Shown here: piece by piece, positions 1 through 64,000 of the stretch | Position numbering within the stretch: position 1 is the stretch's first letter | How the letters are laid out: each line of letters starts with the position of its first letter | Assembly (NCBI GenBank): GCA_024276825.1 | Contig: JAJRWI010000007.1 | Location: 17,346-81,345, forward strand | DNA from: an archaeon | GTDB taxonomy: Archaea > Asgardarchaeota > Thorarchaeia > Thorarchaeales > Thorarchaeaceae | Direction: 5' to 3' | Length of the DNA stretch: 64,000 nt | Made by a program: the position numbers and the translations under genes | The notes under the pieces: model-generated | What the model was told of the DNA's origin: nothing | What the model saw: the letters and a program-made list of their open reading frames with translations, nothing else | The model's database searches: none

Positions 1-1191
1 AAAGTCGAGATGATCAATAAGGGAGAGAGTCCAATTAAGGGTAAAGAACCAAAACTCGATGAACTCCTGAAATCTGTTGTATCATCAGGAACTCTAAAGG
101 CTACAACCTCATACGAGCCAATACGCGAGGCTGATTATGTTCTCATTGTTGTACAGACTCCATTTAATATGCTAAGCAAGGAACCTTATTATCAGGCCCT
201 ACGATCAGCTGTGAGAAGTGTCGGTCAAAACCTGAAAAGAGGAGCCCTGGTCATCATCGAGTCTACTGTTGCCCCAGGAACAATGAACAAGATAGTGATA
301 CCAATTCTTGAGGCAGAATCTGGTCTAAAGGCTGGAAAAGAATTCCTGCTAGCAACAGCACCTGAGCGAGTCATGCCGGGCAAACTTCTATGGAATCTTG
401 TAAATCTTGATCGTGTTGTAGGGGGCATCAATGAGGAGAGCACGCAAGCCGCTATTGAACTTTACAAACATATTGTCAAAGGCGAATTATATCCAACTGA
501 TGCTTTGACTGCAGAAATTGTAAAAACAACTGAGAATGCGTATCGTGATGTTCAGATTGCCTTTGCAAATGAGATAGCGCTTTTATGTGAAAATGTTGGT
601 GCTGATGTTTATCAAGTGAGAGAGCTTGTTAACAAATCGCCATATCGAAACATGCATCTGCCCGGAGCTGGAGTTGGCGGGCATTGCTTACCCAAAGACA
701 GTTGGCTTCTTGCATTCGGCGCAAGGGGTGCTAATTCTCCTCGATTGATTGCCCTAGCAAGAGAGATCAATGACTCTATGCCAAGGCATTTGAGTGACCT
801 CTGTGTGGAGGCGTTGAAAGAGGCAGGAGTTGGAATATATGGGGCAAAAGTCACCGTTCTTGGAATTGCATATCTTGAGAATTCTGATGATACTCGAAAT
901 TCACCAGCCTTCACACTAATCAAAGCATTGGAGGTCTATGGGGCACATCCTATTGTTCATGATCCATTCGTAGAAGAAGCAAACGGGATTGTGATTGAAA
1001 AGTCGCTTGATAATGCCATTCGTGATTCTGATTGCGTAGTTCTGGTGACCGCACATGACGACTATCATAACGTTGATCTTGATCATCTCAAAAAGCTGAT
1101 GCGGACCCCTGTCATCGTTGATGGAAGAAAGGTCTTTGACAAGAAAGAGTGCTATGCAAAGGGCTTTGTGTTTCGAGGCATAGGTCGTTGA
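1..1191 (+). CDS. Nucleotide-sugar (UDP-N-acetylhexosamine) 6-dehydrogenase, WecC/WbpA family; 5'-truncated by window edge
   Basis: Frame open from base 1. Motifs ESTVAPGT, PERVMPG, KTTENAYRDVQIAFANE, catalytic GVGGHCLPKD and DTRNSP. The N-terminal GxGxxG lies outside the window. Confidence 0.92.
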   Translation, partial: KVEMINKGESPIKGKEPKLDELLKSVVSSGTLKATTSYEPIREADYVLIVVQTPFNMLSKEPYYQALRSAVRSVGQNLKRGALVIIESTVAPGTMNKIVIPILEAESGLKAGKEFLLATAPERVMPGKLLWNLVNLDRVVGGINEESTQAAIELYKHIVKGELYPTDALTAEIVKTTENAYRDVQIAFANEIALLCENVGADVYQVRELVNKSPYRNMHLPGAGVGGHCLPKDSWLLAFGARGANSPRLIALAREINDSMPRHLSDLCVEALKEAGVGIYGAKVTVLGIAYLENSDDTRNSPAFTLIKALEVYGAHPIVHDPFVEEANGIVIEKSLDNAIRDSDCVVLVTAHDDYHNVDLDHLKKLMRTPVIVDGRKVFDKKECYAKGFVFRGIGR

Positions 1192-1277
1192 AACATGTTT
1201 CTGCCAAGTGTTGTCGTGCAATCATACTAATTTGGAGAGAAACACAAGTCTTTTCTCCAAGTGGGTAACAATTACTG

Positions 1278-2129
1278 ATGGTGATACAAGTGACGAGGAT
1301 GCCTGTCGTTGCGGGCAGCTTTTACGAGGGAGATCATGAACTCTTAATGAAACGCCTGAAGAACTGTTTTCTCGGAGAGCTTGGGCCAGGTCAATTGCCA
1401 GAGGGTGCACCAGGAAGCAGTCGAAAATTGAAAGCAATCATCTCACCTCATGCAGGGTATATATATTCTGGAATGACCGCTGCCAATAATTATTTTCGAC
1501 TCTTTCAAGATGGTCGTCCAGACCATATTGTAATTATTGGACCAAATCATACTGGATACGGAAACAGTATTGCTATTTGCGAGGAGGATTGGCAGACCCC
1601 ATTAGGGGTTGTAAGATACGACAGATTGCTTGGCGGCGAGCTCATCGAGGGAAATGAGTATATCACTTCAGACTGTATAGCTCATAGTAGTGAACATTCA
1701 ATTGAAGTCCAGCTGCCATTCCTGCAGTATATATTTGGCGAAGATGTATCATTCGTGCCAATGTGTATAAGAGAGCATAGATATGAAACTCTTGAGTCGA
1801 TTGGGAAGACTCTTGTTCAACTTGCTAAAGAAATGGACATCCTCATTATTGCAAGTTCTGATTTCACGCATTTCGAACCTGCAGATGCTGCGAGAATGAA
1901 GGACCAGCAGGCAATTGAGTATCTGCAATTTCTAAATCCCAAAGGATTCCTCGAGTATGTGTTGAAACATCGAGTCAGTATTTGCGGAGTGGCCCCGATT
2001 ACAATAGCAACTGTCTTTGCCAAAGAACTTGGTGCAACTGAGTTTAACATTATCAAGTACACTAACTCTGGTGACATCACTGGTGATCGTAGCAGTGTGG
2101 TTGCATACGTTTCAGCTGAATTCATCTAA
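1278..2129 (+). CDS. amrB: AmmeMemoRadiSam system protein B / MEMO1 family
   Basis: PVVAGSFY, SPHAGYIYSG, GPNHTG, EHSIEVQLPF, ASSDFTH, SICG and VVAY motifs. Confidence 0.93.
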   Translation: MVIQVTRMPVVAGSFYEGDHELLMKRLKNCFLGELGPGQLPEGAPGSSRKLKAIISPHAGYIYSGMTAANNYFRLFQDGRPDHIVIIGPNHTGYGNSIAICEEDWQTPLGVVRYDRLLGGELIEGNEYITSDCIAHSSEHSIEVQLPFLQYIFGEDVSFVPMCIREHRYETLESIGKTLVQLAKEMDILIIASSDFTHFEPADAARMKDQQAIEYLQFLNPKGFLEYVLKHRVSICGVAPITIATVFAKELGATEFNIIKYTNSGDITGDRSSVVAYVSAEFI

Positions 2130-2144
2130 ACCTGTGAGTGATAA

Positions 2145-3491
2145 TTACAGTGTTTCAGGCGTGTTTGAATGACTCAGTGGCGATTCATCATCCTTCAATA
2201 GTTTTGGAATATAACTCGGCAGACCTATGGCACCTACTATTGCCCCTGCAAAGGATGCAGCTGCTGCGACAATTAATCCCTCGGTGCTCGTGTTATACAT
2301 ATCATAAAGAACACCTCCGAGCAAAGGTGAAACGACATAGGCACCATTACTGATTGCTCCAAACATGCCCATGATTGATCCATAATGCTCCTTGTCGGTC
2401 AGATCTGCAATCAATGCTTGGATAGTTGGGCCCCTCATGGAAATAGCAATTGCAAGAACACTGCCTGCAACAATGAAGTCCACAGTATCGCCAGAAACAA
2501 GGAAGAACAACAATGAAATCGTTCCCACAACTGATCCAGCAACTATCAACCACTTTCGACCAGAAGTATCAGAGATCTTTCCAAAGGCCACATTTCCAAC
2601 TATCATGACAAGTCCGAGCACACCAAAGAAGATACCAATCTCTATGGGTGTGATGCCAAATCGTTCAACTGCATCTAATACAAATGCCACTTCTAGTATG
2701 CCCATTGCGAACATGTTTGCAAACATTGCAATGCCAAGAGCAGAATATGCCTTTGTATTATTTGAGATGACCTTACGGACAGATATCTTTGGTCTATCCC
2801 CATAAGCTGCAGTTCGGTGTTTAGGCTCGGAGACCAGTACAAGGATTGCCATAAAGGTCCCGAGAGTTATGACAGCTGCGACTATGAAGGGGAGCCGAAT
2901 ACCCAAGAATTGAGCTAGGACACCTCCAATTGTTGGACCTATTATAAAACCAACCATGTTTCCCATACTGAGATAGCCCATTGCAGTGCCTCTGTTCTCA
3001 GGAACTGTCATATCAGATACAAATGCATTAGCCGCAGGAAAGAAACCAGCAGAAACAGCACCTTCGAGAGCACGCGCTAGGATCATGACAATGATATTTG
3101 ATGCAAACGCATAGACCACATTTGCAAAGGCAAAGCCTATCATGGACCCCAATAGAACTGGGCGTCTTCCAACTTTGTCAGAGAGACCTCCAAAAGGGCC
3201 CGCAAGTAGAATTCGAGTTATGGCGAATGAGGCTGCAAGGACTCCAAGTTCAGTACCACCCACACCAAGCGCAACGATGTAATAGGGAAAGATAGGAGTC
3301 ACTATTCCAAAGCCAATTTGCAGAATGCTCAGAGAAAAGGCCAACATCCAGACCTGATGCATACCCTCTTGCCGGTCTATTTCAGCAATATCATTATTTG
3401 GAGAGTATGTTTCAGTCTGCATGAAAAACCCTCGAAAACAAGATTTGAGTGGTCTTTTTAGGCATTGCTGACGGGGTAATTTATTTTTCAA
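2145..3491 (-). CDS. MFS transporter, DHA1/TetA-like (true start probably downstream of 3491, near MQTETY)
   Basis: About 12 hydrophobic segments; motif A GGLSDKVGRR and its repeat GKISDTSGRK; IGPTIGG antiporter motif. Confidence 0.9.
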   Translation of the reverse strand: MKNKLPRQQCLKRPLKSCFRGFFMQTETYSPNNDIAEIDRQEGMHQVWMLAFSLSILQIGFGIVTPIFPYYIVALGVGGTELGVLAASFAITRILLAGPFGGLSDKVGRRPVLLGSMIGFAFANVVYAFASNIIVMILARALEGAVSAGFFPAANAFVSDMTVPENRGTAMGYLSMGNMVGFIIGPTIGGVLAQFLGIRLPFIVAAVITLGTFMAILVLVSEPKHRTAAYGDRPKISVRKVISNNTKAYSALGIAMFANMFAMGILEVAFVLDAVERFGITPIEIGIFFGVLGLVMIVGNVAFGKISDTSGRKWLIVAGSVVGTISLLFFLVSGDTVDFIVAGSVLAIAISMRGPTIQALIADLTDKEHYGSIMGMFGAISNGAYVVSPLLGGVLYDMYNTSTEGLIVAAAASFAGAIVGAIGLPSYIPKLLKDDESPLSHSNTPETL

Positions 3492-3996
3492 TTATCACTT
3501 TGCTGACACCATCTATCTCAGTCAGGATCTCAATTACAGATCCAGGGAGTGGGTCCTCCGTAATGACTTTCAGACAGGGCTCCTTGTAAATTGCAACATC
3601 TTCTGCCACAACCTGTCGTATGGTTATTCCATGTCCTGCAATGGTCGCAGTGACTCGAGAGAGAATCCCAGGGGTTTCTGGTGACTCCACAAAGATTGTG
3701 ACAACGCCATATCCGAAGATCTTGCTGACTTTCTCCAACGAACTGCCTGCAGGTCGGAGTAGTCTAAAGAACTCATAGAGATCTGGATGTTCCCAGATAA
3801 CTTCGGTTGTAGCACGAACCGTCCTGCGGTCAACTTTTGGTGACAACGAGTCGCCAATGGACTTGAGTGGAATTCTTATGTTGCCACACTTTACTATGCC
3901 AGGACCCTCTATATGAAACCCATGGCGAATCAAGGTTTCAGCAATCTTAAGACGTTGTGGAGAGTCTTTGAAACACTCCACAATTTGCTTCCACAT
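3481..3996 (-). CDS. Archaeal ACT-domain regulator of amino-acid metabolism (COG2150-like)
   Basis: N-terminal MW..I...F...P, VDRRTV motif, C-terminal ACT fold PGILSRVT...GITIRQ. Confidence 0.8.
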   Translation of the reverse strand: MWKQIVECFKDSPQRLKIAETLIRHGFHIEGPGIVKCGNIRIPLKSIGDSLSPKVDRRTVRATTEVIWEHPDLYEFFRLLRPAGSSLEKVSKIFGYGVVTIFVESPETPGILSRVTATIAGHGITIRQVVAEDVAIYKEPCLKVITEDPLPGSVIEILTEIDGVSKVIIEK

Positions 3997-4092
3997 CGCA
4001 TACTACTCCTTTCAGTCCCTTTTATATCATCATGCCGCATATTATTTCTTTGGCTTTGCTGAATGAATGCAACAAGTTGGAGATGTGACCAT

Positions 4093-4398
4093 ATGGGAGA
4101 ATCATACAAGGTGATAGCAGAGGTGTTTGAGATCAGATCTGAGCCTGGCAAGCAGCCATGTTCTCTATACTCAATAGGTGATAAGTTCGACCTTTCGGAT
4201 ATGGAAGACAGAGCAAAACTCTGCCACTGGGCATTTCATTCAATGTTGCCATTCTGGTCAGTATTGCGGTTTGGTGGCACTCTACCTTGGGAACCAGATC
4301 CCGATGTGGCCTATGTGGCATGTCCAGACCCGAACAACGTGGTTGTTTTTAAGCTCTCACGAACTCGGGAACAAGAAGAGAAGGCGAAAGATGAATGA
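4093..4398 (+). CDS. TIGR04076-family small Cys-rich protein
   Basis: C...Y.IGDKF, LCHWAF and CPDP...VVFKL pattern; ATG at 4093 preferred over 4063. Confidence 0.75.
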   Translation: MGESYKVIAEVFEIRSEPGKQPCSLYSIGDKFDLSDMEDRAKLCHWAFHSMLPFWSVLRFGGTLPWEPDPDVAYVACPDPNNVVVFKLSRTREQEEKAKDE

Positions 4399-6501
4399 TT
4401 GCCCGTAGAGCTCTGCGGAGATGATGCAATCTCAATTGAAGTGATCTGGATGAGTGATAATGTACAGAGAATTTTGGCCAAGCTAGAAGTGTATCCTGTT
4501 CATAAACTCAGTTTCAACATTCTTTGTTCTTGCCTCAAGTCTTTGCAAGAATCACTCAATATTAATGATCTCAACGAGTTCACATCTACTGACATACCAA
4601 TTCTCACAGGACTCTCAAGACTTAATGATATTGATTTCCACATCATATCTAATGAGATGAAGAGGTCGATTCCTATCAAGCAATGTCAGAATCAAGTACA
4701 GAAGTTGCTCTCGCAGGAGGATCGGAAACGCTTTGCTGCTTTCTTCACCAGATCAAAAGGCACAAGTTTCATGGCACAAGTAGTAGCGAAGTACATCGAA
4801 ACAGAGAAGAGAAGTCAGGTCATAATCGCCGATCCATTTTTGGGGTCTGGACAAACACTTACAGAGGCAGTGGGGTACATTGGCATAAATCGAATCAAGA
4901 GTGTATGGGGAATTGAGCCAGTTTCACTGTCTGCTCTAGTGGCATATGCTGCACTGATGAAGCAGTTTGATGGCAGAGGAAGTGCTGTCAACATAAATGT
5001 GGGAGATGCATTCGAGATACTGAGCAGTAATGGAAGTTCAAGAGTTGGCTATTCAGCAGATGTCATCCTTACCAATCCTCCCTTTACTAGAGGGCAATAT
5101 CTCGACAGGGATTACCGCAGGTTCCTACTATCAACGGTGAGGAGTCTGGGCTATGGCAAATACCTTGCGCGTCGTGATACGAGTCTACAGATCCTGTCAA
5201 TGTTTCTTGCAGATCATATTCTAGGGGACAAGGGGCTTCTTGTTTCTGTCCTTCCAGCATCCACATTCTACACGCTCTCTGGTCGTGGACTGAAGAAAAT
5301 GCTTGGACAAGAATATTGCATTCATTCAATAGTTGGGACAGACTCACAAACATCATTCTCTGAAGACAGCGGCTTCAAAGAAGTCATTCTGATTGCGACC
5401 AAGGGGCATACTGGGAAGAATAAAACATTATTCGCAAATCTTAACGAGAACACCAAATTCCTTGTCAACGAGCTATTTGATGTTCAAAGCAGGTCACTCC
5501 ATCAAAGAGTTGACCTCAACAACATTTCGAGATTCTTTTACAATAACTGGATTGTCTTCTTGAATGACTCAGGACTGGTCAACATAATCAATGATTTATT
5601 CATTCAGGGACTAGAATCGGGCACACTCGGCTATTGGAGTGAGATCTTGAATCGCGGCAGCATAATCAGAGGAGTGGAGATGTATGGCCCAGAGTTCTTT
5701 TTCATCCCAAACAAGTTCTGGTCCATTAGTGGAGCGACCAAGAAGTATATAGAAATATTCAATCCTGCTGAAAGAGTCAAACTTGCAATTGATAGAAGAT
5801 ATCTAGTGCGAGCATTGCGAAAACCCAGTCTTTATGCAATGACCATGACTGCAAAAGTGGAGTCGTTCATGCTTTCATTGCCGGAAGTGTCAATGGCACG
5901 ATTTCCTTCGGATATTCAACAGTATATCAAATGGGGAGTCAGATCAGGAACTGCGAGCCCTGCAATAGTAAACTATGGAGAGTATTGGTACAGTCATGTC
6001 CATCGGCAGATGATGACAAAGCAACCTTTTGGTCAGCTGTTCTTCCCAGACAAGGTGGACATCAAGTTCAAGAGGAGAGGAGTGTTTGCGAACTTCACAC
6101 AAGACAACATTGCTGCATCTAAAAATTTCTATATAGTAAAAAATCAATATATTGATCAGACAAGATTGTTGTTGGCATGGTTCAATAGCACATTCTTCTT
6201 GGCCAGTCTTCTCGTGCTTGGAAGAAATATATCAAGAACATGGACACGCTTGTTAATCAATGACTATATGGAACTGCCAGTGATCAATGTGAAGTCGATT
6301 GCCGCTGAGAAAATGAGGGATATCATCGATTGTATTGATACTATGGTATCTGCTGAACTCTCACCTTTTTGGGAGCAGATCGATAGTGAATATCGTACAA
6401 ACATGGACATTGCAATTGCAAAGGCGATTGGAGTGAGGGATCCAAGGAGCCTTGTCAAGCGATTATATGGAGGATTAAGAAGGTGGAGAGAGAACAACTA
6501 G
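4399..6501 (+). CDS. N6-adenine DNA methyltransferase (gamma class, with C-terminal TRD-like region); likely start ATG 4450
   Basis: Motif I ADPFLGSG precedes motif IV ILTNPPF; C-terminal LLAWFNST...ELPV typical of TRD-containing MTases. Confidence 0.82.
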   Translation: MPVELCGDDAISIEVIWMSDNVQRILAKLEVYPVHKLSFNILCSCLKSLQESLNINDLNEFTSTDIPILTGLSRLNDIDFHIISNEMKRSIPIKQCQNQVQKLLSQEDRKRFAAFFTRSKGTSFMAQVVAKYIETEKRSQVIIADPFLGSGQTLTEAVGYIGINRIKSVWGIEPVSLSALVAYAALMKQFDGRGSAVNINVGDAFEILSSNGSSRVGYSADVILTNPPFTRGQYLDRDYRRFLLSTVRSLGYGKYLARRDTSLQILSMFLADHILGDKGLLVSVLPASTFYTLSGRGLKKMLGQEYCIHSIVGTDSQTSFSEDSGFKEVILIATKGHTGKNKTLFANLNENTKFLVNELFDVQSRSLHQRVDLNNISRFFYNNWIVFLNDSGLVNIINDLFIQGLESGTLGYWSEILNRGSIIRGVEMYGPEFFFIPNKFWSISGATKKYIEIFNPAERVKLAIDRRYLVRALRKPSLYAMTMTAKVESFMLSLPEVSMARFPSDIQQYIKWGVRSGTASPAIVNYGEYWYSHVHRQMMTKQPFGQLFFPDKVDIKFKRRGVFANFTQDNIAASKNFYIVKNQYIDQTRLLLAWFNSTFFLASLLVLGRNISRTWTRLLINDYMELPVINVKSIAAEKMRDIIDCIDTMVSAELSPFWEQIDSEYRTNMDIAIAKAIGVRDPRSLVKRLYGGLRRWRENN

Positions 6502-7070
6502 TGGAGGAGTTTCTCCATTAGAACTTCATCAATATAGTCGTGGGGCATTTTGAAGTGCTTCTTTCTGATTCCCACAAAGCGATAGCCCATTGACTCGTAA
6601 AGTCGTCTTGCAATCATATTGTCTTCGAATGTGGACAGGATTATTTTCTCATAGTCCATTTCACGTGCGAATTCTTCTGCACATTGCATAAGAGCCCGAC
6701 CAACACCAATGCATCTGAAGTCTTTCATCACAACAATTCCGAGACGGGCAACATGCTTTGATGCCATCCATTCTTCAGGCTGCAATGATAGATGTCCGAC
6801 ATATTCGCCATCAATCATAGCCTTGAGAATCACTTCACGGCGAAAATGGGTCTGTTGAATCCATCGAGTCCAGTCATCCACATTTGAATTGGGCTTCAAG
6901 ACTGGAAGCCAACGACGTTCTCCGACTACAGAGTTGAATCCGTTGTAAAGAACCTCTGCATCATTGACAGTGGCGCGTCTGATTATGACTGTTCGACCAT
7001 CTTTTGTGGAATATTCCCATTCTCTCATCAACTCAGCGCTCCAATTCTGGACATTACTTGAGAACTTCAA
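6498..7070 (-). CDS. GNAT family N-acetyltransferase (likely start ATG 7028)
   Basis: IRRATVND, acetyl-CoA motif FRCIGVGRALM, N..ARRLYESMGY. Confidence 0.88.
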   Translation of the reverse strand: MKFSSNVQNWSAELMREWEYSTKDGRTVIIRRATVNDAEVLYNGFNSVVGERRWLPVLKPNSNVDDWTRWIQQTHFRREVILKAMIDGEYVGHLSLQPEEWMASKHVARLGIVVMKDFRCIGVGRALMQCAEEFAREMDYEKIILSTFEDNMIARRLYESMGYRFVGIRKKHFKMPHDYIDEVLMEKLLH

Positions 7071-7890
7071 CTCTTTTCAATGGGCTGACATCAATCCTCT
7101 CGCCTGGTCGAGGTAGGGAACAAGCATAAACGCTATCAAGTTGGATGTATGCACTGTTATCATCAATAATCCTGAAAGTGCCTTTGACTTGAAACACTTG
7201 AGGCTCCATGGTGACAAGAAGTACCGCAACATGTTGTCCATCCTTCAGTGAATATCCCCTTCGTTTCTCCTCTCCCCTGTTGACCACTAGGGCATTCGGT
7301 GCTGCTGATACCATCCCCATACAGGGCATTGCAACAGGATATCCATCATCATCTATGAATGCGAGGACCTTGACAGCAGCCATCATGTCAAACCGCTTTC
7401 TCACATTGAGTGGCAAGTTGCCTTCTTCGGTTGGAGAGACCCTGACTTTTGATCTGGCCCTCTTGGCCTTCAAATATGAAGAAAGGATTGGGAGCTTGCA
7501 GATTCTCAAGTTATTACTGGCCCAGACTGCATCGGCCACACCAGCTGCTCGTGCATTGGTATACTGACTATATCTAAAGAGGGGAGTCATCGCCATAAAC
7601 TCATAATACTCGTCATTACGGTGGAACGACTCAAAGTCTGCCTTGATCAACCAATTGTCAAGGTCTAGGGTCATAACGAGAATTGACATCTTTATGTTTC
7701 CAGCTTCAAGATTCTTGCGAGTCTTGTAGGTCATGAAGTCTCCATACACAAGCCTGTCCTTCTCATAGACATCCCAAGACATCACCAATGCCACATTGGG
7801 CTCATCATTACTATCCTTGGTGACCATGAATTTGGGATTCTCAAAAACCTTCAGGGCTCTGGCCAGATCTTCTATTATCACATTAGCCAC
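7054..7890 (-). CDS. Tandem pyridoxamine-5'-phosphate-oxidase-like (FMN split-barrel) protein
   Basis: Two similar halves starting KFMVTKDSNDEPNV and KVLAFIDDDGYPV; KTRKNL motif; FQVKG strand. Confidence 0.65.
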   Translation of the reverse strand: MANVIIEDLARALKVFENPKFMVTKDSNDEPNVALVMSWDVYEKDRLVYGDFMTYKTRKNLEAGNIKMSILVMTLDLDNWLIKADFESFHRNDEYYEFMAMTPLFRYSQYTNARAAGVADAVWASNNLRICKLPILSSYLKAKRARSKVRVSPTEEGNLPLNVRKRFDMMAAVKVLAFIDDDGYPVAMPCMGMVSAAPNALVVNRGEEKRRGYSLKDGQHVAVLLVTMEPQVFQVKGTFRIIDDNSAYIQLDSVYACSLPRPGERIDVSPLKRVEVLK

Positions 7891-8857
7891 ATTTAGTCAC
7901 CTCCATTTTTGGTGAGGACTGCTCATTATCATCTCTCTGAGTCATCCCGGACCAGTGAACATTCTTTACTCCAGCATCTCGTGCAATCAGTGATAGGTGT
8001 TCCATCACTTCCCTTGATATCAATGGAGCATCCTTCAGGAGGTAGGTGGTATCAAAGAGAGTATACTTGTCGATGCACATATTGTTGAATGCAAGGAGGT
8101 CATAACGTTCAACATTGGGCAGACTGCTGACTATGAACTCTGCAATAGCACGAATATTATCAATGTTATCAGTATGATCAGGAATGATTGGTGTTCGTAT
8201 CCACATCGGTATGCCAGATTCAGCAATCACCTTGGCATTCTCTAGAATTCGCTCATTAGGAACTCCAGTATGCTTCTCATGCAAGGCGGAGTCCATGATC
8301 TTCAAGTCATAAAGTACCAAGTCAAAATGTGGAAGGGCTCTTCGAAGGACTAACTCGCTATAATATCCACAAGTGTCGAGTGCTACATGAATCCCTAGTT
8401 TCTTCAGACCCTCAGCCACTTCTATTACAAAATCTGGCTGATATAGAGGCTCACCACCTGACAGCGTTACTCCGCCATTAGAGGTCTCGAAGAAGATGGC
8501 GTCTCGTGCCAGCTCCTCAACCAAGTCCTCTGCAGCCCATTCTTGACCCATGAGTTCCATTGCCGTTGTAGGACAGACCTCGACGCAAGTGCCACACACT
8601 TTGCATCTGATGCGATCAACCTTCATTCCATCCTTTGTGAGTTCCAATGCATTCTCGGGACAAGACCTCACACATGCTTGGTCGCCGATGCAACGAGTAC
8701 TGTGCCAGATTATGATTGGGTCCGCATTGATAGTTTCAATGTTATGGCACCAGACGCATCTTAGGGGACAACCTTTTAGGAAAGCGGTCGTTCGGATCCC
8801 CGGACCGTCCTCTGTTGAGCATCGTTGGATATTCGTAATCAGGCCTTTTGCTGTCAT
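7883..8857 (-). CDS. Glycyl-radical enzyme activating enzyme (radical SAM with ferredoxin insert)
   Basis: DGPGIRT, GCPLRCVWCHN (CxxxCxxC), insert CKVCGTCVEVCP, GVTLSGGEP, DTCG. Confidence 0.95.
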   Translation of the reverse strand: MTAKGLITNIQRCSTEDGPGIRTTAFLKGCPLRCVWCHNIETINADPIIIWHSTRCIGDQACVRSCPENALELTKDGMKVDRIRCKVCGTCVEVCPTTAMELMGQEWAAEDLVEELARDAIFFETSNGGVTLSGGEPLYQPDFVIEVAEGLKKLGIHVALDTCGYYSELVLRRALPHFDLVLYDLKIMDSALHEKHTGVPNERILENAKVIAESGIPMWIRTPIIPDHTDNIDNIRAIAEFIVSSLPNVERYDLLAFNNMCIDKYTLFDTTYLLKDAPLISREVMEHLSLIARDAGVKNVHWSGMTQRDDNEQSSPKMEVTKCG

Positions 8858-11322
8858 TAGAGTTTATGCTCCGTTCTAGCGATTATCTCCTCTTGAAGTT
8901 CTCTTCCAATTTGAGTGAAGAAGGCATTATAGCCAGTGACTCTGACCAAGAGGTTGGAATATGAGTCGGGGTCTTTCTGCGCAGCACGGAGGGTCTTGGC
9001 ATCGATTATGTTGATCTGAAGAGCAGTTCCACCAGCTTCGCCATAGGCCCTCAATAGTGCTGCTAATTTAGCGATATGCTCAGGGGTCTTGACCATTGAT
9101 GGACTGAGGGTTATAGTATGTGATGCACCATTGGGCACCGTTTCAAGGCCGAGTTTACCAACCGATCGAATGGAAGCCGTGGGCCCCTTCATATCCATTC
9201 CTTGCACAGCACCAACACCGCCTGAGAGGTATTCTCCACGTCGTCGGCCATCAGGTGTTGCCGCTGTAAGAGGTGCAAGAGGGATGAAGTAGTTCCAGCT
9301 CAGGTATCCTGCACGATAACGCCTGCCAGTGTAGGGGTTCTTGTGCTTGAAGGTTTCAGTTGCCCAGAACATGGAAAGGTGTCTTGTGACCTCATCTGCA
9401 TAATCATCGTCATTGCCAAACTTGGGAGCCTTATTTCTGAGCATCTGACGGATCTCCTCATAGCCCTCATAGTTGGCCTTGATTGCATTCAGTAGTTCTT
9501 CCATTGTGATCTTCTTATCTTCATAGACCAACTTCTTGACTGCAGTGACCGAGTCTGCGAGAGTAGCTATCCCCATGCCTTCAAGAGTGATGAAGTTCCA
9601 GTCTGTTCCGCCCTCATTAACATCCTTGCCACGCTCAGCACAACCATCCATCAGCGCACTGAGATATGGGGTCGGCTGGTATTTAGCCCTCAGCGTATCA
9701 GCCTTGTTTCCACAGTCTACAAGGAGTTTGATCAGTGCCTTGAGTTGCTCTTCAACAGCATTCAGGAACTGCCCGTAGTTCTCGAATTGAAGTGGGTCAC
9801 CAGTCTTCGGCCCTATCTGTTCGCCGGTCTGCATGTCTTTACCATTATTGAGAGCAAGCTCGACTGCCTTGGCGAGATTGATGTTTACATCCACAGTCCC
9901 TGACCTATCGTTCCCTTGCATGGTGTTCTCCAGACAACCCACAATTCCATAGTTCCATGCCTGCTCTCTGGGAATGCCTTCCCAGACGAGACCCTCAATA
10001 CTGTTCTCATCAAAATTCATCAGGAAGGGAGACCCTTGTGCCTTTGAGAGGACCTCTGCAACCCTGATGAGAAAGTCTTGTGGGGTGTTCTTATGGAGTC
10101 GAATGTTAGGCTTGGGCTCAAGTAGGTTCATCTCCTCAATCACCTCTAGAGCAAGCCATGTCAGATCATTGGTGAGGTCTTCGCCATTGGGTCCGCAACC
10201 ACTGAGGGTCATCAGTTGCCCGAAGCTTGAATTAATACCTTGGTTTATCCCAAGTCGGCCCTGATAATCGTAAGCATAATTGTGTTTGATCCAATAACAT
10301 TGAAGAAGCTCCTTCGCCTGCTCGCGAGTCAATTCACCTTTGTCGATACTACGCTTATAATAAGGATACATGTACTGGTCCCATCGACCATGAGAGAGCC
10401 CTGCTCCAGGATATGACTCTGCAGCCATGACCAGCATATGGGTCATCCAGAGTGATTGGAGTGCCTCCCAGAAGGTTTCTGCCGGTTCCCATGGAACTTT
10501 TCGACAGATTCGGGCAATTTCAAGGAGTTCACTCTTCCTCTTCGAGTTGCTCTCTGATTCGGCGAGTTCCTCAGCTTTAGCGGCATATCTGAGGCTGAGG
10601 TCTCTTGCAGTCCTTAGACTGAGAATTAATGCATCAATGAATTCACGATGCTCCTTGGAAGTCTTGCGCCTCTTAATCTCCTCATATTCTTCAACAATAC
10701 CTCGCATGCCCATTCTCAAGACCTTTGCATAGTTGGGAATCAGATGGCCAGGTGCAGCTGAAGCAGTTCCAACGCCAAGTCTTGCAAGACGGGCGGCCTC
10801 CTTGAACCACTTTTTCATCTCTTTGTTCCGGGCCTTTGCCTCATTCTTGTTAAGAGACCTTGAGAGTGCAGTATTGAAATGAAAACCAACAATGAGCTCA
10901 CCATCTAGAATCTCAGTGGGCATGTAATGAACCATTGCCTCATAAAAGAAGATAGCACGTCGCATCGCCAGGTCATGTTCCCAGTAGTCCTCTGGAAGAT
11001 CAACCTTCACTGCCATTGCTCTTAGCGAACCCTGAATTGATGTCATGAATTGATATATCGCAGGCTCATTTGCCCAGTCATGAAGCGCATAGACATCATC
11101 CCATTCTGTACCTGTTGTGAATGCAAATGGCTCGTTCGTGATAGTCCGCTTGTCGAATGAATAGAACTGATCACGAAGTTTCTTCACACGCTCAGGCAAT
11201 TTTTCAGATGGCGACCAGATCTGAACAGTTTGATCGTCAGTACCTTCAACGGTCACATTGAACACTTCCAAGGGGAGTATTACATTGGAAAACAGGCTTT
11301 TAGGTGTAATTGTAAAGACCAA
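8857..11322 (-). CDS. Glycyl radical enzyme, PFL2/dehydratase-like, substrate unknown (true start probably about 20 codons downstream of 11322)
   Basis: Gly loop LLVRVTGY; single-Cys loop VGCLE; ATPDGR; PKFGNDD; adjacent activase. Confidence 0.93.
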   Translation of the reverse strand: MVFTITPKSLFSNVILPLEVFNVTVEGTDDQTVQIWSPSEKLPERVKKLRDQFYSFDKRTITNEPFAFTTGTEWDDVYALHDWANEPAIYQFMTSIQGSLRAMAVKVDLPEDYWEHDLAMRRAIFFYEAMVHYMPTEILDGELIVGFHFNTALSRSLNKNEAKARNKEMKKWFKEAARLARLGVGTASAAPGHLIPNYAKVLRMGMRGIVEEYEEIKRRKTSKEHREFIDALILSLRTARDLSLRYAAKAEELAESESNSKRKSELLEIARICRKVPWEPAETFWEALQSLWMTHMLVMAAESYPGAGLSHGRWDQYMYPYYKRSIDKGELTREQAKELLQCYWIKHNYAYDYQGRLGINQGINSSFGQLMTLSGCGPNGEDLTNDLTWLALEVIEEMNLLEPKPNIRLHKNTPQDFLIRVAEVLSKAQGSPFLMNFDENSIEGLVWEGIPREQAWNYGIVGCLENTMQGNDRSGTVDVNINLAKAVELALNNGKDMQTGEQIGPKTGDPLQFENYGQFLNAVEEQLKALIKLLVDCGNKADTLRAKYQPTPYLSALMDGCAERGKDVNEGGTDWNFITLEGMGIATLADSVTAVKKLVYEDKKITMEELLNAIKANYEGYEEIRQMLRNKAPKFGNDDDYADEVTRHLSMFWATETFKHKNPYTGRRYRAGYLSWNYFIPLAPLTAATPDGRRRGEYLSGGVGAVQGMDMKGPTASIRSVGKLGLETVPNGASHTITLSPSMVKTPEHIAKLAALLRAYGEAGGTALQINIIDAKTLRAAQKDPDSYSNLLVRVTGYNAFFTQIGRELQEEIIARTEHKL

Positions 11323-11557
11323 CGTGGGCAGAAATCGGAACTGTGGATTTGATCATTGGTGTGATGTTCGAAACGTGGGTACTTGCATGTGCGTATTATA
11401 CTCGTTCATTCAGCAATTTTCGGAAATGCATTTACAATAATTATCAACCAGATAATAGTTCGTACATCTGTGGTATAGACAATATCTTTAAAAAAGAGGC
11501 AAGACCTCTGGGCGTGCAACACACTGCCTTGAATAAGGGTTGCAGGATGATTGCAGA

Positions 11558-13141
11558 ATGAGAAAGACCAGTATTATGACCCTTCTAATAGTATCGCTTG
11601 TGTTTGCAGGGGCACTATTCATGGTCCCCAGTGCAACAGTCACTAATGAGGCTGCATCTTCAGCTAATATTGAGACCTTTGCATTTGCAGGCTTTGATTC
11701 TGAAAATATCACAGTAGTTCTTCTCACACCTGCTAACGAGTCTGAGATTGCTGGCACTGTTGATTTGACGTTTAACATCACTTCTGTCAATGGCCCACTA
11801 AATCTCACCCTGTTTGTTGATGATGATATTCACCCGGATTACAATAACACGGAGATATCACTTGCAGTCAATGCCACAACTACTGTGAACATCACTGTTG
11901 ACACAACAGTGCTACCAGAGGGGTTATTGAATTTCACATTTCTATTTGAGGACAACACCACTGGAATTGTTGACAAGGAAACCTATCATCTGAGATTTCT
12001 TGTCAATAACCATGGTGCCCCATCCATAAAAATGATCTCGCCAAGTGAGGGAGAAACAATAATTGGTCTTGCTGACATTCTGCTTAATATAACATCTGAC
12101 TATCCCGAAGTGTACATGAACCTCACAGTTGATGGAGAACTTGACCCTGACTTCAATATGACATTAGTTCCTGCCACGCTTGCAAATCATACATTAAACT
12201 GCAGTCGTTATGACAATGGTCATCATGTGATAAAGATCACCATCTGGACTGAAGAGGGCCTTCAGGCAAGTGTTGAACGCGAGGTCATATTTCTCGATTA
12301 TGTGAGATTCGCTATTACTGGCATGGCATCTTATGCCAGAGTTTCAGGAAATCAGACCTTCGATATCAAAGTGTTCACCCCTTATGATACCGTCACGCTA
12401 ACTGCATATGTTGATGATGTCTTGGCACCTGATGTGGTGAATATCACGCTTCATGAGGGGCAGGACTCGTTCATCATGGACACTACATATTACTCAGAGG
12501 GTGAACACAATTTCACATTCATTGCATATGACGCGTTTGGGCACAAATGGGAAACCACGATGATATTTGTAGTAGATAACTATGGAGTCCCAGAAGTTCA
12601 CTTTGTCGCACCTACTGAGGATATTGTTGTTGGCATTGCAGAATTCACAATTCAGATCGACTCTAATTGGGAAAATGTCACAATTACGGTTCTTGTTGAT
12701 GGTGAGGAAATTCCTGAGCTGACAAACATCACAGTCAACACCGGCGAGTATACATTCACTATTGATACATCTCAATATTCAAAATGGCAGCATGAAGTGA
12801 CTGTGAAAGTAGAAACTTTAGAGGGCGAAACTGCAGAAACTTCAGAGATGTTCGGGTTTGCCAACTTCAGGCTTGAGGAGATAGCGAGTATAATAGTAAT
12901 CTTGGGGGTAGCATTTGTAATCCCAATACGCAGAAAAATAGCGGGTTATCCCATCAAGTCAATATTGATTGTTGATGTGATATTTATCCTTGTTACCGCA
13001 GGTGTCTTTCTTACACTGGGAGTCACATCATATTCATTGATGGTCTGGCACATTAATCTTGCAAGCATCTGGGCACTTGGTTCTGCACTGATATTCACCA
13101 ACTGGGTGCTGCCATTGTTTGAGAAGGTTGAGGAAGAGTAA
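11558..13141 (+). CDS. Cell-surface glycoprotein with about 4 Ig-like repeats and C-terminal membrane anchor
   Basis: Signal peptide MRKTSIMTLLIVSLVFAG; repeats beginning LLTPANESEIAG, MISPSEGETIIG and FVAPTEDIVVG; many N-x-S/T sequons; 3 C-terminal TM helices. Confidence 0.75.
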   Translation: MRKTSIMTLLIVSLVFAGALFMVPSATVTNEAASSANIETFAFAGFDSENITVVLLTPANESEIAGTVDLTFNITSVNGPLNLTLFVDDDIHPDYNNTEISLAVNATTTVNITVDTTVLPEGLLNFTFLFEDNTTGIVDKETYHLRFLVNNHGAPSIKMISPSEGETIIGLADILLNITSDYPEVYMNLTVDGELDPDFNMTLVPATLANHTLNCSRYDNGHHVIKITIWTEEGLQASVEREVIFLDYVRFAITGMASYARVSGNQTFDIKVFTPYDTVTLTAYVDDVLAPDVVNITLHEGQDSFIMDTTYYSEGEHNFTFIAYDAFGHKWETTMIFVVDNYGVPEVHFVAPTEDIVVGIAEFTIQIDSNWENVTITVLVDGEEIPELTNITVNTGEYTFTIDTSQYSKWQHEVTVKVETLEGETAETSEMFGFANFRLEEIASIIVILGVAFVIPIRRKIAGYPIKSILIVDVIFILVTAGVFLTLGVTSYSLMVWHINLASIWALGSALIFTNWVLPLFEKVEEE

Positions 13142-13144
13142 GTC

Positions 13145-13993
13145 TCATAGCACACGCATAACTGGGATGTCCTTTTCTGGGGACACATCCCAGTCAGCCA
13201 TTTTTCCAATCATGTCCAGTTGGCTACTCTGAACTATGCTGAAAACACTATTACAATGCCATCTTGAAGCAGCCTTTGCAGTCTTGATAATGATTGCATC
13301 AATAAACTCTATTCCGTGCTTGGTTACATCAGCTGCGAATTGTGCGGTCTTATTCAGTCTGTTGATCACTACGCCCACACCGAGTAATTTAGAGCCGTAA
13401 TAGTATTCCAGTAATCTCCCCTTTTTGTTTTGCATCTTCAGTTCTGCAATCAGATCTGTGATTGCTCCAGGGTATGAATAGTTTGAGAATCTCATTTTTC
13501 GGGGAATCTTGTCAGCCACAGAGTGCTCAACTACTGAGACATTATTGAAGCGGACCTTTGGTAGTTTTGAGATTGGGACTTCTATCCTTGATAGGCTTCC
13601 TTTTGCAAAGTATTTGTTAGTCATCCAGTAGTTATAGTCTTCAGGTGTCGTGATATGAAAGATCTGTCCAGCATCTTGTGACACCATTATCTTCTCTGCT
13701 GCTTTCACCAGCTTGGGTCCTACAACATCACGAGATTCACGAGCATCAATATGGTGGTCCATGATTATTCCAGTCTTTCCGAGTTGAAGGTTGTTCTCCA
13801 TACGAAAAATAATCTCGCCAATTACCATTTCCTTGGACTCGGCAACAAGCCAACCATTCCTGCTGATAAGGGGATTTCTATGAATCGCTTTAACTTGTTC
13901 CACATTGACAATGTCTTCCATTGAATGCGAACTCTGGTATACCTCCAAGAGATCCTTGCAGTCCTTCATCACACCTCTTCTTATCAAGACCAT
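13145..13993 (-). CDS. GNAT-fold protein (divergent)
   Basis: IRRGVMKD start, WLVAE...IGEI, RDVVGPKLVKAAE resembling GNAT motif A. Confidence 0.55.
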   Translation of the reverse strand: MVLIRRGVMKDCKDLLEVYQSSHSMEDIVNVEQVKAIHRNPLISRNGWLVAESKEMVIGEIIFRMENNLQLGKTGIIMDHHIDARESRDVVGPKLVKAAEKIMVSQDAGQIFHITTPEDYNYWMTNKYFAKGSLSRIEVPISKLPKVRFNNVSVVEHSVADKIPRKMRFSNYSYPGAITDLIAELKMQNKKGRLLEYYYGSKLLGVGVVINRLNKTAQFAADVTKHGIEFIDAIIIKTAKAASRWHCNSVFSIVQSSQLDMIGKMADWDVSPEKDIPVMRVL

Positions 13994-14142
13994 GATTCAC
14001 TCACCATCGACTACAGAGAATGCTTACAACCTACGATAAAATAAGAGCTAGTATGACACTTGTGCAAAGTTCAATTCATTCGGAAAAATATGATAAGGAG
14101 CCAATTGCTAACCATTTGACAATATAATTATGTTAAGCTCAG

Positions 14143-14706
14143 GTGGGAATGATGAGTCGTGCTATTAGGATGCTTATTCTAATCATCCTACTATTATTTG
14201 GCATCTTTGAACTAGTCTATGGATTTCTTGGGGTCAGTATCTATGGAATATTTGGTGTGATTCCTGAGTCAGGATTACCAGCAATATTACCGCTTATAGT
14301 GGGAGTATTTCTCTGTCTGGTATCAGTCTATCTGCTCAGTTCAATGCTTATCAAAGAAGGTAGAATGAAGAGAATTGTGGGTGTCGCGAGCTCATACGAA
14401 AAAATAACTATTGCAGAGATCAGTGAACTATCTGGGGTTAAGACCTCAAATGTGAAACCATTGTTGTTTGAGGCAATTGCAGAAGGTCTTCTACATGGTG
14501 TGATTAAAGAGAACACATTCATTCGAAAGGAGGCTGAGGCCGAGGTCATAATTGAGCGGGAGGTAATGGTGACCCGTAAGGCTCCAGAAAAATGCTACAA
14601 GTGCGGCGCCTCATTGAATCCGCAGGAGGTTGAATGGGTAGGGCCCGATCAGTTCAGATGTGCTCATTGTGGTGCAGTAATGACAGTCGAAACTGAGAGA
14701 ATCTGA
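14143..14706 (+). CDS. Membrane protein with PCI-like winged helix and C-terminal zinc ribbon
   Basis: Two N-terminal TM helices; YEKITIAEISELSG...LFEAIAEGLLHGVI; CYKCG...CAHCG. Confidence 0.7.
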   Translation: MGMMSRAIRMLILIILLLFGIFELVYGFLGVSIYGIFGVIPESGLPAILPLIVGVFLCLVSVYLLSSMLIKEGRMKRIVGVASSYEKITIAEISELSGVKTSNVKPLLFEAIAEGLLHGVIKENTFIRKEAEAEVIIEREVMVTRKAPEKCYKCGASLNPQEVEWVGPDQFRCAHCGAVMTVETERI

Positions 14707-14779
14707 GCTGAGAAGTGGGAATCATTATAATCTCGCCCTGTTGACCCATATTAATGCAAATAGTTGTTTGACCTAGGCA

Positions 14780-15301
14780 ATGAGTTTACACTTCATAAGC
14801 CTTTTATTTGTCGGACGTCCGCAGGCGCACATGCAAGCACCTCCGACTGACCAATTACACTCGAAGCTCATTCCTATGCTTCAAGAGATACAGGAACGTC
14901 TGGGGTACATCGCTCCTGAAGCTGTTGAGTGGCTTGCAAAAGAGCTAAAACTCAGTGAGCAGGAGATTTACGGTGTAGCCACATTTTACAACTTTTTCAG
15001 GCTCAATCCACCTGGACGTCATGAAATCAGAGTATGCCTTGGGACTGCATGCCATGTGCAGGGGAATGAGAAGCTCCTAGACACTATTTGTGAACGTCTT
15101 GGCATCCAGCCAGGGGAAACCACCCCTGATGGCAGATATAGCCTTGAACGTGTTGCATGTGTTGGTGCATGTGCACTTGCACCTGCAATTGTGATTGATG
15201 ATGAAGTTCACGGAAGAATGACACAAAGGGCGCTCCAAAGACTCTTGGACAAAATAGACCGAGAGGATGAAGAGGCCATGAAAAAGAGGGGTGAAAAGTA
15301 A
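14780..15301 (+). CDS. nuoE: NuoE/HydC-like thioredoxin-fold [2Fe-2S] subunit (likely start ATG 14831)
   Basis: GVATFY, VCLGTACH, ACVGACALAP. Confidence 0.93.
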   Translation: MSLHFISLLFVGRPQAHMQAPPTDQLHSKLIPMLQEIQERLGYIAPEAVEWLAKELKLSEQEIYGVATFYNFFRLNPPGRHEIRVCLGTACHVQGNEKLLDTICERLGIQPGETTPDGRYSLERVACVGACALAPAIVIDDEVHGRMTQRALQRLLDKIDREDEEAMKKRGEK

Positions 15302-17139
15302 TGGCCGATGAAAAGATTGAACTCTTGGTCTGTCTTGGGACAGGCTGTGAGTCTGCAAAGTCAGATGTTCTTTTTGCAAAATTGTCCGACGAGATCAAGA
15401 AGCACAAGTTAGAGAACAAAGCAGCGGTCAAGAGAATCGGATGTCACGGTCTATGCCAGCAGGGACCAGTGATTGCGGTTGAGCCCGAGGGACTGTTTTA
15501 TTGTCAGGTCAAAGAGTCAGACATTGAAGAGATCATACAATCGCATCTCATCAAGGGTAAACCTGTAGAACGACTATTCTACGAACATGATGATGGGACG
15601 AGAATTCCTCATTATAGGGACATTCCATTCTATGCAAAGCAAACGCGAGTTGTGCTCAAGAATTCAGGTCATATTGATCCTAGCAAGATTGATGATTACA
15701 TTGCAGTTGGAGGGTACAAGGGTCTTGAGCGTGCTCTGAAGGAGATGAGCCCAGAAGAAGTCATTGAGGAGGTCTACAACTCCGGACTGCGAGGAAGAGG
15801 CGGTGCAGGTTTCCCAACAGGATTAAAATGGAAATTCGCCCGTTCATCGCCAGGAGATGTCAAATATGCGATATGTAATGCCGATGAGGGAGATCCCGGG
15901 GCATTCATGGACGGTTCAATCCTTGTTGCAGATCCCCATTCCGTTCTGGAGGGGCTTTCAATTGCTGCATATGCCATTGGTGCCCGTGAGGCATTCATTT
16001 ATGTCAGACATGAGTATCCATCTGCAGTTGCTTCATTGAAGAAGGCCTTAAAGCAGTCATACGAGAGAGGATTCCTCGGGGAGAACATTCTTGGTACCGG
16101 TTTTAATCTTGATATTCGAATGATGGAAGGTGCTGGTGCATTCGTTTGTGGTGAGGAAACCGCACTGATGGCATCAATAGAGGGTAAGAGGGGAATGCCG
16201 AGACCGAGACCACCCTTTCCAACAGAGGCAGGTCTCTGGGGCAAGCCAACAGTGATCAATAATGTGAAGTCTTTGGCCGCAGTCGCGATCATTCTAAGAG
16301 AGGGCTGGGAATGGTTCAAATCAATTGGTACCGAGGGAAGTCCTGGGACTGCTATCTTCTCATTGACTGGAAAGGTCAAGAACACAGGACTAGTTGAAGT
16401 CCCCATGGGAGCCACACTGCGACACATCATCTTCGATGTCGGGGGTGGTGTGGGTACTGGCAGGGAGTTCAAGGCAGTTCAGACTGGAGGACCCGCAGGA
16501 GGTTGTCTACCAAAGGAGAAATTGGACCTACCAGTTGACTTTGACTCGCTTCGAGAAGCTGGCGCAATCATGGGTTCTGGTGGAATGATAGTAATGGACG
16601 AAACCACCTGCATGGTCGATGTTGCCCGATACTTCCTGTCATTCACGCAGCAGGAGTCATGCGGGAAGTGTACCCCCTGCAGAATGGGCACACTTGAGAT
16701 GCTAAAGATTCTCGACAAAATAAGAGAGGGCCGTGGCGAAGAGGGTGATATTGAGAAGCTTCTCGAGTTATGTGATACTGTTGTCAAGGGGTCTCTCTGC
16801 GGACTTGGTCAGAACGCACCCAACCCAGTTTTGACAACTATCAAATACTTCAGGGAAGAGTATGAAGCGCATATTCGCGACAAGACATGTCCTGCCATGG
16901 TCTGTCGTGATCTTGTGAAATATGTGATTGATCCTGACTTGTGCATTGGGTGTGGTGCTTGCAGCAGAATTTGCCCAACAGGGGCTGCACAGGGTGAGAA
17001 GAAGCAGGCACATCATATTGAGCAGGACATGTGCATAAAGTGTGGAGCATGCCTTGAGGTCTGTCCTCCAAAGGCCAGTGCTGTTCTAAAGATACCCATC
17101 AGCAAGACACTTGCTGATATTAAAGGAGGTGCTCAATAA
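15301..17139 (+). CDS. nuoF: NuoF/HydB-like FMN/NADH-binding subunit with N-terminal [2Fe-2S] and C-terminal 2x[4Fe-4S]
   Basis: GLRGRGGAGFPTG, NADEGDPGAFMD, GAGAFVCGEETAL, SCGKCTPCR...CGLG, C-terminal CIGCGAC/CIKCGAC. Confidence 0.95.
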   Translation: MADEKIELLVCLGTGCESAKSDVLFAKLSDEIKKHKLENKAAVKRIGCHGLCQQGPVIAVEPEGLFYCQVKESDIEEIIQSHLIKGKPVERLFYEHDDGTRIPHYRDIPFYAKQTRVVLKNSGHIDPSKIDDYIAVGGYKGLERALKEMSPEEVIEEVYNSGLRGRGGAGFPTGLKWKFARSSPGDVKYAICNADEGDPGAFMDGSILVADPHSVLEGLSIAAYAIGAREAFIYVRHEYPSAVASLKKALKQSYERGFLGENILGTGFNLDIRMMEGAGAFVCGEETALMASIEGKRGMPRPRPPFPTEAGLWGKPTVINNVKSLAAVAIILREGWEWFKSIGTEGSPGTAIFSLTGKVKNTGLVEVPMGATLRHIIFDVGGGVGTGREFKAVQTGGPAGGCLPKEKLDLPVDFDSLREAGAIMGSGGMIVMDETTCMVDVARYFLSFTQQESCGKCTPCRMGTLEMLKILDKIREGRGEEGDIEKLLELCDTVVKGSLCGLGQNAPNPVLTTIKYFREEYEAHIRDKTCPAMVCRDLVKYVIDPDLCIGCGACSRICPTGAAQGEKKQAHHIEQDMCIKCGACLEVCPPKASAVLKIPISKTLADIKGGAQ

Positions 17140-19385
17140 TGGCAGTCATCAAGATTGACAATCAGAACATTGAGTTTGAACCAACAATAGAGAAGACTAT
17201 CCTTGATGTTGCAAGAGAGGCCGGAATCTATATTCCCACACTCTGCGACCATGACGAACTCGAGCCCTATGGTGGCTGCCGAATGTGCTTGGTGGATGTA
17301 GAGGGTATGAGGGGCTATGTGCCTGCATGTACTACAACAGCCAAAGATGGTATGGTGGTAAAGACAAGCACTGATGAACTCAACTCGTTAAAGAGAAGGA
17401 TACTACAGCTCCTAATGATTGAACACCCAGTAGGTTGCATACTTTGTGATGAGAGAGAGCAGTGTGACAAGTTCAGACCTCAGGCTCAGAAGGCAGGTCG
17501 CGTCAGTGGATGCTATACATGTCCAAATAGAAATCATTGTGAGCTTGAAGAAGTTGTGAATTTTATTGGCATGAAAACATTGCCCTACGATCCAGAATAC
17601 AGAGATATCCCAGTGGAGCGAGAAGACCCGTTCTTTGATCGCGACTATAACTTATGCATTCTATGTGCAAGGTGTGTACGTGTATGTGATGATGTCAGAG
17701 GTACAGCCGCTATAACAATCGCAAAACGCGGTCATGAGTCCAGAATTGACACAGCATTTGGGACCTCACATGTGGAGTCAGGATGTTGGTTCTGTGGTGC
17801 TTGTGTTGATGTCTGCCCGACAGGGTCATTATCAGCCCGGAAAACAAAGTGGATTGGTATCCCAGAAGAAACTGTTGAGACCACCTGTGTTCTCTGCGGA
17901 ACTGGATGTCAGGTCAATATTGGTGTCAAGTATAACAAGATCATGTGGTCTGAACCCGGTAATAAGGACAGTCCGCCAAATCATCATCATATGTGCGTTC
18001 TTGGAAGATTCTGTATTCCAACCCTTGTGAACACTCCAAGAAGAACCAAGAACCCAATGATAACAAAGGATAGCATTTTGGTGCCAGCCAGTTGGGATGA
18101 AGCAATTAATGAGGCTGCCAGACTTCTGAAGGATACCCCCTCTGAGAAGATAGGCTTTATTGCAAGTCCTCAAATGACTACCGAGGCGGCATACCTGCTT
18201 CAAAAAATAGCGAGGGAAGGTGCTAATACCTCAGCTATTGACTTCATGGGTTCGGACTTTGCAGCGTTGATTCTGGGTAATCTTGCTGATGGACATGACA
18301 AGATTCAGACGCTTGACAAGTTGGACGAGGTTGATTGGATACTCTCAATTGGTGGCGACTTTGTTGTCACACATCAGGTAGTTGCCAAGAGTGTGTACAA
18401 GCAAGTAAGGAGAAATGTCCCTCTAATTCATGTGGGGCCAATCGGCGAGAATCTCAGGAGATGGGCCTCATACCATATCAATGTGCCCATCAAGAAGATT
18501 GAGAATGCCATTTCTAAGCTTGCCCAAAAGAGCATGAGCATCCCGTCTATAACCAAAGAGCAAGCTGAAAGAATTGCATCAATTATCAGCTCTGGCAGGG
18601 GTGCAATAATAGTTGGTTCCAGGATAATGGAAACAAAGAACCCTGACAAATGCTTGAGTGCACTACTGGAGATAATTGGTAGGGAAGGGGTTGTATATCC
18701 ACTTCTTCCGCTCGGCAATGAGTTAGGCCTGATCAAAGCTGGTGCGAGAGCAGACATTCTGCCTGGTCCTGCTGTGAATTCAGAGAAAGGGCTCACTCTT
18801 GGAGAACTCAGAGATAAAGCATCTAAAGGGCAAATCGAACTGCTCTATATCACTGATGGGTCTGTGTCACTCACGGGCTTTGAGAAGGTGGAGAATATCA
18901 TCTATCAGGCACCATATGCATCAGAGTGGACTGACAGAGCCACTGTGCTCTTGCCATCTGCAAGTTTTGCAGAAGAGGACGGGACATTTGTCAACCATGA
19001 GATGCGGGAGCTTAGATTGAAGAGAATCGTAGATCCACCATATCACGCCAGACAGGACTGGGAGATTCTTCAGAATATTGCAAGGAGCATTGGCCTTAGC
19101 AAATCAGATTACAAAAGTCCAGAAGATATTTGGAACGAACTTGAAAAGCAAAAGGCGGGTCTCAAGAAAGACATCTACAAACGCAAATCATGGACTCCCG
19201 CAAGGAAGGATGAAACCCGATGGAATCCCAAGTATCGCGGGGTGGCGATTGCAGAAGTTGTTAAGGACTTGAAGGTCCTCATTGATTCCTTACCAAGCAG
19301 AGAGGTTATTGAGAAGCGGGAATCACTTGATGAACTGCTGGAACGGCTTCAGAGAAAGATTCCTTCAAAGGAGGTGTTAGAATGA
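17139..19385 (+). CDS. NuoG/FdhA-like Fe-S protein with degenerate molybdopterin-oxidoreductase domain
   Basis: [2Fe-2S] PTLC...GGCRMC...C; HPVGCILC; CILCARCVRVC; CWFCGACVDVCP; CVLCGTGC...C; LLPSASFAEEDGTFVN; no Mo-ligand motif. Confidence 0.85.
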   Translation: MAVIKIDNQNIEFEPTIEKTILDVAREAGIYIPTLCDHDELEPYGGCRMCLVDVEGMRGYVPACTTTAKDGMVVKTSTDELNSLKRRILQLLMIEHPVGCILCDEREQCDKFRPQAQKAGRVSGCYTCPNRNHCELEEVVNFIGMKTLPYDPEYRDIPVEREDPFFDRDYNLCILCARCVRVCDDVRGTAAITIAKRGHESRIDTAFGTSHVESGCWFCGACVDVCPTGSLSARKTKWIGIPEETVETTCVLCGTGCQVNIGVKYNKIMWSEPGNKDSPPNHHHMCVLGRFCIPTLVNTPRRTKNPMITKDSILVPASWDEAINEAARLLKDTPSEKIGFIASPQMTTEAAYLLQKIAREGANTSAIDFMGSDFAALILGNLADGHDKIQTLDKLDEVDWILSIGGDFVVTHQVVAKSVYKQVRRNVPLIHVGPIGENLRRWASYHINVPIKKIENAISKLAQKSMSIPSITKEQAERIASIISSGRGAIIVGSRIMETKNPDKCLSALLEIIGREGVVYPLLPLGNELGLIKAGARADILPGPAVNSEKGLTLGELRDKASKGQIELLYITDGSVSLTGFEKVENIIYQAPYASEWTDRATVLLPSASFAEEDGTFVNHEMRELRLKRIVDPPYHARQDWEILQNIARSIGLSKSDYKSPEDIWNELEKQKAGLKKDIYKRKSWTPARKDETRWNPKYRGVAIAEVVKDLKVLIDSLPSREVIEKRESLDELLERLQRKIPSKEVLE

Positions 19386-20254
19386 GCAAGATCATAGAGA
19401 AGGAAGAGGTAGCACCCAACATTCACCGAGTTGTATTTGATGCTCCGAAGATTGCCCGAAAGGTCAAGCCAGGACAGTTCGTCATTGTTATTCCTGATGA
19501 GTTCGGAGAAAGAACACCATTCACAGTTGCAGACTGGGATTCGGAGAGAGGAACAATCACAATATTCTTTCTTGAAGTTGGGGTTTCAACAATGAAGCTC
19601 GCCAAAATGGGCCCAGGGGATTGTGTTCACACTCTGGTGGGACCACTGGGTAAGCCAACAAAGATTGAGAAGTTCGGGACTGTTGTTCTTGGTGGAGGCT
19701 GCTATGGGCTTGGTGCCATCTATCCCTTGGCTAGGGCTTTCAAGGAAGCAGGCAACAAGGTAATTGTAGTCACTGAGGGTAGAACCAGATATGTCCTCTT
19801 CAATCTCAAAAGACTTCAAGAAGTAGCTGATGAGATGATCATTACCACATCAGATGGATCTCTGGGAATAAAGGGTCATGCTCATGATGCTGTCCGAATG
19901 CTTGTTGAACGTGGTGAAAAGATTGACCATGTGCATTTTGTGGGATGCACATACATGATGATGACCGGTTCGAAGACTACCAAGGAGTTAAACATTCCAA
20001 TAGTAGTCAGCCTTGCCGCCCTAATGGTGGATGGTACAGGAATGTGCGGTTGTTGTCGGGTCATTGTTGGCGGAGAAACTAAGTTTGCATGCGTCGATGG
20101 ACCCGATTTTGATGGGCATCTGGTCGACTGGGAGATTGTGGCAGCGCGTGCTGGAGCTTATGTGCCAGAGGAGAACCTAGCGTATCAATTTTATAAGATG
20201 CGAGAAGATGACACCTCGCATGCCAAGTGCGAATGTCAGGAGGAGGTGCAGTGA
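19382..20254 (+). CDS. nfnA: NfnA/SudB-type FAD/NAD-binding [2Fe-2S] subunit
   Basis: PGQFVI, GERTPFTV, GPLG, MVDGTGMCGCCRV...ACVDGPDFDGH. Confidence 0.93.
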   Translation: MSKIIEKEEVAPNIHRVVFDAPKIARKVKPGQFVIVIPDEFGERTPFTVADWDSERGTITIFFLEVGVSTMKLAKMGPGDCVHTLVGPLGKPTKIEKFGTVVLGGGCYGLGAIYPLARAFKEAGNKVIVVTEGRTRYVLFNLKRLQEVADEMIITTSDGSLGIKGHAHDAVRMLVERGEKIDHVHFVGCTYMMMTGSKTTKELNIPIVVSLAALMVDGTGMCGCCRVIVGGETKFACVDGPDFDGHLVDWEIVAARAGAYVPEENLAYQFYKMREDDTSHAKCECQEEVQ

Positions 20255-21706
<1,452 letters not shown>

Positions 21707-21709
21707 CTA

Positions 21710-23419
21710 TCAGATTCTATAAACATCTTTGACCTCCCTCACCACCAGATCAACAAGTGCATTCTCAGACGGCACAGGGATTACTAAGGCACCCACAGCC
21801 TTCAAGTCTCTGTGCGTCTTTGGTTCTCTCTTTTCTGAAGATCCAATATGAAAAAGGAAGAACCTATGACCTCGTGATACAAGGTCCCTTACTACTTTTA
21901 CCAGATTACTCCAATTGACAATCTCAGCATCCGTCATCATAAGAACTATGACACTAGAGCCAGCGTCATTGCATAGTTGTCTGATTTCCTTGATTGGGGC
22001 GATGGTCCCAGACCCTTGATATGAGAGGAGAACTTTTTCTACGTTCATGCGTTCTCTTGTCCAGGTGCAATGTCGGACACCGCTGGAGAAGTTGATAGCT
22101 GCAAACCTTCGACCGCTACGTTCTGCAAAATCAAGCGCGGCAAATGCTGAAATTAGAGCCAGATGATAGATGCCCTTCATCTGTCCGCCTTGGTGACTAA
22201 AAGACATCGAACCGCTGGAATCAATGACTATCAGCATGTCAGGGATGTTCTTGGAGGGCTTGTCACCATAGGATGATACCTTCAACCATTTTCGTGTGGA
22301 CATGTTTGGCACGAGAATGGGAAACGCCTGTAGAGATTGAACAAGGTCGAGTTCCTCAATTGGGTCACCAAGCCTCCATGGTTCAGGAGCGAGTGGCACA
22401 GATCCAGTAAGAACCCTCTCTCGTATTTCGAACCGTATTGCTGTTCTCGCCTTGGCCCTATACCAAAAGTGAATCCATTTGTCATGAACATTGCCAAACC
22501 CGGCAAGTAGAAATACTGCCTCAATGTCATTTAGATTTCCACCCCTTGACTCCACCTCAATCGCCAGCCGTTCCATCTCGGAGTCGGCGTCGTCAATATG
22601 TTCACTCCTCGTGCATTGTCGGGCCTTGTCCCCATTTCGATCCTCAATCGGCGATCCCATTATTGCATCCACATCCAATGGAACAAAGATTGTTCTTTCA
22701 CCAGTACCGTCAGTGGCTGTGCAGAGCTCCTCCCCCTTTTCCATGGTTTCAGGTAGCCAGTCCTTCAAAATCTTGGCAATCTCGCTTGTTGCACGGGGCC
22801 ATTTCGTTTCATTGTTCATGTATTTTCGAGCTGTTTCAATTACTCTCTCAGCAGTCAAATAGGTCTCCTGATCGACATGGGAAAGATGGGGGATGGGAAA
22901 ACCCCACATGGCCCTATAGCAAGAAACAATCAGCTTCCATAAGCGGCTGTGTTCAGTTGAGCGAGCGGCCGAGTCATGAATGGAGAGTCCAATTCGCTCA
23001 TGCGTAAGACTTGGAAACCTCTTGAGAAGATGTGAGTCTACGACCAGATCAGCGAACAGGTTGCAGACAAACATTGCATGTTCATCGTCGATATGCTTTC
23101 TTGCAGATGCAAACATCATTCCGCTGGTCACCCCATCATAGGGGCATAGCAAATAATGCTGAATCTCATGATGAGTTATGGACCTGATGAACCTGAATTT
23201 TGCGTTCGAATTAATGTGAAGAGGGACCCCAACAAGATTCAGATGAACAGTCCAGTCGTTGGAATCGATATAGAAATAGCTAGAGGATGATGGGTCGAAT
23301 TCAAACTTGGGTGAGGGCAAAGGGGGATGATAGAAGTCTGCCAAAGCCTGAGAGTATGCCCGGTCAGCAAGCTCCATAAGATGGTTAATCTCTGCTTGAT
23401 CTAGCTGTGTAAGAGTCAA
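21710..23419 (-). CDS. VWA-domain protein with N-terminal zincin-like (HExxH) domain, MoxR partner
   Basis: HHEIQH...CNLFADLVVD; MIDAS DSSGS, GSGT, MMTDAE. Confidence 0.8.
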   Translation of the reverse strand: MTLTQLDQAEINHLMELADRAYSQALADFYHPPLPSPKFEFDPSSSSYFYIDSNDWTVHLNLVGVPLHINSNAKFRFIRSITHHEIQHYLLCPYDGVTSGMMFASARKHIDDEHAMFVCNLFADLVVDSHLLKRFPSLTHERIGLSIHDSAARSTEHSRLWKLIVSCYRAMWGFPIPHLSHVDQETYLTAERVIETARKYMNNETKWPRATSEIAKILKDWLPETMEKGEELCTATDGTGERTIFVPLDVDAIMGSPIEDRNGDKARQCTRSEHIDDADSEMERLAIEVESRGGNLNDIEAVFLLAGFGNVHDKWIHFWYRAKARTAIRFEIRERVLTGSVPLAPEPWRLGDPIEELDLVQSLQAFPILVPNMSTRKWLKVSSYGDKPSKNIPDMLIVIDSSGSMSFSHQGGQMKGIYHLALISAFAALDFAERSGRRFAAINFSSGVRHCTWTRERMNVEKVLLSYQGSGTIAPIKEIRQLCNDAGSSVIVLMMTDAEIVNWSNLVKVVRDLVSRGHRFFLFHIGSSEKREPKTHRDLKAVGALVIPVPSENALVDLVVREVKDVYRI

Positions 23420-23431
23420 TACAGTTCCATC

Positions 23432-25138
23432 CTAGGATTTTATGAATGATTCAACCTCTTTACGGACAATGACTGCCGAACTCCCACCTGAGACCTCGAT
23501 GAAGACAGCAGAATCAGGAGAGTCGCCAGTAACATAGATAACAAGAGTGAGATCCTCTGTTCGAATCACTTTTCTCTTTGGTGGTTCAAGGGTTTCCTTT
23601 AGTATTGCAGTCATCTTTGGAAAGTGGATGCTTATGTTAGACCACAGATCAGTCCATTGCTCAAAGCTCACAGTGAATCGTGAGAGTGTGAGTCTGTGAA
23701 GTTCTTCTGACACCCTTCGCAGAAGCATACTTCGGTTTGGAAAGTCGGTTTCACGGAGAAGAGTTTCTTGGACTTTTGTGAGAGCTGCGACATCTTTCTT
23801 GCTAATGCTCCTCTCAATCTCCTTGACCATTCTTACATAGTGTTTCTTGTTTAGCTCCTTAGCGAATGCAATATAATCAAGGCTTACTAGAAGGTCGCTC
23901 TTTGCCATCTCTTTGATTTCTGCAACATCCTCAGCAGTTGCATCACCATGCTCAAGTCTATGGATAAGGTCTAGCACCGGCCTTCTTTGAGCGAAACGAG
24001 CAGTGGCCATCTTTACAAGATGTGTAGTATATTCATACTTATCGCCATAAAATGGGCGACCCTCAATCTCATCAGATATATATTCAATTCTATGCCAAAA
24101 GACCAGCGGTGCAAGCGACTGTATTATCTCAATACTGACCTCTGTTGCTCCCAATAACCAAGCCACAGCTTTAGAATAGCGATTCAGGTCCTTTGCCGCT
24201 CTTACACTGAGAGGTGTCAATACCTTATTACAAATGCTCTTTTTTGTGTTAAAATGGCAACCGTCACATAGACCATTCTGAGGAGTGAGCGTTCTTGACT
24301 GACTCTTGTCCGTTCTAATGCATGCCCCAAACTCTCTAATCAGTGACCTCAGGTATTCGGAAGCCTCGTCTGAAACAGGAACTTTGTCAGCAAGATTCCA
24401 AATAGTCAAGACTTCCTCTTCGTTGAGGATTGCTGGGACCTGCCATAGTTCATCATATCCGAACAATCGTTCATCACGGGTTGAGAGAATTAGCTGTAGA
24501 TCTGTGACCGTTGGCATAGTAATAGGCACCGCAATGCCAAACCTATCGAGGAAGGGTGGTGCCATCTCAAATGTTCCAGCATCAGTCGGATTAAGAGTTG
24601 CATAGAGGCAGTATTCCTCACATCGCATGACTTCATCATAATACTTTAACTCACCCTCTGCAAGCATTGAGAGAAGGATGTTCTGAGCATGAGGAGTGAG
24701 CCTGTTCACTTCATCAATGATCTTCCAGAAATCCTTGACAAAGGCCCTCCAAACTACTTCTTCAATGCCATCTTTCATTAGGGGACCAGGTCTTAGTGTG
24801 GCGACCATCTTCTCTTCAGTTAGCTGTGGGTGGCCTCGAAGAATCCCCGCCTCGATGTCATGAATCCTCTTTCCAGTCATCATACGACCCAGAAGCTTGA
24901 CTAGTGTTGTCTTGCCACCACCGTGGCCGCCCACAAGCAGCATGGCAGATCTCGGGACCAGTGCATTGATCACACAGGCCCCAGCAATCAGGGGGATTCT
25001 TTTAGATTTCACCTTGCCATTGGTGCCTGTGAATTTGATTGTGAGATTTCTTGAATGTACAAAGAGCCCACGACTCTCGACAGTGGCAATTACTCGAAGT
25101 ACTTTCTGTCTCAATTCTTCATTCTGAGTGACTTGCAT
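23432..25138 (-). CDS. MoxR-like AAA+ ATPase
   Basis: Walker A GGHGGGKTT, Walker B IIDEVNR, ATLNP, FLDRF, sensor-2 LSVRA. Confidence 0.88.
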   Translation of the reverse strand: MQVTQNEELRQKVLRVIATVESRGLFVHSRNLTIKFTGTNGKVKSKRIPLIAGACVINALVPRSAMLLVGGHGGGKTTLVKLLGRMMTGKRIHDIEAGILRGHPQLTEEKMVATLRPGPLMKDGIEEVVWRAFVKDFWKIIDEVNRLTPHAQNILLSMLAEGELKYYDEVMRCEEYCLYATLNPTDAGTFEMAPPFLDRFGIAVPITMPTVTDLQLILSTRDERLFGYDELWQVPAILNEEEVLTIWNLADKVPVSDEASEYLRSLIREFGACIRTDKSQSRTLTPQNGLCDGCHFNTKKSICNKVLTPLSVRAAKDLNRYSKAVAWLLGATEVSIEIIQSLAPLVFWHRIEYISDEIEGRPFYGDKYEYTTHLVKMATARFAQRRPVLDLIHRLEHGDATAEDVAEIKEMAKSDLLVSLDYIAFAKELNKKHYVRMVKEIERSISKKDVAALTKVQETLLRETDFPNRSMLLRRVSEELHRLTLSRFTVSFEQWTDLWSNISIHFPKMTAILKETLEPPKRKVIRTEDLTLVIYVTGDSPDSAVFIEVSGGSSAVIVRKEVESFIKS

Positions 25139-25316
25139 GTCAGATAATCCCTAGAATTTATCACTATTGAACTTTCACACTTTGCCGTTTAAAGATACGC
25201 TAATACGGACTTGATACCACGGTTATTAGTCAGCTACTGCTTAATAACGGGTGATATTGGCGCGATTCTCACACACTTGCCGAATGAATAATATAGACTG
25301 ACGAGTTTGTTTCGTA

Positions 25317-26390
25317 ATGGAGGAATCAGAGTTATATTCAGAAATGGTGGAGCTAATAGACTCGGACGAGTTCAAGAAAGAGAAGATAAGTCAGTATTCC
25401 ATCAACATTGAGGCAGAGAACTTTCTTTCTACACTTGAGAGGTATGCAAGTGTTAAGAGCCATCTTGAAGAGATTGGACTATCGTTTAATGGCAGGGTGC
25501 TCATTATTGGCACTTCAGGCACAGATTTTCGAGCATTCGCGACCAAGATTGCAAAAGACAGGCAATACAAGATTGCAACGCTGAGGATGAATCAGATACT
25601 TGGTAATGTTGACAGGCAACTTGAAGGGATCAGACTACTGTTTGAGATGGCAAGAAGAAATGCACCTTGCATCCTTAGTCTTGAACAGGTCGATGTCATT
25701 GCTCCCAGCAAATCATCATCTGGAGCACTATTAATGCAAGAACTCAATAGTATAACATGGAGCGAAAATGAGATAGTAACAATTGCCACAACCACTCAAC
25801 CAGATAATATTGATAGAGATCTCTTGGAGTTATTCGGAAGTATCATAGTGGTTGAAGGAACCACTCTTGATGACCGCGTGCGTGTATTTGAATCTGTCTT
25901 AAGGAATAGAGAACATATGCCAGTGACAACCCTGGCTGAGCTGACTAGGGGTTGGAGCTTTATAGAAGTCATTCATCTTGCAATTAATATATTGATCAAA
26001 ACATCTGATGATGAACAAAGGCAAACGAGAGAGGCAATTGAACGCCTGATTGAGGAGTCAAGAGTCATTCCAATTAGCAGAGCAGGTCTCATTGCATCAA
26101 TCACCGAAAGAATCAGAGGGCAAGTAGTGGGTAGGTCAAAGCACATTGATGTTGAGTATCCTGAAGAGTTCGTAGAACAGCTGTATCTTGAGGCAGTTGC
26201 AGACGATTACTCGAGTACTCAGAGAGTCATTGATACTTTGAACTCAAACATGCCACTCTCAGAGGAAGACTTGAGATTCTTAACACGGTATCCATTCATT
26301 TTGGCTGGGACATCTGAAGAAAGAACGATGAATCTGATTAAGGCTAAGAGGACAATCGATAGACTCCGAAGAATAATGGGAAGAAAATAG
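25317..26390 (+). CDS. Degenerate (predicted inactive) classical-clade AAA ATPase-like protein
   Basis: VLIIGTSGTDFR, LFEMARRNAPCILSLEQVD and IATTTQPDNIDRDLL align with Walker A, Walker B and SRH positions but lack the catalytic residues. Confidence 0.75.
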   Translation: MEESELYSEMVELIDSDEFKKEKISQYSINIEAENFLSTLERYASVKSHLEEIGLSFNGRVLIIGTSGTDFRAFATKIAKDRQYKIATLRMNQILGNVDRQLEGIRLLFEMARRNAPCILSLEQVDVIAPSKSSSGALLMQELNSITWSENEIVTIATTTQPDNIDRDLLELFGSIIVVEGTTLDDRVRVFESVLRNREHMPVTTLAELTRGWSFIEVIHLAINILIKTSDDEQRQTREAIERLIEESRVIPISRAGLIASITERIRGQVVGRSKHIDVEYPEEFVEQLYLEAVADDYSSTQRVIDTLNSNMPLSEEDLRFLTRYPFILAGTSEERTMNLIKAKRTIDRLRRIMGRK

Positions 26391-26404
26391 AGGGAATGTG
26401 AATA

Positions 26405-29400
26405 TTGAGTGAGAGTAGGGTGTTCATAGAGTCTGTTCGACTGCACAATTTTCTCTCATTTTATGATGAGACCGTCGAGCTCGATAGGGGTCTCACCGTG
26501 ATAGTTGGGCATAACGGCTCAGGCAAGACCTCAATATTCCAAGGCATCAAATTTGCAATGGGATCCAATCAGCGAGATGAGCGATATCCCAAATGGAGCG
26601 ATTTTGTAAGGAATGGCGCATCAATGGCAGAAGTTGAGGTCGTCTTGAACATTAATGGAACAAAACGAAGAATACTTCGGAAAATTGACAGAAGGGGGCA
26701 TCCACAGCCATATATTGATGGGAAGCGTGTGAAGGCCGCATATCTTCAGGAGTTTGTTTCATCATTGAAGTTTGATGTGAACAATAGTCTAGTATTCATG
26801 CCACAGGAGAAGATTAACTCGCTTCGCGATATGAACCCCATAACTGTCAGAAAACTCATTGAGGAAGGAACTGGACTTGATGCTCTCAGGGAGAGAATTC
26901 TTGCTCAAGAAGTCAATGTTGACCTGAATAGAACCAGACTTCAACAGACTCTGGAAGAATCACATATAGTAGAAAAAGAACTTGAATACATTCGAGAGAA
27001 AGTAGAGCGGCTGAAGAAAAAGAGAGAATTGCAGAAAAGAGAGAATGTGCTTGAAACAGAAGCAAAATGGGCCCTGTTTATTGATCGGACAGATAGGGTT
27101 GAAGAAACCAGAGAGAAGATTGAGGAACAGGAGCAGGGGCTATTAGAGATCTTTGAGAGATCCAAAGGCCTTCAGAGTGAGATTAAACAAAGAGAAGAAA
27201 CAATCTCAGAGATTCAAGAGAAAATAGATAGTCTGAGAAAAGAACAGATGGACATCCAATTGAAGATCAATAGAAAGGAAAATGAGATAGAAAGCAAGAG
27301 AAGTGAAGACAGACGGAATCTAGAGGAACTGAAAAAGCTTCAGGGATTGTTAAAGAAGAACGAAAGAACACTCAAAGATAGAAAAAAACGACTTGTTCAA
27401 ATTGCTAAGAGAAGAGAGAAGCTCAAACTTAGGGCTGAAACTTTGAAGGAGTCAATTGAAAAATACGAGAGGGACCTTGAAGGCGTAGAGGCTGCACTGG
27501 ACAGATTTGCAGAATGGACCCAGAAGAGAAATGAGATGCAAGGTAAACTAAATGCAGTACTGTATGATAAAAAGAACAAGGAGTTTAAACTACGAAGCCT
27601 GAAAGAAAAGCTTCTGATCGAACAGGCAGAACTGGAAGATATCGAGCGGAGCTGGCAGGGAATCTGGTCATCCCTTGAAGATCTTGACGAACGAGAACTC
27701 AATCGAAGAATGGGAGCGATTGAGAGAGAGATCGAGTCATTAAATGAACAGAGAATCAGTATGCTAAGCAGGCTATCTGATATCAAGAAGCAAATCAGTA
27801 CAATAAAAGCTCAACTCGCTGAGAAGGACAATCGAATTCCTGAGGCCGTTCGATCACTCAAAAGAGCCATTGATGAACATCAATTAGAGAGTGTCTATGG
27901 TCCCATCTCAGATCTTTTGGGAGGAGTGAGGGAGTTTGCAGAACTGCTTGAATGGGTGTTTCCAGATAATTCGATATTCTCATTCATCGTGACTGATAAA
28001 GCAGATGGCATTCTAGTTCAGAAACTGCGTGATGGAATCGGTGCTCCATCACCAATTGTCATAGTCAAAGGCAATGCCACTGCGGAGCCCATTAAGTTGC
28101 CAAAAGACCCATCTATAATCGGACCATTATGGGACCTCTTGGAACTTGACTCACATCTGGCAGAGGTATTAAAAGCGGCATATGGAGAGTTCATTGTTGT
28201 AAAGACAAATCAAGCCGCCAAGCGAATTGCATCAAGAATTGGGATGAATGTGGTTTCTTTAAAGGGAGCAGTCATAATTCAGAGAGAAGCTTCTCTAATC
28301 AGTCTGCCAGTCATTGAACCCAGCGGGATATTGGTCACTGCCCCCTTGCAGACAAGACTAAAAGCGCTTCAGAGAGAAGAGGTCAGGGTCAATAAGCAAA
28401 TCACCGAGATAATGAGAAAAACGGAGGAGTTGAGAGAAGAGGGCGAGCAAGTCAGAAACACACTCAGTCAGATCCGTTCTAGGACTGAGGTCTGGGAGAA
28501 GAGAAGGGTATTGTCTGGAAGCATAACAACACTACAAGAACGCATTGCAGTTCTTAATGATGAACTTGTAGAAATCGATAAGCAACATGGTGAGTATGAG
28601 CGAGGTCTCAGAAGGCTTGACGAATCACAGCCCCCAGAGAGAGAGAAACTTGTGAGCAGACAAAGGGCATTAAACTTCAAACTCCGTGAGCTTGCCAAGG
28701 AGCAGCTAGGTATCGAACATAGTTTCGACTCATTATTTGACGAGGAAGATGATATTGAAAATAAGATTAAGCAGCTTAAAGAAGACAATGAGATGTTATC
28801 AGAGCAGATTATTGAAATCCGTGAGAGCATTGATAATTCAGAGTCAGCTATATCTGATATAATGCAAGAGATTGAAATGTTACAACAATCATTCGATAAT
28901 ACCAATATCGAGATAATTAGATTAAAGGAAGAACTGGTGGAGAATGAGGAGGAGTTGTCAGAACTACGTGAAAGACTGGTGGAGTTGAATGTTGCAATCC
29001 GCACACATAAGACCGATGTGGCCCATCTAAGAAGACAACTCACGATTCTTGAAGACGAACTTGAACGGCTCAGTTCAGAACTCAAAGAGAAGACTCGGCC
29101 AGAGAGTACAAGGCCTTTGGATCAGGTTCAGGAAGAACTTGTGGAAGTAAAAATACTATTGAAAAGTTATGAAGATGTTTCTGAATCAGTGGCTCACAAG
29201 CAAGAGAAACTGACAGAGCGGCTGAACAGACTTGTGGAGAAATCGGCAGAACTCCAAAGGGAGCTGGAAGAGGCAGAACTTGCTGTTAAGAATATCAAGG
29301 AGCAATATCATAACGAAATGGGCGAAATGTTGGCTGACATTCAGAATAAGATTAATGCAATCCTCGAACGAATTGACTTCCCAGGAACTGTCAGACTTGT

Positions 29401-29773
29401 ACTTAAAAACATGGGCAACGAGTATGGTGTTGAGATCAAGTCAAACATCAAAGACACAGAGTATAAAGACATCAATGCCTGTTCAGGTGGGGAGAGGTCA
29501 CTCTTGTCCCTTGGATTAATCCTCGCACTTCAAGAGTTCAATGCTGCCCCCACATACGCCTTTGATGAGATTGATGTCTTTCTTGATGCCACCAATACCG
29601 AGAACGTCGCATCGCTCCTTCATAATGCTTCTCTTGCAAGTCAGTTTATCGTGTTTACACCTGCAAGAAGTACTATCTTTCTTAGATATGCAGACAAGTT
29701 ACTGGGAGTTGCGCAAGGGAGAAACAGATCATCAGTAATAATTGAGGGACCAAGGTGTGGGAGGAATGACTAA
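26405..29773 (+). CDS. SMC-family ATPase, Smc5/6-like
   Basis: Walker A GHNGSGKT, Q-loop FMPQEKI, long coiled coils, central hinge VYGPISDL, signature SGGERS, Walker B/D-loop AFDEIDVFLD. Confidence 0.92.
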   Translation: MSESRVFIESVRLHNFLSFYDETVELDRGLTVIVGHNGSGKTSIFQGIKFAMGSNQRDERYPKWSDFVRNGASMAEVEVVLNINGTKRRILRKIDRRGHPQPYIDGKRVKAAYLQEFVSSLKFDVNNSLVFMPQEKINSLRDMNPITVRKLIEEGTGLDALRERILAQEVNVDLNRTRLQQTLEESHIVEKELEYIREKVERLKKKRELQKRENVLETEAKWALFIDRTDRVEETREKIEEQEQGLLEIFERSKGLQSEIKQREETISEIQEKIDSLRKEQMDIQLKINRKENEIESKRSEDRRNLEELKKLQGLLKKNERTLKDRKKRLVQIAKRREKLKLRAETLKESIEKYERDLEGVEAALDRFAEWTQKRNEMQGKLNAVLYDKKNKEFKLRSLKEKLLIEQAELEDIERSWQGIWSSLEDLDERELNRRMGAIEREIESLNEQRISMLSRLSDIKKQISTIKAQLAEKDNRIPEAVRSLKRAIDEHQLESVYGPISDLLGGVREFAELLEWVFPDNSIFSFIVTDKADGILVQKLRDGIGAPSPIVIVKGNATAEPIKLPKDPSIIGPLWDLLELDSHLAEVLKAAYGEFIVVKTNQAAKRIASRIGMNVVSLKGAVIIQREASLISLPVIEPSGILVTAPLQTRLKALQREEVRVNKQITEIMRKTEELREEGEQVRNTLSQIRSRTEVWEKRRVLSGSITTLQERIAVLNDELVEIDKQHGEYERGLRRLDESQPPEREKLVSRQRALNFKLRELAKEQLGIEHSFDSLFDEEDDIENKIKQLKEDNEMLSEQIIEIRESIDNSESAISDIMQEIEMLQQSFDNTNIEIIRLKEELVENEEELSELRERLVELNVAIRTHKTDVAHLRRQLTILEDELERLSSELKEKTRPESTRPLDQVQEELVEVKILLKSYEDVSESVAHKQEKLTERLNRLVEKSAELQRELEEAELAVKNIKEQYHNEMGEMLADIQNKINAILERIDFPGTVRLVLKNMGNEYGVEIKSNIKDTEYKDINACSGGERSLLSLGLILALQEFNAAPTYAFDEIDVFLDATNTENVASLLHNASLASQFIVFTPARSTIFLRYADKLLGVAQGRNRSSVIIEGPRCGRND

Positions 29774-30407
29774 AGCAGTGATGCAAGATATTGCCAAAAG
29801 AGTCTTCGCGCTATCAAAGCAAGTTCAGCAGGGGGAATTGGATCCTCTAGATGTGCCACTTACAGAAGAATATCAGACTCTATGTCGTTTAATTGCAGAT
29901 GTCAGCGACCGGCTGGATATTGATGAGATGCTAAATGCATTGCTTAATCAAAAGGTCATAAGGATACAGGAGTTAGCAAGAGTACTTGCAACACCTGACA
30001 TCTATGTTGAATATCTCAGATCAATCCCTGTCAGAAGGCTGGCCAATTTGATGTCTTACAAGAGACCATTGGTCATTGCAAGACTAGATCTTGATAGTAT
30101 GACGGCATCACTCACAAGAGTAATGGCAATTATAGATTCAATCTCTGCAGATCCTCCCGAAGAGATAGTCCCCGAAATTTCAGAAGTGCCTCCTGATTTC
30201 AAGATTGACTCTGAGAGTGCCCTTTTCATTGACGAGATGAGGGAGTTTGAAGAAACCATTCCAAGGGGAGTGAGAGTGCCATTAAACACCATCATTTTTT
30301 CGGAGGATGAGGAGGTTCATCTGAGACGATTTCTGTTTGTGATACTCCTGATAAGTAGAGGAGATCTGGTGTACTACAAAGAAACACAAGAAATCATGCG
30401 AGAATGA
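29766..30407 (+). CDS. Kleisin (ScpA/Nse4-like) subunit
   Basis: Overlaps the SMC stop by 8 nt. N-terminal GELDPLDV resembles archaeal ScpA GEIDPWDI; C-terminal RRFLFVILLISRGDL resembles the kleisin C-terminal winged helix. Confidence 0.72.
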   Translation: MTKAVMQDIAKRVFALSKQVQQGELDPLDVPLTEEYQTLCRLIADVSDRLDIDEMLNALLNQKVIRIQELARVLATPDIYVEYLRSIPVRRLANLMSYKRPLVIARLDLDSMTASLTRVMAIIDSISADPPEEIVPEISEVPPDFKIDSESALFIDEMREFEETIPRGVRVPLNTIIFSEDEEVHLRRFLFVILLISRGDLVYYKETQEIMRE

Positions 30408-30419
30408 GGAGATAAAGAC

Positions 30420-30932
30420 TTGAACGAGTTCACCATATTGATGAAACTTCTCACAAGAACGGGCGACCCCATTGGGTCATCAATGGAGGACATGCTGGAA
30501 GCATTGGATGTGCCCGAGGACGTGGGACCCCAGTATGTATATTCTCTATTGAAGGGCCTACATCTTAAGCTCAAGGAGATAGGGCTCACAATTCAATTTA
30601 ATCCATTAAGTCAGGTTTACTATATCGACACTGTTACTAGCTTCGAAGCAATTCCTGACGAGTCGGGTCTGGCTGATAGATTGGCAGCAACGTTGTTGAT
30701 TATCATCACATTGGCCTTTCAAGAGGGGGGGTGGGTTTCATTGGGAAGAATCAAGGAGTTTAGAAGAAAGAGTTTGGCTGGAATTCGTGCTGATATTAGA
30801 GATCTTGAGAGTCTGGGCTATGTTGAGTTTGACAGGATTAATGAGCAGGTCAGGCCTGGGACAAGGATCCCATTTGAAATAGACTATGAAGAGTTCTTTA
30901 GAAGGCTCTCAGATTTCAAAGAAGATTCATGA
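30420..30932 (+). CDS. Kite (tandem winged-helix; ScpB/Nse1/Nse3-like) subunit
   Basis: 170 aa with two WH-like halves (LKLKEIGLTIQF...YYI; IRDLESLGYV...RPGTRIPFE); TTG start after GAGGAG; follows the SMC and kleisin genes. Confidence 0.68.
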   Translation: MNEFTILMKLLTRTGDPIGSSMEDMLEALDVPEDVGPQYVYSLLKGLHLKLKEIGLTIQFNPLSQVYYIDTVTSFEAIPDESGLADRLAATLLIIITLAFQEGGWVSLGRIKEFRRKSLAGIRADIRDLESLGYVEFDRINEQVRPGTRIPFEIDYEEFFRRLSDFKEDS

Positions 30933-30987
30933 AACAATGATAAATTTGTCATGCTTTTCATTCCTCTGTCAATAGTTTTATCAACCC

Positions 30988-31374
30988 ATGTCATCCTTCA
31001 GAAATCGAACAGATATGTCACACCGCAGAGCACTTAGATTCTCAAAGACAACCTGCCCCTACTGTGGGGGACGAGAGGTTGCTCGCGATGACCTAAAAGG
31101 TGACCTTATCTGTACAACGTGCGGTGAAGTTGTTTCGCGAAGAGAAACCCGTGCGGTTGGAAAATTCGATGTTGCCCAGACTCTGAAGAGAAATGGTAAG
31201 ATGGACTTTAGAACCTTAAGAGAAGCAACTGGTGCTTCCGATGACAAGTTGTTTGCAGTCCTACAGAGCATGATTCAGATGGGGCTGTTACAGGAGATTG
31301 GAGGCGTTTACTCTCTCACTAAGAGGGGGCAACGTTGGTATCGTCAGCGATTAGGTCAAGAATGGGGATATTGA
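30988..31374 (+). CDS. TFIIB-type zinc ribbon fused to winged-helix domain
   Basis: CPYCGG...GDLICTTCGEV; C-terminal LQSMIQMGLL...YSLTKRG. Confidence 0.78.
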   Translation: MSSFRNRTDMSHRRALRFSKTTCPYCGGREVARDDLKGDLICTTCGEVVSRRETRAVGKFDVAQTLKRNGKMDFRTLREATGASDDKLFAVLQSMIQMGLLQEIGGVYSLTKRGQRWYRQRLGQEWGY

Positions 31375-31395
31375 GATGCAAATGATGCATCTCGA
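31371..31395 (+). terminator. Hairpin at the stop of the zinc-ribbon gene (possible terminator)
   Basis: GAGATGCA-AATGA-TGCATCTC, a perfect 8-bp stem. Confidence 0.35.
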
Positions 31396-31497
31396 GCTAA
31401 ACAGTGGATACTGCTAATGCCGCCATAACCATTGATTGTTTTTGCCTCATTTTCCGCTAACTATTACTTTATTAAAAAAGAAATGCATTTTAAATTG

Positions 31498-31614
31498 GAG
31501 TCCGACTTGGGAGCTAACACATATCTCCCCTCCAGTCATTTGAGACATCCTCAATGACAGGGAATAACCACGCGAATTTACCTACTTTCTTCATTTTACT
31601 CCCAAGTTGGGCTC
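31498..31614 (+). ncRNA. Candidate structured non-coding RNA / fold-back element, family unknown
   Basis: 16-bp terminal stem 31498-31513 with 31599-31614; both non-Watson-Crick positions are G.U on the + strand. Inner hairpin GTCAT-T-TGAG/CTCA-ATGAC, upstream TTTATTAA at 31468, T-rich trailer. Confidence 0.4.
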
Positions 31615-31683
31615 AACCTTTCATATTTTCTCTCGTCATTCAAAGATCAGGCATCAATGATATTTGTGATTGGTGATTACGAT

Positions 31684-31711
31684 AAGAAAAGAGGGGGCTC
31701 ACGTTGAGCCC
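31684..31711 (-). terminator. Hairpin plus U-tract downstream of the 962-aa gene
   Basis: GGGCTCA-CGT-TGAGCCC, followed on the minus strand by CTCTTTTCTT. Confidence 0.55.
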
Positions 31712-31730
31712 ATATTTTGAATTTTTTAGC

Positions 31731-34619
31731 CTATAGAACGTATGACCATATATAATGTACGACCGATTCAGCAGCATCGGGAAAAATCTCGATGCAGATG
31801 ACATCGGTTTCGGCAGTAATTGTTACATTGAACCAGTAATCAGTTGGTGAATAGGAGAAGTCTACCCAAGAAGATCCAGTCCAAACATGGCCAAAGACCG
31901 ATTCTGTAGTATTGAAGAACAGAGAGTAGTTCTGACCAATGACCACTGTCGAGTTGATGAATACACTAACACCATGTGTTATTGTGTATGGAAGACTGAC
32001 TCCAAAATACTCGGTTGTGTCAATCGTGTGCCATAGTGGGTTACTAGGACTATCGCCAGAGATCGGTTGATGACTAAGAGAGATGTTTCCTGTACCATCT
32101 CCAATGTAGACCACACGAATGATATATTGCTGTTCTGGGTTGTATTCAGGTTCACCTTCAATAGGAATCTCGAGATATCTGGGCCATTCATTAAGCAAAT
32201 ACACCCCCTGAGTAGTCAATAGAGGGGTTGGATTTCCCGGGTGATATAACTCCATGAACCAGTCTGCAGAGCCTATATAGTCAGAGCCCACATTCATTTC
32301 AAACAGATATCTGTGGGTGTTATCGACTGTGCAGTTGTAATAATGCGAGTCACTATCCCATTCATTACTGTCCAATGGCTTCACTTCATCCACATTAATC
32401 TCTTCGGGAGTTTCGAAAGAAGTGCCATTCTTTGGAGTATAAGTGAGGGTCACTGTACCACGACAATATGTATAGGGATTTCCTTGAGTAAAGACAAGTG
32501 TATAGTCGCCTACCAACCAAATGGGGTCCCACATTATTTCTGGGAAGTCGTCACATGTTTCTGATATTTGGGTGACTATTGATCCATTATGAATTAGAGT
32601 GAAATTGATCCACCCACCTGGATAACTCTCAGTCATATTGAAGGCTATGCAAGGCGTTGAGAGTGTGTCAGAATAGTTCAGCCTGAACCAGTAGCTCCAT
32701 GGAAAATCAAAAGGATCTGTAATGTTATTGAATAAGGGCGGAAACTGTATCTCTTCAGGCTCGTTCTCATTGAGAACCTTGGGATTTGTCTGAGAAGGTA
32801 TCTCAAGGGGTGTGATAGTCATGTTGATCTTTTCAGTACCATTCGCCTTGACGAGAGTCTTAATTATCAAGATGTAGTCAAGTTTCTTGTCGTGATTTTT
32901 AGGATTAACAGGCCAAGGTGAAACAGTATCAATAATTGAGAAGGGAGTATTGAAAGCCTGCTTTCTCGAGCCGTCTTTGTATACATAAACAATCGTGATC
33001 TTCCAATGATTTCCAGGTTTCACTCCAAAATTTATGGAGAAGGGTTTTGTTCCGTTTATCTTGACCTTTTCAAGACCACTGCCCTCTGGCACCACACCAA
33101 TCGAGTCACTGACCGTGTTGTTTGTATACGTGAGGTTGGCATGCGCTGTGCGTTCAGGTACACCGTTGTTTGTGATTGCGTCAGTCAAGAGCCAAGCATA
33201 GTAGTCTGCAATTATGCGTTCCCAAGACATCTCAAGAACCTTGGCAATGGCATCACGGGGATCAACATCTTTTGAGTTGTTTGCAAAGTTGTCTATGGAA
33301 CTATTGAATATTTTCAATATGTTTTCAAGACCATAGCGTTCTCTGAGAAACTTGCTGAAGAGGTATGATCCGATATAATCATCATAGTAGCCGCCCCAAC
33401 CTTTGAAGAGCGATCGGTTGATGTCTTTGTAATGTGTGTACCAGTTGTGATCCTCAACCCGTTTGAACTCGTCCTGAATCTCCTTGTTCGTCAGATTGAA
33501 GTTGGCCTTTGTAGACTCAATGCCCCAGTAGGTGGCCTGACCCTCAATCCAGAACTTATTCTTTGTTGGACAGTGATCAGCATAGTCAGAGCCTTGCTTA
33601 AAGGTCTGATATTGAAACAAATGCATAAGTTCGTGTTCGCAGACATACTTTAGATCTATGTCTGACTTCATCTTTCCAAGGTCAATCCAGATGATACCTT
33701 TATGGGATGCAGCACCAACAGTTTCACTGGTGTCACCTTTCTTGATGATTATTGCAAACTTGTTGTTTTTCCAGGTCTTGGGCCCCATCTTGAAGCCGTT
33801 CTTCAGGTAGAAGTTAAGTGAATATTTGATATGCTTTGTAACATTCTTCACAACATCAGCAGAGACTCCACTTCCCTTGATTATCTTGAAGGTCTCGTTA
33901 CTATGAAGAGCAGTCTTATCAATAATGCCCTCATCAATTACATCTTGGTTAAGACCGTTCTGAATCTCAATGATATATCCAGAGTCGGTGTAAACAGGAT
34001 AGATGTTCGGCATGCTGGGAGTTGGAACTGAATTCATCCACTCATTCGAACTGTCAGAGTCATTTCCAAACAACGATATCGAACCAGTATTGCAAGCGAT
34101 CCCATCATCATTCTCTGACCAATCACTATATATTACCTGAGAATTGCCTTCAGAATATCTCATAAAATCGATGACATTTCCTGTTGAGTCAAAGAGACCT
34201 ATCTCATCTCCCTCTGGATCAAGCAAGTTCTCGGATAGTCCAAGATGCAATGCAACAGTCCCGTCAGATGCATTAGTATCATCAGTCCCAGTTCCAGAAT
34301 ATATTGCGATATAGACTTCAGCCCGTAGGCCCGAAACAGTAGGAATCTTGATCAGACCCTCGCCATCGAAGGTGGTAAAGTACCAATTTTCAATGGTGTC
34401 ACTCCGAAATGAAACAGGAATATAGATTTCAAAGAACTCGGTCGAGTCAGATTCATTACAATATATCTCACTAATCCAGACAGTACCCTTCACCTTAGAG
34501 GGAGAATCAGAGGGGAAGGGAGTAGGGGAAGGATTGTAACCAACCATCATAAAGACTGCAGTAGTGCCAGCAATCAGAATGATAGCAATAATAAGCAAGG
34601 AGAGTTTTTTTGATGGCAC
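31731..34619 (-). CDS. Secreted/membrane-anchored protein: lamin-tail-like domain, zinc metallopeptidase (HExxH...E) and C-terminal beta-rich domains
   Basis: N-terminal TM; WISEIY...EFFEIY...DEIGLFD...VID...PTPS (LTD-like); HELMH and WIEGQA. Confidence 0.72.
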   Translation of the reverse strand: MPSKKLSLLIIAIILIAGTTAVFMMVGYNPSPTPFPSDSPSKVKGTVWISEIYCNESDSTEFFEIYIPVSFRSDTIENWYFTTFDGEGLIKIPTVSGLRAEVYIAIYSGTGTDDTNASDGTVALHLGLSENLLDPEGDEIGLFDSTGNVIDFMRYSEGNSQVIYSDWSENDDGIACNTGSISLFGNDSDSSNEWMNSVPTPSMPNIYPVYTDSGYIIEIQNGLNQDVIDEGIIDKTALHSNETFKIIKGSGVSADVVKNVTKHIKYSLNFYLKNGFKMGPKTWKNNKFAIIIKKGDTSETVGAASHKGIIWIDLGKMKSDIDLKYVCEHELMHLFQYQTFKQGSDYADHCPTKNKFWIEGQATYWGIESTKANFNLTNKEIQDEFKRVEDHNWYTHYKDINRSLFKGWGGYYDDYIGSYLFSKFLRERYGLENILKIFNSSIDNFANNSKDVDPRDAIAKVLEMSWERIIADYYAWLLTDAITNNGVPERTAHANLTYTNNTVSDSIGVVPEGSGLEKVKINGTKPFSINFGVKPGNHWKITIVYVYKDGSRKQAFNTPFSIIDTVSPWPVNPKNHDKKLDYILIIKTLVKANGTEKINMTITPLEIPSQTNPKVLNENEPEEIQFPPLFNNITDPFDFPWSYWFRLNYSDTLSTPCIAFNMTESYPGGWINFTLIHNGSIVTQISETCDDFPEIMWDPIWLVGDYTLVFTQGNPYTYCRGTVTLTYTPKNGTSFETPEEINVDEVKPLDSNEWDSDSHYYNCTVDNTHRYLFEMNVGSDYIGSADWFMELYHPGNPTPLLTTQGVYLLNEWPRYLEIPIEGEPEYNPEQQYIIRVVYIGDGTGNISLSHQPISGDSPSNPLWHTIDTTEYFGVSLPYTITHGVSVFINSTVVIGQNYSLFFNTTESVFGHVWTGSSWVDFSYSPTDYWFNVTITAETDVICIEIFPDAAESVVHYIWSYVL

Positions 34620-34708
34620 GGATATTCACTTCAAATATAATCAATAATCTGCACGCAATGATTCGAGTATTTATCAGTTGTCTAGATATAGAATATCAAT
34701 AAAAATGC

Positions 34709-34742
34709 AAAAAAAGAAGGATAGAGGTGGCAAATGCCACCT
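34709..34742 (-). terminator. Hairpin plus U-tract terminator of hppA
   Basis: AGGTGGCA-AA-TGCCACCT 9 nt past the stop, then a T7 run on the minus strand. Confidence 0.6.
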
Positions 34743-34751
34743 TTTGAGTTA

Positions 34752-37127
34752 TTAGATTGACACTTCAACCTGTTCTGTTGATGTGCCAAAGTCAGCTGGC
34801 TTTGTGCTCTTTCTGATTGACCAGACAAGCATCAGGAACAGGACCAATATTGCAACTATCAGGGCAATGTTGACCTCCAATGACATTCCGAACTTGAACT
34901 GCACAATCAGTGGCACAAGTATCAGGCTGATCAGGTTCACAACCTTGATCATTGGGTTCAGAGCAGGTCCTGCAGTGTCCTTGAGTGGATCACCCACAGT
35001 ATCACCAACAACACCGCACTTATGTCGCTCAGAGCCCTTGCCCCGATTGTTTTCTGGATCACTAGGCTCGTCCTCTATTGACTTCTTTGCATTGTCCCAC
35101 GCACCACCTGCATTGGACATGAATACTGCAAGAAGTTGGCCAGAAACAATGATTCCACCTAGGAATCCACCCAATGCGGCCTCTTGAAACAGAAGTCCCA
35201 CTAACAGAGGCATAGCAATCGCGAGTGTTGCTAGAGATATAAGTTCCTTCTGTGCTGCTGCAGTTGATATCGCTACTGCCCGTCCATAATCTGGGGGCAC
35301 AGTGCCTTCAAGCACACCAGGAATCTTGAACTGTCTTCGTACTTCCATGACCATCTCTCCAGCAGCACGTGTGACTGCCTTAATGTTGAATGCTGAGAAT
35401 AGCCAGGGTAGTGCTGCACCTAATAGGACTCCAGAAAAGACGAGTGGATTGTCAAGGCGTATGCCTTCTGACAGACCTGCAACGACAACATAGCTGTCGA
35501 ATAGACTGACTGCTGCAATGACAGCAGAAGCAATAGCAACACCCTTGGTGATTGCCTTGGTTGTGTTGCCTACTGCATCAAGTTCAGCCATAGTCTTCAT
35601 GGCCTCTTCATCAAAATCGCCAGGTGAGAGTTCACCAATGCCAGCAGCATTATCGCTGATTGGACCATAAGAGTCCATTGCAACATTGTTACCAGTGTGT
35701 GAAAGCATTCCAATACCAATGAGTGCAATCCCGTATAGCACCCAGAGATAGCTATCACCACTGTGAACTGCGGCAACAAACCATGGGGCCATAGCAGCCG
35801 CCACAGAGGGCAGGAATATGACCCATGCAATACCAAATGTTGCCACAATGACAACAAGTGCTGCCACTGTTGATTCGAATCCAGCAACAAGGCCAGACAA
35901 GATGAAAGTCGCATGACCTGTATCGGCAGATTTCACAATCTCTTTCACAGGAGGCTTCTTCAATGAGGTAAAGTAGCTTGTGATAGGATTGAATGAAACC
36001 GCAAGCAATACGCCAACTGCAATCAGAATTCCGAATCGCAGGTCTCCCACATAGAACCATGACAATAGCATGGAGAGGGTAATGGTGAAAGCGCTTGATG
36101 CCTCATAAGATAGAAACATGGCCTTTTCAGCATATACTTCTCTTTTCTTCAGTATTCTTGGCCAGACAGGTACCATTATCGTCCCAATAATTGACGAGAT
36201 AACACCAACTGCTCTGATAAAGAGTGGAAATACAACAACCGCAAGTAGTCCACCAGGCAGCAGGGTTATGGGATGTTCAAGATAGAGGACAATTGCAAGA
36301 ATCAATGCAGACACGATTGTGACTTCATATGATTCGAAAATGTCGGCAGCCATTCCAGCACAATCACCAACATTGTCACCCACAAGGTCAGCAATGACAG
36401 CTGCATTACGTGGGTCATCTTCTGGAAGTCCGTGCTCCACTTTGCCAACAAGATCGGCCCCGACATCGGCAGCCTTTGTATAGATACCGCCACCGACTCT
36501 CATGAATAGTGCCAGTAGAGTTCCACCAAGGCCAAAGCCGAGTAATGCATCAGGAGCTGCGATACCATAAATGATGAAGATCACAGTTCCGCCCATGAGG
36601 CCAAGTCCATCAGTCAGCATACCAGTGAAAGTGCCACCGCGGTATGATATTGTCAATGCTCGGTTATACCTGTCATCACCCTCACGTGTGGCCTGTGCAA
36701 CTCTGATGTTGGACTCAACTGCAATTCGCATGCCGAGCTGACCAACAGCAAGAGAAAAGCTTGCACCAAGAATGAAGGCCAATGAACGACCGATGCCAAC
36801 AAGTACCCTGCCTTGCTCGAGATTTCCAGCAAACAGTACAGCAGTACCACGTTCAGGCTCGGTCACATAAATGGTGAAGAATAGAAGGAACGAGAGGACG
36901 ACAAGGATAGGTACAATTGTCTTTAACTGTTTATTCAGATAAGACAGTGCACCTTCCCTGATTCCATTCCAGACCTTCTGCATTTGCTCAGTCCCTTTGG
37001 GTTGTTCAAGAACACCCTTCCTGAGCCACCAAGCATATACGAGACTGACAATAGCCGCGACAATCACTATTATGATCATCACTTGCTCAATGAGCGTCAT
37101 GCCCAAGAATGTCTCGAATAGTTGCAT
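34752..37127 (-). CDS. hppA: Membrane-bound ion-translocating pyrophosphatase, predicted K+-independent H+-PPase
   Basis: GGGIYTKAADVGADLVGKVE, DNVGDCAG, DSYGPISDNA, GNTTKAITKG, GDTVGDPLKD. Confidence 0.96.
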   Translation of the reverse strand: MQLFETFLGMTLIEQVMIIIVIVAAIVSLVYAWWLRKGVLEQPKGTEQMQKVWNGIREGALSYLNKQLKTIVPILVVLSFLLFFTIYVTEPERGTAVLFAGNLEQGRVLVGIGRSLAFILGASFSLAVGQLGMRIAVESNIRVAQATREGDDRYNRALTISYRGGTFTGMLTDGLGLMGGTVIFIIYGIAAPDALLGFGLGGTLLALFMRVGGGIYTKAADVGADLVGKVEHGLPEDDPRNAAVIADLVGDNVGDCAGMAADIFESYEVTIVSALILAIVLYLEHPITLLPGGLLAVVVFPLFIRAVGVISSIIGTIMVPVWPRILKKREVYAEKAMFLSYEASSAFTITLSMLLSWFYVGDLRFGILIAVGVLLAVSFNPITSYFTSLKKPPVKEIVKSADTGHATFILSGLVAGFESTVAALVVIVATFGIAWVIFLPSVAAAMAPWFVAAVHSGDSYLWVLYGIALIGIGMLSHTGNNVAMDSYGPISDNAAGIGELSPGDFDEEAMKTMAELDAVGNTTKAITKGVAIASAVIAAVSLFDSYVVVAGLSEGIRLDNPLVFSGVLLGAALPWLFSAFNIKAVTRAAGEMVMEVRRQFKIPGVLEGTVPPDYGRAVAISTAAAQKELISLATLAIAMPLLVGLLFQEAALGGFLGGIIVSGQLLAVFMSNAGGAWDNAKKSIEDEPSDPENNRGKGSERHKCGVVGDTVGDPLKDTAGPALNPMIKVVNLISLILVPLIVQFKFGMSLEVNIALIVAILVLFLMLVWSIRKSTKPADFGTSTEQVEVSI

Positions 37128-37577
37128 AATCGTATCACCCTGTATTGAGTCTAGGTATGTCTGTGGTGAACCTAGAATTCAGTGCTTTCTGGAGTCTGGG
37201 CAAAAATTATCACTCTTAAGGCTTGCCCATTGTCAAATATTAGATAAAAGATAATAATTTCAGTGGTCATTGCACATGACAATGCAGAGAGTCAATTTTG
37301 CTGATTTAAGAAGCATTACTGATATTTATGAGCTGAGTCTGCTTTTAGATATGTAAATTAGTCTACGGTATTTCCCATCATGAAAGAATGGTCTTTTTCA
37401 ATTCGAATTTCTAAACATGGTAATATTCAAAGACTTGGAGCAGTATATGCACACATCCACGTAATACATTAACACGGCAGATAATTGAATGGTTTACGGA
37501 CAAAGGCAGAGTGCGCCTCTGATAGTGATAATAATTGTAGTTGATATTGTGAATATATTGCTTGCAAGTCATATAAG

Positions 37578-37655
37578 TGGTGGACCGGGCGAGATTCGAA
37601 CTCGCGACCTTCTGGATGCAAGCCAGACGATCTAACCGGACTGATCTACCGGCCC
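37578..37655 (-). tRNA. tRNA-Ala(UGC), intronless, CCA encoded
   Basis: Reverse complement is GGGCCGG...TCTGG-CTTGCAT-CCAGA...GTTCGAATC...CCGGTCC-A-CCA; G3:U70 alanine identity pair present. Confidence 0.97.
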
Positions 37656-37683
37656 ACGATGCGGGACTGATAATTTTGACCTT

Positions 37684-38292
37684 TTAGCCCTTACGCTTTC
37701 TGACTTTCTCTCGGGCAATATCAATCCAAAATGGAGCACCCCTCAGTCTTGAGACCTCTTCTTCTGACAGCTCCTCATATTGTACAATTGAGAAGTCATC
37801 GGGCACAATGCCACTCACTCCAGCAGGGTCCTCAATTATTAGGGTGAAAGTACGAATGCCCTCAATAGCCTTGTCGAGTTCTTCCATTAGATGCTCGCCA
37901 TGGTCCTTCTGTGCTTCAGTTTCTGCAAAGTCTGTGGCCATCTTTAGCACAGGTTTTATTCGATGAAGAACACCTTCTACATTTGAGATGTAACCCTCTG
38001 CAGAGGGACCAGGCTCAATGTCGATCCCAAACTCAGGAATCCTGATGGTTCCAGAACTGGAGCGAATCACACGAATATGAAGCTTGGAAGGTTCATCAAC
38101 AACAAGGGTCCATCTGCTTGGCCTCCTCATTTCAGTTGAGAAGATATCATTATGTCTGAAATGACATTTGGGACACTCCATGATGAAGAACGCAAGCTCG
38201 TTGAAGAAAGGAACGGAATACAACATTGATGTCACTTTAAGATCACTGCCATCACACATTGGGCATCTAATTGTGGGAGGCTCTTCTTGCAT
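37684..38292 (-). CDS. ZPR1 zinc-finger domain protein
   Basis: CPMC...VPFF...CPKCHFR; RIPE.GIDIEPG...GYISNVEG; FTLIIEDPAGVS. Confidence 0.92.
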   Translation of the reverse strand: MQEEPPTIRCPMCDGSDLKVTSMLYSVPFFNELAFFIMECPKCHFRHNDIFSTEMRRPSRWTLVVDEPSKLHIRVIRSSSGTIRIPEFGIDIEPGPSAEGYISNVEGVLHRIKPVLKMATDFAETEAQKDHGEHLMEELDKAIEGIRTFTLIIEDPAGVSGIVPDDFSIVQYEELSEEEVSRLRGAPFWIDIAREKVRKRKG

Positions 38293-38421
38293 GAGTCATC
38301 CAAAGAATTAATGCATATTACCTTATCCAAATGATTCAGGGAACTGTTTATCACACGTTTGTTTAAGAGAGGCTTGGTAAAAGATAGACAAGTAAAAACC
38401 AAACCATGAGGATATGGCCCC

Positions 38422-39618
38422 ATGAATGTGAAGAGCCTTTACATCATCAAGAGAGAAACGGGGGTCTGCGTGTATCATAAAGACTTTGGAGAGAAGCTGT
38501 TTGACCCCCACCTTCTATCATCATTTATAGTTGCCATAACCACTTTCTTTGACAAAGTCACAGGATCGGTCTATTCAAAAGCGAGAGCATTTGAGGGCAC
38601 AGATTACAAACTTATAGTCGAATTTGGAAATTGGACAGTAGGGGTACTATCGGTCTCGCACGAGTCGGCTGATGACAGGGCCCGATTAAAGAGGATCATT
38701 GAGAGATTTGAGGACCAGTTCAATCTGCTCCGTTGGGTCGACATGGACCTTGCAATTTATACACGGTTCGAGCAGGCAGTGATTGACGAGTTTATCAGAG
38801 ACCAGATTCATCCAGAAACCATCATTCATGTGCGAAGGGACTGGGAATATTACACAAAAAATCCGGATTTGATCTCGTTCCTGAGAATGGTTCCACTCAA
38901 ATGCACGGTCAAAGATGCTGCTGATTTTCTTGAGATGCCCGTGGAACTAATTATGAATCTAGTTGCTGAAGCGGTATGGGAGAATGCGGTGACCATCGTA
39001 CAACCTGTAAGGCCAGATGACATCTATCAGGCAACCTCGCTTGTCACCGGCAGTGTTGAACTTGATGTTTCAGATGAAACTGCTGAGGCCTTAACGCAGT
39101 TAGATGGCGAAACTCCCCTGTCAATTGCAGCTGAGAGAGTCCGCACAAAGGACCTTAGAAAGTTCCTTGAAGAGATCGCACTCTTAGCAAGAAGAAGGGC
39201 CATTGAGCAGATATCTCCAGCACAATCAATAGTAGTTCTGTATTCATTTGCACTTCAAATACTTCTCAATAAATGTGCAGACATCTTTGGCTTTAGAATC
39301 GCTAGAAAGATGTTTTATGAGGCAAGAGAACCTGTTGTGGTAGAACACTCTTGGATAGTCTTTGTTAGTCTTGAAGAAGGGGTTGATGTTGAGATAAAGC
39401 CATCATTGACCTCGGCCACAATGAGCGGAAAAATCGCACCAGAAGTTTTGGGTGACGGGTTTATCAATTTATGTGGAGAGATTGTTAGAAGGATAAGAGA
39501 GATAATAGGAGCGAGTCCGACAAGAAGGCTGATTTATCATGCCAAAGATGAGTTGGAAGACCACTTTCCAACAAGGGCTTACAGGGTAGAATGGGAACGA
39601 CTATTAATAGGGAATTGA
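38422..39618 (+). CDS. Longin-domain protein with winged-helix repeats (NPRL2-like architecture)
   Basis: N-terminal LYII...GVCVYH..F...DPHLLSSFIVAI longin pattern; HTH-like TVKDAADFLEMPVE and LDGETPLS. Confidence 0.65.
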   Translation: MNVKSLYIIKRETGVCVYHKDFGEKLFDPHLLSSFIVAITTFFDKVTGSVYSKARAFEGTDYKLIVEFGNWTVGVLSVSHESADDRARLKRIIERFEDQFNLLRWVDMDLAIYTRFEQAVIDEFIRDQIHPETIIHVRRDWEYYTKNPDLISFLRMVPLKCTVKDAADFLEMPVELIMNLVAEAVWENAVTIVQPVRPDDIYQATSLVTGSVELDVSDETAEALTQLDGETPLSIAAERVRTKDLRKFLEEIALLARRRAIEQISPAQSIVVLYSFALQILLNKCADIFGFRIARKMFYEAREPVVVEHSWIVFVSLEEGVDVEIKPSLTSATMSGKIAPEVLGDGFINLCGEIVRRIREIIGASPTRRLIYHAKDELEDHFPTRAYRVEWERLLIGN

Positions 39619-39630
39619 TATGGAGAGAGG

Positions 39631-40404
39631 ATGATGAATAGCAGATCCTGCAATAAATTCTTCACATACCTCATATCAATTCCAGCCATTGCCGCAGTGT
39701 GGGTTATTGTCATAGTGCTGAATGTCCCAGCATTCATCACTGCATTTCTCACAACCTTTTCCATCATCATTCCTCTTGCAGCCTCATTGTATGGAATGAC
39801 CCTTTTTGGAAGGGGAGGCTTTGTTCGAGAGGACAGGTTTCAGATGATGTACCTGTTGCTAACAATAGCAATGATGATCTTTGCAGTTGGTGAGGTTGCA
39901 ATCATCCCAGTCGAGTTCATCCCAAACGGTGAGAGGTTCGTCTTTCTCGTTGGTGTTGTTCACATCACTGCATTCCTGCCCTTGGCCTTGGGAATCCTGA
40001 GATATGTTCAACGAGTGATGAAGACTCTGGGGCATCCACCCAAAGAGGTGGTCTGGACCACAATCATCATTATCCCCATGCTAATCACGGTGTTTGTCAT
40101 AATTATGACCAGACAGCTTGACCTGGTTGAGTCAATCCTTGATGTAACAGTCGGTCTTGTATTGGCAATCGGGTTTGGAATCCTGTCATTGGGACTACTT
40201 GTTCTGGTCTATATATTCAGAAGGGGGCTTCTTGTTGCACCCATATCACTCTTGTATATGGCATCAGCCCTGTTCTTTGTTCGAGCTCTCATATGGATTG
40301 GGTGGGCAATTAGTCTTAGCAATCCATTAAGCAGGCTAATCGCTATTATGGGATACCTGTTTCTGGGGGTCAGCTTTCAGATTGCAAACTGCATGCAAAA
40401 CTGA
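39631..40404 (+). CDS. Integral membrane protein (about 8 TM), unknown function
   Basis: Eight hydrophobic segments; 12 nt after the longin gene. Confidence 0.7.
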   Translation: MMNSRSCNKFFTYLISIPAIAAVWVIVIVLNVPAFITAFLTTFSIIIPLAASLYGMTLFGRGGFVREDRFQMMYLLLTIAMMIFAVGEVAIIPVEFIPNGERFVFLVGVVHITAFLPLALGILRYVQRVMKTLGHPPKEVVWTTIIIIPMLITVFVIIMTRQLDLVESILDVTVGLVLAIGFGILSLGLLVLVYIFRRGLLVAPISLLYMASALFFVRALIWIGWAISLSNPLSRLIAIMGYLFLGVSFQIANCMQN

Positions 40405-40409
40405 AAGGT

Positions 40410-42431
40410 TCAATCCAAGGCCAGGCCCTCTCCACGAAGTCTTTGTTTAATCTTTTCACGGACTTCTTCAGGGACATTTGGATTATTCAACATTCGTTTT
40501 AGGGTTTCAGGGTCAGGAAGATGCGAGATGCCCATTGCCGTTCCCATGCCCATTGGGCCATGAGATGCAGGACTTGGTTCTTCAACAACCTCCTCCACAC
40601 TTGCTGCGATTTCTTCATCGATCTCTTCCACACCCTGATGGGCATAATAGGTATCGTAGAGGGACTTGAAGATGCCACCGAGTGCCAATAATTCCTCATG
40701 AGTGCCCTGCTCAACAAGCTCACCGTGATCGAAGACGAAGATTCGAGATGCATTGGCAATTGTTGTGAGTCTGTGAGCAATAACAACAGTAGTCCTTCCT
40801 GCAAACAACTTGGCTTGTGCGTCTTGGACCAATGACTCGCTATATGCATCAAGTCGACTGGTGGCCTCATCTAGTATCAGGATTCTGGGATTTGCCAGCA
40901 TTGTTCGTGCAATGGTAATCATCTGTCGCTGCCCTGCAGAGAGGTTTTTGCCACTCTCAAAGATCTTAGTGTCATAACCATCTGCAAGGACCTCAATGAA
41001 CTCATTCGCTCCAATCTGTTTGCAGAGTTCAATTATCTCTTCATGCGTGGCATCGGGCCGACCATATCGGATATTCTCGATAATTGTGTCATCGAAGAGA
41101 TATGGTTCCTGAGGAATCAAGGAGATTGCATCATGCAACGACTTGAGAGTTACATTCCTGATATCTTGGTCACCAATGAGAATGCGTCCTTCTTGTGGGT
41201 CGTAAAATCTGTTGATTAAAGCTGCAAGAGTTGTCTTACCAGCTCCGGTATGACCAACTACAGCGACAGTTTCGCCGGGCTTGATGTGAAAGCTCACGCC
41301 CTTTAACACTGGAGTGTCTTCTACATAGGAAAATGTGACATTCTCAAAGGTGATCCCATCAGCATCAGGTTTCAGCGGGACAGACTCGGGACCGTCAGCA
41401 ATTGCTGGCTTGGCTTCAAGTACATCAGAGATCCTGTCCATGGCTGCTAGAGATGACTGGACCTGAGAGGACATCATTGCCAGAGAAATTAAAGGCCACA
41501 TGAATCGATTTACCATTGTGATTCCTAGAAAGACCTCACCAATCGTTAATAGGGGCTGTGTCCCTACGGCCATGCTACCGCCAACGAATAGCAGAGCGGC
41601 CAACCCAAATTGGCCAAATGACCTGATAAGCGGTTGAAGAGCACTCATCAAAATCATGAACTTGAACCCATAGCGATAGGCCTTGTTGTTCAGTTCAAGC
41701 ATGTTCTTTGCTAGTTCATCTTCGCGATTGAAGGCCTTAGCAACATGTATTCCACTTAAGTTCTCAGCTATTTGTCCAGACACCGCACCATATGCCCTCT
41801 GAGAGGCTAGCATGATTCTCTGTCCAACAGTCCCGAATAGCACAGCTATGAGAATAACGCCAGGAACTACCACTAAAGAAGTCAATGCGATTATTGGAGC
41901 GACCAACCAGAGGACCACAAATGAGGAAACTAGTAGCAGAATTTGACTTGAGATGTCAATTATGACTTGAATGCCAATCGACAGAGAATCAGTGTCAGAA
42001 GTCACTCTAGAAGTCACATTTCCGCTCTGTTCATTTTTATGATATGAGAGATCAGCAGAAACTAGATGGGAGTACACATCCGTCTGTATTCTTCTTACAA
42101 AACCCGCTTGCGCCCCAGATAATATCCAGGTGTAAATGCCCCGAAAAATCCAGTTTGCCACCTTCAATATCAGGTATAGCGTTACTATGATAATCAGGGT
42201 CTGTAGAGTTGTGTCGGAACTGACAAGGACATCAATTCCCCTCATTAGTAGCAATGGGTCAATAGTGGCCACTAATGTTGCTAGAATTGAGAACAAGGCA
42301 CCAATTACAACAACGCGCCTGAATTCGCCCAGATATTGGAACATGCGCTTCAATAGAACCCTCATTGGTCTACTAGTCTTAGGACGCTTTCTTGCAAGGG
42401 CCATTGGACCTCCATGACGGTGCATTGCCAT
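40410..42431 (-). CDS. ABC exporter half-transporter (TM288-like, consensus Walker B/H-switch)
   Basis: TMD plus GHTGAGKTT, LSAGQRQ, LILDEATS, AHRL. Confidence 0.93.
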   Translation of the reverse strand: MAMHRHGGPMALARKRPKTSRPMRVLLKRMFQYLGEFRRVVVIGALFSILATLVATIDPLLLMRGIDVLVSSDTTLQTLIIIVTLYLILKVANWIFRGIYTWILSGAQAGFVRRIQTDVYSHLVSADLSYHKNEQSGNVTSRVTSDTDSLSIGIQVIIDISSQILLLVSSFVVLWLVAPIIALTSLVVVPGVILIAVLFGTVGQRIMLASQRAYGAVSGQIAENLSGIHVAKAFNREDELAKNMLELNNKAYRYGFKFMILMSALQPLIRSFGQFGLAALLFVGGSMAVGTQPLLTIGEVFLGITMVNRFMWPLISLAMMSSQVQSSLAAMDRISDVLEAKPAIADGPESVPLKPDADGITFENVTFSYVEDTPVLKGVSFHIKPGETVAVVGHTGAGKTTLAALINRFYDPQEGRILIGDQDIRNVTLKSLHDAISLIPQEPYLFDDTIIENIRYGRPDATHEEIIELCKQIGANEFIEVLADGYDTKIFESGKNLSAGQRQMITIARTMLANPRILILDEATSRLDAYSESLVQDAQAKLFAGRTTVVIAHRLTTIANASRIFVFDHGELVEQGTHEELLALGGIFKSLYDTYYAHQGVEEIDEEIAASVEEVVEEPSPASHGPMGMGTAMGISHLPDPETLKRMLNNPNVPEEVREKIKQRLRGEGLALD

Positions 42432-44392
42432 TATTGCGCACCTCCTGTAAATGCAACAGAGGCAAGAATTCGCTCTGCTCCTGGCAGGCGTTCAAAGATT
42501 CTTCTGTAATGCTCAGAAGTCCTAAGGAGATCCTCGTGGCTCCCTGCTGCAATTAGCCTTCCCTTGTCGAGTATCACAATAAAGTCAGATTCGATCAGAG
42601 TACGAAGCCTTTGCGTCACAGTAATGCTAGTCCGCTCCTTCATCACTTCATCAAGGGCTTTTCTCATCAGAAACTCGGTATGAGCATCAACAGCACTTAC
42701 AGAGTCATCAAGAAGTAGAATCTTCGGATCTTGAATCAGGGCTCTGGCAATGGCAAGACGCTGTCGTTGACCCCCGCTGAGTGTCATTCCCCGTTCGCCA
42801 ATCATCGTGTCATAGCCATTGGGAAGCTTGACAATAAACTCATGCGCTTGAGCCCTCTTGGCAGCCTCGATAACCTCCTCATCTGTAGCGTTGGGTCTTC
42901 CAAATGATATATTCTCGCGTATGGTCATTCTGAAGAGAAAGATGTCCTGCTCGACAAGGCCCACATTGTCACGAACCACCTTGGTGGGGACCTCTCGAAG
43001 ATCAACACCACCAACTGATACTGTTCCTTCGGTAGGATCATACAACCTGAGTAAGAGCTTTAATAGGGTGCTCTTTCCCCCACCTGGCCCTCCTATTACT
43101 GCCACTCTTGAACCACCAGGGATTGTGAGTGAAAAGTCCTTCAATGCATAATGGGAACGACTTTCATTATTACGGCCATAAACAAAGCTGACATTATCGA
43201 ACACAATGTCACCAGACCAGTCTACCTCTGGGGTTGCTTCAGGTTCAACAAGAGGATCCTGATAGTTCAGGATGTTCACTATTCTTTGCGCATTGACATA
43301 GCCGCCTCGTAACATCAACAGCATTCGGGGAATCATATAATTGATTCCGGCGACTGATAATAGAAGAGTCAGTACCTGTATCAATGCGCCTCTGGACATA
43401 AGGCCATTCAGTGCTGCAAATGACCCATAGAGAAATGCCACTGTTGTCATTCCAATTAGGACAAGTGCTGGAATATAGAATGCAGCCAATCGTCCCTCAC
43501 GAGCCACTACATTCTCATAATTCTCAGCGATTCTTTGAAACTTTCTCTCTTCTGTATCCTCCCTTCCGAATGCCCTGACAACTTCAATACCTTGAAAGAC
43601 GCTCTGTGAGATAGAGGTTAGATACTCCATTGTTTCAGACCTCCTTCTTCTGACAGGCTCAATCTGGTTAGCGTAGCGATAAGCAAAATAGAGATAGAAT
43701 GGAGAGCCTACCAGCATTATCAGGGTGAACATCGGGACAGGATATGAGAAAGACATTAGGGTTGATGACAGCCCCGCAGTCAAGTCTACAATGGCAAAAG
43801 ACACCCCTGACATTGTAATTGATGAGATGAGATGAAGGATTGCCACAAAGGCAGTACCGTTCAATGTAAAGAATCCGACTAAGGTCTCAGTCCTGTCTAT
43901 GAAGGCAAGCAATATGCCAGTCAGAGCAAAGGACGCTAGGCCATTGATGAGATTGCGTAAGGCAGGGTTCATTGAGAACCTGATCCAACTAATGTCCTGC
44001 ATTGCCACAGAGAGCATTCTCTTGCTGTCAATCTCATCATGGAATGTCATGCTGAACTCTTGCAGTTTCTCAAAGAACTCCTGTCGAGCATCACGTTCCC
44101 AAGCGAGTGTGACATAGGCCCAAACATAACCCACTCCAAAATACATGACCATGTAGATTAATGTGAGAATAACGATAGTGATCACGAATGACATGAAGGT
44201 GGGAGTGATTGCCATAGAGGCCTCAAGTTCATCAATGGCATCACCAAGTATCATAAGTGGGACTACCATTAATATGGCGGATACTACTGTTAGAACTGTT
44301 GCAAAGGTGATTGCTACTGGATGCTTAAGCAGACCTCCAAACATGTAATGAAAGGCAGACCTGCGTTGAGTATTATCATTCCGTGCCATCAT
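42431..44392 (-). CDS. ABC exporter half-transporter (TM287-like, degenerate site)
   Basis: TMD plus GGPGGGKST, LSGGQRQR, LLLDDSVS (E to D), TQRL (H to Q). Confidence 0.93.
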   Translation of the reverse strand: MMARNDNTQRRSAFHYMFGGLLKHPVAITFATVLTVVSAILMVVPLMILGDAIDELEASMAITPTFMSFVITIVILTLIYMVMYFGVGYVWAYVTLAWERDARQEFFEKLQEFSMTFHDEIDSKRMLSVAMQDISWIRFSMNPALRNLINGLASFALTGILLAFIDRTETLVGFFTLNGTAFVAILHLISSITMSGVSFAIVDLTAGLSSTLMSFSYPVPMFTLIMLVGSPFYLYFAYRYANQIEPVRRRRSETMEYLTSISQSVFQGIEVVRAFGREDTEERKFQRIAENYENVVAREGRLAAFYIPALVLIGMTTVAFLYGSFAALNGLMSRGALIQVLTLLLSVAGINYMIPRMLLMLRGGYVNAQRIVNILNYQDPLVEPEATPEVDWSGDIVFDNVSFVYGRNNESRSHYALKDFSLTIPGGSRVAVIGGPGGGKSTLLKLLLRLYDPTEGTVSVGGVDLREVPTKVVRDNVGLVEQDIFLFRMTIRENISFGRPNATDEEVIEAAKRAQAHEFIVKLPNGYDTMIGERGMTLSGGQRQRLAIARALIQDPKILLLDDSVSAVDAHTEFLMRKALDEVMKERTSITVTQRLRTLIESDFIVILDKGRLIAAGSHEDLLRTSEHYRRIFERLPGAERILASVAFTGGAQ

Positions 44393-44937
44393 TGTTCCTC
44401 CCCAATGAGTTCACGAAGCTCTGTCAGAGCATCAAGAAGGAGGTCAATCTTGCGAATCACTCTCTTCCTTGATGCCTTCTTAAGATTATCAGCCCCCGCA
44501 CGAATTTCCTCAATTGTGTTCGAGATGCCGTTAATCTGAAACTCGAGTCGCTCAATGGGGTCGAATAAATGAAACCAGATCATTCGCCCAATTTGGGCCC
44601 GTGGTCTGAACTGCTTTTGCTTCATCATTATGTCCAGCTGCTTTCGTCCAGACTCTGTCAGCCGATACACCTTGCTTCGACCCTCAATTTGGATAGTTTC
44701 GATGATGCCCTCGTCCTCAAGGTTTCTGAGAAGGGGATATATTGAGCCTGGACTGGGCTTCCATTTGCCCCGTGTGTGTTCCTCAAATATCTGCATGATT
44801 TGAGAACCAGTCAGGTCCCTATCACGCATGATGCGTATTATCAGAAACTTCAGCAGGCCCCGTGGTATGGAGTGCATCATTCTGGGGTCCAAACAATCGG
44901 ACAGGTCGTGAGGAGATCCTTTCAAGTAATTCACCAC
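44389..44937 (-). CDS. PadR family transcriptional regulator
   Basis: WKPSPGSIYPLLRNLEDEG...KVYRLTESG. Confidence 0.92.
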   Translation of the reverse strand: MVNYLKGSPHDLSDCLDPRMMHSIPRGLLKFLIIRIMRDRDLTGSQIMQIFEEHTRGKWKPSPGSIYPLLRNLEDEGIIETIQIEGRSKVYRLTESGRKQLDIMMKQKQFRPRAQIGRMIWFHLFDPIERLEFQINGISNTIEEIRAGADNLKKASRKRVIRKIDLLLDALTELRELIGEEQ

Positions 44938-44940
44938 AAT

Positions 44941-45011
44941 ATATCGAATGCGATATTAGCGCCAACTGAGTCAGGATATAAATATATCGAATGTGATATT
45001 GAATGCGATAA
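44941..45011. promoter_or_regulatory. Three copies of a palindromic operator ATATCG-N4-CGATAT (putative PadR boxes)
   Basis: ATATCGAATGCGATAT 44941-44956; ATATCGAATGTGATAT 44984-44999; ATATTGAATGCGATAA 44996-45011. Confidence 0.7.
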
Positions 45012-45080
45012 TATCACAAGGATAAGTTTGATAAGGTATTGCCCCAGAACAACAGCAATTAGAGTTGCAGGTGGAACAAA

Positions 45081-46919
45081 TTGGGAGAGAAGGCAAAGGT
45101 AAAAGAAACAGTAAGACTCTACTCAAAAGTCTGGAAGCTCCCCACGTTCAGAGGCATACTTGCTCGAATTGCAATGTCTGTGATAGTAGCTTCGTTTCTA
45201 ATGGGGACCATGAGAAGTGCTACAAGTGGCTCACCAGTCCTTAACACTCTAGCAAGCTATCTTGTCATCCTTGCTCTACCTGCAACCATTGGAACTGCAT
45301 TGCTCTATCTGATTGTGAGGGAGAAGAACTCACCATTAGACATTAGACGAACAAGCGGAGTGATGCAATATGCGCTCTTCATTTGGCTATCACTGGGTAG
45401 CGTAGGTGCATTGATTGATTTCATTTTAATGAGCGACATTTTTGAGATGCGACTCATGCTAGTAGGAATGATTGCATTCTTCATATTCGCATCCTTCTTG
45501 GTCACTGGACTTAGCGACCGCAATGTCATCAGGAATTTCATTGCGGCTGCCATGCCAGGATCAATATGGCTGGTGTCTGCTTTAATCGTCCAGAGTACAT
45601 CATTACTGCCAGACTTCCCGCAATTTTGGTGGCTGTATGTCATTATCTGTACTCCAATAGCTGCTTATTCTGTCCACCACATATTCAAATCTGTTAGTGC
45701 GCCGTTTGACAGAGACCTTGGAATCAATGGTCCTGCATTACTGCGAGCATTTGGACACGAATATCTTTGCGATAATCCATTGCCCTTTGAACAGCTGATG
45801 AGTCAAATCGCAAGCATTCAGGATGTCCCGTTGGATATCATCATCCTGCGTAATAATGAGGAATTGGTGGCAGTTGCCATAAATCTGCTGATACATCCTG
45901 GACCATTTAGGAATATTGGTAGTAGCGGCCTCCCATCAGAAATTATAAAGTATGTGAGGGATCATTACAATATACCGACGTTTGTGTTTCATGGCACTTG
46001 TACGCATCACCAGAATCTGACTTCAAAAGAGGATTTTGAGAGTGTGTTTGAGGAACTCGACAGATTAATCAAAAGCACTGAAACCAGCAATAGTGCGTCG
46101 GGACCATTCTGGATGCCCAACAGCAAGTTCAAGGCTTGGACTCTTTTCGTAGGGGCAAATGCCCTTGTCATCACAACAAGCGCCCCAGAATATACTGACG
46201 ATATTGCCCTTGATGTGGCCATACAGGCCGCCGAAAAAGTGCGATATGAAGTGCCCAAGATTGAGGGTGTGACAATTGCGGATGCCCATAATTGCATCAA
46301 TGACAATGCAGTTTCTGTGATGCCTGATGATCCTGAGGCCCAAGAATACATAGATTGCGTGGTTGATGCTGTGAGGGAATCAAGCGGAAGGCCTGCGGGG
46401 CAAATACATGCTGGAATTCATCAAGAAACTGAAACTGGTATTACCATAAAGGAAGGAATCGGTCCGGGCGGCATCACAGCCATGGTTCTAAGGAATAACA
46501 ATAGAACTACTGTATGGATATCAATCGATGGCAACAATATGGAACCAGGGATGAGAGAGGAGATTCAGAATGCCCTGATTCAGAGGGGCTTTGATGCAGC
46601 GGAGGTCACTACAACAGACACACACATTGTAAATGCAATATCACTATCCAGCAAGGGCTATCCTCCTGTTGGGAGATATAAGAGGGATGACATCATTACT
46701 GCTGTGTGTGATATTGCGTTGAAAGCCAGAGAGAAGATGATACCTGTTCAGATGGGAATTGGCAAGGGAATGGTGAAAGGGCTGAGGACCTACGGCGAGA
46801 AGGGATTTGACATCCTAACACAAGATATTGTTGAGGCAGCATCGATTGCAAAAAGAACAGGGACAAGGACAGGACTAATGGCGTTTTTAGTATCCCTGCT
46901 ACTCGCATTCGTTCTATAG
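45081..46919 (+). CDS. DUF2070 family membrane protein
   Basis: N-terminal TM bundle; IHPGPFRNIGSS.LP, HGTCTH..N, DAHN, DGNN, TTDTH motifs. Confidence 0.88.
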   Translation: MGEKAKVKETVRLYSKVWKLPTFRGILARIAMSVIVASFLMGTMRSATSGSPVLNTLASYLVILALPATIGTALLYLIVREKNSPLDIRRTSGVMQYALFIWLSLGSVGALIDFILMSDIFEMRLMLVGMIAFFIFASFLVTGLSDRNVIRNFIAAAMPGSIWLVSALIVQSTSLLPDFPQFWWLYVIICTPIAAYSVHHIFKSVSAPFDRDLGINGPALLRAFGHEYLCDNPLPFEQLMSQIASIQDVPLDIIILRNNEELVAVAINLLIHPGPFRNIGSSGLPSEIIKYVRDHYNIPTFVFHGTCTHHQNLTSKEDFESVFEELDRLIKSTETSNSASGPFWMPNSKFKAWTLFVGANALVITTSAPEYTDDIALDVAIQAAEKVRYEVPKIEGVTIADAHNCINDNAVSVMPDDPEAQEYIDCVVDAVRESSGRPAGQIHAGIHQETETGITIKEGIGPGGITAMVLRNNNRTTVWISIDGNNMEPGMREEIQNALIQRGFDAAEVTTTDTHIVNAISLSSKGYPPVGRYKRDDIITAVCDIALKAREKMIPVQMGIGKGMVKGLRTYGEKGFDILTQDIVEAASIAKRTGTRTGLMAFLVSLLLAFVL

Positions 46920-46951
46920 GAAACTCAAAATGTAATGAATACTAATGTTAG

Positions 46952-47536
46952 GTGATTGCTATGGCAAAAACCAGAGTCTTAGTTTGCATCACTGGGGCAA
47001 GTGGTGCTGTTTATGGTGTCAGGCTTATCAAGCGATTGAGAGAGAACAATTGCGAAGTCCATCTTATTGTGAGTGAGTGGGGAGAGAGGACTCTAGAGTA
47101 TGAAACAGGCTTGATAAAAAACGACCTTGTCAGTATGGTTGATTTCGTTTATGAAAACAATGATCTTTCTTCAGGCCCTGCAAGTGGAAGTTTTAGACTT
47201 GATGCTATGGCTATTGTGCCCTGTTCTATGAAGACTCTGGCTGGAGTTGCTCATGGGTACTCCTCGACATTAATAGTCAGAGCTGCAGACTGCTCATTGA
47301 AAGAACGGAAACCTCTGGTTGTTGTACCCAGAGAAGCACCATATAACCTGATTCACCTTAGAAACATGGAACTGGTCACACAAGCAGGTGCTGTGGTTCT
47401 ACCAGCGAGTCCGGCATTCTGGCACAAACCCAAAACTATCGATGATTTAGTAGACTCGATAGTGGACAGAGTACTTGTGCACTTGCAGGTTGCCTCTGAA
47501 ACTCCAATAGAATGGCATGGAGAATCTGGAGAGTGA
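46952..47536 (+). CDS. ubiX: Flavin prenyltransferase UbiX
   Basis: ITGASGAVYG, ASGS, PCSMKTL, RAADCSLKERK, PREAP, PAFW. Confidence 0.95.
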   Translation: MIAMAKTRVLVCITGASGAVYGVRLIKRLRENNCEVHLIVSEWGERTLEYETGLIKNDLVSMVDFVYENNDLSSGPASGSFRLDAMAIVPCSMKTLAGVAHGYSSTLIVRAADCSLKERKPLVVVPREAPYNLIHLRNMELVTQAGAVVLPASPAFWHKPKTIDDLVDSIVDRVLVHLQVASETPIEWHGESGE

Positions 47537-47538
47537 TA

Positions 47539-48816
47539 TCATTCGAAAGAGCCAGGCTGGTCAAAACTCTCGAGAATCTTATCTGCAGAACGTTTCACTC
47601 TTGAACGATACCCTCGACTTGTATAGACTCTAACAGGTTTCATTATTCTGCTGAAGCTTCGGGCAATATCGCTCATTTCTGAGACCTTCCAGAACTCATA
47701 GCCACGGGTGCCTCGTTCAAACAGATACAGCTCATCAAGCGGATATTTGCCGGGATAGTAATAGACCGAAGGACGATCTGGGATGTCAATGTAAATGTGC
47801 TTGGGATCAATGCCTGCGTCTTCAGCTATCTCGCACTCGATTTTATATTTCCCATCAATTGTAGTGATCTTTTCAAGAAAATCAGCATCAGAGATTGCAC
47901 GAGAGCTTGCCAATTTGGGCAGGTATCTGTCCACGAAAGCAGTGAACAGGTCCCCCGCTGAACGGAACCCTTCTGGAGCATCATCATCGACATTCAGAAG
48001 CGTATCATGATAGGTTACGTCATCAGCTTCAAGATAGAGGTCAATCTCCTTGTCGGGGGATGGAAGAAAATGAACACCGCCTTCATTCAGCATCCTGAGA
48101 AGCAGTAGTTCTGCAGCACGAACCGTCTTATGGAAATAGACTGCATCATACATCATTATGCCTGCCGAAAGATACGATTCCAGTGTGAACAACGAGCCGC
48201 GCTCAAATGCAAGATGGTTCTTTATTATTTTAGTGAGAGTAAACAGCCTGTGAAACTCAATCTGAGCATATTCAACGCCTGCAAAGTATGCATCCCTCTC
48301 CAGACTATCAATTAGCCCAGGATTGATTGGGACCTTATTGAGGTCAATCCTTAGGCCTTTCAGAGGAACTCCTCGATCAATGAGATCACACAATTCAGCC
48401 TTTGTGAATTCTGAGTCTTGGACCACATCGCCAACTGTTGATGATTCTAGAATGAGCTTGGCCATTCGGTTCTTATCAAATCCGCGAACTGAAAGATACT
48501 CGTCCATCACATTTGACCACGGCCCACTTGCTATCTTGAATAGCATTGCAACCATTCTTGCTTTGAGAATCTCATCAGTTTCAGCATCAAGGTATTCAAA
48601 GAATGTGTTAGTAACATACAATGTCCCAAGGAGCGAGCCGAGTAATGAGCAGTCGGCACCAGGATATACAAGAAAAGCACCAGCAGGAGTTTTGATGCCT
48701 CTCAGACGTTGCGTTGTACGTAAGTTCAACAATGCTGCTTCTGTACCTGTTAATTGAACATATCCATGTAAAGGATCTTTGATCTCAAGCACTGTTTGAA
48801 AGGCCTTCATGTTCAT
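47539..48816 (-). CDS. SAMHD1/dNTPase-like HD-family protein, catalytic residues absent
   Basis: KDPLHGYV, QRLRGI, VYPGA, RDAYFAG and MYDAVYFHKTVRAAE retained; HD motif replaced by FK. Confidence 0.8.
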   Translation of the reverse strand: MNMKAFQTVLEIKDPLHGYVQLTGTEAALLNLRTTQRLRGIKTPAGAFLVYPGADCSLLGSLLGTLYVTNTFFEYLDAETDEILKARMVAMLFKIASGPWSNVMDEYLSVRGFDKNRMAKLILESSTVGDVVQDSEFTKAELCDLIDRGVPLKGLRIDLNKVPINPGLIDSLERDAYFAGVEYAQIEFHRLFTLTKIIKNHLAFERGSLFTLESYLSAGIMMYDAVYFHKTVRAAELLLLRMLNEGGVHFLPSPDKEIDLYLEADDVTYHDTLLNVDDDAPEGFRSAGDLFTAFVDRYLPKLASSRAISDADFLEKITTIDGKYKIECEIAEDAGIDPKHIYIDIPDRPSVYYYPGKYPLDELYLFERGTRGYEFWKVSEMSDIARSFSRIMKPVRVYTSRGYRSRVKRSADKILESFDQPGSFE

Positions 48817-48921
48817 TTTCGCTCAGTCCTTTAAGTGCGTGGTTCAATTGAAACCATAATTATACGTTTAACTCTTTGGGAATTCGCGCAAGAATGATAA
48901 GACTAGAGATTCTGTATTAGT

Positions 48922-50736
48922 TTGATTCTCATGGATATGACTACAAGGGCTGCAATAATGGGAGTTCTGCTTTTCATAATGCTCACTAGCCCACTCGGTG
49001 TCCCCCAATATGCGGGCAATTATGACAAAAGGATATCAGCAGAGGAACCAATGCCAGCCAAGATATATGGTGAAGACCTCTCAGGATTCATCTTTAGTCA
49101 ATTCTCTGCAATCAGGTTCAAAGACCTGATCAAAGAGATTTCACAAAACGGTTCAAGAGAGGTTGGGTCACTGAATAATTTGTATGCGCGTAAATGGATT
49201 ATGAACAAGCTCAATGAGGTTTCCAATAACAGGATTGAGATTGAAGTTCTGGGAGGCCATCAGTCAATTGTGGGGCGCCTGCCAGGATGGCTAGAAGGAA
49301 ACCATCCCGCCTTGATGGTGGGAGGCCATTACGACAGTGTTTCAGAAGCACCAGGAGCTAATGATGATGGGACCGGTGTAATAACAATGCTTGAAGTTGC
49401 AAGAGTCATGTCACAGTTCAATTGGCCCTTAGACATCTATTTTTGCGCATGGAATGCCGAGGAGATTGGGCTCGTTGGCAGTTCAGAGGTCGCAAACATT
49501 TTTATAGATAGAGAGATAGAACTATTGCAATATTACAATGTAGATATGCTCCTTGTTGAGGACAAGACCGTGGCCCCTGATGAAAGGCTTTGGTTTGTGT
49601 ATAATAATGGAGATACCGCAGAATATGCAGAGAGCCATTATTATGCGGACTTGGCTAAGGTCATGAGCAACAATCTGGGGATGAACTTGGTCAAACCAAT
49701 ACCATCCAACTCATTCTTTGCATGGGGAGCATCAGACCATGCATCATTTGCATCATATGGTTATGACAATATCTTGTTTGCCTTTGAGAGTGGATTTGAT
49801 TATGATGATGCATATCATACTTCAGACGACTCATGGGACAACCCATCCTATAATTATACTCTCGCCAAGGAAACAGTTTCGACAATTTCAGCCAGTATGG
49901 CGCATGTCATGTCAGGAGCTTTTGGAGAATTGTTGAAATTCCAGTTTATGGATGAAGTGTCAGAGGGCAATGACTTGCAATACTTTTTTGTCATGAGCAC
50001 GAGATCGGATATCTCATATCATATGGACTGGAGTGGTGGTAAGATTCGTGTTGAAATGATGAATGATGAATATTCCAATACATTCACAATGAGTCATTTA
50101 GGATCGGCAGGGGAGTATCAGGAAACTATAGATGAAATGTATACAGATCCTGGACTTTGGAAAGTGATTGTAAGCACAGATTCTTCGAATGTTGTTGAGT
50201 TTAATCTGACAATCTCAGTTGACAGTGATTTTAACACCAATGGGGTGCTTGACTCTGAGGAGTTCTGGCTGGCAAAGTCATTGTTTGAAATGGACAATGA
50301 TATGGACGGACTTAGCAACGGGATGGAAATGATAATTGGCACTTCGCCTTGGTTACCTGATACTGATTCAGATGGAATGGACGATGAGTGGGAGTTTAAT
50401 AATCATCTCAACCCCCTATTGAATGACTCCGCGTTGGACTTTGATAGAGATGGGTTAAGTAATCTTGGGGAGTATAAAGCAGGAACGGATCCTTGGAATC
50501 TGGACTCTGATTCGGACCTCATGCCAGATGGCTTTGAGGTCGAGTATGGACTTGATCCGTTGAATGATGATGCGAGTCAGGATTTTGATGGCGATGGGGT
50601 TTCAAACCTTGAAGAGTACTTAAGGGGGACAGATCCAAGTGTTTCTGATATTGACATCACTATCCCCATTGTTACAGCAATTGCGATAGTGGTTGTTCTG
50701 TTTGCTGTTGTGCTCTGGTCAAGAAGAAATGCATAA
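48922..50736 (+). CDS. M28 family aminopeptidase with Asp-rich Ca-binding (TSP3-like) repeats and C-terminal TM anchor
   Basis: GGHYDS, GANDDGTG, AEEIGLVGS, NVDM, SDHASF, YHTSDD; D.D.DG repeats. Confidence 0.9.
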   Translation: MILMDMTTRAAIMGVLLFIMLTSPLGVPQYAGNYDKRISAEEPMPAKIYGEDLSGFIFSQFSAIRFKDLIKEISQNGSREVGSLNNLYARKWIMNKLNEVSNNRIEIEVLGGHQSIVGRLPGWLEGNHPALMVGGHYDSVSEAPGANDDGTGVITMLEVARVMSQFNWPLDIYFCAWNAEEIGLVGSSEVANIFIDREIELLQYYNVDMLLVEDKTVAPDERLWFVYNNGDTAEYAESHYYADLAKVMSNNLGMNLVKPIPSNSFFAWGASDHASFASYGYDNILFAFESGFDYDDAYHTSDDSWDNPSYNYTLAKETVSTISASMAHVMSGAFGELLKFQFMDEVSEGNDLQYFFVMSTRSDISYHMDWSGGKIRVEMMNDEYSNTFTMSHLGSAGEYQETIDEMYTDPGLWKVIVSTDSSNVVEFNLTISVDSDFNTNGVLDSEEFWLAKSLFEMDNDMDGLSNGMEMIIGTSPWLPDTDSDGMDDEWEFNNHLNPLLNDSALDFDRDGLSNLGEYKAGTDPWNLDSDSDLMPDGFEVEYGLDPLNDDASQDFDGDGVSNLEEYLRGTDPSVSDIDITIPIVTAIAIVVVLFAVVLWSRRNA

Positions 50737-50771
50737 AAAATGGGAGGCTCCCCAAGGGGGAGTCGTTGGAC

Positions 50772-51686
50772 TTATGTGAAGGTCCGTAAGATCACATCCC
50801 ATCTGTGCTGTATGAAGTCGCGAATATCTTGAATCTTTTTCTCGTCCTTCTTGGGCTTGAACAGATGCGAGAAGCGGCCCTGAAGCTTCAGAAATTCCTC
50901 TATATCAGTTCGCTTTTCAGGGTCCTGAAATCTCTTACTCTCACGTCCGAGAATGAACTCGTCGCCAATTCTCTCCCACATTATCCAATATCCAGTCTCA
51001 ACAGCCAGTTTGCCCATCTTCACACCAAGTTCTACAGGATAGTTCCAAGCCTGAGGACATGGCAGAAATATATGGATGAATTTGGGTCCTTTGATCTCTT
51101 TTGCCTTCTTGAATTTCTCATAGAGGTCCCGAGGGTATGAGGAATTAGCCGTGGCCTGATAAGCAGGCTCGTGAGCCGCGACAATGAGGTCAAGGAGTTT
51201 TTCGGGTTCGGTCTTGCCATGCCAAGTTGTTGTTGTCTGAGCGTACAGTGGTGTAGCGCCTGATCTCTGTGTGCCAGTGTTGCTGTATACCTGATTGTTA
51301 TAGCAGACATATAGAATGTCAGTCTTTCTCTCAAAGGCCCCACTTAGAGCTTGAATACCAATGTCGAAAGTACCACCATCACCAGCCCAGACCATTACGG
51401 TTGTGCTATCTCTGCCCTTGGCTTTCAAGGCAGCCTTAACACCAGAAGCTGTTGCTGCTGAGGCCATGAATGCAGTGTTCAATACTGGAAAGTCAAGACA
51501 ACTCTTGGGCCAGAGAGACTGTACTACACTTGTGCAGCATGCCGGCACAACTTGAATGACGTCACCCCCAAGCGCCTTATGGGCATGTCTGAGGGCCACC
51601 ATGTCCTGACAGCCCGCACATGCTGCGTTTCCCTTCAACACATACTCCTTAGTTGGCATATCTCTAATCGCAACCATTTCTCTCAC
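50772..51686 (-). CDS. porB: Pyruvate/2-ketoisovalerate:ferredoxin oxidoreductase beta subunit
   Basis: ACAGC, ACC, TPP motif GDGGTFDIG...NN.VYSNTG.QRS, PCP. Confidence 0.9.
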   Translation of the reverse strand: MREMVAIRDMPTKEYVLKGNAACAGCQDMVALRHAHKALGGDVIQVVPACCTSVVQSLWPKSCLDFPVLNTAFMASAATASGVKAALKAKGRDSTTVMVWAGDGGTFDIGIQALSGAFERKTDILYVCYNNQVYSNTGTQRSGATPLYAQTTTTWHGKTEPEKLLDLIVAAHEPAYQATANSSYPRDLYEKFKKAKEIKGPKFIHIFLPCPQAWNYPVELGVKMGKLAVETGYWIMWERIGDEFILGRESKRFQDPEKRTDIEEFLKLQGRFSHLFKPKKDEKKIQDIRDFIQHRWDVILRTFT

Positions 51687-52858
51687 CTCAGATCATGCCA
51701 GGTCTCCTCTGGACCCAGTTCTCCACTCTCAACAGCTTTCACCGTATCAAGAATAATCTCTTTGATGTCAGTCACTGTGATGTCACGTCCACCAAGGCCA
51801 CCGATATAGCTCTTGACCATAGGTCTGTGTTCGGTGTGATAGAGCGATGCTCGGATGTCATTAGCAACGGGACCACCAAACCCATAGCTCACGGATCTGT
51901 CAAAGCTTGCAAAGGCCTTTACCTTAGAAGCAAGTTCTCTGACTTTCTCAACAGGGAACGGTCGGACCATTCTAATTCGGGCATTTCCGACTTTGTAACC
52001 CTCTTCGCGAAGTTCATCAATTGCGTCTTTTGCTTCAGAGCCCACCGTGCCCTGAGAAGTGAATATGACTTCAGCATCCTCACATTTGTAGCAATCAATT
52101 GGTCCGCCAAAGTACTTTCCAAAGAGTTTCTTGTACTCCCTTTCAATCTCATCATAGACCATCAATGCATTCTTGTTGCCCTCATGCATCTTGTATCTGA
52201 ATTCCTGGTAGAATTCAGGGAACACAATGTTTCCATGTGATACTGGGTTGTCAGGATCCATGACCCAGTGTGGCGGCTTGTAGGGTGGCAGAAACTTGTC
52301 GACCTCTTCGGGTTCGAGATAATCGAAGGTTGAAAGTGTATGGCTCAGTACAAAACCATCTGCATTGACCATTACGGGCATCAGAACTCGTTCGTCTTCT
52401 GCTAGTCTGAAGGCTTGAATAACAGTATGATAGAATTCATCAACGCTAGCAACATAGAATTGAATCCAGCCAGTGTCTCGTTTTGACATGCTATCATCAT
52501 GGGTGACATGAATATTCCAGCTTGGAGAAACTGATCTATTGATGTTCGCAAGTACAATTGGAAGTCTTGCTGCTGCAGCCCAATGCAGTGCCTCATCCAT
52601 CAAAAGAAGGCCGTTTGATGAAGTTGCTGTAAAAGCACGGGCACCAGTGGAGCTTGCACCGATACAGGCAAACATTGCAGAGTGCTCTGACTCCACTCGA
52701 ATGAACTCACCTTTGTAAATGCCTTCCTCATTTAACCATGCGACTTGTTCAGGAACGGTTGTGGCAGGGGTTATTGGATAAGCTGCAACAACCTCAACAC
52801 GAGCAGAAACACAAGCCCGGGCGGCTGCATAGTTTGCACTCATTATCAAAGTCTTCAT
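51683..52858 (-). CDS. porA: Pyruvate/2-ketoisovalerate:ferredoxin oxidoreductase alpha subunit
   Basis: AYPITP, VESEHSA, TATSSNGL, DGFVLSH, GLGGRD. Confidence 0.92.
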   Translation of the reverse strand: MKTLIMSANYAAARACVSARVEVVAAYPITPATTVPEQVAWLNEEGIYKGEFIRVESEHSAMFACIGASSTGARAFTATSSNGLLLMDEALHWAAAARLPIVLANINRSVSPSWNIHVTHDDSMSKRDTGWIQFYVASVDEFYHTVIQAFRLAEDERVLMPVMVNADGFVLSHTLSTFDYLEPEEVDKFLPPYKPPHWVMDPDNPVSHGNIVFPEFYQEFRYKMHEGNKNALMVYDEIEREYKKLFGKYFGGPIDCYKCEDAEVIFTSQGTVGSEAKDAIDELREEGYKVGNARIRMVRPFPVEKVRELASKVKAFASFDRSVSYGFGGPVANDIRASLYHTEHRPMVKSYIGGLGGRDITVTDIKEIILDTVKAVESGELGPEETWHDLR

Positions 52859-52862
52859 TCAT

Positions 52863-53180
52863 TCATTCCTCCAGAGTTGGATCGTTTCTGATCATCTCAA
52901 TGCATTTCTTGGGACACACCTGCGCACAGATCCCGCACCCCTTACAGTAGTCATAGTCTATGTGTGGAGTCCCATCATCATCAACAGAAATGCAGGCCTC
53001 AGGACAGTAGAGCCAACAGGTCCGACACCTATTACAGGCATCATAGTCAATCACAGGTTCAAAAGTTCTCCAACTGCCCGTCTTTCCAGTTGACCCAATC
53101 ATCGGCTTAGAATAAGATGTCTTGGGCATGTCCTTCCTAGTCTTTGGATCGACATTGACTTCATTTACCACCAGATACAT
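52863..53180 (-). CDS. porD: 2-oxoacid:ferredoxin oxidoreductase delta subunit (2x[4Fe-4S])
   Basis: KTGSWRTFEP, CNRCRTCWLYCP, DYDYCKGCGICAQVCP. Confidence 0.93.
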   Translation of the reverse strand: MYLVVNEVNVDPKTRKDMPKTSYSKPMIGSTGKTGSWRTFEPVIDYDACNRCRTCWLYCPEACISVDDDGTPHIDYDYCKGCGICAQVCPKKCIEMIRNDPTLEE

Positions 53181-53363
53181 CTCCTCAGAGTCAGTCTAAA
53201 AACTGCTCTTTTCGCAGTTATATTTAGTGTTATGCACTTGTGACTCAAGGAACAATCGACTTGTTCTGATACTGAACGAATATTTCAAAGCCATATACTT
53301 GTCGATTGTTGAAAAGGAAACAACATTCCAATTGATATTTATCAGAAGGATTAGAATCACATC

Positions 53364-54173
53364 ATGATGAAGATGGAATTCACGGTTTCACTGATACAAG
53401 CACCCTGTTTCGAAGGGCGTAGAGAGAGAAACTTCAAGGGCATCAGATCAATGCTTGAGCAGATTCCCAGTTCGGATTCTATTCACCTCGTTATATTACC
53501 AGAACTCTTTGCAATTGGCTTCAGGCACGAGGACTATAGAAGACTGGGGGCGGGAGTTCCAGGATGCACCAGCGATTTTCTGTGCGAAACCGCTGAAGAG
53601 TTTTCCATCTATCTGATTGGTACAGGAATCGAAGAGAGTGCAGGGAAGTTCTACAACACATTGGTTCTCGCTTCACCAGAAGGACATGTAGTTGGAGCCT
53701 ATAGAAAGATCCATCCATTTCAGGAAGAGAAGGATGTGTTTCTTGGTGGAAGCACCATCACAATGTTCAGACTGGGTGAACTTCGAGTTGGTGTGGAAAT
53801 ATGCTATGACATCAGGTTTCCAGAGGTTTCAAGAAGGCTGGCACTTGAAGGGGCTCAGGTGATTTTGGTTCCTGCGGCATTTCCGGACCCAAGGGCTCAT
53901 CACTGGGACACACTAGTGATGGCAAGGGCGATAGAGAATCAAGTATTCATTGCTGCTGCAAATCGTGTGGGCCAAAGCTTTGATGGAAAGACCTACTTTG
54001 GCCACAGTCAGGTAGTCGATCCCTTGGGCGTTCGCTTTACGCGTATCAACTCTGAAGTCGATGTGATAACGCATAAATGCAATACTAAGGCAATTGAGAG
54101 TGCAAGGAGCCAAATAACATGTTATAAGGACAGGGCCCCCGAGAAGTATGAAAAGGTCACTTGGTTCGAATGA
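53364..54173 (+). CDS. Carbon-nitrogen hydrolase (nitrilase/Nit-like amidase)
   Basis: Catalytic triad LPEL, YRKIH, ICYDIRFPE; RAIENQ. Confidence 0.93.
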   Translation: MMKMEFTVSLIQAPCFEGRRERNFKGIRSMLEQIPSSDSIHLVILPELFAIGFRHEDYRRLGAGVPGCTSDFLCETAEEFSIYLIGTGIEESAGKFYNTLVLASPEGHVVGAYRKIHPFQEEKDVFLGGSTITMFRLGELRVGVEICYDIRFPEVSRRLALEGAQVILVPAAFPDPRAHHWDTLVMARAIENQVFIAAANRVGQSFDGKTYFGHSQVVDPLGVRFTRINSEVDVITHKCNTKAIESARSQITCYKDRAPEKYEKVTWFE

Positions 54174-54207
54174 CAACCATTAAGTAATATGGCCCTATCG
54201 AAAGAGT

Positions 54208-54735
54208 GTGAGATGGACTAAATTGACAGACAATGTGGAGAAGATTAAGGACACAATCAAGAACTGGTTTCAGAATGAGGGCGCTAAGGTAGAGAGTATA
54301 TCAAATCCCCGAGCAGAGTTTTTATTCAAGGTAAAGTTTCGCCGCTTCTTCTTTACTGTGGTGAAACCCAATGATCAGCACTATGTCCAGATTGAGTCAC
54401 AGGTGATTATTTCGCCACAACATCTCAAGAAACTCACCGCCGAGAAAATGCAGAACTTCCAGATGGAAGCAATGAAGTTCGCTTTCAAACATGGTGTCAG
54501 TCTTGGATTTATTCAACCAATGCCAGGCCAAAAGGGCCCTAAGCCCCCAGGACCAGGTTTTGTGATTCAGGACAGAATTTATGATGATGGCTTTTCTGAG
54601 GACCGTCTATGGCAGGTCATGATTAGGCTCCACAGTGCAGTAGACATGGTGATTGCAATACTTAATGATATTACAGGACAGATTCCAGGCAAAACCCATA
54701 CTGCAGAGGACGCGGGGCCCTCATATTATACATAG
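54208..54735 (+). CDS. DUF2299-like archaeal protein
   Basis: IKNWFQNEG start and IYDDGFS motif resemble DUF2299. Confidence 0.55.
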   Translation: MRWTKLTDNVEKIKDTIKNWFQNEGAKVESISNPRAEFLFKVKFRRFFFTVVKPNDQHYVQIESQVIISPQHLKKLTAEKMQNFQMEAMKFAFKHGVSLGFIQPMPGQKGPKPPGPGFVIQDRIYDDGFSEDRLWQVMIRLHSAVDMVIAILNDITGQIPGKTHTAEDAGPSYYT

Positions 54736-54778
54736 TAGTCTTCAGTCTGCCGAATCACATCAAACATTGAGATAGTTG

Positions 54779-55441
54779 TCATGGATAGCACAAGTCCCAG
54801 TCAGGATGGTAACTATGGATTAGGCTCATTATTTCATTGTAGGCATCTTCAGAGAGATATTGCTTGGGGCACTGCCATTCGTCATCTTGAATCACACCGA
54901 AGTGGATATGAGCACCACCACCAATATTCAGAAAAGTGGCGATCTTATCGCCCATGGCAACCCAATCTCCCTCTTCAATTTGAAGCAATGAAAGCTGAGC
55001 ATCCCTGTCGGATGCATTCTGAGTCCAAGGTTCAAAATTGTAATGCACTATGGTTGTTGCATTGAACCGAATAATGACAGTGATATGAAAACGATTCGCA
55101 GCACTCTCACCATTGTCGGTCCATGTGATACTCTCCACCTGACCCGGAGCAGCTGCAATAACAGTTGACCCATTCTTGAAGAAGTAGTCAATCCCATTAT
55201 GAGTAAAGCCCCATGGACAGTTATCACTTTCACTGTACCCCTCATTGAAGGCGTAGATATCAGACTGATTTACGTAGATCACTCCCATATAGTCAAGTCG
55301 GTCCGACTCGTAGCGCTCACCAGGATCAAATATGACAATGCCATCTCCATCCCTTTTTGAGATGAAGAAGTATACTCCAAGAATAATCAATGATAGTAGC
55401 AGAAGAGTCACAACCTTTCTGTTCATATTATCACAACACAA
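54779..55441 (-). CDS. M23 family metallopeptidase with N-terminal membrane anchor
   Basis: HNGID (HxxxD), VIAAAPGQV, EGDWV..GDKIA, HIHF (HxH). Confidence 0.85.
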   Translation of the reverse strand: MCCDNMNRKVVTLLLLSLIILGVYFFISKRDGDGIVIFDPGERYESDRLDYMGVIYVNQSDIYAFNEGYSESDNCPWGFTHNGIDYFFKNGSTVIAAAPGQVESITWTDNGESAANRFHITVIIRFNATTIVHYNFEPWTQNASDRDAQLSLLQIEEGDWVAMGDKIATFLNIGGGAHIHFGVIQDDEWQCPKQYLSEDAYNEIMSLIHSYHPDWDLCYP

Positions 55442-55743
55442 GATTCTTTCATATCCATCAAGTTCACATTATAAACTTCGGTAATATATTAAATGCTCAT
55501 TATTGCCTTTGTTTCGTATTTTTGTCACAGTCGGCTTAAAAATCGAATGATTACATTTCATATTTGTTTTAATACTCGATACACAGTAATAATATCGCCT
55601 TCTCATGAATGAGTCCAAACCAGCAAGCTTGTACTACATCAAGTTGTACTATCAATCGTTTCAGGCAAACAAGCCAAAAAGCAAGCTTTTGGCAAGGTCA
55701 AAGGCAGTCAACTCAGTATGATATACTGTGATTGACATAGGGT

Positions 55744-58700
55744 ATGAAGCAAGAAAAAACAGGTGGGTTCGTAATGCATCAACATCTTGGGTATGCAATT
55801 ATGATAGTTCTTCTCTCATTTGCACTGGTTGAGCTATCATATAATCCCCAAGTGAATGATGCATTCAGACAGTCAGATGAAAACATTCCTGAAGTGGTGA
55901 GCCTACCAAGCCCCGCATCAGAAGCTGCTGGACATGGAACAAGTAGGCAAGTGGTACTAACATTTTCAAGGATGTTTGACAGTCAGGTGGTCTCAGTTTT
56001 AAACTCATATTCAAACACTTCAGTTCATCAAGGTGAGCTTGATCTATCAAAGTATCAGGTATCAGGATGGACACTTTACAATGTCACAATGGAAATTACA
56101 AATCTCACAGCCGCTCCTGAGAGATGTGTCATAGGTGGAGATAATGGAGCAAACTATGAATTCACTATCGAAAGAGCACCACCTCAGTACTATGATAGTC
56201 TTATGCAGGGGTTCTATAACCAGACATATAGAGCAATGCTATTGAACTACTCATTTCTTCATTGCACACCAACTTATGATTCGTCGACATATGGGGATGC
56301 GTTTGTTTCAGTCTTAAGCGACTATTCTAGTGGAAAAACGAATCTTAGTAATTATGTATCTCTAGAAGATGTTGGAAGTACAATGACATGGAAGACAGTT
56401 TCAACAATGGCAGAGCTCTTGCCAAATGTTCAGTACTATGTAGTCATTAATGGAAGTAGTCTCATAAAAACTTCTGATTATCCTGAAATTCGCTGGGCAT
56501 ATTTGGAAATACCAGGAAATTATGACACACGGGAGCACAGCAGCACAGCTGGTTGGGACATATCTTCATTGAATTATGAGGCCGCACTCAATTACACATA
56601 TTTGCTATGGGACAATTCTACCAATGCTCCTTTGATCTTCAATGATCCACAGATTGTGTCTCTCACAGCCAATAACACTGCAATGTTCTCTTCACAGTTT
56701 AAGTTCACCAGTGAGTCTAAGAATATTACCCAAATCCACTTCAACTCAAATCAATCTGTATATATTTATCATAACCTAACACTTTGGTACAAACGGACTG
56801 CAACTTCTTCATGCAACTGGATGGTTCTCAGTTCTGGTGCGTTGGTTGAGTGGAACTCTACGTTTTCAGCCCCATTTCCAAATGTTTCCAATGTCAATGA
56901 GTGTGTTGCAAACCTCAGCAAGTCTAAGAATTGGAATGCAAATGGTCTATATGAGAGCCAAGCACCCTCCACGAATCACACATCATTTGAAGAACACGCA
57001 TTATTCGTCATACTCAGGTTTCTGAGTGCAGGCACATGGACCCTCACTGCAACTGCTCACAACCATGTTACAAACATCAACACACTTGACAGTGTGATGA
57101 TAACAAAAAGTCCAGTTATTATGTCATATGTCAGAGATGTGAATTCATTTGATGTAACCACCGGTACTACAAATATGACCATATACCATCAAGGACTGCC
57201 AATTTGGAAGCCCGCCAATAAGACCGTGGCAAATGGAGCAACATCATATACATGGGATATTGACTCAACAACAACGGATAATGGCATCTATACTATTGAA
57301 GTCTATTGGACAAATGGCACAGAAGCGGGATATTTGACGCGTAGCGTGTTAGTCTATTATCCAACTGAACTCACCGCAGACAAATATTACATAGATGCAT
57401 TCACTGATTCAACCTTCGATGTCAGAGTCTATTTTAACGAGACCTTCACACCTCATGGACTGACCGGATCGTCTTGCACTGTGACCTACTCTTTTGGATC
57501 AATAGTGAATGGTACAATGGTGGACTTGGGAAATGGAACATGGGCAAAGACAGTTGATACTTCGGGAATGATTGCAGGAACATATCAATTGACAGTCTAT
57601 GCAGAAGGTTATGCACTAGAGAACCAGAGTATTTCCTTTCAAGTCAGACTGATTTATGAGACCTTGTCTTTGAGCGTTTCATGGTCAAACCAAAACAACA
57701 TTACATATCTGCAGAACACCAATCTTACGGTTCAGTACCGATTTGTCAATGGGACTATCATAAGAGATGCAATTGTGAATGTGACTGATGGCACGAACAT
57801 ATGGGCATTGAATTACGACACCACAAATCAGTATTATTGGATTCAATTCAATGGTTCCGATTCGGTCCCTGGGTTTGGTTCTTACTCTTTAAATGTCACA
57901 TTTTGGAAATATGAACATCAGGCTCAGTTTAATGACACATTATCCTTGATAATCAGAGAAGAACCCACCACATTCACAGTACAGTGGTCAATTCCATATC
58001 AGAACAACATTACATACTTGCAGCAGACCAATCTCACGGTCCTCTATCAATTGACGGACGGCACCAATATCACAGGTGCTTGGGTGAACGTCACAGACGG
58101 TACTAACTATTGGAAACTACATTATGACATAATCAATCAATACTATTGGATTCAGTTCAATGGATCCGATATGTTGCCAGGATTTGGCACTTGGCAGCTG
58201 AACATATCAGCATGGAAATACAAGCACCTAGAACAGTACAACGACACAACCACACTGACTATTAGATTAGAACAGACAAACTTGTCCCCTTCATGGACAA
58301 GTAAGACAATTGATTGGACGCAATCGACGATCTTGGTAGTCAATTATACGGACTCTTCAGGAATACTGATTCCGAATGCAGAGCAGCTGGACCTCCTTGT
58401 TAATGGAACAATCTATACATTTCTTGGAACAAATGGAACATATTGGTTCGAGTTCAATAATTCTCTTGATCTTGGGCATTTCATAATCGAGTGCGATCTG
58501 AGAAAATATGGCTATGAGCCTGCCCATATTGGTGGAGTGACTTTAGACATAATTGAAGCCCCCACCAATCTCCTAGTGTATTGGGCCCCTGCAAATATCA
58601 CAGTTGATTACACTCAGATTCTCAATATTCAGGTTGAATACAAATGCTATGGACAAGATGTGCCCGATGTTGCGAAGGTAAATGTCACAATTAATGGGCG

Positions 58701-61521
58701 AGTATTTGAGCTCTCATATACAGGGACGATATGGAATGTGTCAATTCATGGCATAGATATTGATATTGGCGTCTACGATGCGACTGTTCAGGCATGGCTT
58801 TATGGTTACGAGTTTCAGACTAATATTACTTACAATGTAAACATAACACTTGCACCCAACTCATTCCTTGTGTACTGGACACCGGATAGTATGAATGCAA
58901 CATACTTTGAACAGTTAGAGCTAAGTGTGATTTACACAAATAACAACACTCCCACAGTGGGAGCGGATGTGAATCTGTATGTAAATAGCACGGACGTCTA
59001 TGACCTAGTCTATTCTGCAATTGATGAACGTTGGCATCTGACAATTGATGCAAGAAGCATAGGTCTCGGGACATGGAATGTTACAATTGTTGCCAACAAG
59101 ACAGGTTATGACTCTGGTGTAAATATCGACATCCTACGTATCAGTCCAGATCCATGTAATGTGACCACCAATTGGAGTTCTAGGGAGATCTATTATACTC
59201 ACCAGACCAACTTGAATGTGTCTGTGGAAGACTCGTTTGGTAATGCAATATCAGATGCAATTGTTAATGTCACATTTGATGGGCAAAGTTTTATCCTTCC
59301 CCATTTGGGGGGAGGAGTCTATCAGTTGGCCATCAGTGGTTCAGTTGGCATTGGAAACACGCCAATTAGTATTGAGGTTTATCGATACGCCATTGTCAAT
59401 AGATCTTTGGATGTGGTTCTAAAGGTTATTGAGACACCCACAATTGGAGATGTTGATGTCATCATTGGAGGCTATGATAATAGCACTTTGTATTTTGATG
59501 GATGGATTGAATTTAATGTCACACTAAGAGATATTGATGATTATTCTATAACTGGAATTATTGCCAACATTACAATCGGAACTGAAATATACTATCTGAC
59601 CGAACTTGACCAGGGCAATTACATTCTCAATATTACTGCAGACTTCTTTGGCATTGGACAATATTCTGGCGTAATTCGAGCTGACATCTATGGTTTTACA
59701 GGTTGGAATGCATCATTGGAATTTGAGATATTGCCAATACCCACGAGAGTCATTTTTCACGACCAAATACCATCAATAATGCATGTTAATCAGACAAGTC
59801 AAGTTTCCTTTGAGTTCATCGACTTGCACTCAGGTCAAGTCCTTTATCCGTCAACTCTTGAGGTCACTTGGGCATTTACAGGCATTGAAACTATTGAGAC
59901 TTCATACGCAGTGTTTCAATTCACGTTGAGTGCAATAGGGCTCGATATTGGCAATCACATTCTAAATATCACATTGTATCTTAAGAATTATTCATCATTA
60001 TCAGTATTAAGAGAAGTCACAATTCGGCTGCTATACACTTCACTCGATTGTGAGCTCAGTTTCTCTCAATATGAGCATGAGTTTGTGCTTCTTGCGGTCA
60101 CATTCAATGATCTTGATAGAAACATTCCAATTAGTTGGGGAGAAGTAACAGTAGCAGTCAATGGCGAAACCTATGACATGTTGTATGATGTTGATAATGA
60201 GGACTATATTCTTGATTTCTATATAGATTTGGTTCCTAGAAACTATGTGATTAGATTTATTGCTGCGGCCACTGGCTGCGAGCCAGTTTCAAGAACATCA
60301 ACATTGATTGTTATGGCCAAGACATTATATGACCTAGACATAGATGTTGGACAAGCGATAGAGGGGACAGTTCTTGCAGTAGATGTCACCTTAACAAAGA
60401 ACTCTGAGCCCATACCAAATAAGGCAATACTGGTTCATTTTAGGACCACTATGGGAGTTCAGAATAAGACTGTGATTACTAATACTCAAGGAGTGGCTGA
60501 GGCGACCTTTGTTGTGCCATCAGAAATCAGCAATGTAACTGTTTGGGCTGAGTTTATGGGATCGTCTTCGGAGTGGGCAGTATCGACTCAATTGCTCAAT
60601 CTGCCTGTCAGCCCGCCAGTGAATGTTGTAGCTGAAATAACAGGCTTGTTGATTGATACTCTTGCAGGAAAAATGCTGATAATAGCATTCATTGTTGGTG
60701 TACTGGTTGCTGCTATATACTCATTTAGGATTAAGCCAAAGAGAGAGTTATACAAGGAGATAATATCACAGAATTATGAATATTTCAAGGAATTAGCATC
60801 CATTCAACATTTGCTTCTAATCTATTTTGATAGAGGAGGCTGCATCTCATATCACCAGTTCACTCAAAGCAGACTAAATGCAGATCTCATCAGTGGGTTC
60901 ATAACTGCAATAAATGATGTGTACTTCGAAATTGGTAGCAATGAAGACAGCGCCACTCTTGAGAGTATCAACTATAGGGGACTTACCCTCAATAATGTGA
61001 CGGCGAAATATCTTGTGGGCGTCCTCATCATGAAGAGGAGTGCTTCATCTGTTCTCATGAGACGTTTTGAAGAGTTTGTCAATAAAGTGGAGGAGAAGTA
61101 TAGTAGTGTGCTCTACGAATGGGGAGGCCAGTTATATGACTTTGATCAGACATGGATAGTTGAAACGTTCTATGAATCTATCAAGTACTATTGGGCACTA
61201 CCGCATAAGATCGTCAGAGAAGTTGAAAACACGAAATACAGCACCATCATTGAGATAATCAAGAGCATCATTGATGAAGAGGGATTCTTCATACTTAGTG
61301 ATGTCATTGCAGAAATGAGCAAGGGGGGAATGCCGGAAGAAGAAGCACTTGACTTCTTAATCTCTATGCGCAATGAGAATTTGATAACCCATATTCTAAA
61401 CAGTAATACTATCCGGGAGAAACCAGATGCTGATTGCTTCTTAGTAGATGTAGATGCAGGACCAAAGGAAAAGAAGACTATGTTAGAAGACGAGAAGCAG
61501 TCTGAGGATGATGGTAATTAG
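55744..61521 (+). CDS. Giant single-pass surface glycoprotein (Ig-like repeats) with cytoplasmic longin-like plus winged-helix tail
   Basis: Signal peptide; about 1600 aa beta-rich, sequon-rich ectodomain; TM MLIIAFIVGVLVAAIY; then HLLLIY...NADLISGFITAI. Confidence 0.8.
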   Translation: MKQEKTGGFVMHQHLGYAIMIVLLSFALVELSYNPQVNDAFRQSDENIPEVVSLPSPASEAAGHGTSRQVVLTFSRMFDSQVVSVLNSYSNTSVHQGELDLSKYQVSGWTLYNVTMEITNLTAAPERCVIGGDNGANYEFTIERAPPQYYDSLMQGFYNQTYRAMLLNYSFLHCTPTYDSSTYGDAFVSVLSDYSSGKTNLSNYVSLEDVGSTMTWKTVSTMAELLPNVQYYVVINGSSLIKTSDYPEIRWAYLEIPGNYDTREHSSTAGWDISSLNYEAALNYTYLLWDNSTNAPLIFNDPQIVSLTANNTAMFSSQFKFTSESKNITQIHFNSNQSVYIYHNLTLWYKRTATSSCNWMVLSSGALVEWNSTFSAPFPNVSNVNECVANLSKSKNWNANGLYESQAPSTNHTSFEEHALFVILRFLSAGTWTLTATAHNHVTNINTLDSVMITKSPVIMSYVRDVNSFDVTTGTTNMTIYHQGLPIWKPANKTVANGATSYTWDIDSTTTDNGIYTIEVYWTNGTEAGYLTRSVLVYYPTELTADKYYIDAFTDSTFDVRVYFNETFTPHGLTGSSCTVTYSFGSIVNGTMVDLGNGTWAKTVDTSGMIAGTYQLTVYAEGYALENQSISFQVRLIYETLSLSVSWSNQNNITYLQNTNLTVQYRFVNGTIIRDAIVNVTDGTNIWALNYDTTNQYYWIQFNGSDSVPGFGSYSLNVTFWKYEHQAQFNDTLSLIIREEPTTFTVQWSIPYQNNITYLQQTNLTVLYQLTDGTNITGAWVNVTDGTNYWKLHYDIINQYYWIQFNGSDMLPGFGTWQLNISAWKYKHLEQYNDTTTLTIRLEQTNLSPSWTSKTIDWTQSTILVVNYTDSSGILIPNAEQLDLLVNGTIYTFLGTNGTYWFEFNNSLDLGHFIIECDLRKYGYEPAHIGGVTLDIIEAPTNLLVYWAPANITVDYTQILNIQVEYKCYGQDVPDVAKVNVTINGRVFELSYTGTIWNVSIHGIDIDIGVYDATVQAWLYGYEFQTNITYNVNITLAPNSFLVYWTPDSMNATYFEQLELSVIYTNNNTPTVGADVNLYVNSTDVYDLVYSAIDERWHLTIDARSIGLGTWNVTIVANKTGYDSGVNIDILRISPDPCNVTTNWSSREIYYTHQTNLNVSVEDSFGNAISDAIVNVTFDGQSFILPHLGGGVYQLAISGSVGIGNTPISIEVYRYAIVNRSLDVVLKVIETPTIGDVDVIIGGYDNSTLYFDGWIEFNVTLRDIDDYSITGIIANITIGTEIYYLTELDQGNYILNITADFFGIGQYSGVIRADIYGFTGWNASLEFEILPIPTRVIFHDQIPSIMHVNQTSQVSFEFIDLHSGQVLYPSTLEVTWAFTGIETIETSYAVFQFTLSAIGLDIGNHILNITLYLKNYSSLSVLREVTIRLLYTSLDCELSFSQYEHEFVLLAVTFNDLDRNIPISWGEVTVAVNGETYDMLYDVDNEDYILDFYIDLVPRNYVIRFIAAATGCEPVSRTSTLIVMAKTLYDLDIDVGQAIEGTVLAVDVTLTKNSEPIPNKAILVHFRTTMGVQNKTVITNTQGVAEATFVVPSEISNVTVWAEFMGSSSEWAVSTQLLNLPVSPPVNVVAEITGLLIDTLAGKMLIIAFIVGVLVAAIYSFRIKPKRELYKEIISQNYEYFKELASIQHLLLIYFDRGGCISYHQFTQSRLNADLISGFITAINDVYFEIGSNEDSATLESINYRGLTLNNVTAKYLVGVLIMKRSASSVLMRRFEEFVNKVEEKYSSVLYEWGGQLYDFDQTWIVETFYESIKYYWALPHKIVREVENTKYSTIIEIIKSIIDEEGFFILSDVIAEMSKGGMPEEEALDFLISMRNENLITHILNSNTIREKPDADCFLVDVDAGPKEKKTMLEDEKQSEDDGN
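57694..58278 (+). repeat. Intragenic tandem duplication of a 103-aa (309-bp) Ig-like module
   Basis: NNITYLQ.TNLTV.Y...VNVTDGTN.W.L.YD..NQYYWIQFNGSD..PGFG begins at both 57694 and 58003. Confidence 0.9.
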
Positions 61522-61831
61522 CATTTAATTCAAAGAGTTATTCATTGTATCAATCCCTATTCAGTAATTGACCAAAAATCGAATAGCAATATTCCCCTAT
61601 ATCTTTTTAACTTCAAAAAGAATGACTTGTTTGATGATGACTTATGTCACACATGCCTTCTCTAAATGTCTTTTCAGAAGTCAATAGACATAGAGAAGGG
61701 TCGGTTCGACATCGCATTAAAATTCGGGATGGGGGCAATTCATTTGACAAATATGATTTTCAAAATCAATATTATGTGGTTTGTGTCAGTCTTATGTCAT
61801 TAGTTCAAAGACCAGCAAAGGAGGCCAAGCA

Positions 61832-64000
61832 TTGCCCCGATATTATAGGTTTTTAGTCCTTCTTTTCATGATTGCATTAATGATTTCTGAGATTCCCCTG
61901 TATACTCCTGATTGCAGTAATAACTCGCAGAGGGACATATTTGAGGACTCGTCATTCAGTGTCATCGAAAGCCCCATCACTTCAGAAGCAAGAGGATCAG
62001 GAATAAGTAAAGCTGCAACTCAGTTTCTAACCAGACAGTTTGATCTTCAAAAAATGTCAGTCATGAATACAAATGAAAACACAACAGTTCATAATGGCAC
62101 TCTTGACCTGTCAGGCTACCAGATACCGGGATGGACATTGTATCAAGTCAATATTAATGTTGTAAATCTCACAGCCGCTCCAGAAAGAGAGATTACGAGC
62201 ACTGCAGCTGCCACTTGGAGTTCAAATTTTGAAATATATGAATATTCAAGTAATGTGTACTATGACATTTTATCACAAGGGTTCTACAGCGACCAGCCAT
62301 ATAATGGTTCACTGGTGAATTGTTCAATTTATTATTCAAAAGGCAGATATAATCCTTCAACCTATGGATCAGCATATGTAGTTATCCGAGCCACGTATAA
62401 TCTTGCCAGTTCAAATATAACAAACCCTGTGGAAGTAATAGACACCGGTGGAGTTGCCAAATGGGCCAATATCACTGAAACAACCATACTCGCTGAGTCC
62501 AAGGAGTATTATGTCCTTATTGATGGGAGTCTTCTTCATGAAGGCGGTGTGCCAGCACAGTATCCTGAGATATATTGGGGATATGAGGACACAGCAGGCA
62601 CTTTTGATACGCGCTACCACGACACTTTTGGTGGGGGCAGTTGGTCAAGCAATAGGCCTTATGAGGCCATATTGAAGTATACATATGTCCCTTGGAATAT
62701 TACATCGGACACCCCATTGAAGTTTGCCTCTCCAGAGAGTATAGATCTAAAAGCTAATGGTACACTCGTGGCAGGAAATGTATGGACATTTAATGGCAAC
62801 AATATTTCTGAAGTAGTATTCGATTCTAATCAGTCAGTCTATATATACCACAACATGACATTACGATACCAGAGAAACCTAACCACGAGTACTAGTTGGG
62901 AGGTCCAATCATCAGGGGCATTAGTGAATTGGAATGTTACAGCGTCTATCACATATCCCTCATCAACTAATATCCTTGAGAGAGTTTTGAATTTCACAAT
63001 TTCCAAGAATTGGGATGCTGATGGGCTTTACAACAGTACTTCTCCGAAAACTAATCAGTCGACATTTGAACAGTTTTCAGAGGTTGTTAGAGCATCCTCA
63101 ATGACAAATGGAACATGGACGCTGACCGCTAATGCTCATAATTATGTCGTAGATATTAATAGCTTAAGCAAAGTGGTTATTACAGATAATTTGGTGATCA
63201 CATCATACATCAGAGATATCAACTCAATAAATGCCAATAGCGGAACAACAAATCTTACTGTTTATCAAAGCGGCGCATTAATTTGGGCACCTGAAAACAA
63301 GACAGTAATTGATGGATCAACATCATATACCTGGGATATTGACATAACTACAAGTAATAACGGGACATTCACGATTGAGGTGTTTTGGGCCAATGGTACT
63401 GAAGCTGGATATAGAACATTTGAAGTGGTTGTTTACTATCCAACAGAACTTATTGCAAAAAGTTATTACATAGAGGCGTTCACTAATTCTACTTTTGATA
63501 TCAGGGTCTATTTCAACGAAACATTCACACCTCAGGGACTCACAAGTGCTTCGTCTGTGGTAACATATTCCTTCGGAACAGTTGTCAACAACACCATGGT
63601 GGATCAGAATAATGGCACTTGGACAAAAGTGGTGAGCACAGCAGGTATGTCTGCGGGCTTGTATCAGTTAATGGTCTATGCAGAGGGTTATGCCATTGAG
63701 AATCAGAGTGCTGTTATAAATGTGAAGCTGGTTTATCAAACAAATCCATTAGCGGCCTCATGGTCGAACACCGATAACATCACATATTTACAACAGACCA
63801 ACCTCACAATACAGTACCGGTTTGCGAATGGAACAATTATCACTGATGCTATCGTAAACATCACTGATGGTACTAACACTTGGGGCCTGCACTACGATTC
63901 TGTAAATCAATACTACTGGATCCAGTTCAATGGATCAGATCCCATCCCCGGATTTGGTTCCTATTCATTGAATGTTTCAGCATGGAAAGAGGGATATCAG
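61832..64000 (+). CDS. Paralog of the preceding giant surface protein, 3'-truncated by window edge (not in ORF track)
   Basis: TTG start 7 nt after GGAGG. Translates as LPRYYRFLVLLFMIALM...LDLSGYQIPGWTLY...NLTAAPER near the start and QYYWIQFNGSD...YSLNVSAWKEGYQ in the same frame at the window end; collinear with 55744..61521. Confidence 0.88.
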   Translation, partial: MPRYYRFLVLLFMIALMISEIPLYTPDCSNNSQRDIFEDSSFSVIESPITSEARGSGISKAATQFLTRQFDLQKMSVMNTNENTTVHNGTLDLSGYQIPGWTLYQVNINVVNLTAAPEREITSTAAATWSSNFEIYEYSSNVYYDILSQGFYSDQPYNGSLVNCSIYYSKGRYNPSTYGSAYVVIRATYNLASSNITNPVEVIDTGGVAKWANITETTILAESKEYYVLIDGSLLHEGGVPAQYPEIYWGYEDTAGTFDTRYHDTFGGGSWSSNRPYEAILKYTYVPWNITSDTPLKFASPESIDLKANGTLVAGNVWTFNGNNISEVVFDSNQSVYIYHNMTLRYQRNLTTSTSWEVQSSGALVNWNVTASITYPSSTNILERVLNFTISKNWDADGLYNSTSPKTNQSTFEQFSEVVRASSMTNGTWTLTANAHNYVVDINSLSKVVITDNLVITSYIRDINSINANSGTTNLTVYQSGALIWAPENKTVIDGSTSYTWDIDITTSNNGTFTIEVFWANGTEAGYRTFEVVVYYPTELIAKSYYIEAFTNSTFDIRVYFNETFTPQGLTSASSVVTYSFGTVVNNTMVDQNNGTWTKVVSTAGMSAGLYQLMVYAEGYAIENQSAVINVKLVYQTNPLAASWSNTDNITYLQQTNLTIQYRFANGTIITDAIVNITDGTNTWGLHYDSVNQYYWIQFNGSDPIPGFGSYSLNVSAWKEGYQ

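Follow-up and report, generated by a model that had tools for sequence, protein, structure and literature searches.

What role would a protein with the fold of a classical AAA ATPase have at the head of an SMC operon once its catalytic motifs have been lost? This question is raised by a gene, here called X, in a 64,000-nucleotide stretch of a Thorarchaeaceae contig (the window; Table 1). SMC complexes contain an SMC dimer, a kleisin, and kite or hawk subunits, and extra factors such as Nse5/6, Scc2/4 and MatP set the site and timing of SMC ring loading. We found no published description of X.

A degenerate AAA gene heads a second SMC operon

An earlier note on this DNA had called X the first gene of the SMC operon. 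X indeed heads the operon, but this is not the canonical SMC-ScpAB operon: the canonical SMC (hinge 123 bits), ScpA and ScpB of the same genome are encoded on another contig (C52). The SMC gene next to X encodes a second SMC paralogue whose translation contains an intact Walker A, Q-loop, signature (CSGGERS), Walker B (FDEID) and hinge, and which scored 309 bits against TIGR02169 (cut-off 729). A phmmer search with this protein against PDB chains matched the Pyrococcus Smc head at E 2e-29 and Smc5/Smc6 at E 2e-13 to 5e-13. The operon is of the published SMC5/6-related SMC-kleisin-kite type, a label that we take from van Hooff et al. and from Yoshinaga and Inagaki, our phmmer result being ambiguous between Smc and Smc5/6.

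The two genes that follow occupy positions conserved among orthologous loci. The kleisin-like gene had no Pfam match, and a profile built from 19 orthologues gave weak matches to the C-terminal winged helix of Pyrococcus ScpA (4i99_C, E 0.0044) and to ScpA 5xns_C (E 0.14). Searched against the PDB, the kite-like profile matched winged-helix regulators only. The last gene of the cluster in Thorarchaeota encodes a Zn-ribbon and wHTH-like protein that is 62-83% identical across Thorarchaeota loci. On the other side of X, a MoxR-type AAA+ gene runs in the opposite direction and is followed, in every locus examined, by a gene for a VWA-domain protein. No active classical AAA partner of X is encoded in the cluster.

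The MoxR gene and X are separated by a 178-nt divergent intergenic region in which a TATA-like box was read from the sequence about 25 nt 5' of the X start codon. This suggests a putative promoter giving rise to a leaderless or short-leader operon transcript. The SMC gene begins with TTG and, as the earlier note had it, lies 14 nt beyond the end of X; an SD-like GAGGGA overlaps the stop codon of X, and the translation of the two genes is probably coupled.

Table 1. Features of the X-SMC cluster and its surroundings, numbered from the first letter of the window.
Feature	Position	Strand	Remarks
VWA-domain MoxR partner	21710..23419	-	569 aa; Pfam VWA_2 E 8e-4, under cut-off
MoxR-type AAA+ gene	23432..25138	-	568 aa; divergent from X, start at 25138; Pfam AAA_5, AAA_lid_2
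TATA-like box	25287..25296	+	AATAATATAG
Pseudo-AAA gene X (P0001)	25317..26390	+	357 aa; ATG start, TAG stop; first in operon
Walker A remnant of X	25509..25532	+	G65-T-S-G-T-D-F-R72; aligned to own-genome CDC48 D2
Walker B remnant of X	25671..25694	+	I119-L-S-L-E-Q-V-D126; aligned to own-genome CDC48 D2
Second region of homology remnant of X	25794..25835	+	own-genome CDC48 D2 ATNRADIIDPAVLRPGRF vs X TTTQPDNIDRDLLEL--F
AAA lid (four-helix) subdomain of X	25866..26066	+	residues 184-250; AF2 helices 184-248
C-terminal domain (CTD) of X	26157..26387	+	residues 281-357 (~80); signature of X family
Spacer between X and SMC	26391..26404	+	14 nt; SD-like GAGGGA overlapping X stop codon
Second SMC paralogue	26405..29773	+	1122 aa; Pfam SMC_N, SMC_hinge
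Kleisin-like gene	29742..30407	+	about 213-221 aa; overlaps SMC gene end; start uncertain
Kite-like gene	30420..30932	+	170 aa; winged-helix; position conserved
Zn-ribbon + wHTH-like gene	30988..31374	+	128 aa; Pfam TFIIB Zn-ribbon E 1.9e-7

X keeps the AAA fold and has lost the catalytic motifs

X matched the Pfam AAA family (PF00004) over residues 61-179 at E 6.8e-11, with 43 bits for a cut-off of 21, and its best NCBIfam matches, all far under the family cut-offs, were CDC48, PAN and FtsH. The AAA alpha/beta nucleotide-binding fold is present in X, followed by a four-helix lid. The AF2 model (pLDDT 87) gave Z scores of 18-19 over residues 3-260 against PAN, Vps4, Cdc48/p97 and spastin (222-250 residues aligned), with an rmsd of 3.3-4.4 Å and 15-18% identity to the classical AAA structures. 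Because these Z scores are tied, X could not be assigned to a classical AAA subfamily. The fold-defining context described in the earlier note was found in X throughout (VLIIG, LFEMARRNAPCIL, IATT..PD.ID and DDRVRVF).

The residues of X were mapped with the CDC48 D2 domain from the same genome as reference. The Walker A motif, GPPGTGKT in CDC48 D2, reads GTSGTDFR in X with Asp-Phe in place of Gly-Lys, and G65, G68, D70 and F71 are invariant across 17 orthologues. Walker B, FFDEID in the reference, has become SLEQVD, so that E123 and Q124 stand opposite the Asp-Glu pair; these two columns are variable, the first being E, Q, D, G, N or P in the 17 orthologues. At sensor 1, A-T-N is replaced by T-T-T160 and the Asn is gone, while the arginine-finger segment LRPGRF is reduced to L-E170-L, a two-residue gap and F, E170 taking the place of the first Arg and the deletion removing the second. 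In pore loop 1, K-W-V-G is replaced by Q-I-L-G, and the aromatic residue is absent. The earlier claim that every catalytic element is changed (Walker A without Lys, Walker B reading LSLEQVD, sensor-1 Asn and arginine fingers missing) thus stood up to this comparison in each of its parts.

The lid, together with the C-terminal domain, is retained by all members of the X family, including the shortest forms of 271-315 aa. Pfam AAA_lid_3 matched short Asgard homologues at E 2e-7 to 2e-5, and two lid residues, R187 and L221, are invariant across 31 sequences. Judged by its alignment to CDC48 D2, X lacks the residues for ATP binding, hydrolysis or substrate threading. Since these motifs are lost, neither a nucleotide-driven hexamer function nor substrate threading is expected of X.

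The C-terminal domain is the most conserved region of X

The C-terminal domain (CTD) consists of two long helices arranged as a hairpin, short joining helices, and a basic helix at the end. It is the region of X with the highest conservation, and modelled by itself with AF2 it reached a pLDDT of 91.5. The earlier note had described it as a novel helical domain, and it is helical and without a detectable fold or sequence relative: no PDB match to the fold was obtained (best Foldseek E 2.3; best VIA-align Z 5.3, to unrelated helical segments), the CTD profile matched nothing under E 0.04 among PDB sequences, and hhalign gave a probability of 0.4% with the operon kleisin profile and of less than 1% with the operon SMC profile. 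Searched against 1.84 billion representatives, the CTD profile matched 104 clusters, with the CTD at the C-terminus in every case. The named clusters among those looked up were all Asgard, and this search found neither a eukaryotic homologue nor a sequence relative beyond Asgard-sized archaeal proteins. Because the CTD is the most conserved part of X and is kept where the AAA core shrinks, its hairpin is probably a docking module onto the SMC complex; this assignment is a guess, since the domain has no recognisable relative.

X accompanies the second SMC paralogue across Asgard archaea

The earlier note had proposed to check whether the linkage of X to SMC is conserved. X lay directly upstream of the SMC paralogue and co-directional with it in all 28 loci that carried both genes on one contig, covering at least eight Asgard families, and 27 of these loci had a gap of -38 to +57 nt between the two genes. 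The order X-SMC-kleisin-kite was likewise found in 28 of 28 loci, and also in loci L130 and L132. Open frames of 1589 and 1563 aa from two Lokiarchaeia-type genomes, considered as X-SMC fusions, were rejected as such, the DNA containing a TGA stop and a 21-nt spacer.

The CTD of X was present as a single copy in 136 of 301 Asgard genomes, from families f1 (60/76), f2, f7, f8, f9 (62/68), f24 (7/7) and f29. The families with X are those with a close kite and a close SMC paralogue, and among these 301 genomes no X was found in those families, or in the one genus, where the SMC paralogue and kite are missing. In that genus (g4), four genomes that are 87-96% complete are jointly without X, the kite and the second SMC. 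A pattern scan of species genomes for X returned Thorarchaeota and other Asgard records only, a search with the Jordarchaeia X protein recovered its orthologues followed by generic CDC48/FtsH proteins, and a kite-profile search gave only Thorarchaeota among the matches listed.

The evolutionary rates of X and SMC covaried with an r of 0.86 (partial r 0.71 with MoxR controlled) in an exploratory analysis in which the taxa are non-independent, and in the same exploratory, non-independent set this was the level seen for SMC-kleisin and SMC-kite. Complex prediction of full-length X (alignment A2) with the N-terminal half of the SMC head, its C-terminal half and the hinge (A7) gave a score of 0.00 and made no call either way.

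We favour, with moderate confidence, the reading that X, a descendant of a classical AAA ATPase, is non-catalytic and would act as an accessory factor dedicated to the Asgard SMC5/6-related SMC-kleisin-kite complex. The earlier proposal of a non-enzymatic loader, adaptor or regulator is supported by these findings, all of this support coming from genomic context and co-evolution.

Other possible roles for X

MoxR/VWA pairs are in general known as remodelling or maturation modules, and X could chiefly connect the SMC complex to the MoxR AAA+/VWA proteins as an adaptor. It would present the ring or a subunit to an ATP-driven remodeller for ring assembly, opening or removal, and would have no part in regulating the SMC ATPase. 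The pair accompanies the cluster in three arrangements that differ by Asgard family: divergent from X in Thorarchaeota, co-directional and just 5' of X in loci L026-L028, L073 and L130, and after the kite gene in L133. In addition, distances of X and VWA covary (partial r 0.47; exploratory, with non-independent taxa). The covariation of X is stronger with SMC than with VWA, however, and in the Lokiarchaeia-type family f9, in f24 and in the Jordarchaeia loci X is kept while MoxR-VWA is absent within about 8 kb of X-SMC. The link of X to SMC is therefore broader than that to MoxR, and we regard a role chiefly as such an adaptor as unlikely.

Restriction of extrachromosomal DNA is a function of both Smc5/6 in eukaryotes and Wadjet in bacteria. 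The cluster, X included, might serve to restrict episomes or viruses in the manner of Wadjet or Smc5/6 instead of organising the chromosome, with X as a sensor or effector-adaptor. The second SMC does match the defence SMC-like models LmuB, JetC and mad3 in PADLOC, and the PADLOC model of IetA, an anti-phage AAA protein, matched the AAA core of X, and only this, at E 3.9e-8 and the Jordarchaeia relative at E 3e-32. These PADLOC and NCBIfam matches reflect shared ABC and AAA folds and fall far under thresholds (IteA 30 bits, for a cut-off of 510), and no nuclease or protease effector was detected in the cluster with Pfam and NCBIfam. Moreover, the cluster is single-copy, keeps the same neighbourhood across many genera and drops in identity with taxonomic distance, unlike mobile defence islands. 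A restriction role is for these reasons quite improbable.

Operon membership by itself does not prove that X and SMC form a complex, and X might merely be co-transcribed with SMC while having an independent job, for instance as a non-enzymatic chaperone-like or regulatory protein. Against this, X and SMC stay adjacent where all other parts of the cluster have been rearranged, and do so across divergence reaching about 20% identity, X is lost jointly with SMC and the kite, and its rate covariation with SMC is as strong as that of bona fide subunits. We give such independence only a slim chance. A dedicated accessory factor of the SMC complex stays our preferred reading.

The lesions are old and X is under purifying selection

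The lesions of X were present in 31 of 31 aligned orthologues and in 51 further Thorarchaeota orthologues, so that the same degenerate motifs, whose conservation the earlier note had proposed to check, occurred in every Thorarchaeota orthologue examined. The Walker A Lys was found in none of the 31 aligned orthologues, which rules out chance or a sequencing artefact as the origin of the motifs; among the listed CTD-family representatives it was found only in P0052. The alignment of 17 orthologues contained 42 invariant columns at 34-55% identity, and the reading frame was uninterrupted in all genomes searched. For 35 Thorarchaeota pairs, dN/dS, another check proposed in the earlier note, was 0.098 for the whole protein; taken separately, the dead AAA core gave 0.113 and the CTD 0.038. 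X is under strong purifying selection. These intact frames, low dN/dS values and invariant columns, together with lesions that predate the split of Thorarchaeota and Lokiarchaeia-type lineages, refute almost completely the view that X, with all its catalytic motifs destroyed, is the decaying and functionless remnant of an active AAA ATPase gene.

The age of the lesions was read from profile comparison. The hhalign alignment of the Thorarchaeota and Lokiarchaeia-type forms of X (98.9%) covered 301 columns, from the P-loop remnant through the C-terminus, and the remnant loop G-T-D-[F/I] is common to both. By this comparison the lesions are older than the Thor-Loki split.

Intact Walker motifs in orthologues had been named in the earlier note as a sign of recent decay. 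None were found in Thorarchaeota, but deeper relatives, from Jordarchaeia, Helarchaeales and one more family, do keep an intact Walker A. In these relatives Walker B reads D-N, E-N or D-P, the catalytic Glu being present in none, and the Jordarchaeia relative matched PF00004 at E 5e-21. The family thus forms a graded series, from forms with Walker A kept (Jordarchaeia, Helarchaeales), to loss of all motifs (Thorarchaeota), to a barely recognisable core in Lokiarchaeia-type forms, for which the core had no Pfam match, and to the truncated core of the 271-315 aa forms. Since the relatives with Walker A are without the Glu, the X family would go back to an AAA protein able to bind nucleotide and already devoid of the Walker B Glu. 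In its ancestral form X probably worked as a switch that bound ATP without hydrolysing it, and independence of nucleotide would have arisen later, in the Thorarchaeota and Lokiarchaeia-type lineages.

A proposed role for X in the SMC complex

In our model of X as an accessory factor, the CTD hairpin would dock X onto the SMC complex, and the AAA-shaped body would serve as a rigid scaffold or steric regulator, not as a motor. X might thereby gate the engagement of the SMC heads or loading, a role that we liken to that of Nse5/6 on eukaryotic Smc5/6.

A bolder and rather doubtful version would make X a true fourth subunit. It would have begun as an ATP-binding switch, the state seen in Jordarchaeia and Helarchaeales, and would now be a nucleotide-independent gate that controls ring loading or head engagement, with its C-terminal hairpin docked on the heads or arms of SMC. 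On this view X would have preceded the Nse5/6-type loader in function and been replaced by it during eukaryogenesis, and in some lineages it would also be a handle for a MoxR-VWA remodeller that opens or removes the ring.

Among prokaryotes, the Asgard SMC5/6-related complex offers the nearest model of the eukaryotic SMC complex that is least understood. If X is part of it, the parts list of the complex would gain a fourth gene, one found Asgard-wide, in strict linkage and under strong constraint, and X would be the first SMC partner with a dead AAA fold. The graded series also provides natural variants in which to study the passage from nucleotide switch to static regulator. Cultured Lokiarchaeia should carry X, which makes the hypothesis directly testable.

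Comparison with known systems

Archaeal SMC5/6-related SMC-kleisin-kite operons with three subunits have been described in Asgard and TACK archaea (Yoshinaga and Inagaki 2021, PMC8665677; van Hooff, Raas, Tromer and Eme, bioRxiv 10.1101/2024.01.07.573240), and the main texts and accessible supplements of these two papers mention no AAA or pseudo-AAA gene. The window resembles these operons in its second SMC, kleisin-like and kite-like genes, with canonical SMC-ScpAB elsewhere, and differs from them in that a fourth gene, X, heads the operon in every examined Asgard lineage having X. X itself is neither a kleisin such as ScpA or Nse4, its AF2 model being an AAA domain with a helical hairpin and no winged helix, nor a kite (ScpB, MukE, Nse1/3) or a hawk (HEAT), as it has neither tandem winged helices nor HEAT repeats; the operon contains separate kleisin-like and kite-like genes. 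X also differs from IetA/IteA of the Iet system, having no above-threshold full-length match to it, and no IetS-type protease gene was detected in the operon.

Nse5/Nse6 load eukaryotic Smc5/6 and inhibit its ATPase (Taschner et al. 2021, PMC8327961) and are thought to control head engagement and loading. By analogy only, and with no homology claimed, X may be likened to them as an accessory non-SMC, non-kleisin, non-kite and non-enzymatic module that is specific to an Smc5/6-type complex. The architectures differ: Nse5/6 are alpha-solenoid proteins (van Hooff et al., 10.1101/2024.01.07.573240), whereas X combines an AAA fold with a helical hairpin.

With the classical AAA proteins (PF00004 and AAA_lid_3: PAN/Rpt, Cdc48/p97 D2, Vps4, spastin, FtsH), X shares the same core and lid and the framework motifs hhhhG before the P-loop, FE.A...P before Walker B, PD.ID and DR..I, and it differs from them in carrying its unique CTD instead of a protease, a beta-domain or an HbYX tail. 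Among the Foldseek matches, the inactive FtsHi proteins of the Ycf2-FtsHi motor (PDB 8xqw, 8xku) are, like X, classical AAA proteins with degenerate sites that are under selection, and FtsHi serves as a structural part. FtsHi, however, sits in a ring with active AAA paralogues, whereas the putative partner of X is an ABC-type SMC ATPase.

An AAA fold with every catalytic motif replaced

The protein encoded immediately upstream of the SMC gene (hereafter X) contains a Pfam AAA domain (E 6.8e-11, residues 61-179), and CDC48, PAN and FtsH ranked first among NCBIfam models, each far under its cut-off. An AlphaFold2 model of X built from 31 orthologues (pLDDT 87) resembled classical AAA structures only (Foldseek, E down to 3e-13), and VIA-align gave residues 3-260 tied scores of Z 18-19 to PAN, Vps4, Cdc48/p97 and spastin. 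The CDC48/PAN/Vps4-type fold proposed in the earlier note is therefore borne out. The motifs were mapped by alignment to the CDC48 D2 domain from the same genome: GPPGTGKT (Walker A) corresponds to GTSGTDFR in X, FFDEID (Walker B) to SLEQVD, ATN (sensor-1) to TTT, LRPGRF (Arg-finger stretch) to LEL--F and KWVG (pore loop) to QILG. All catalytic residues have thus been lost, as previously proposed: Walker A has no Lys, DE of Walker B has become EQ, and the sensor-1 Asn and Arg fingers are gone. The 3' part of the gene encodes a four-helix lid (184-248), then a single helix, a disordered segment (270-278) and the anticipated helical C-terminal domain (CTD, 281-357).

The source genome, from Thorarchaeota (Asgard), measures 2.9 Mb and is 98% complete. 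There, the X stop codon is separated from the TTG start of the 1122-aa SMC gene by 14 nt, the distance already noted, and an SD-like GAGGGA in this spacer overlaps the stop codon. A TATA-like AATAATATAG lies ~25 nt 5' of the X ATG, within a 178-nt divergent intergenic region, the MoxR AAA+ and VWA genes being on the opposite strand. Given this spacing and these two elements, X is plausibly the first cistron of X-SMC-kleisin-kite-Zn-ribbon/wHTH. The last product of the cluster shows the highest conservation among its proteins in Thorarchaeota (62-83% identity). The opposite strand just 3' of the cluster encodes a 962-aa protein.

Features of the SMC cluster, its neighbours and the canonical SMC genes of the source genome
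Feature	Position	Strand	Description
MoxR AAA+/VWA gene pair	21710-25138	-	divergent from X
X	25317-26390	+	ORF, 357 aa
SMC	from 26405	+	
Kleisin-like gene	29742-30407	+	
Kite-like gene	30420-30932	+	
128-aa protein gene	30988-31374	+	TFIIB-type Zn-ribbon, wHTH-like C-terminal half; last of cluster
962-aa protein gene	31731-34619	-	lamin-tail-domain (E 2e-7) and DUF6055 matches, both under Pfam cut-offs
Canonical SMC, ScpA, ScpB	contig C52 (genome G000), about 16000-20700 (loci L029, L031-L033)		1209-aa frame, 245 aa, 182 aa

X is under purifying selection

We considered the possibility that X is a dying gene. Among 17 database orthologues (34-55% identity), 42 columns were invariant, among them G65, G68, D70 and F71 in the dead P-loop, and the CTD was the best-conserved block. 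The Walker A Lys was found in none of the 31 sequences of a wider alignment. Nei-Gojobori estimates for 35 pairs among 51 Thorarchaeota orthologues (dS between 0.1 and 1.5) showed purifying selection, with a dN/dS of 0.098 over the full gene; by region, it was 0.113 in the dead AAA core, 0.106 in the lid and 0.038 in the CTD. A profile of forms of 400-440 aa, taken to be Lokiarchaeia-type, had no match in Pfam, yet it could be aligned with that of Thorarchaeota over 301 columns, starting at the P-loop remnant and reaching the C-terminus (hhalign 98.9%, E 4e-17). Because of this alignment and the loop G-T-D-[F/I] common to both, the Lys must have been lost before Thorarchaeota and the Lokiarchaeia-type classes split, the replacement loop itself being conserved. 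The selection data exclude a dying gene, and together with the missing Lys and the loop kept across classes they rule out recent decay.

In the 400-440-aa forms (e.g. L025:8211-9524), the helix preceding the Walker B position is followed by a long insertion of charged, low-complexity sequence, a second such insertion precedes the CTD, and the AAA core is no longer seen by Pfam.

X accompanies a second SMC-kleisin-kite set

The SMC of the window is a second paralogue (TIGR02169, 309 bits vs a cut-off of 729) in which every ABC motif and the hinge are intact. Since a canonical SMC (hinge 123 bits), ScpA and ScpB are found together on contig C52, the source genome holds two complete SMC-kleisin-kite sets. 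The profile of the kleisin-like gene weakly matched the C-terminal winged helix of Pyrococcus ScpA (4i99_C, E 0.0044), and the kite-like gene matched winged-helix proteins. Yoshinaga and Inagaki (2021, PMC8665677) and van Hooff et al. (bioRxiv 10.1101/2024.01.07.573240) describe this arrangement in TACK and Asgard archaea as an 'SMC5/6-related' SMC-kleisin-kite operon; the label used here is theirs, as the PDB sequence search did not separate Smc from Smc5/6.

The linkage of X to SMC is tight and ancient. In 13/13 fully covered Thorarchaeales-order loci, MoxR-VWA is divergent from X-SMC-kleisin-kite-Zn-ribbon, with the kite and Zn-ribbon genes inverted together in one (L018), and partial loci are consistent with this order. 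Four genomes of the Asgard families f7, f8 and f9 encode at the X position a 271-437-aa protein that has only lid and CTD in common with X, and ten further loci (f7, f9, f24) repeat the X-SMC-kleisin-kite order. Wherever both genes were present (28 loci) they were co-directional, with a gap of -38 to +57 nt in 27; in the exception, the SMC ORF was called about 85 codons short. The linkage put forward in the earlier note therefore extends well beyond the source genome. Two apparent X-SMC fusions do not look real: in G182 (1589-aa frame) the two genes share a frame, but the DNA has a TGA stop between them and a spacer of 21 nt (L067:9383-9406), and in G099 (L068; 1563-aa frame) the ORF calls are two genes 57 nt apart. 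In genus g6 (L011:1453-3869, G007; also e.g. G217), roughly 2.4-3.7 kb are inserted between the kleisin-like and kite-like genes.

A rival explanation is that X serves as an adaptor for the MoxR-VWA pair, which accompanies the SMC cluster in three arrangements: divergent from X (Thorarchaeota), co-directional just 5' of X (f7, f8 and a Helarchaeales contig; three f7/f8 loci, L026-L028, with the 271-437-aa form, f7 locus L073, where the pair directly precedes X, and L130), or directly 3' of the kite gene (f20 contig, L133). However, the pair was not seen near the cluster in any f9, f24 or Jordarchaeia locus that we looked at: none was found at f9 locus L025, nine further f9/f24 loci lack it within about 8 kb, and none was seen over the same distance in Lokiarchaeia-type, f24 or Jordarchaeia loci.

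X is also lost together with the second SMC and the kite. The CTD profile found exactly one copy in 136/301 sampled Asgard genomes (f1 60/76, f2 1/1, f7 3/5, f8 1/1, f9 62/68, f24 7/7, f29 1/2) and none in f5 (0/28), f12 (0/19), f22 (0/21), f14 (0/11) or f27 (0/11). The kite profile gave the same families at near-identical counts, adding weaker matches in f16, f19, f20 and f28, and the families with the second SMC paralogue are those with the CTD (SMC profile E below 1e-190 in paralogue carriers vs about 1e-80 to 1e-95 in canonical-SMC-only genomes). Four genomes of genus g4 (Thorarchaeaceae), 87-96% complete, lack X, kite and second SMC alike, and a fifth has all three; most other discordances fall at contig ends. 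Over 14 Thorarchaeales-order taxa, pairwise X distances tracked those of SMC best (r 0.86; partial r 0.71 controlling for MoxR), matching SMC-kleisin and SMC-kite (0.69 each) and well above X with the Zn-ribbon gene (0.06). With related taxa and non-independent pairs, this comparison is exploratory.

Relatives with an intact Walker A, and the CTD

Family f19, Jordarchaeia/Freyarchaeum by the source names of homologues, has an X relative missed by the CTD profile. This 459-aa AAA protein (PF00004, E 5e-21) aligns with X residues 19-355, CTD included, has an intact Walker A (GRSGTGKT) and D-N in Walker B, and its gene overlaps the 5' end of that for a short SMC paralogue, after which come kleisin and kite. 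A 560-aa relative in f28 reads GPSGNGKT and E-N, and Helarchaeales P0052, likewise overlapping an SMC gene, GPLGTGKS and D-P. The catalytic Glu of Walker B is absent from every family member, so the family seems to derive from a classical AAA protein in which hydrolysis went first, nucleotide binding next and, in the 271-315-aa forms, part of the core last. Lid and CTD are retained across all forms.

The Jordarchaeia/Freyarchaeum SMC (L131:7070-9577, G060) must have much shorter coiled-coil arms, since head and hinge are both detected within 835 aa; its upstream AAA partner, with Walker A kept, bears a coiled-coil-like N-terminal extension of roughly 120 residues.

A CTD-only model (60 sequences, pLDDT 91.5) predicts two long helices that form a hairpin and are linked by short ones, the final helix being basic. 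Searches of the PDB found no match to the CTD, with a best E of 2.3 with Foldseek, a best Z of 5.3 with VIA-align, which is noise for helical models, and nothing below E 0.04 with the CTD profile; the operon's own kleisin and SMC profiles did not match either. The domain occurs in 104 clusters among 1.84 billion representative proteins, always C-terminal in proteins of about 270-630 aa, and the named members in the ten clusters looked up are all Asgard.

Discussion

X is best interpreted as an accessory factor, non-catalytic and dedicated to the second (SMC5/6-related) SMC complex. A co-transcribed but independent protein is a rival, as is a component of an episome-restriction system, for which the defence-model matches were generic and at fold level only. 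As an accessory factor, X would bind the SMC complex, with the CTD as a putative docking module and the AAA body possibly acting as a scaffold or regulating loading or head engagement by steric means.

The three-gene operon itself is already published. The gene upstream of SMC is unmentioned in both papers and the supplements consulted, and full-text literature searches found no other paper on X; the new element would be a conserved pseudo-AAA partner of an SMC-kleisin-kite complex. By analogy, and with no homology implied, the role suggested for X would be comparable to that of Nse5/6 in the Smc5/6 complex of eukaryotes (Taschner et al. 2021, PMC8327961).
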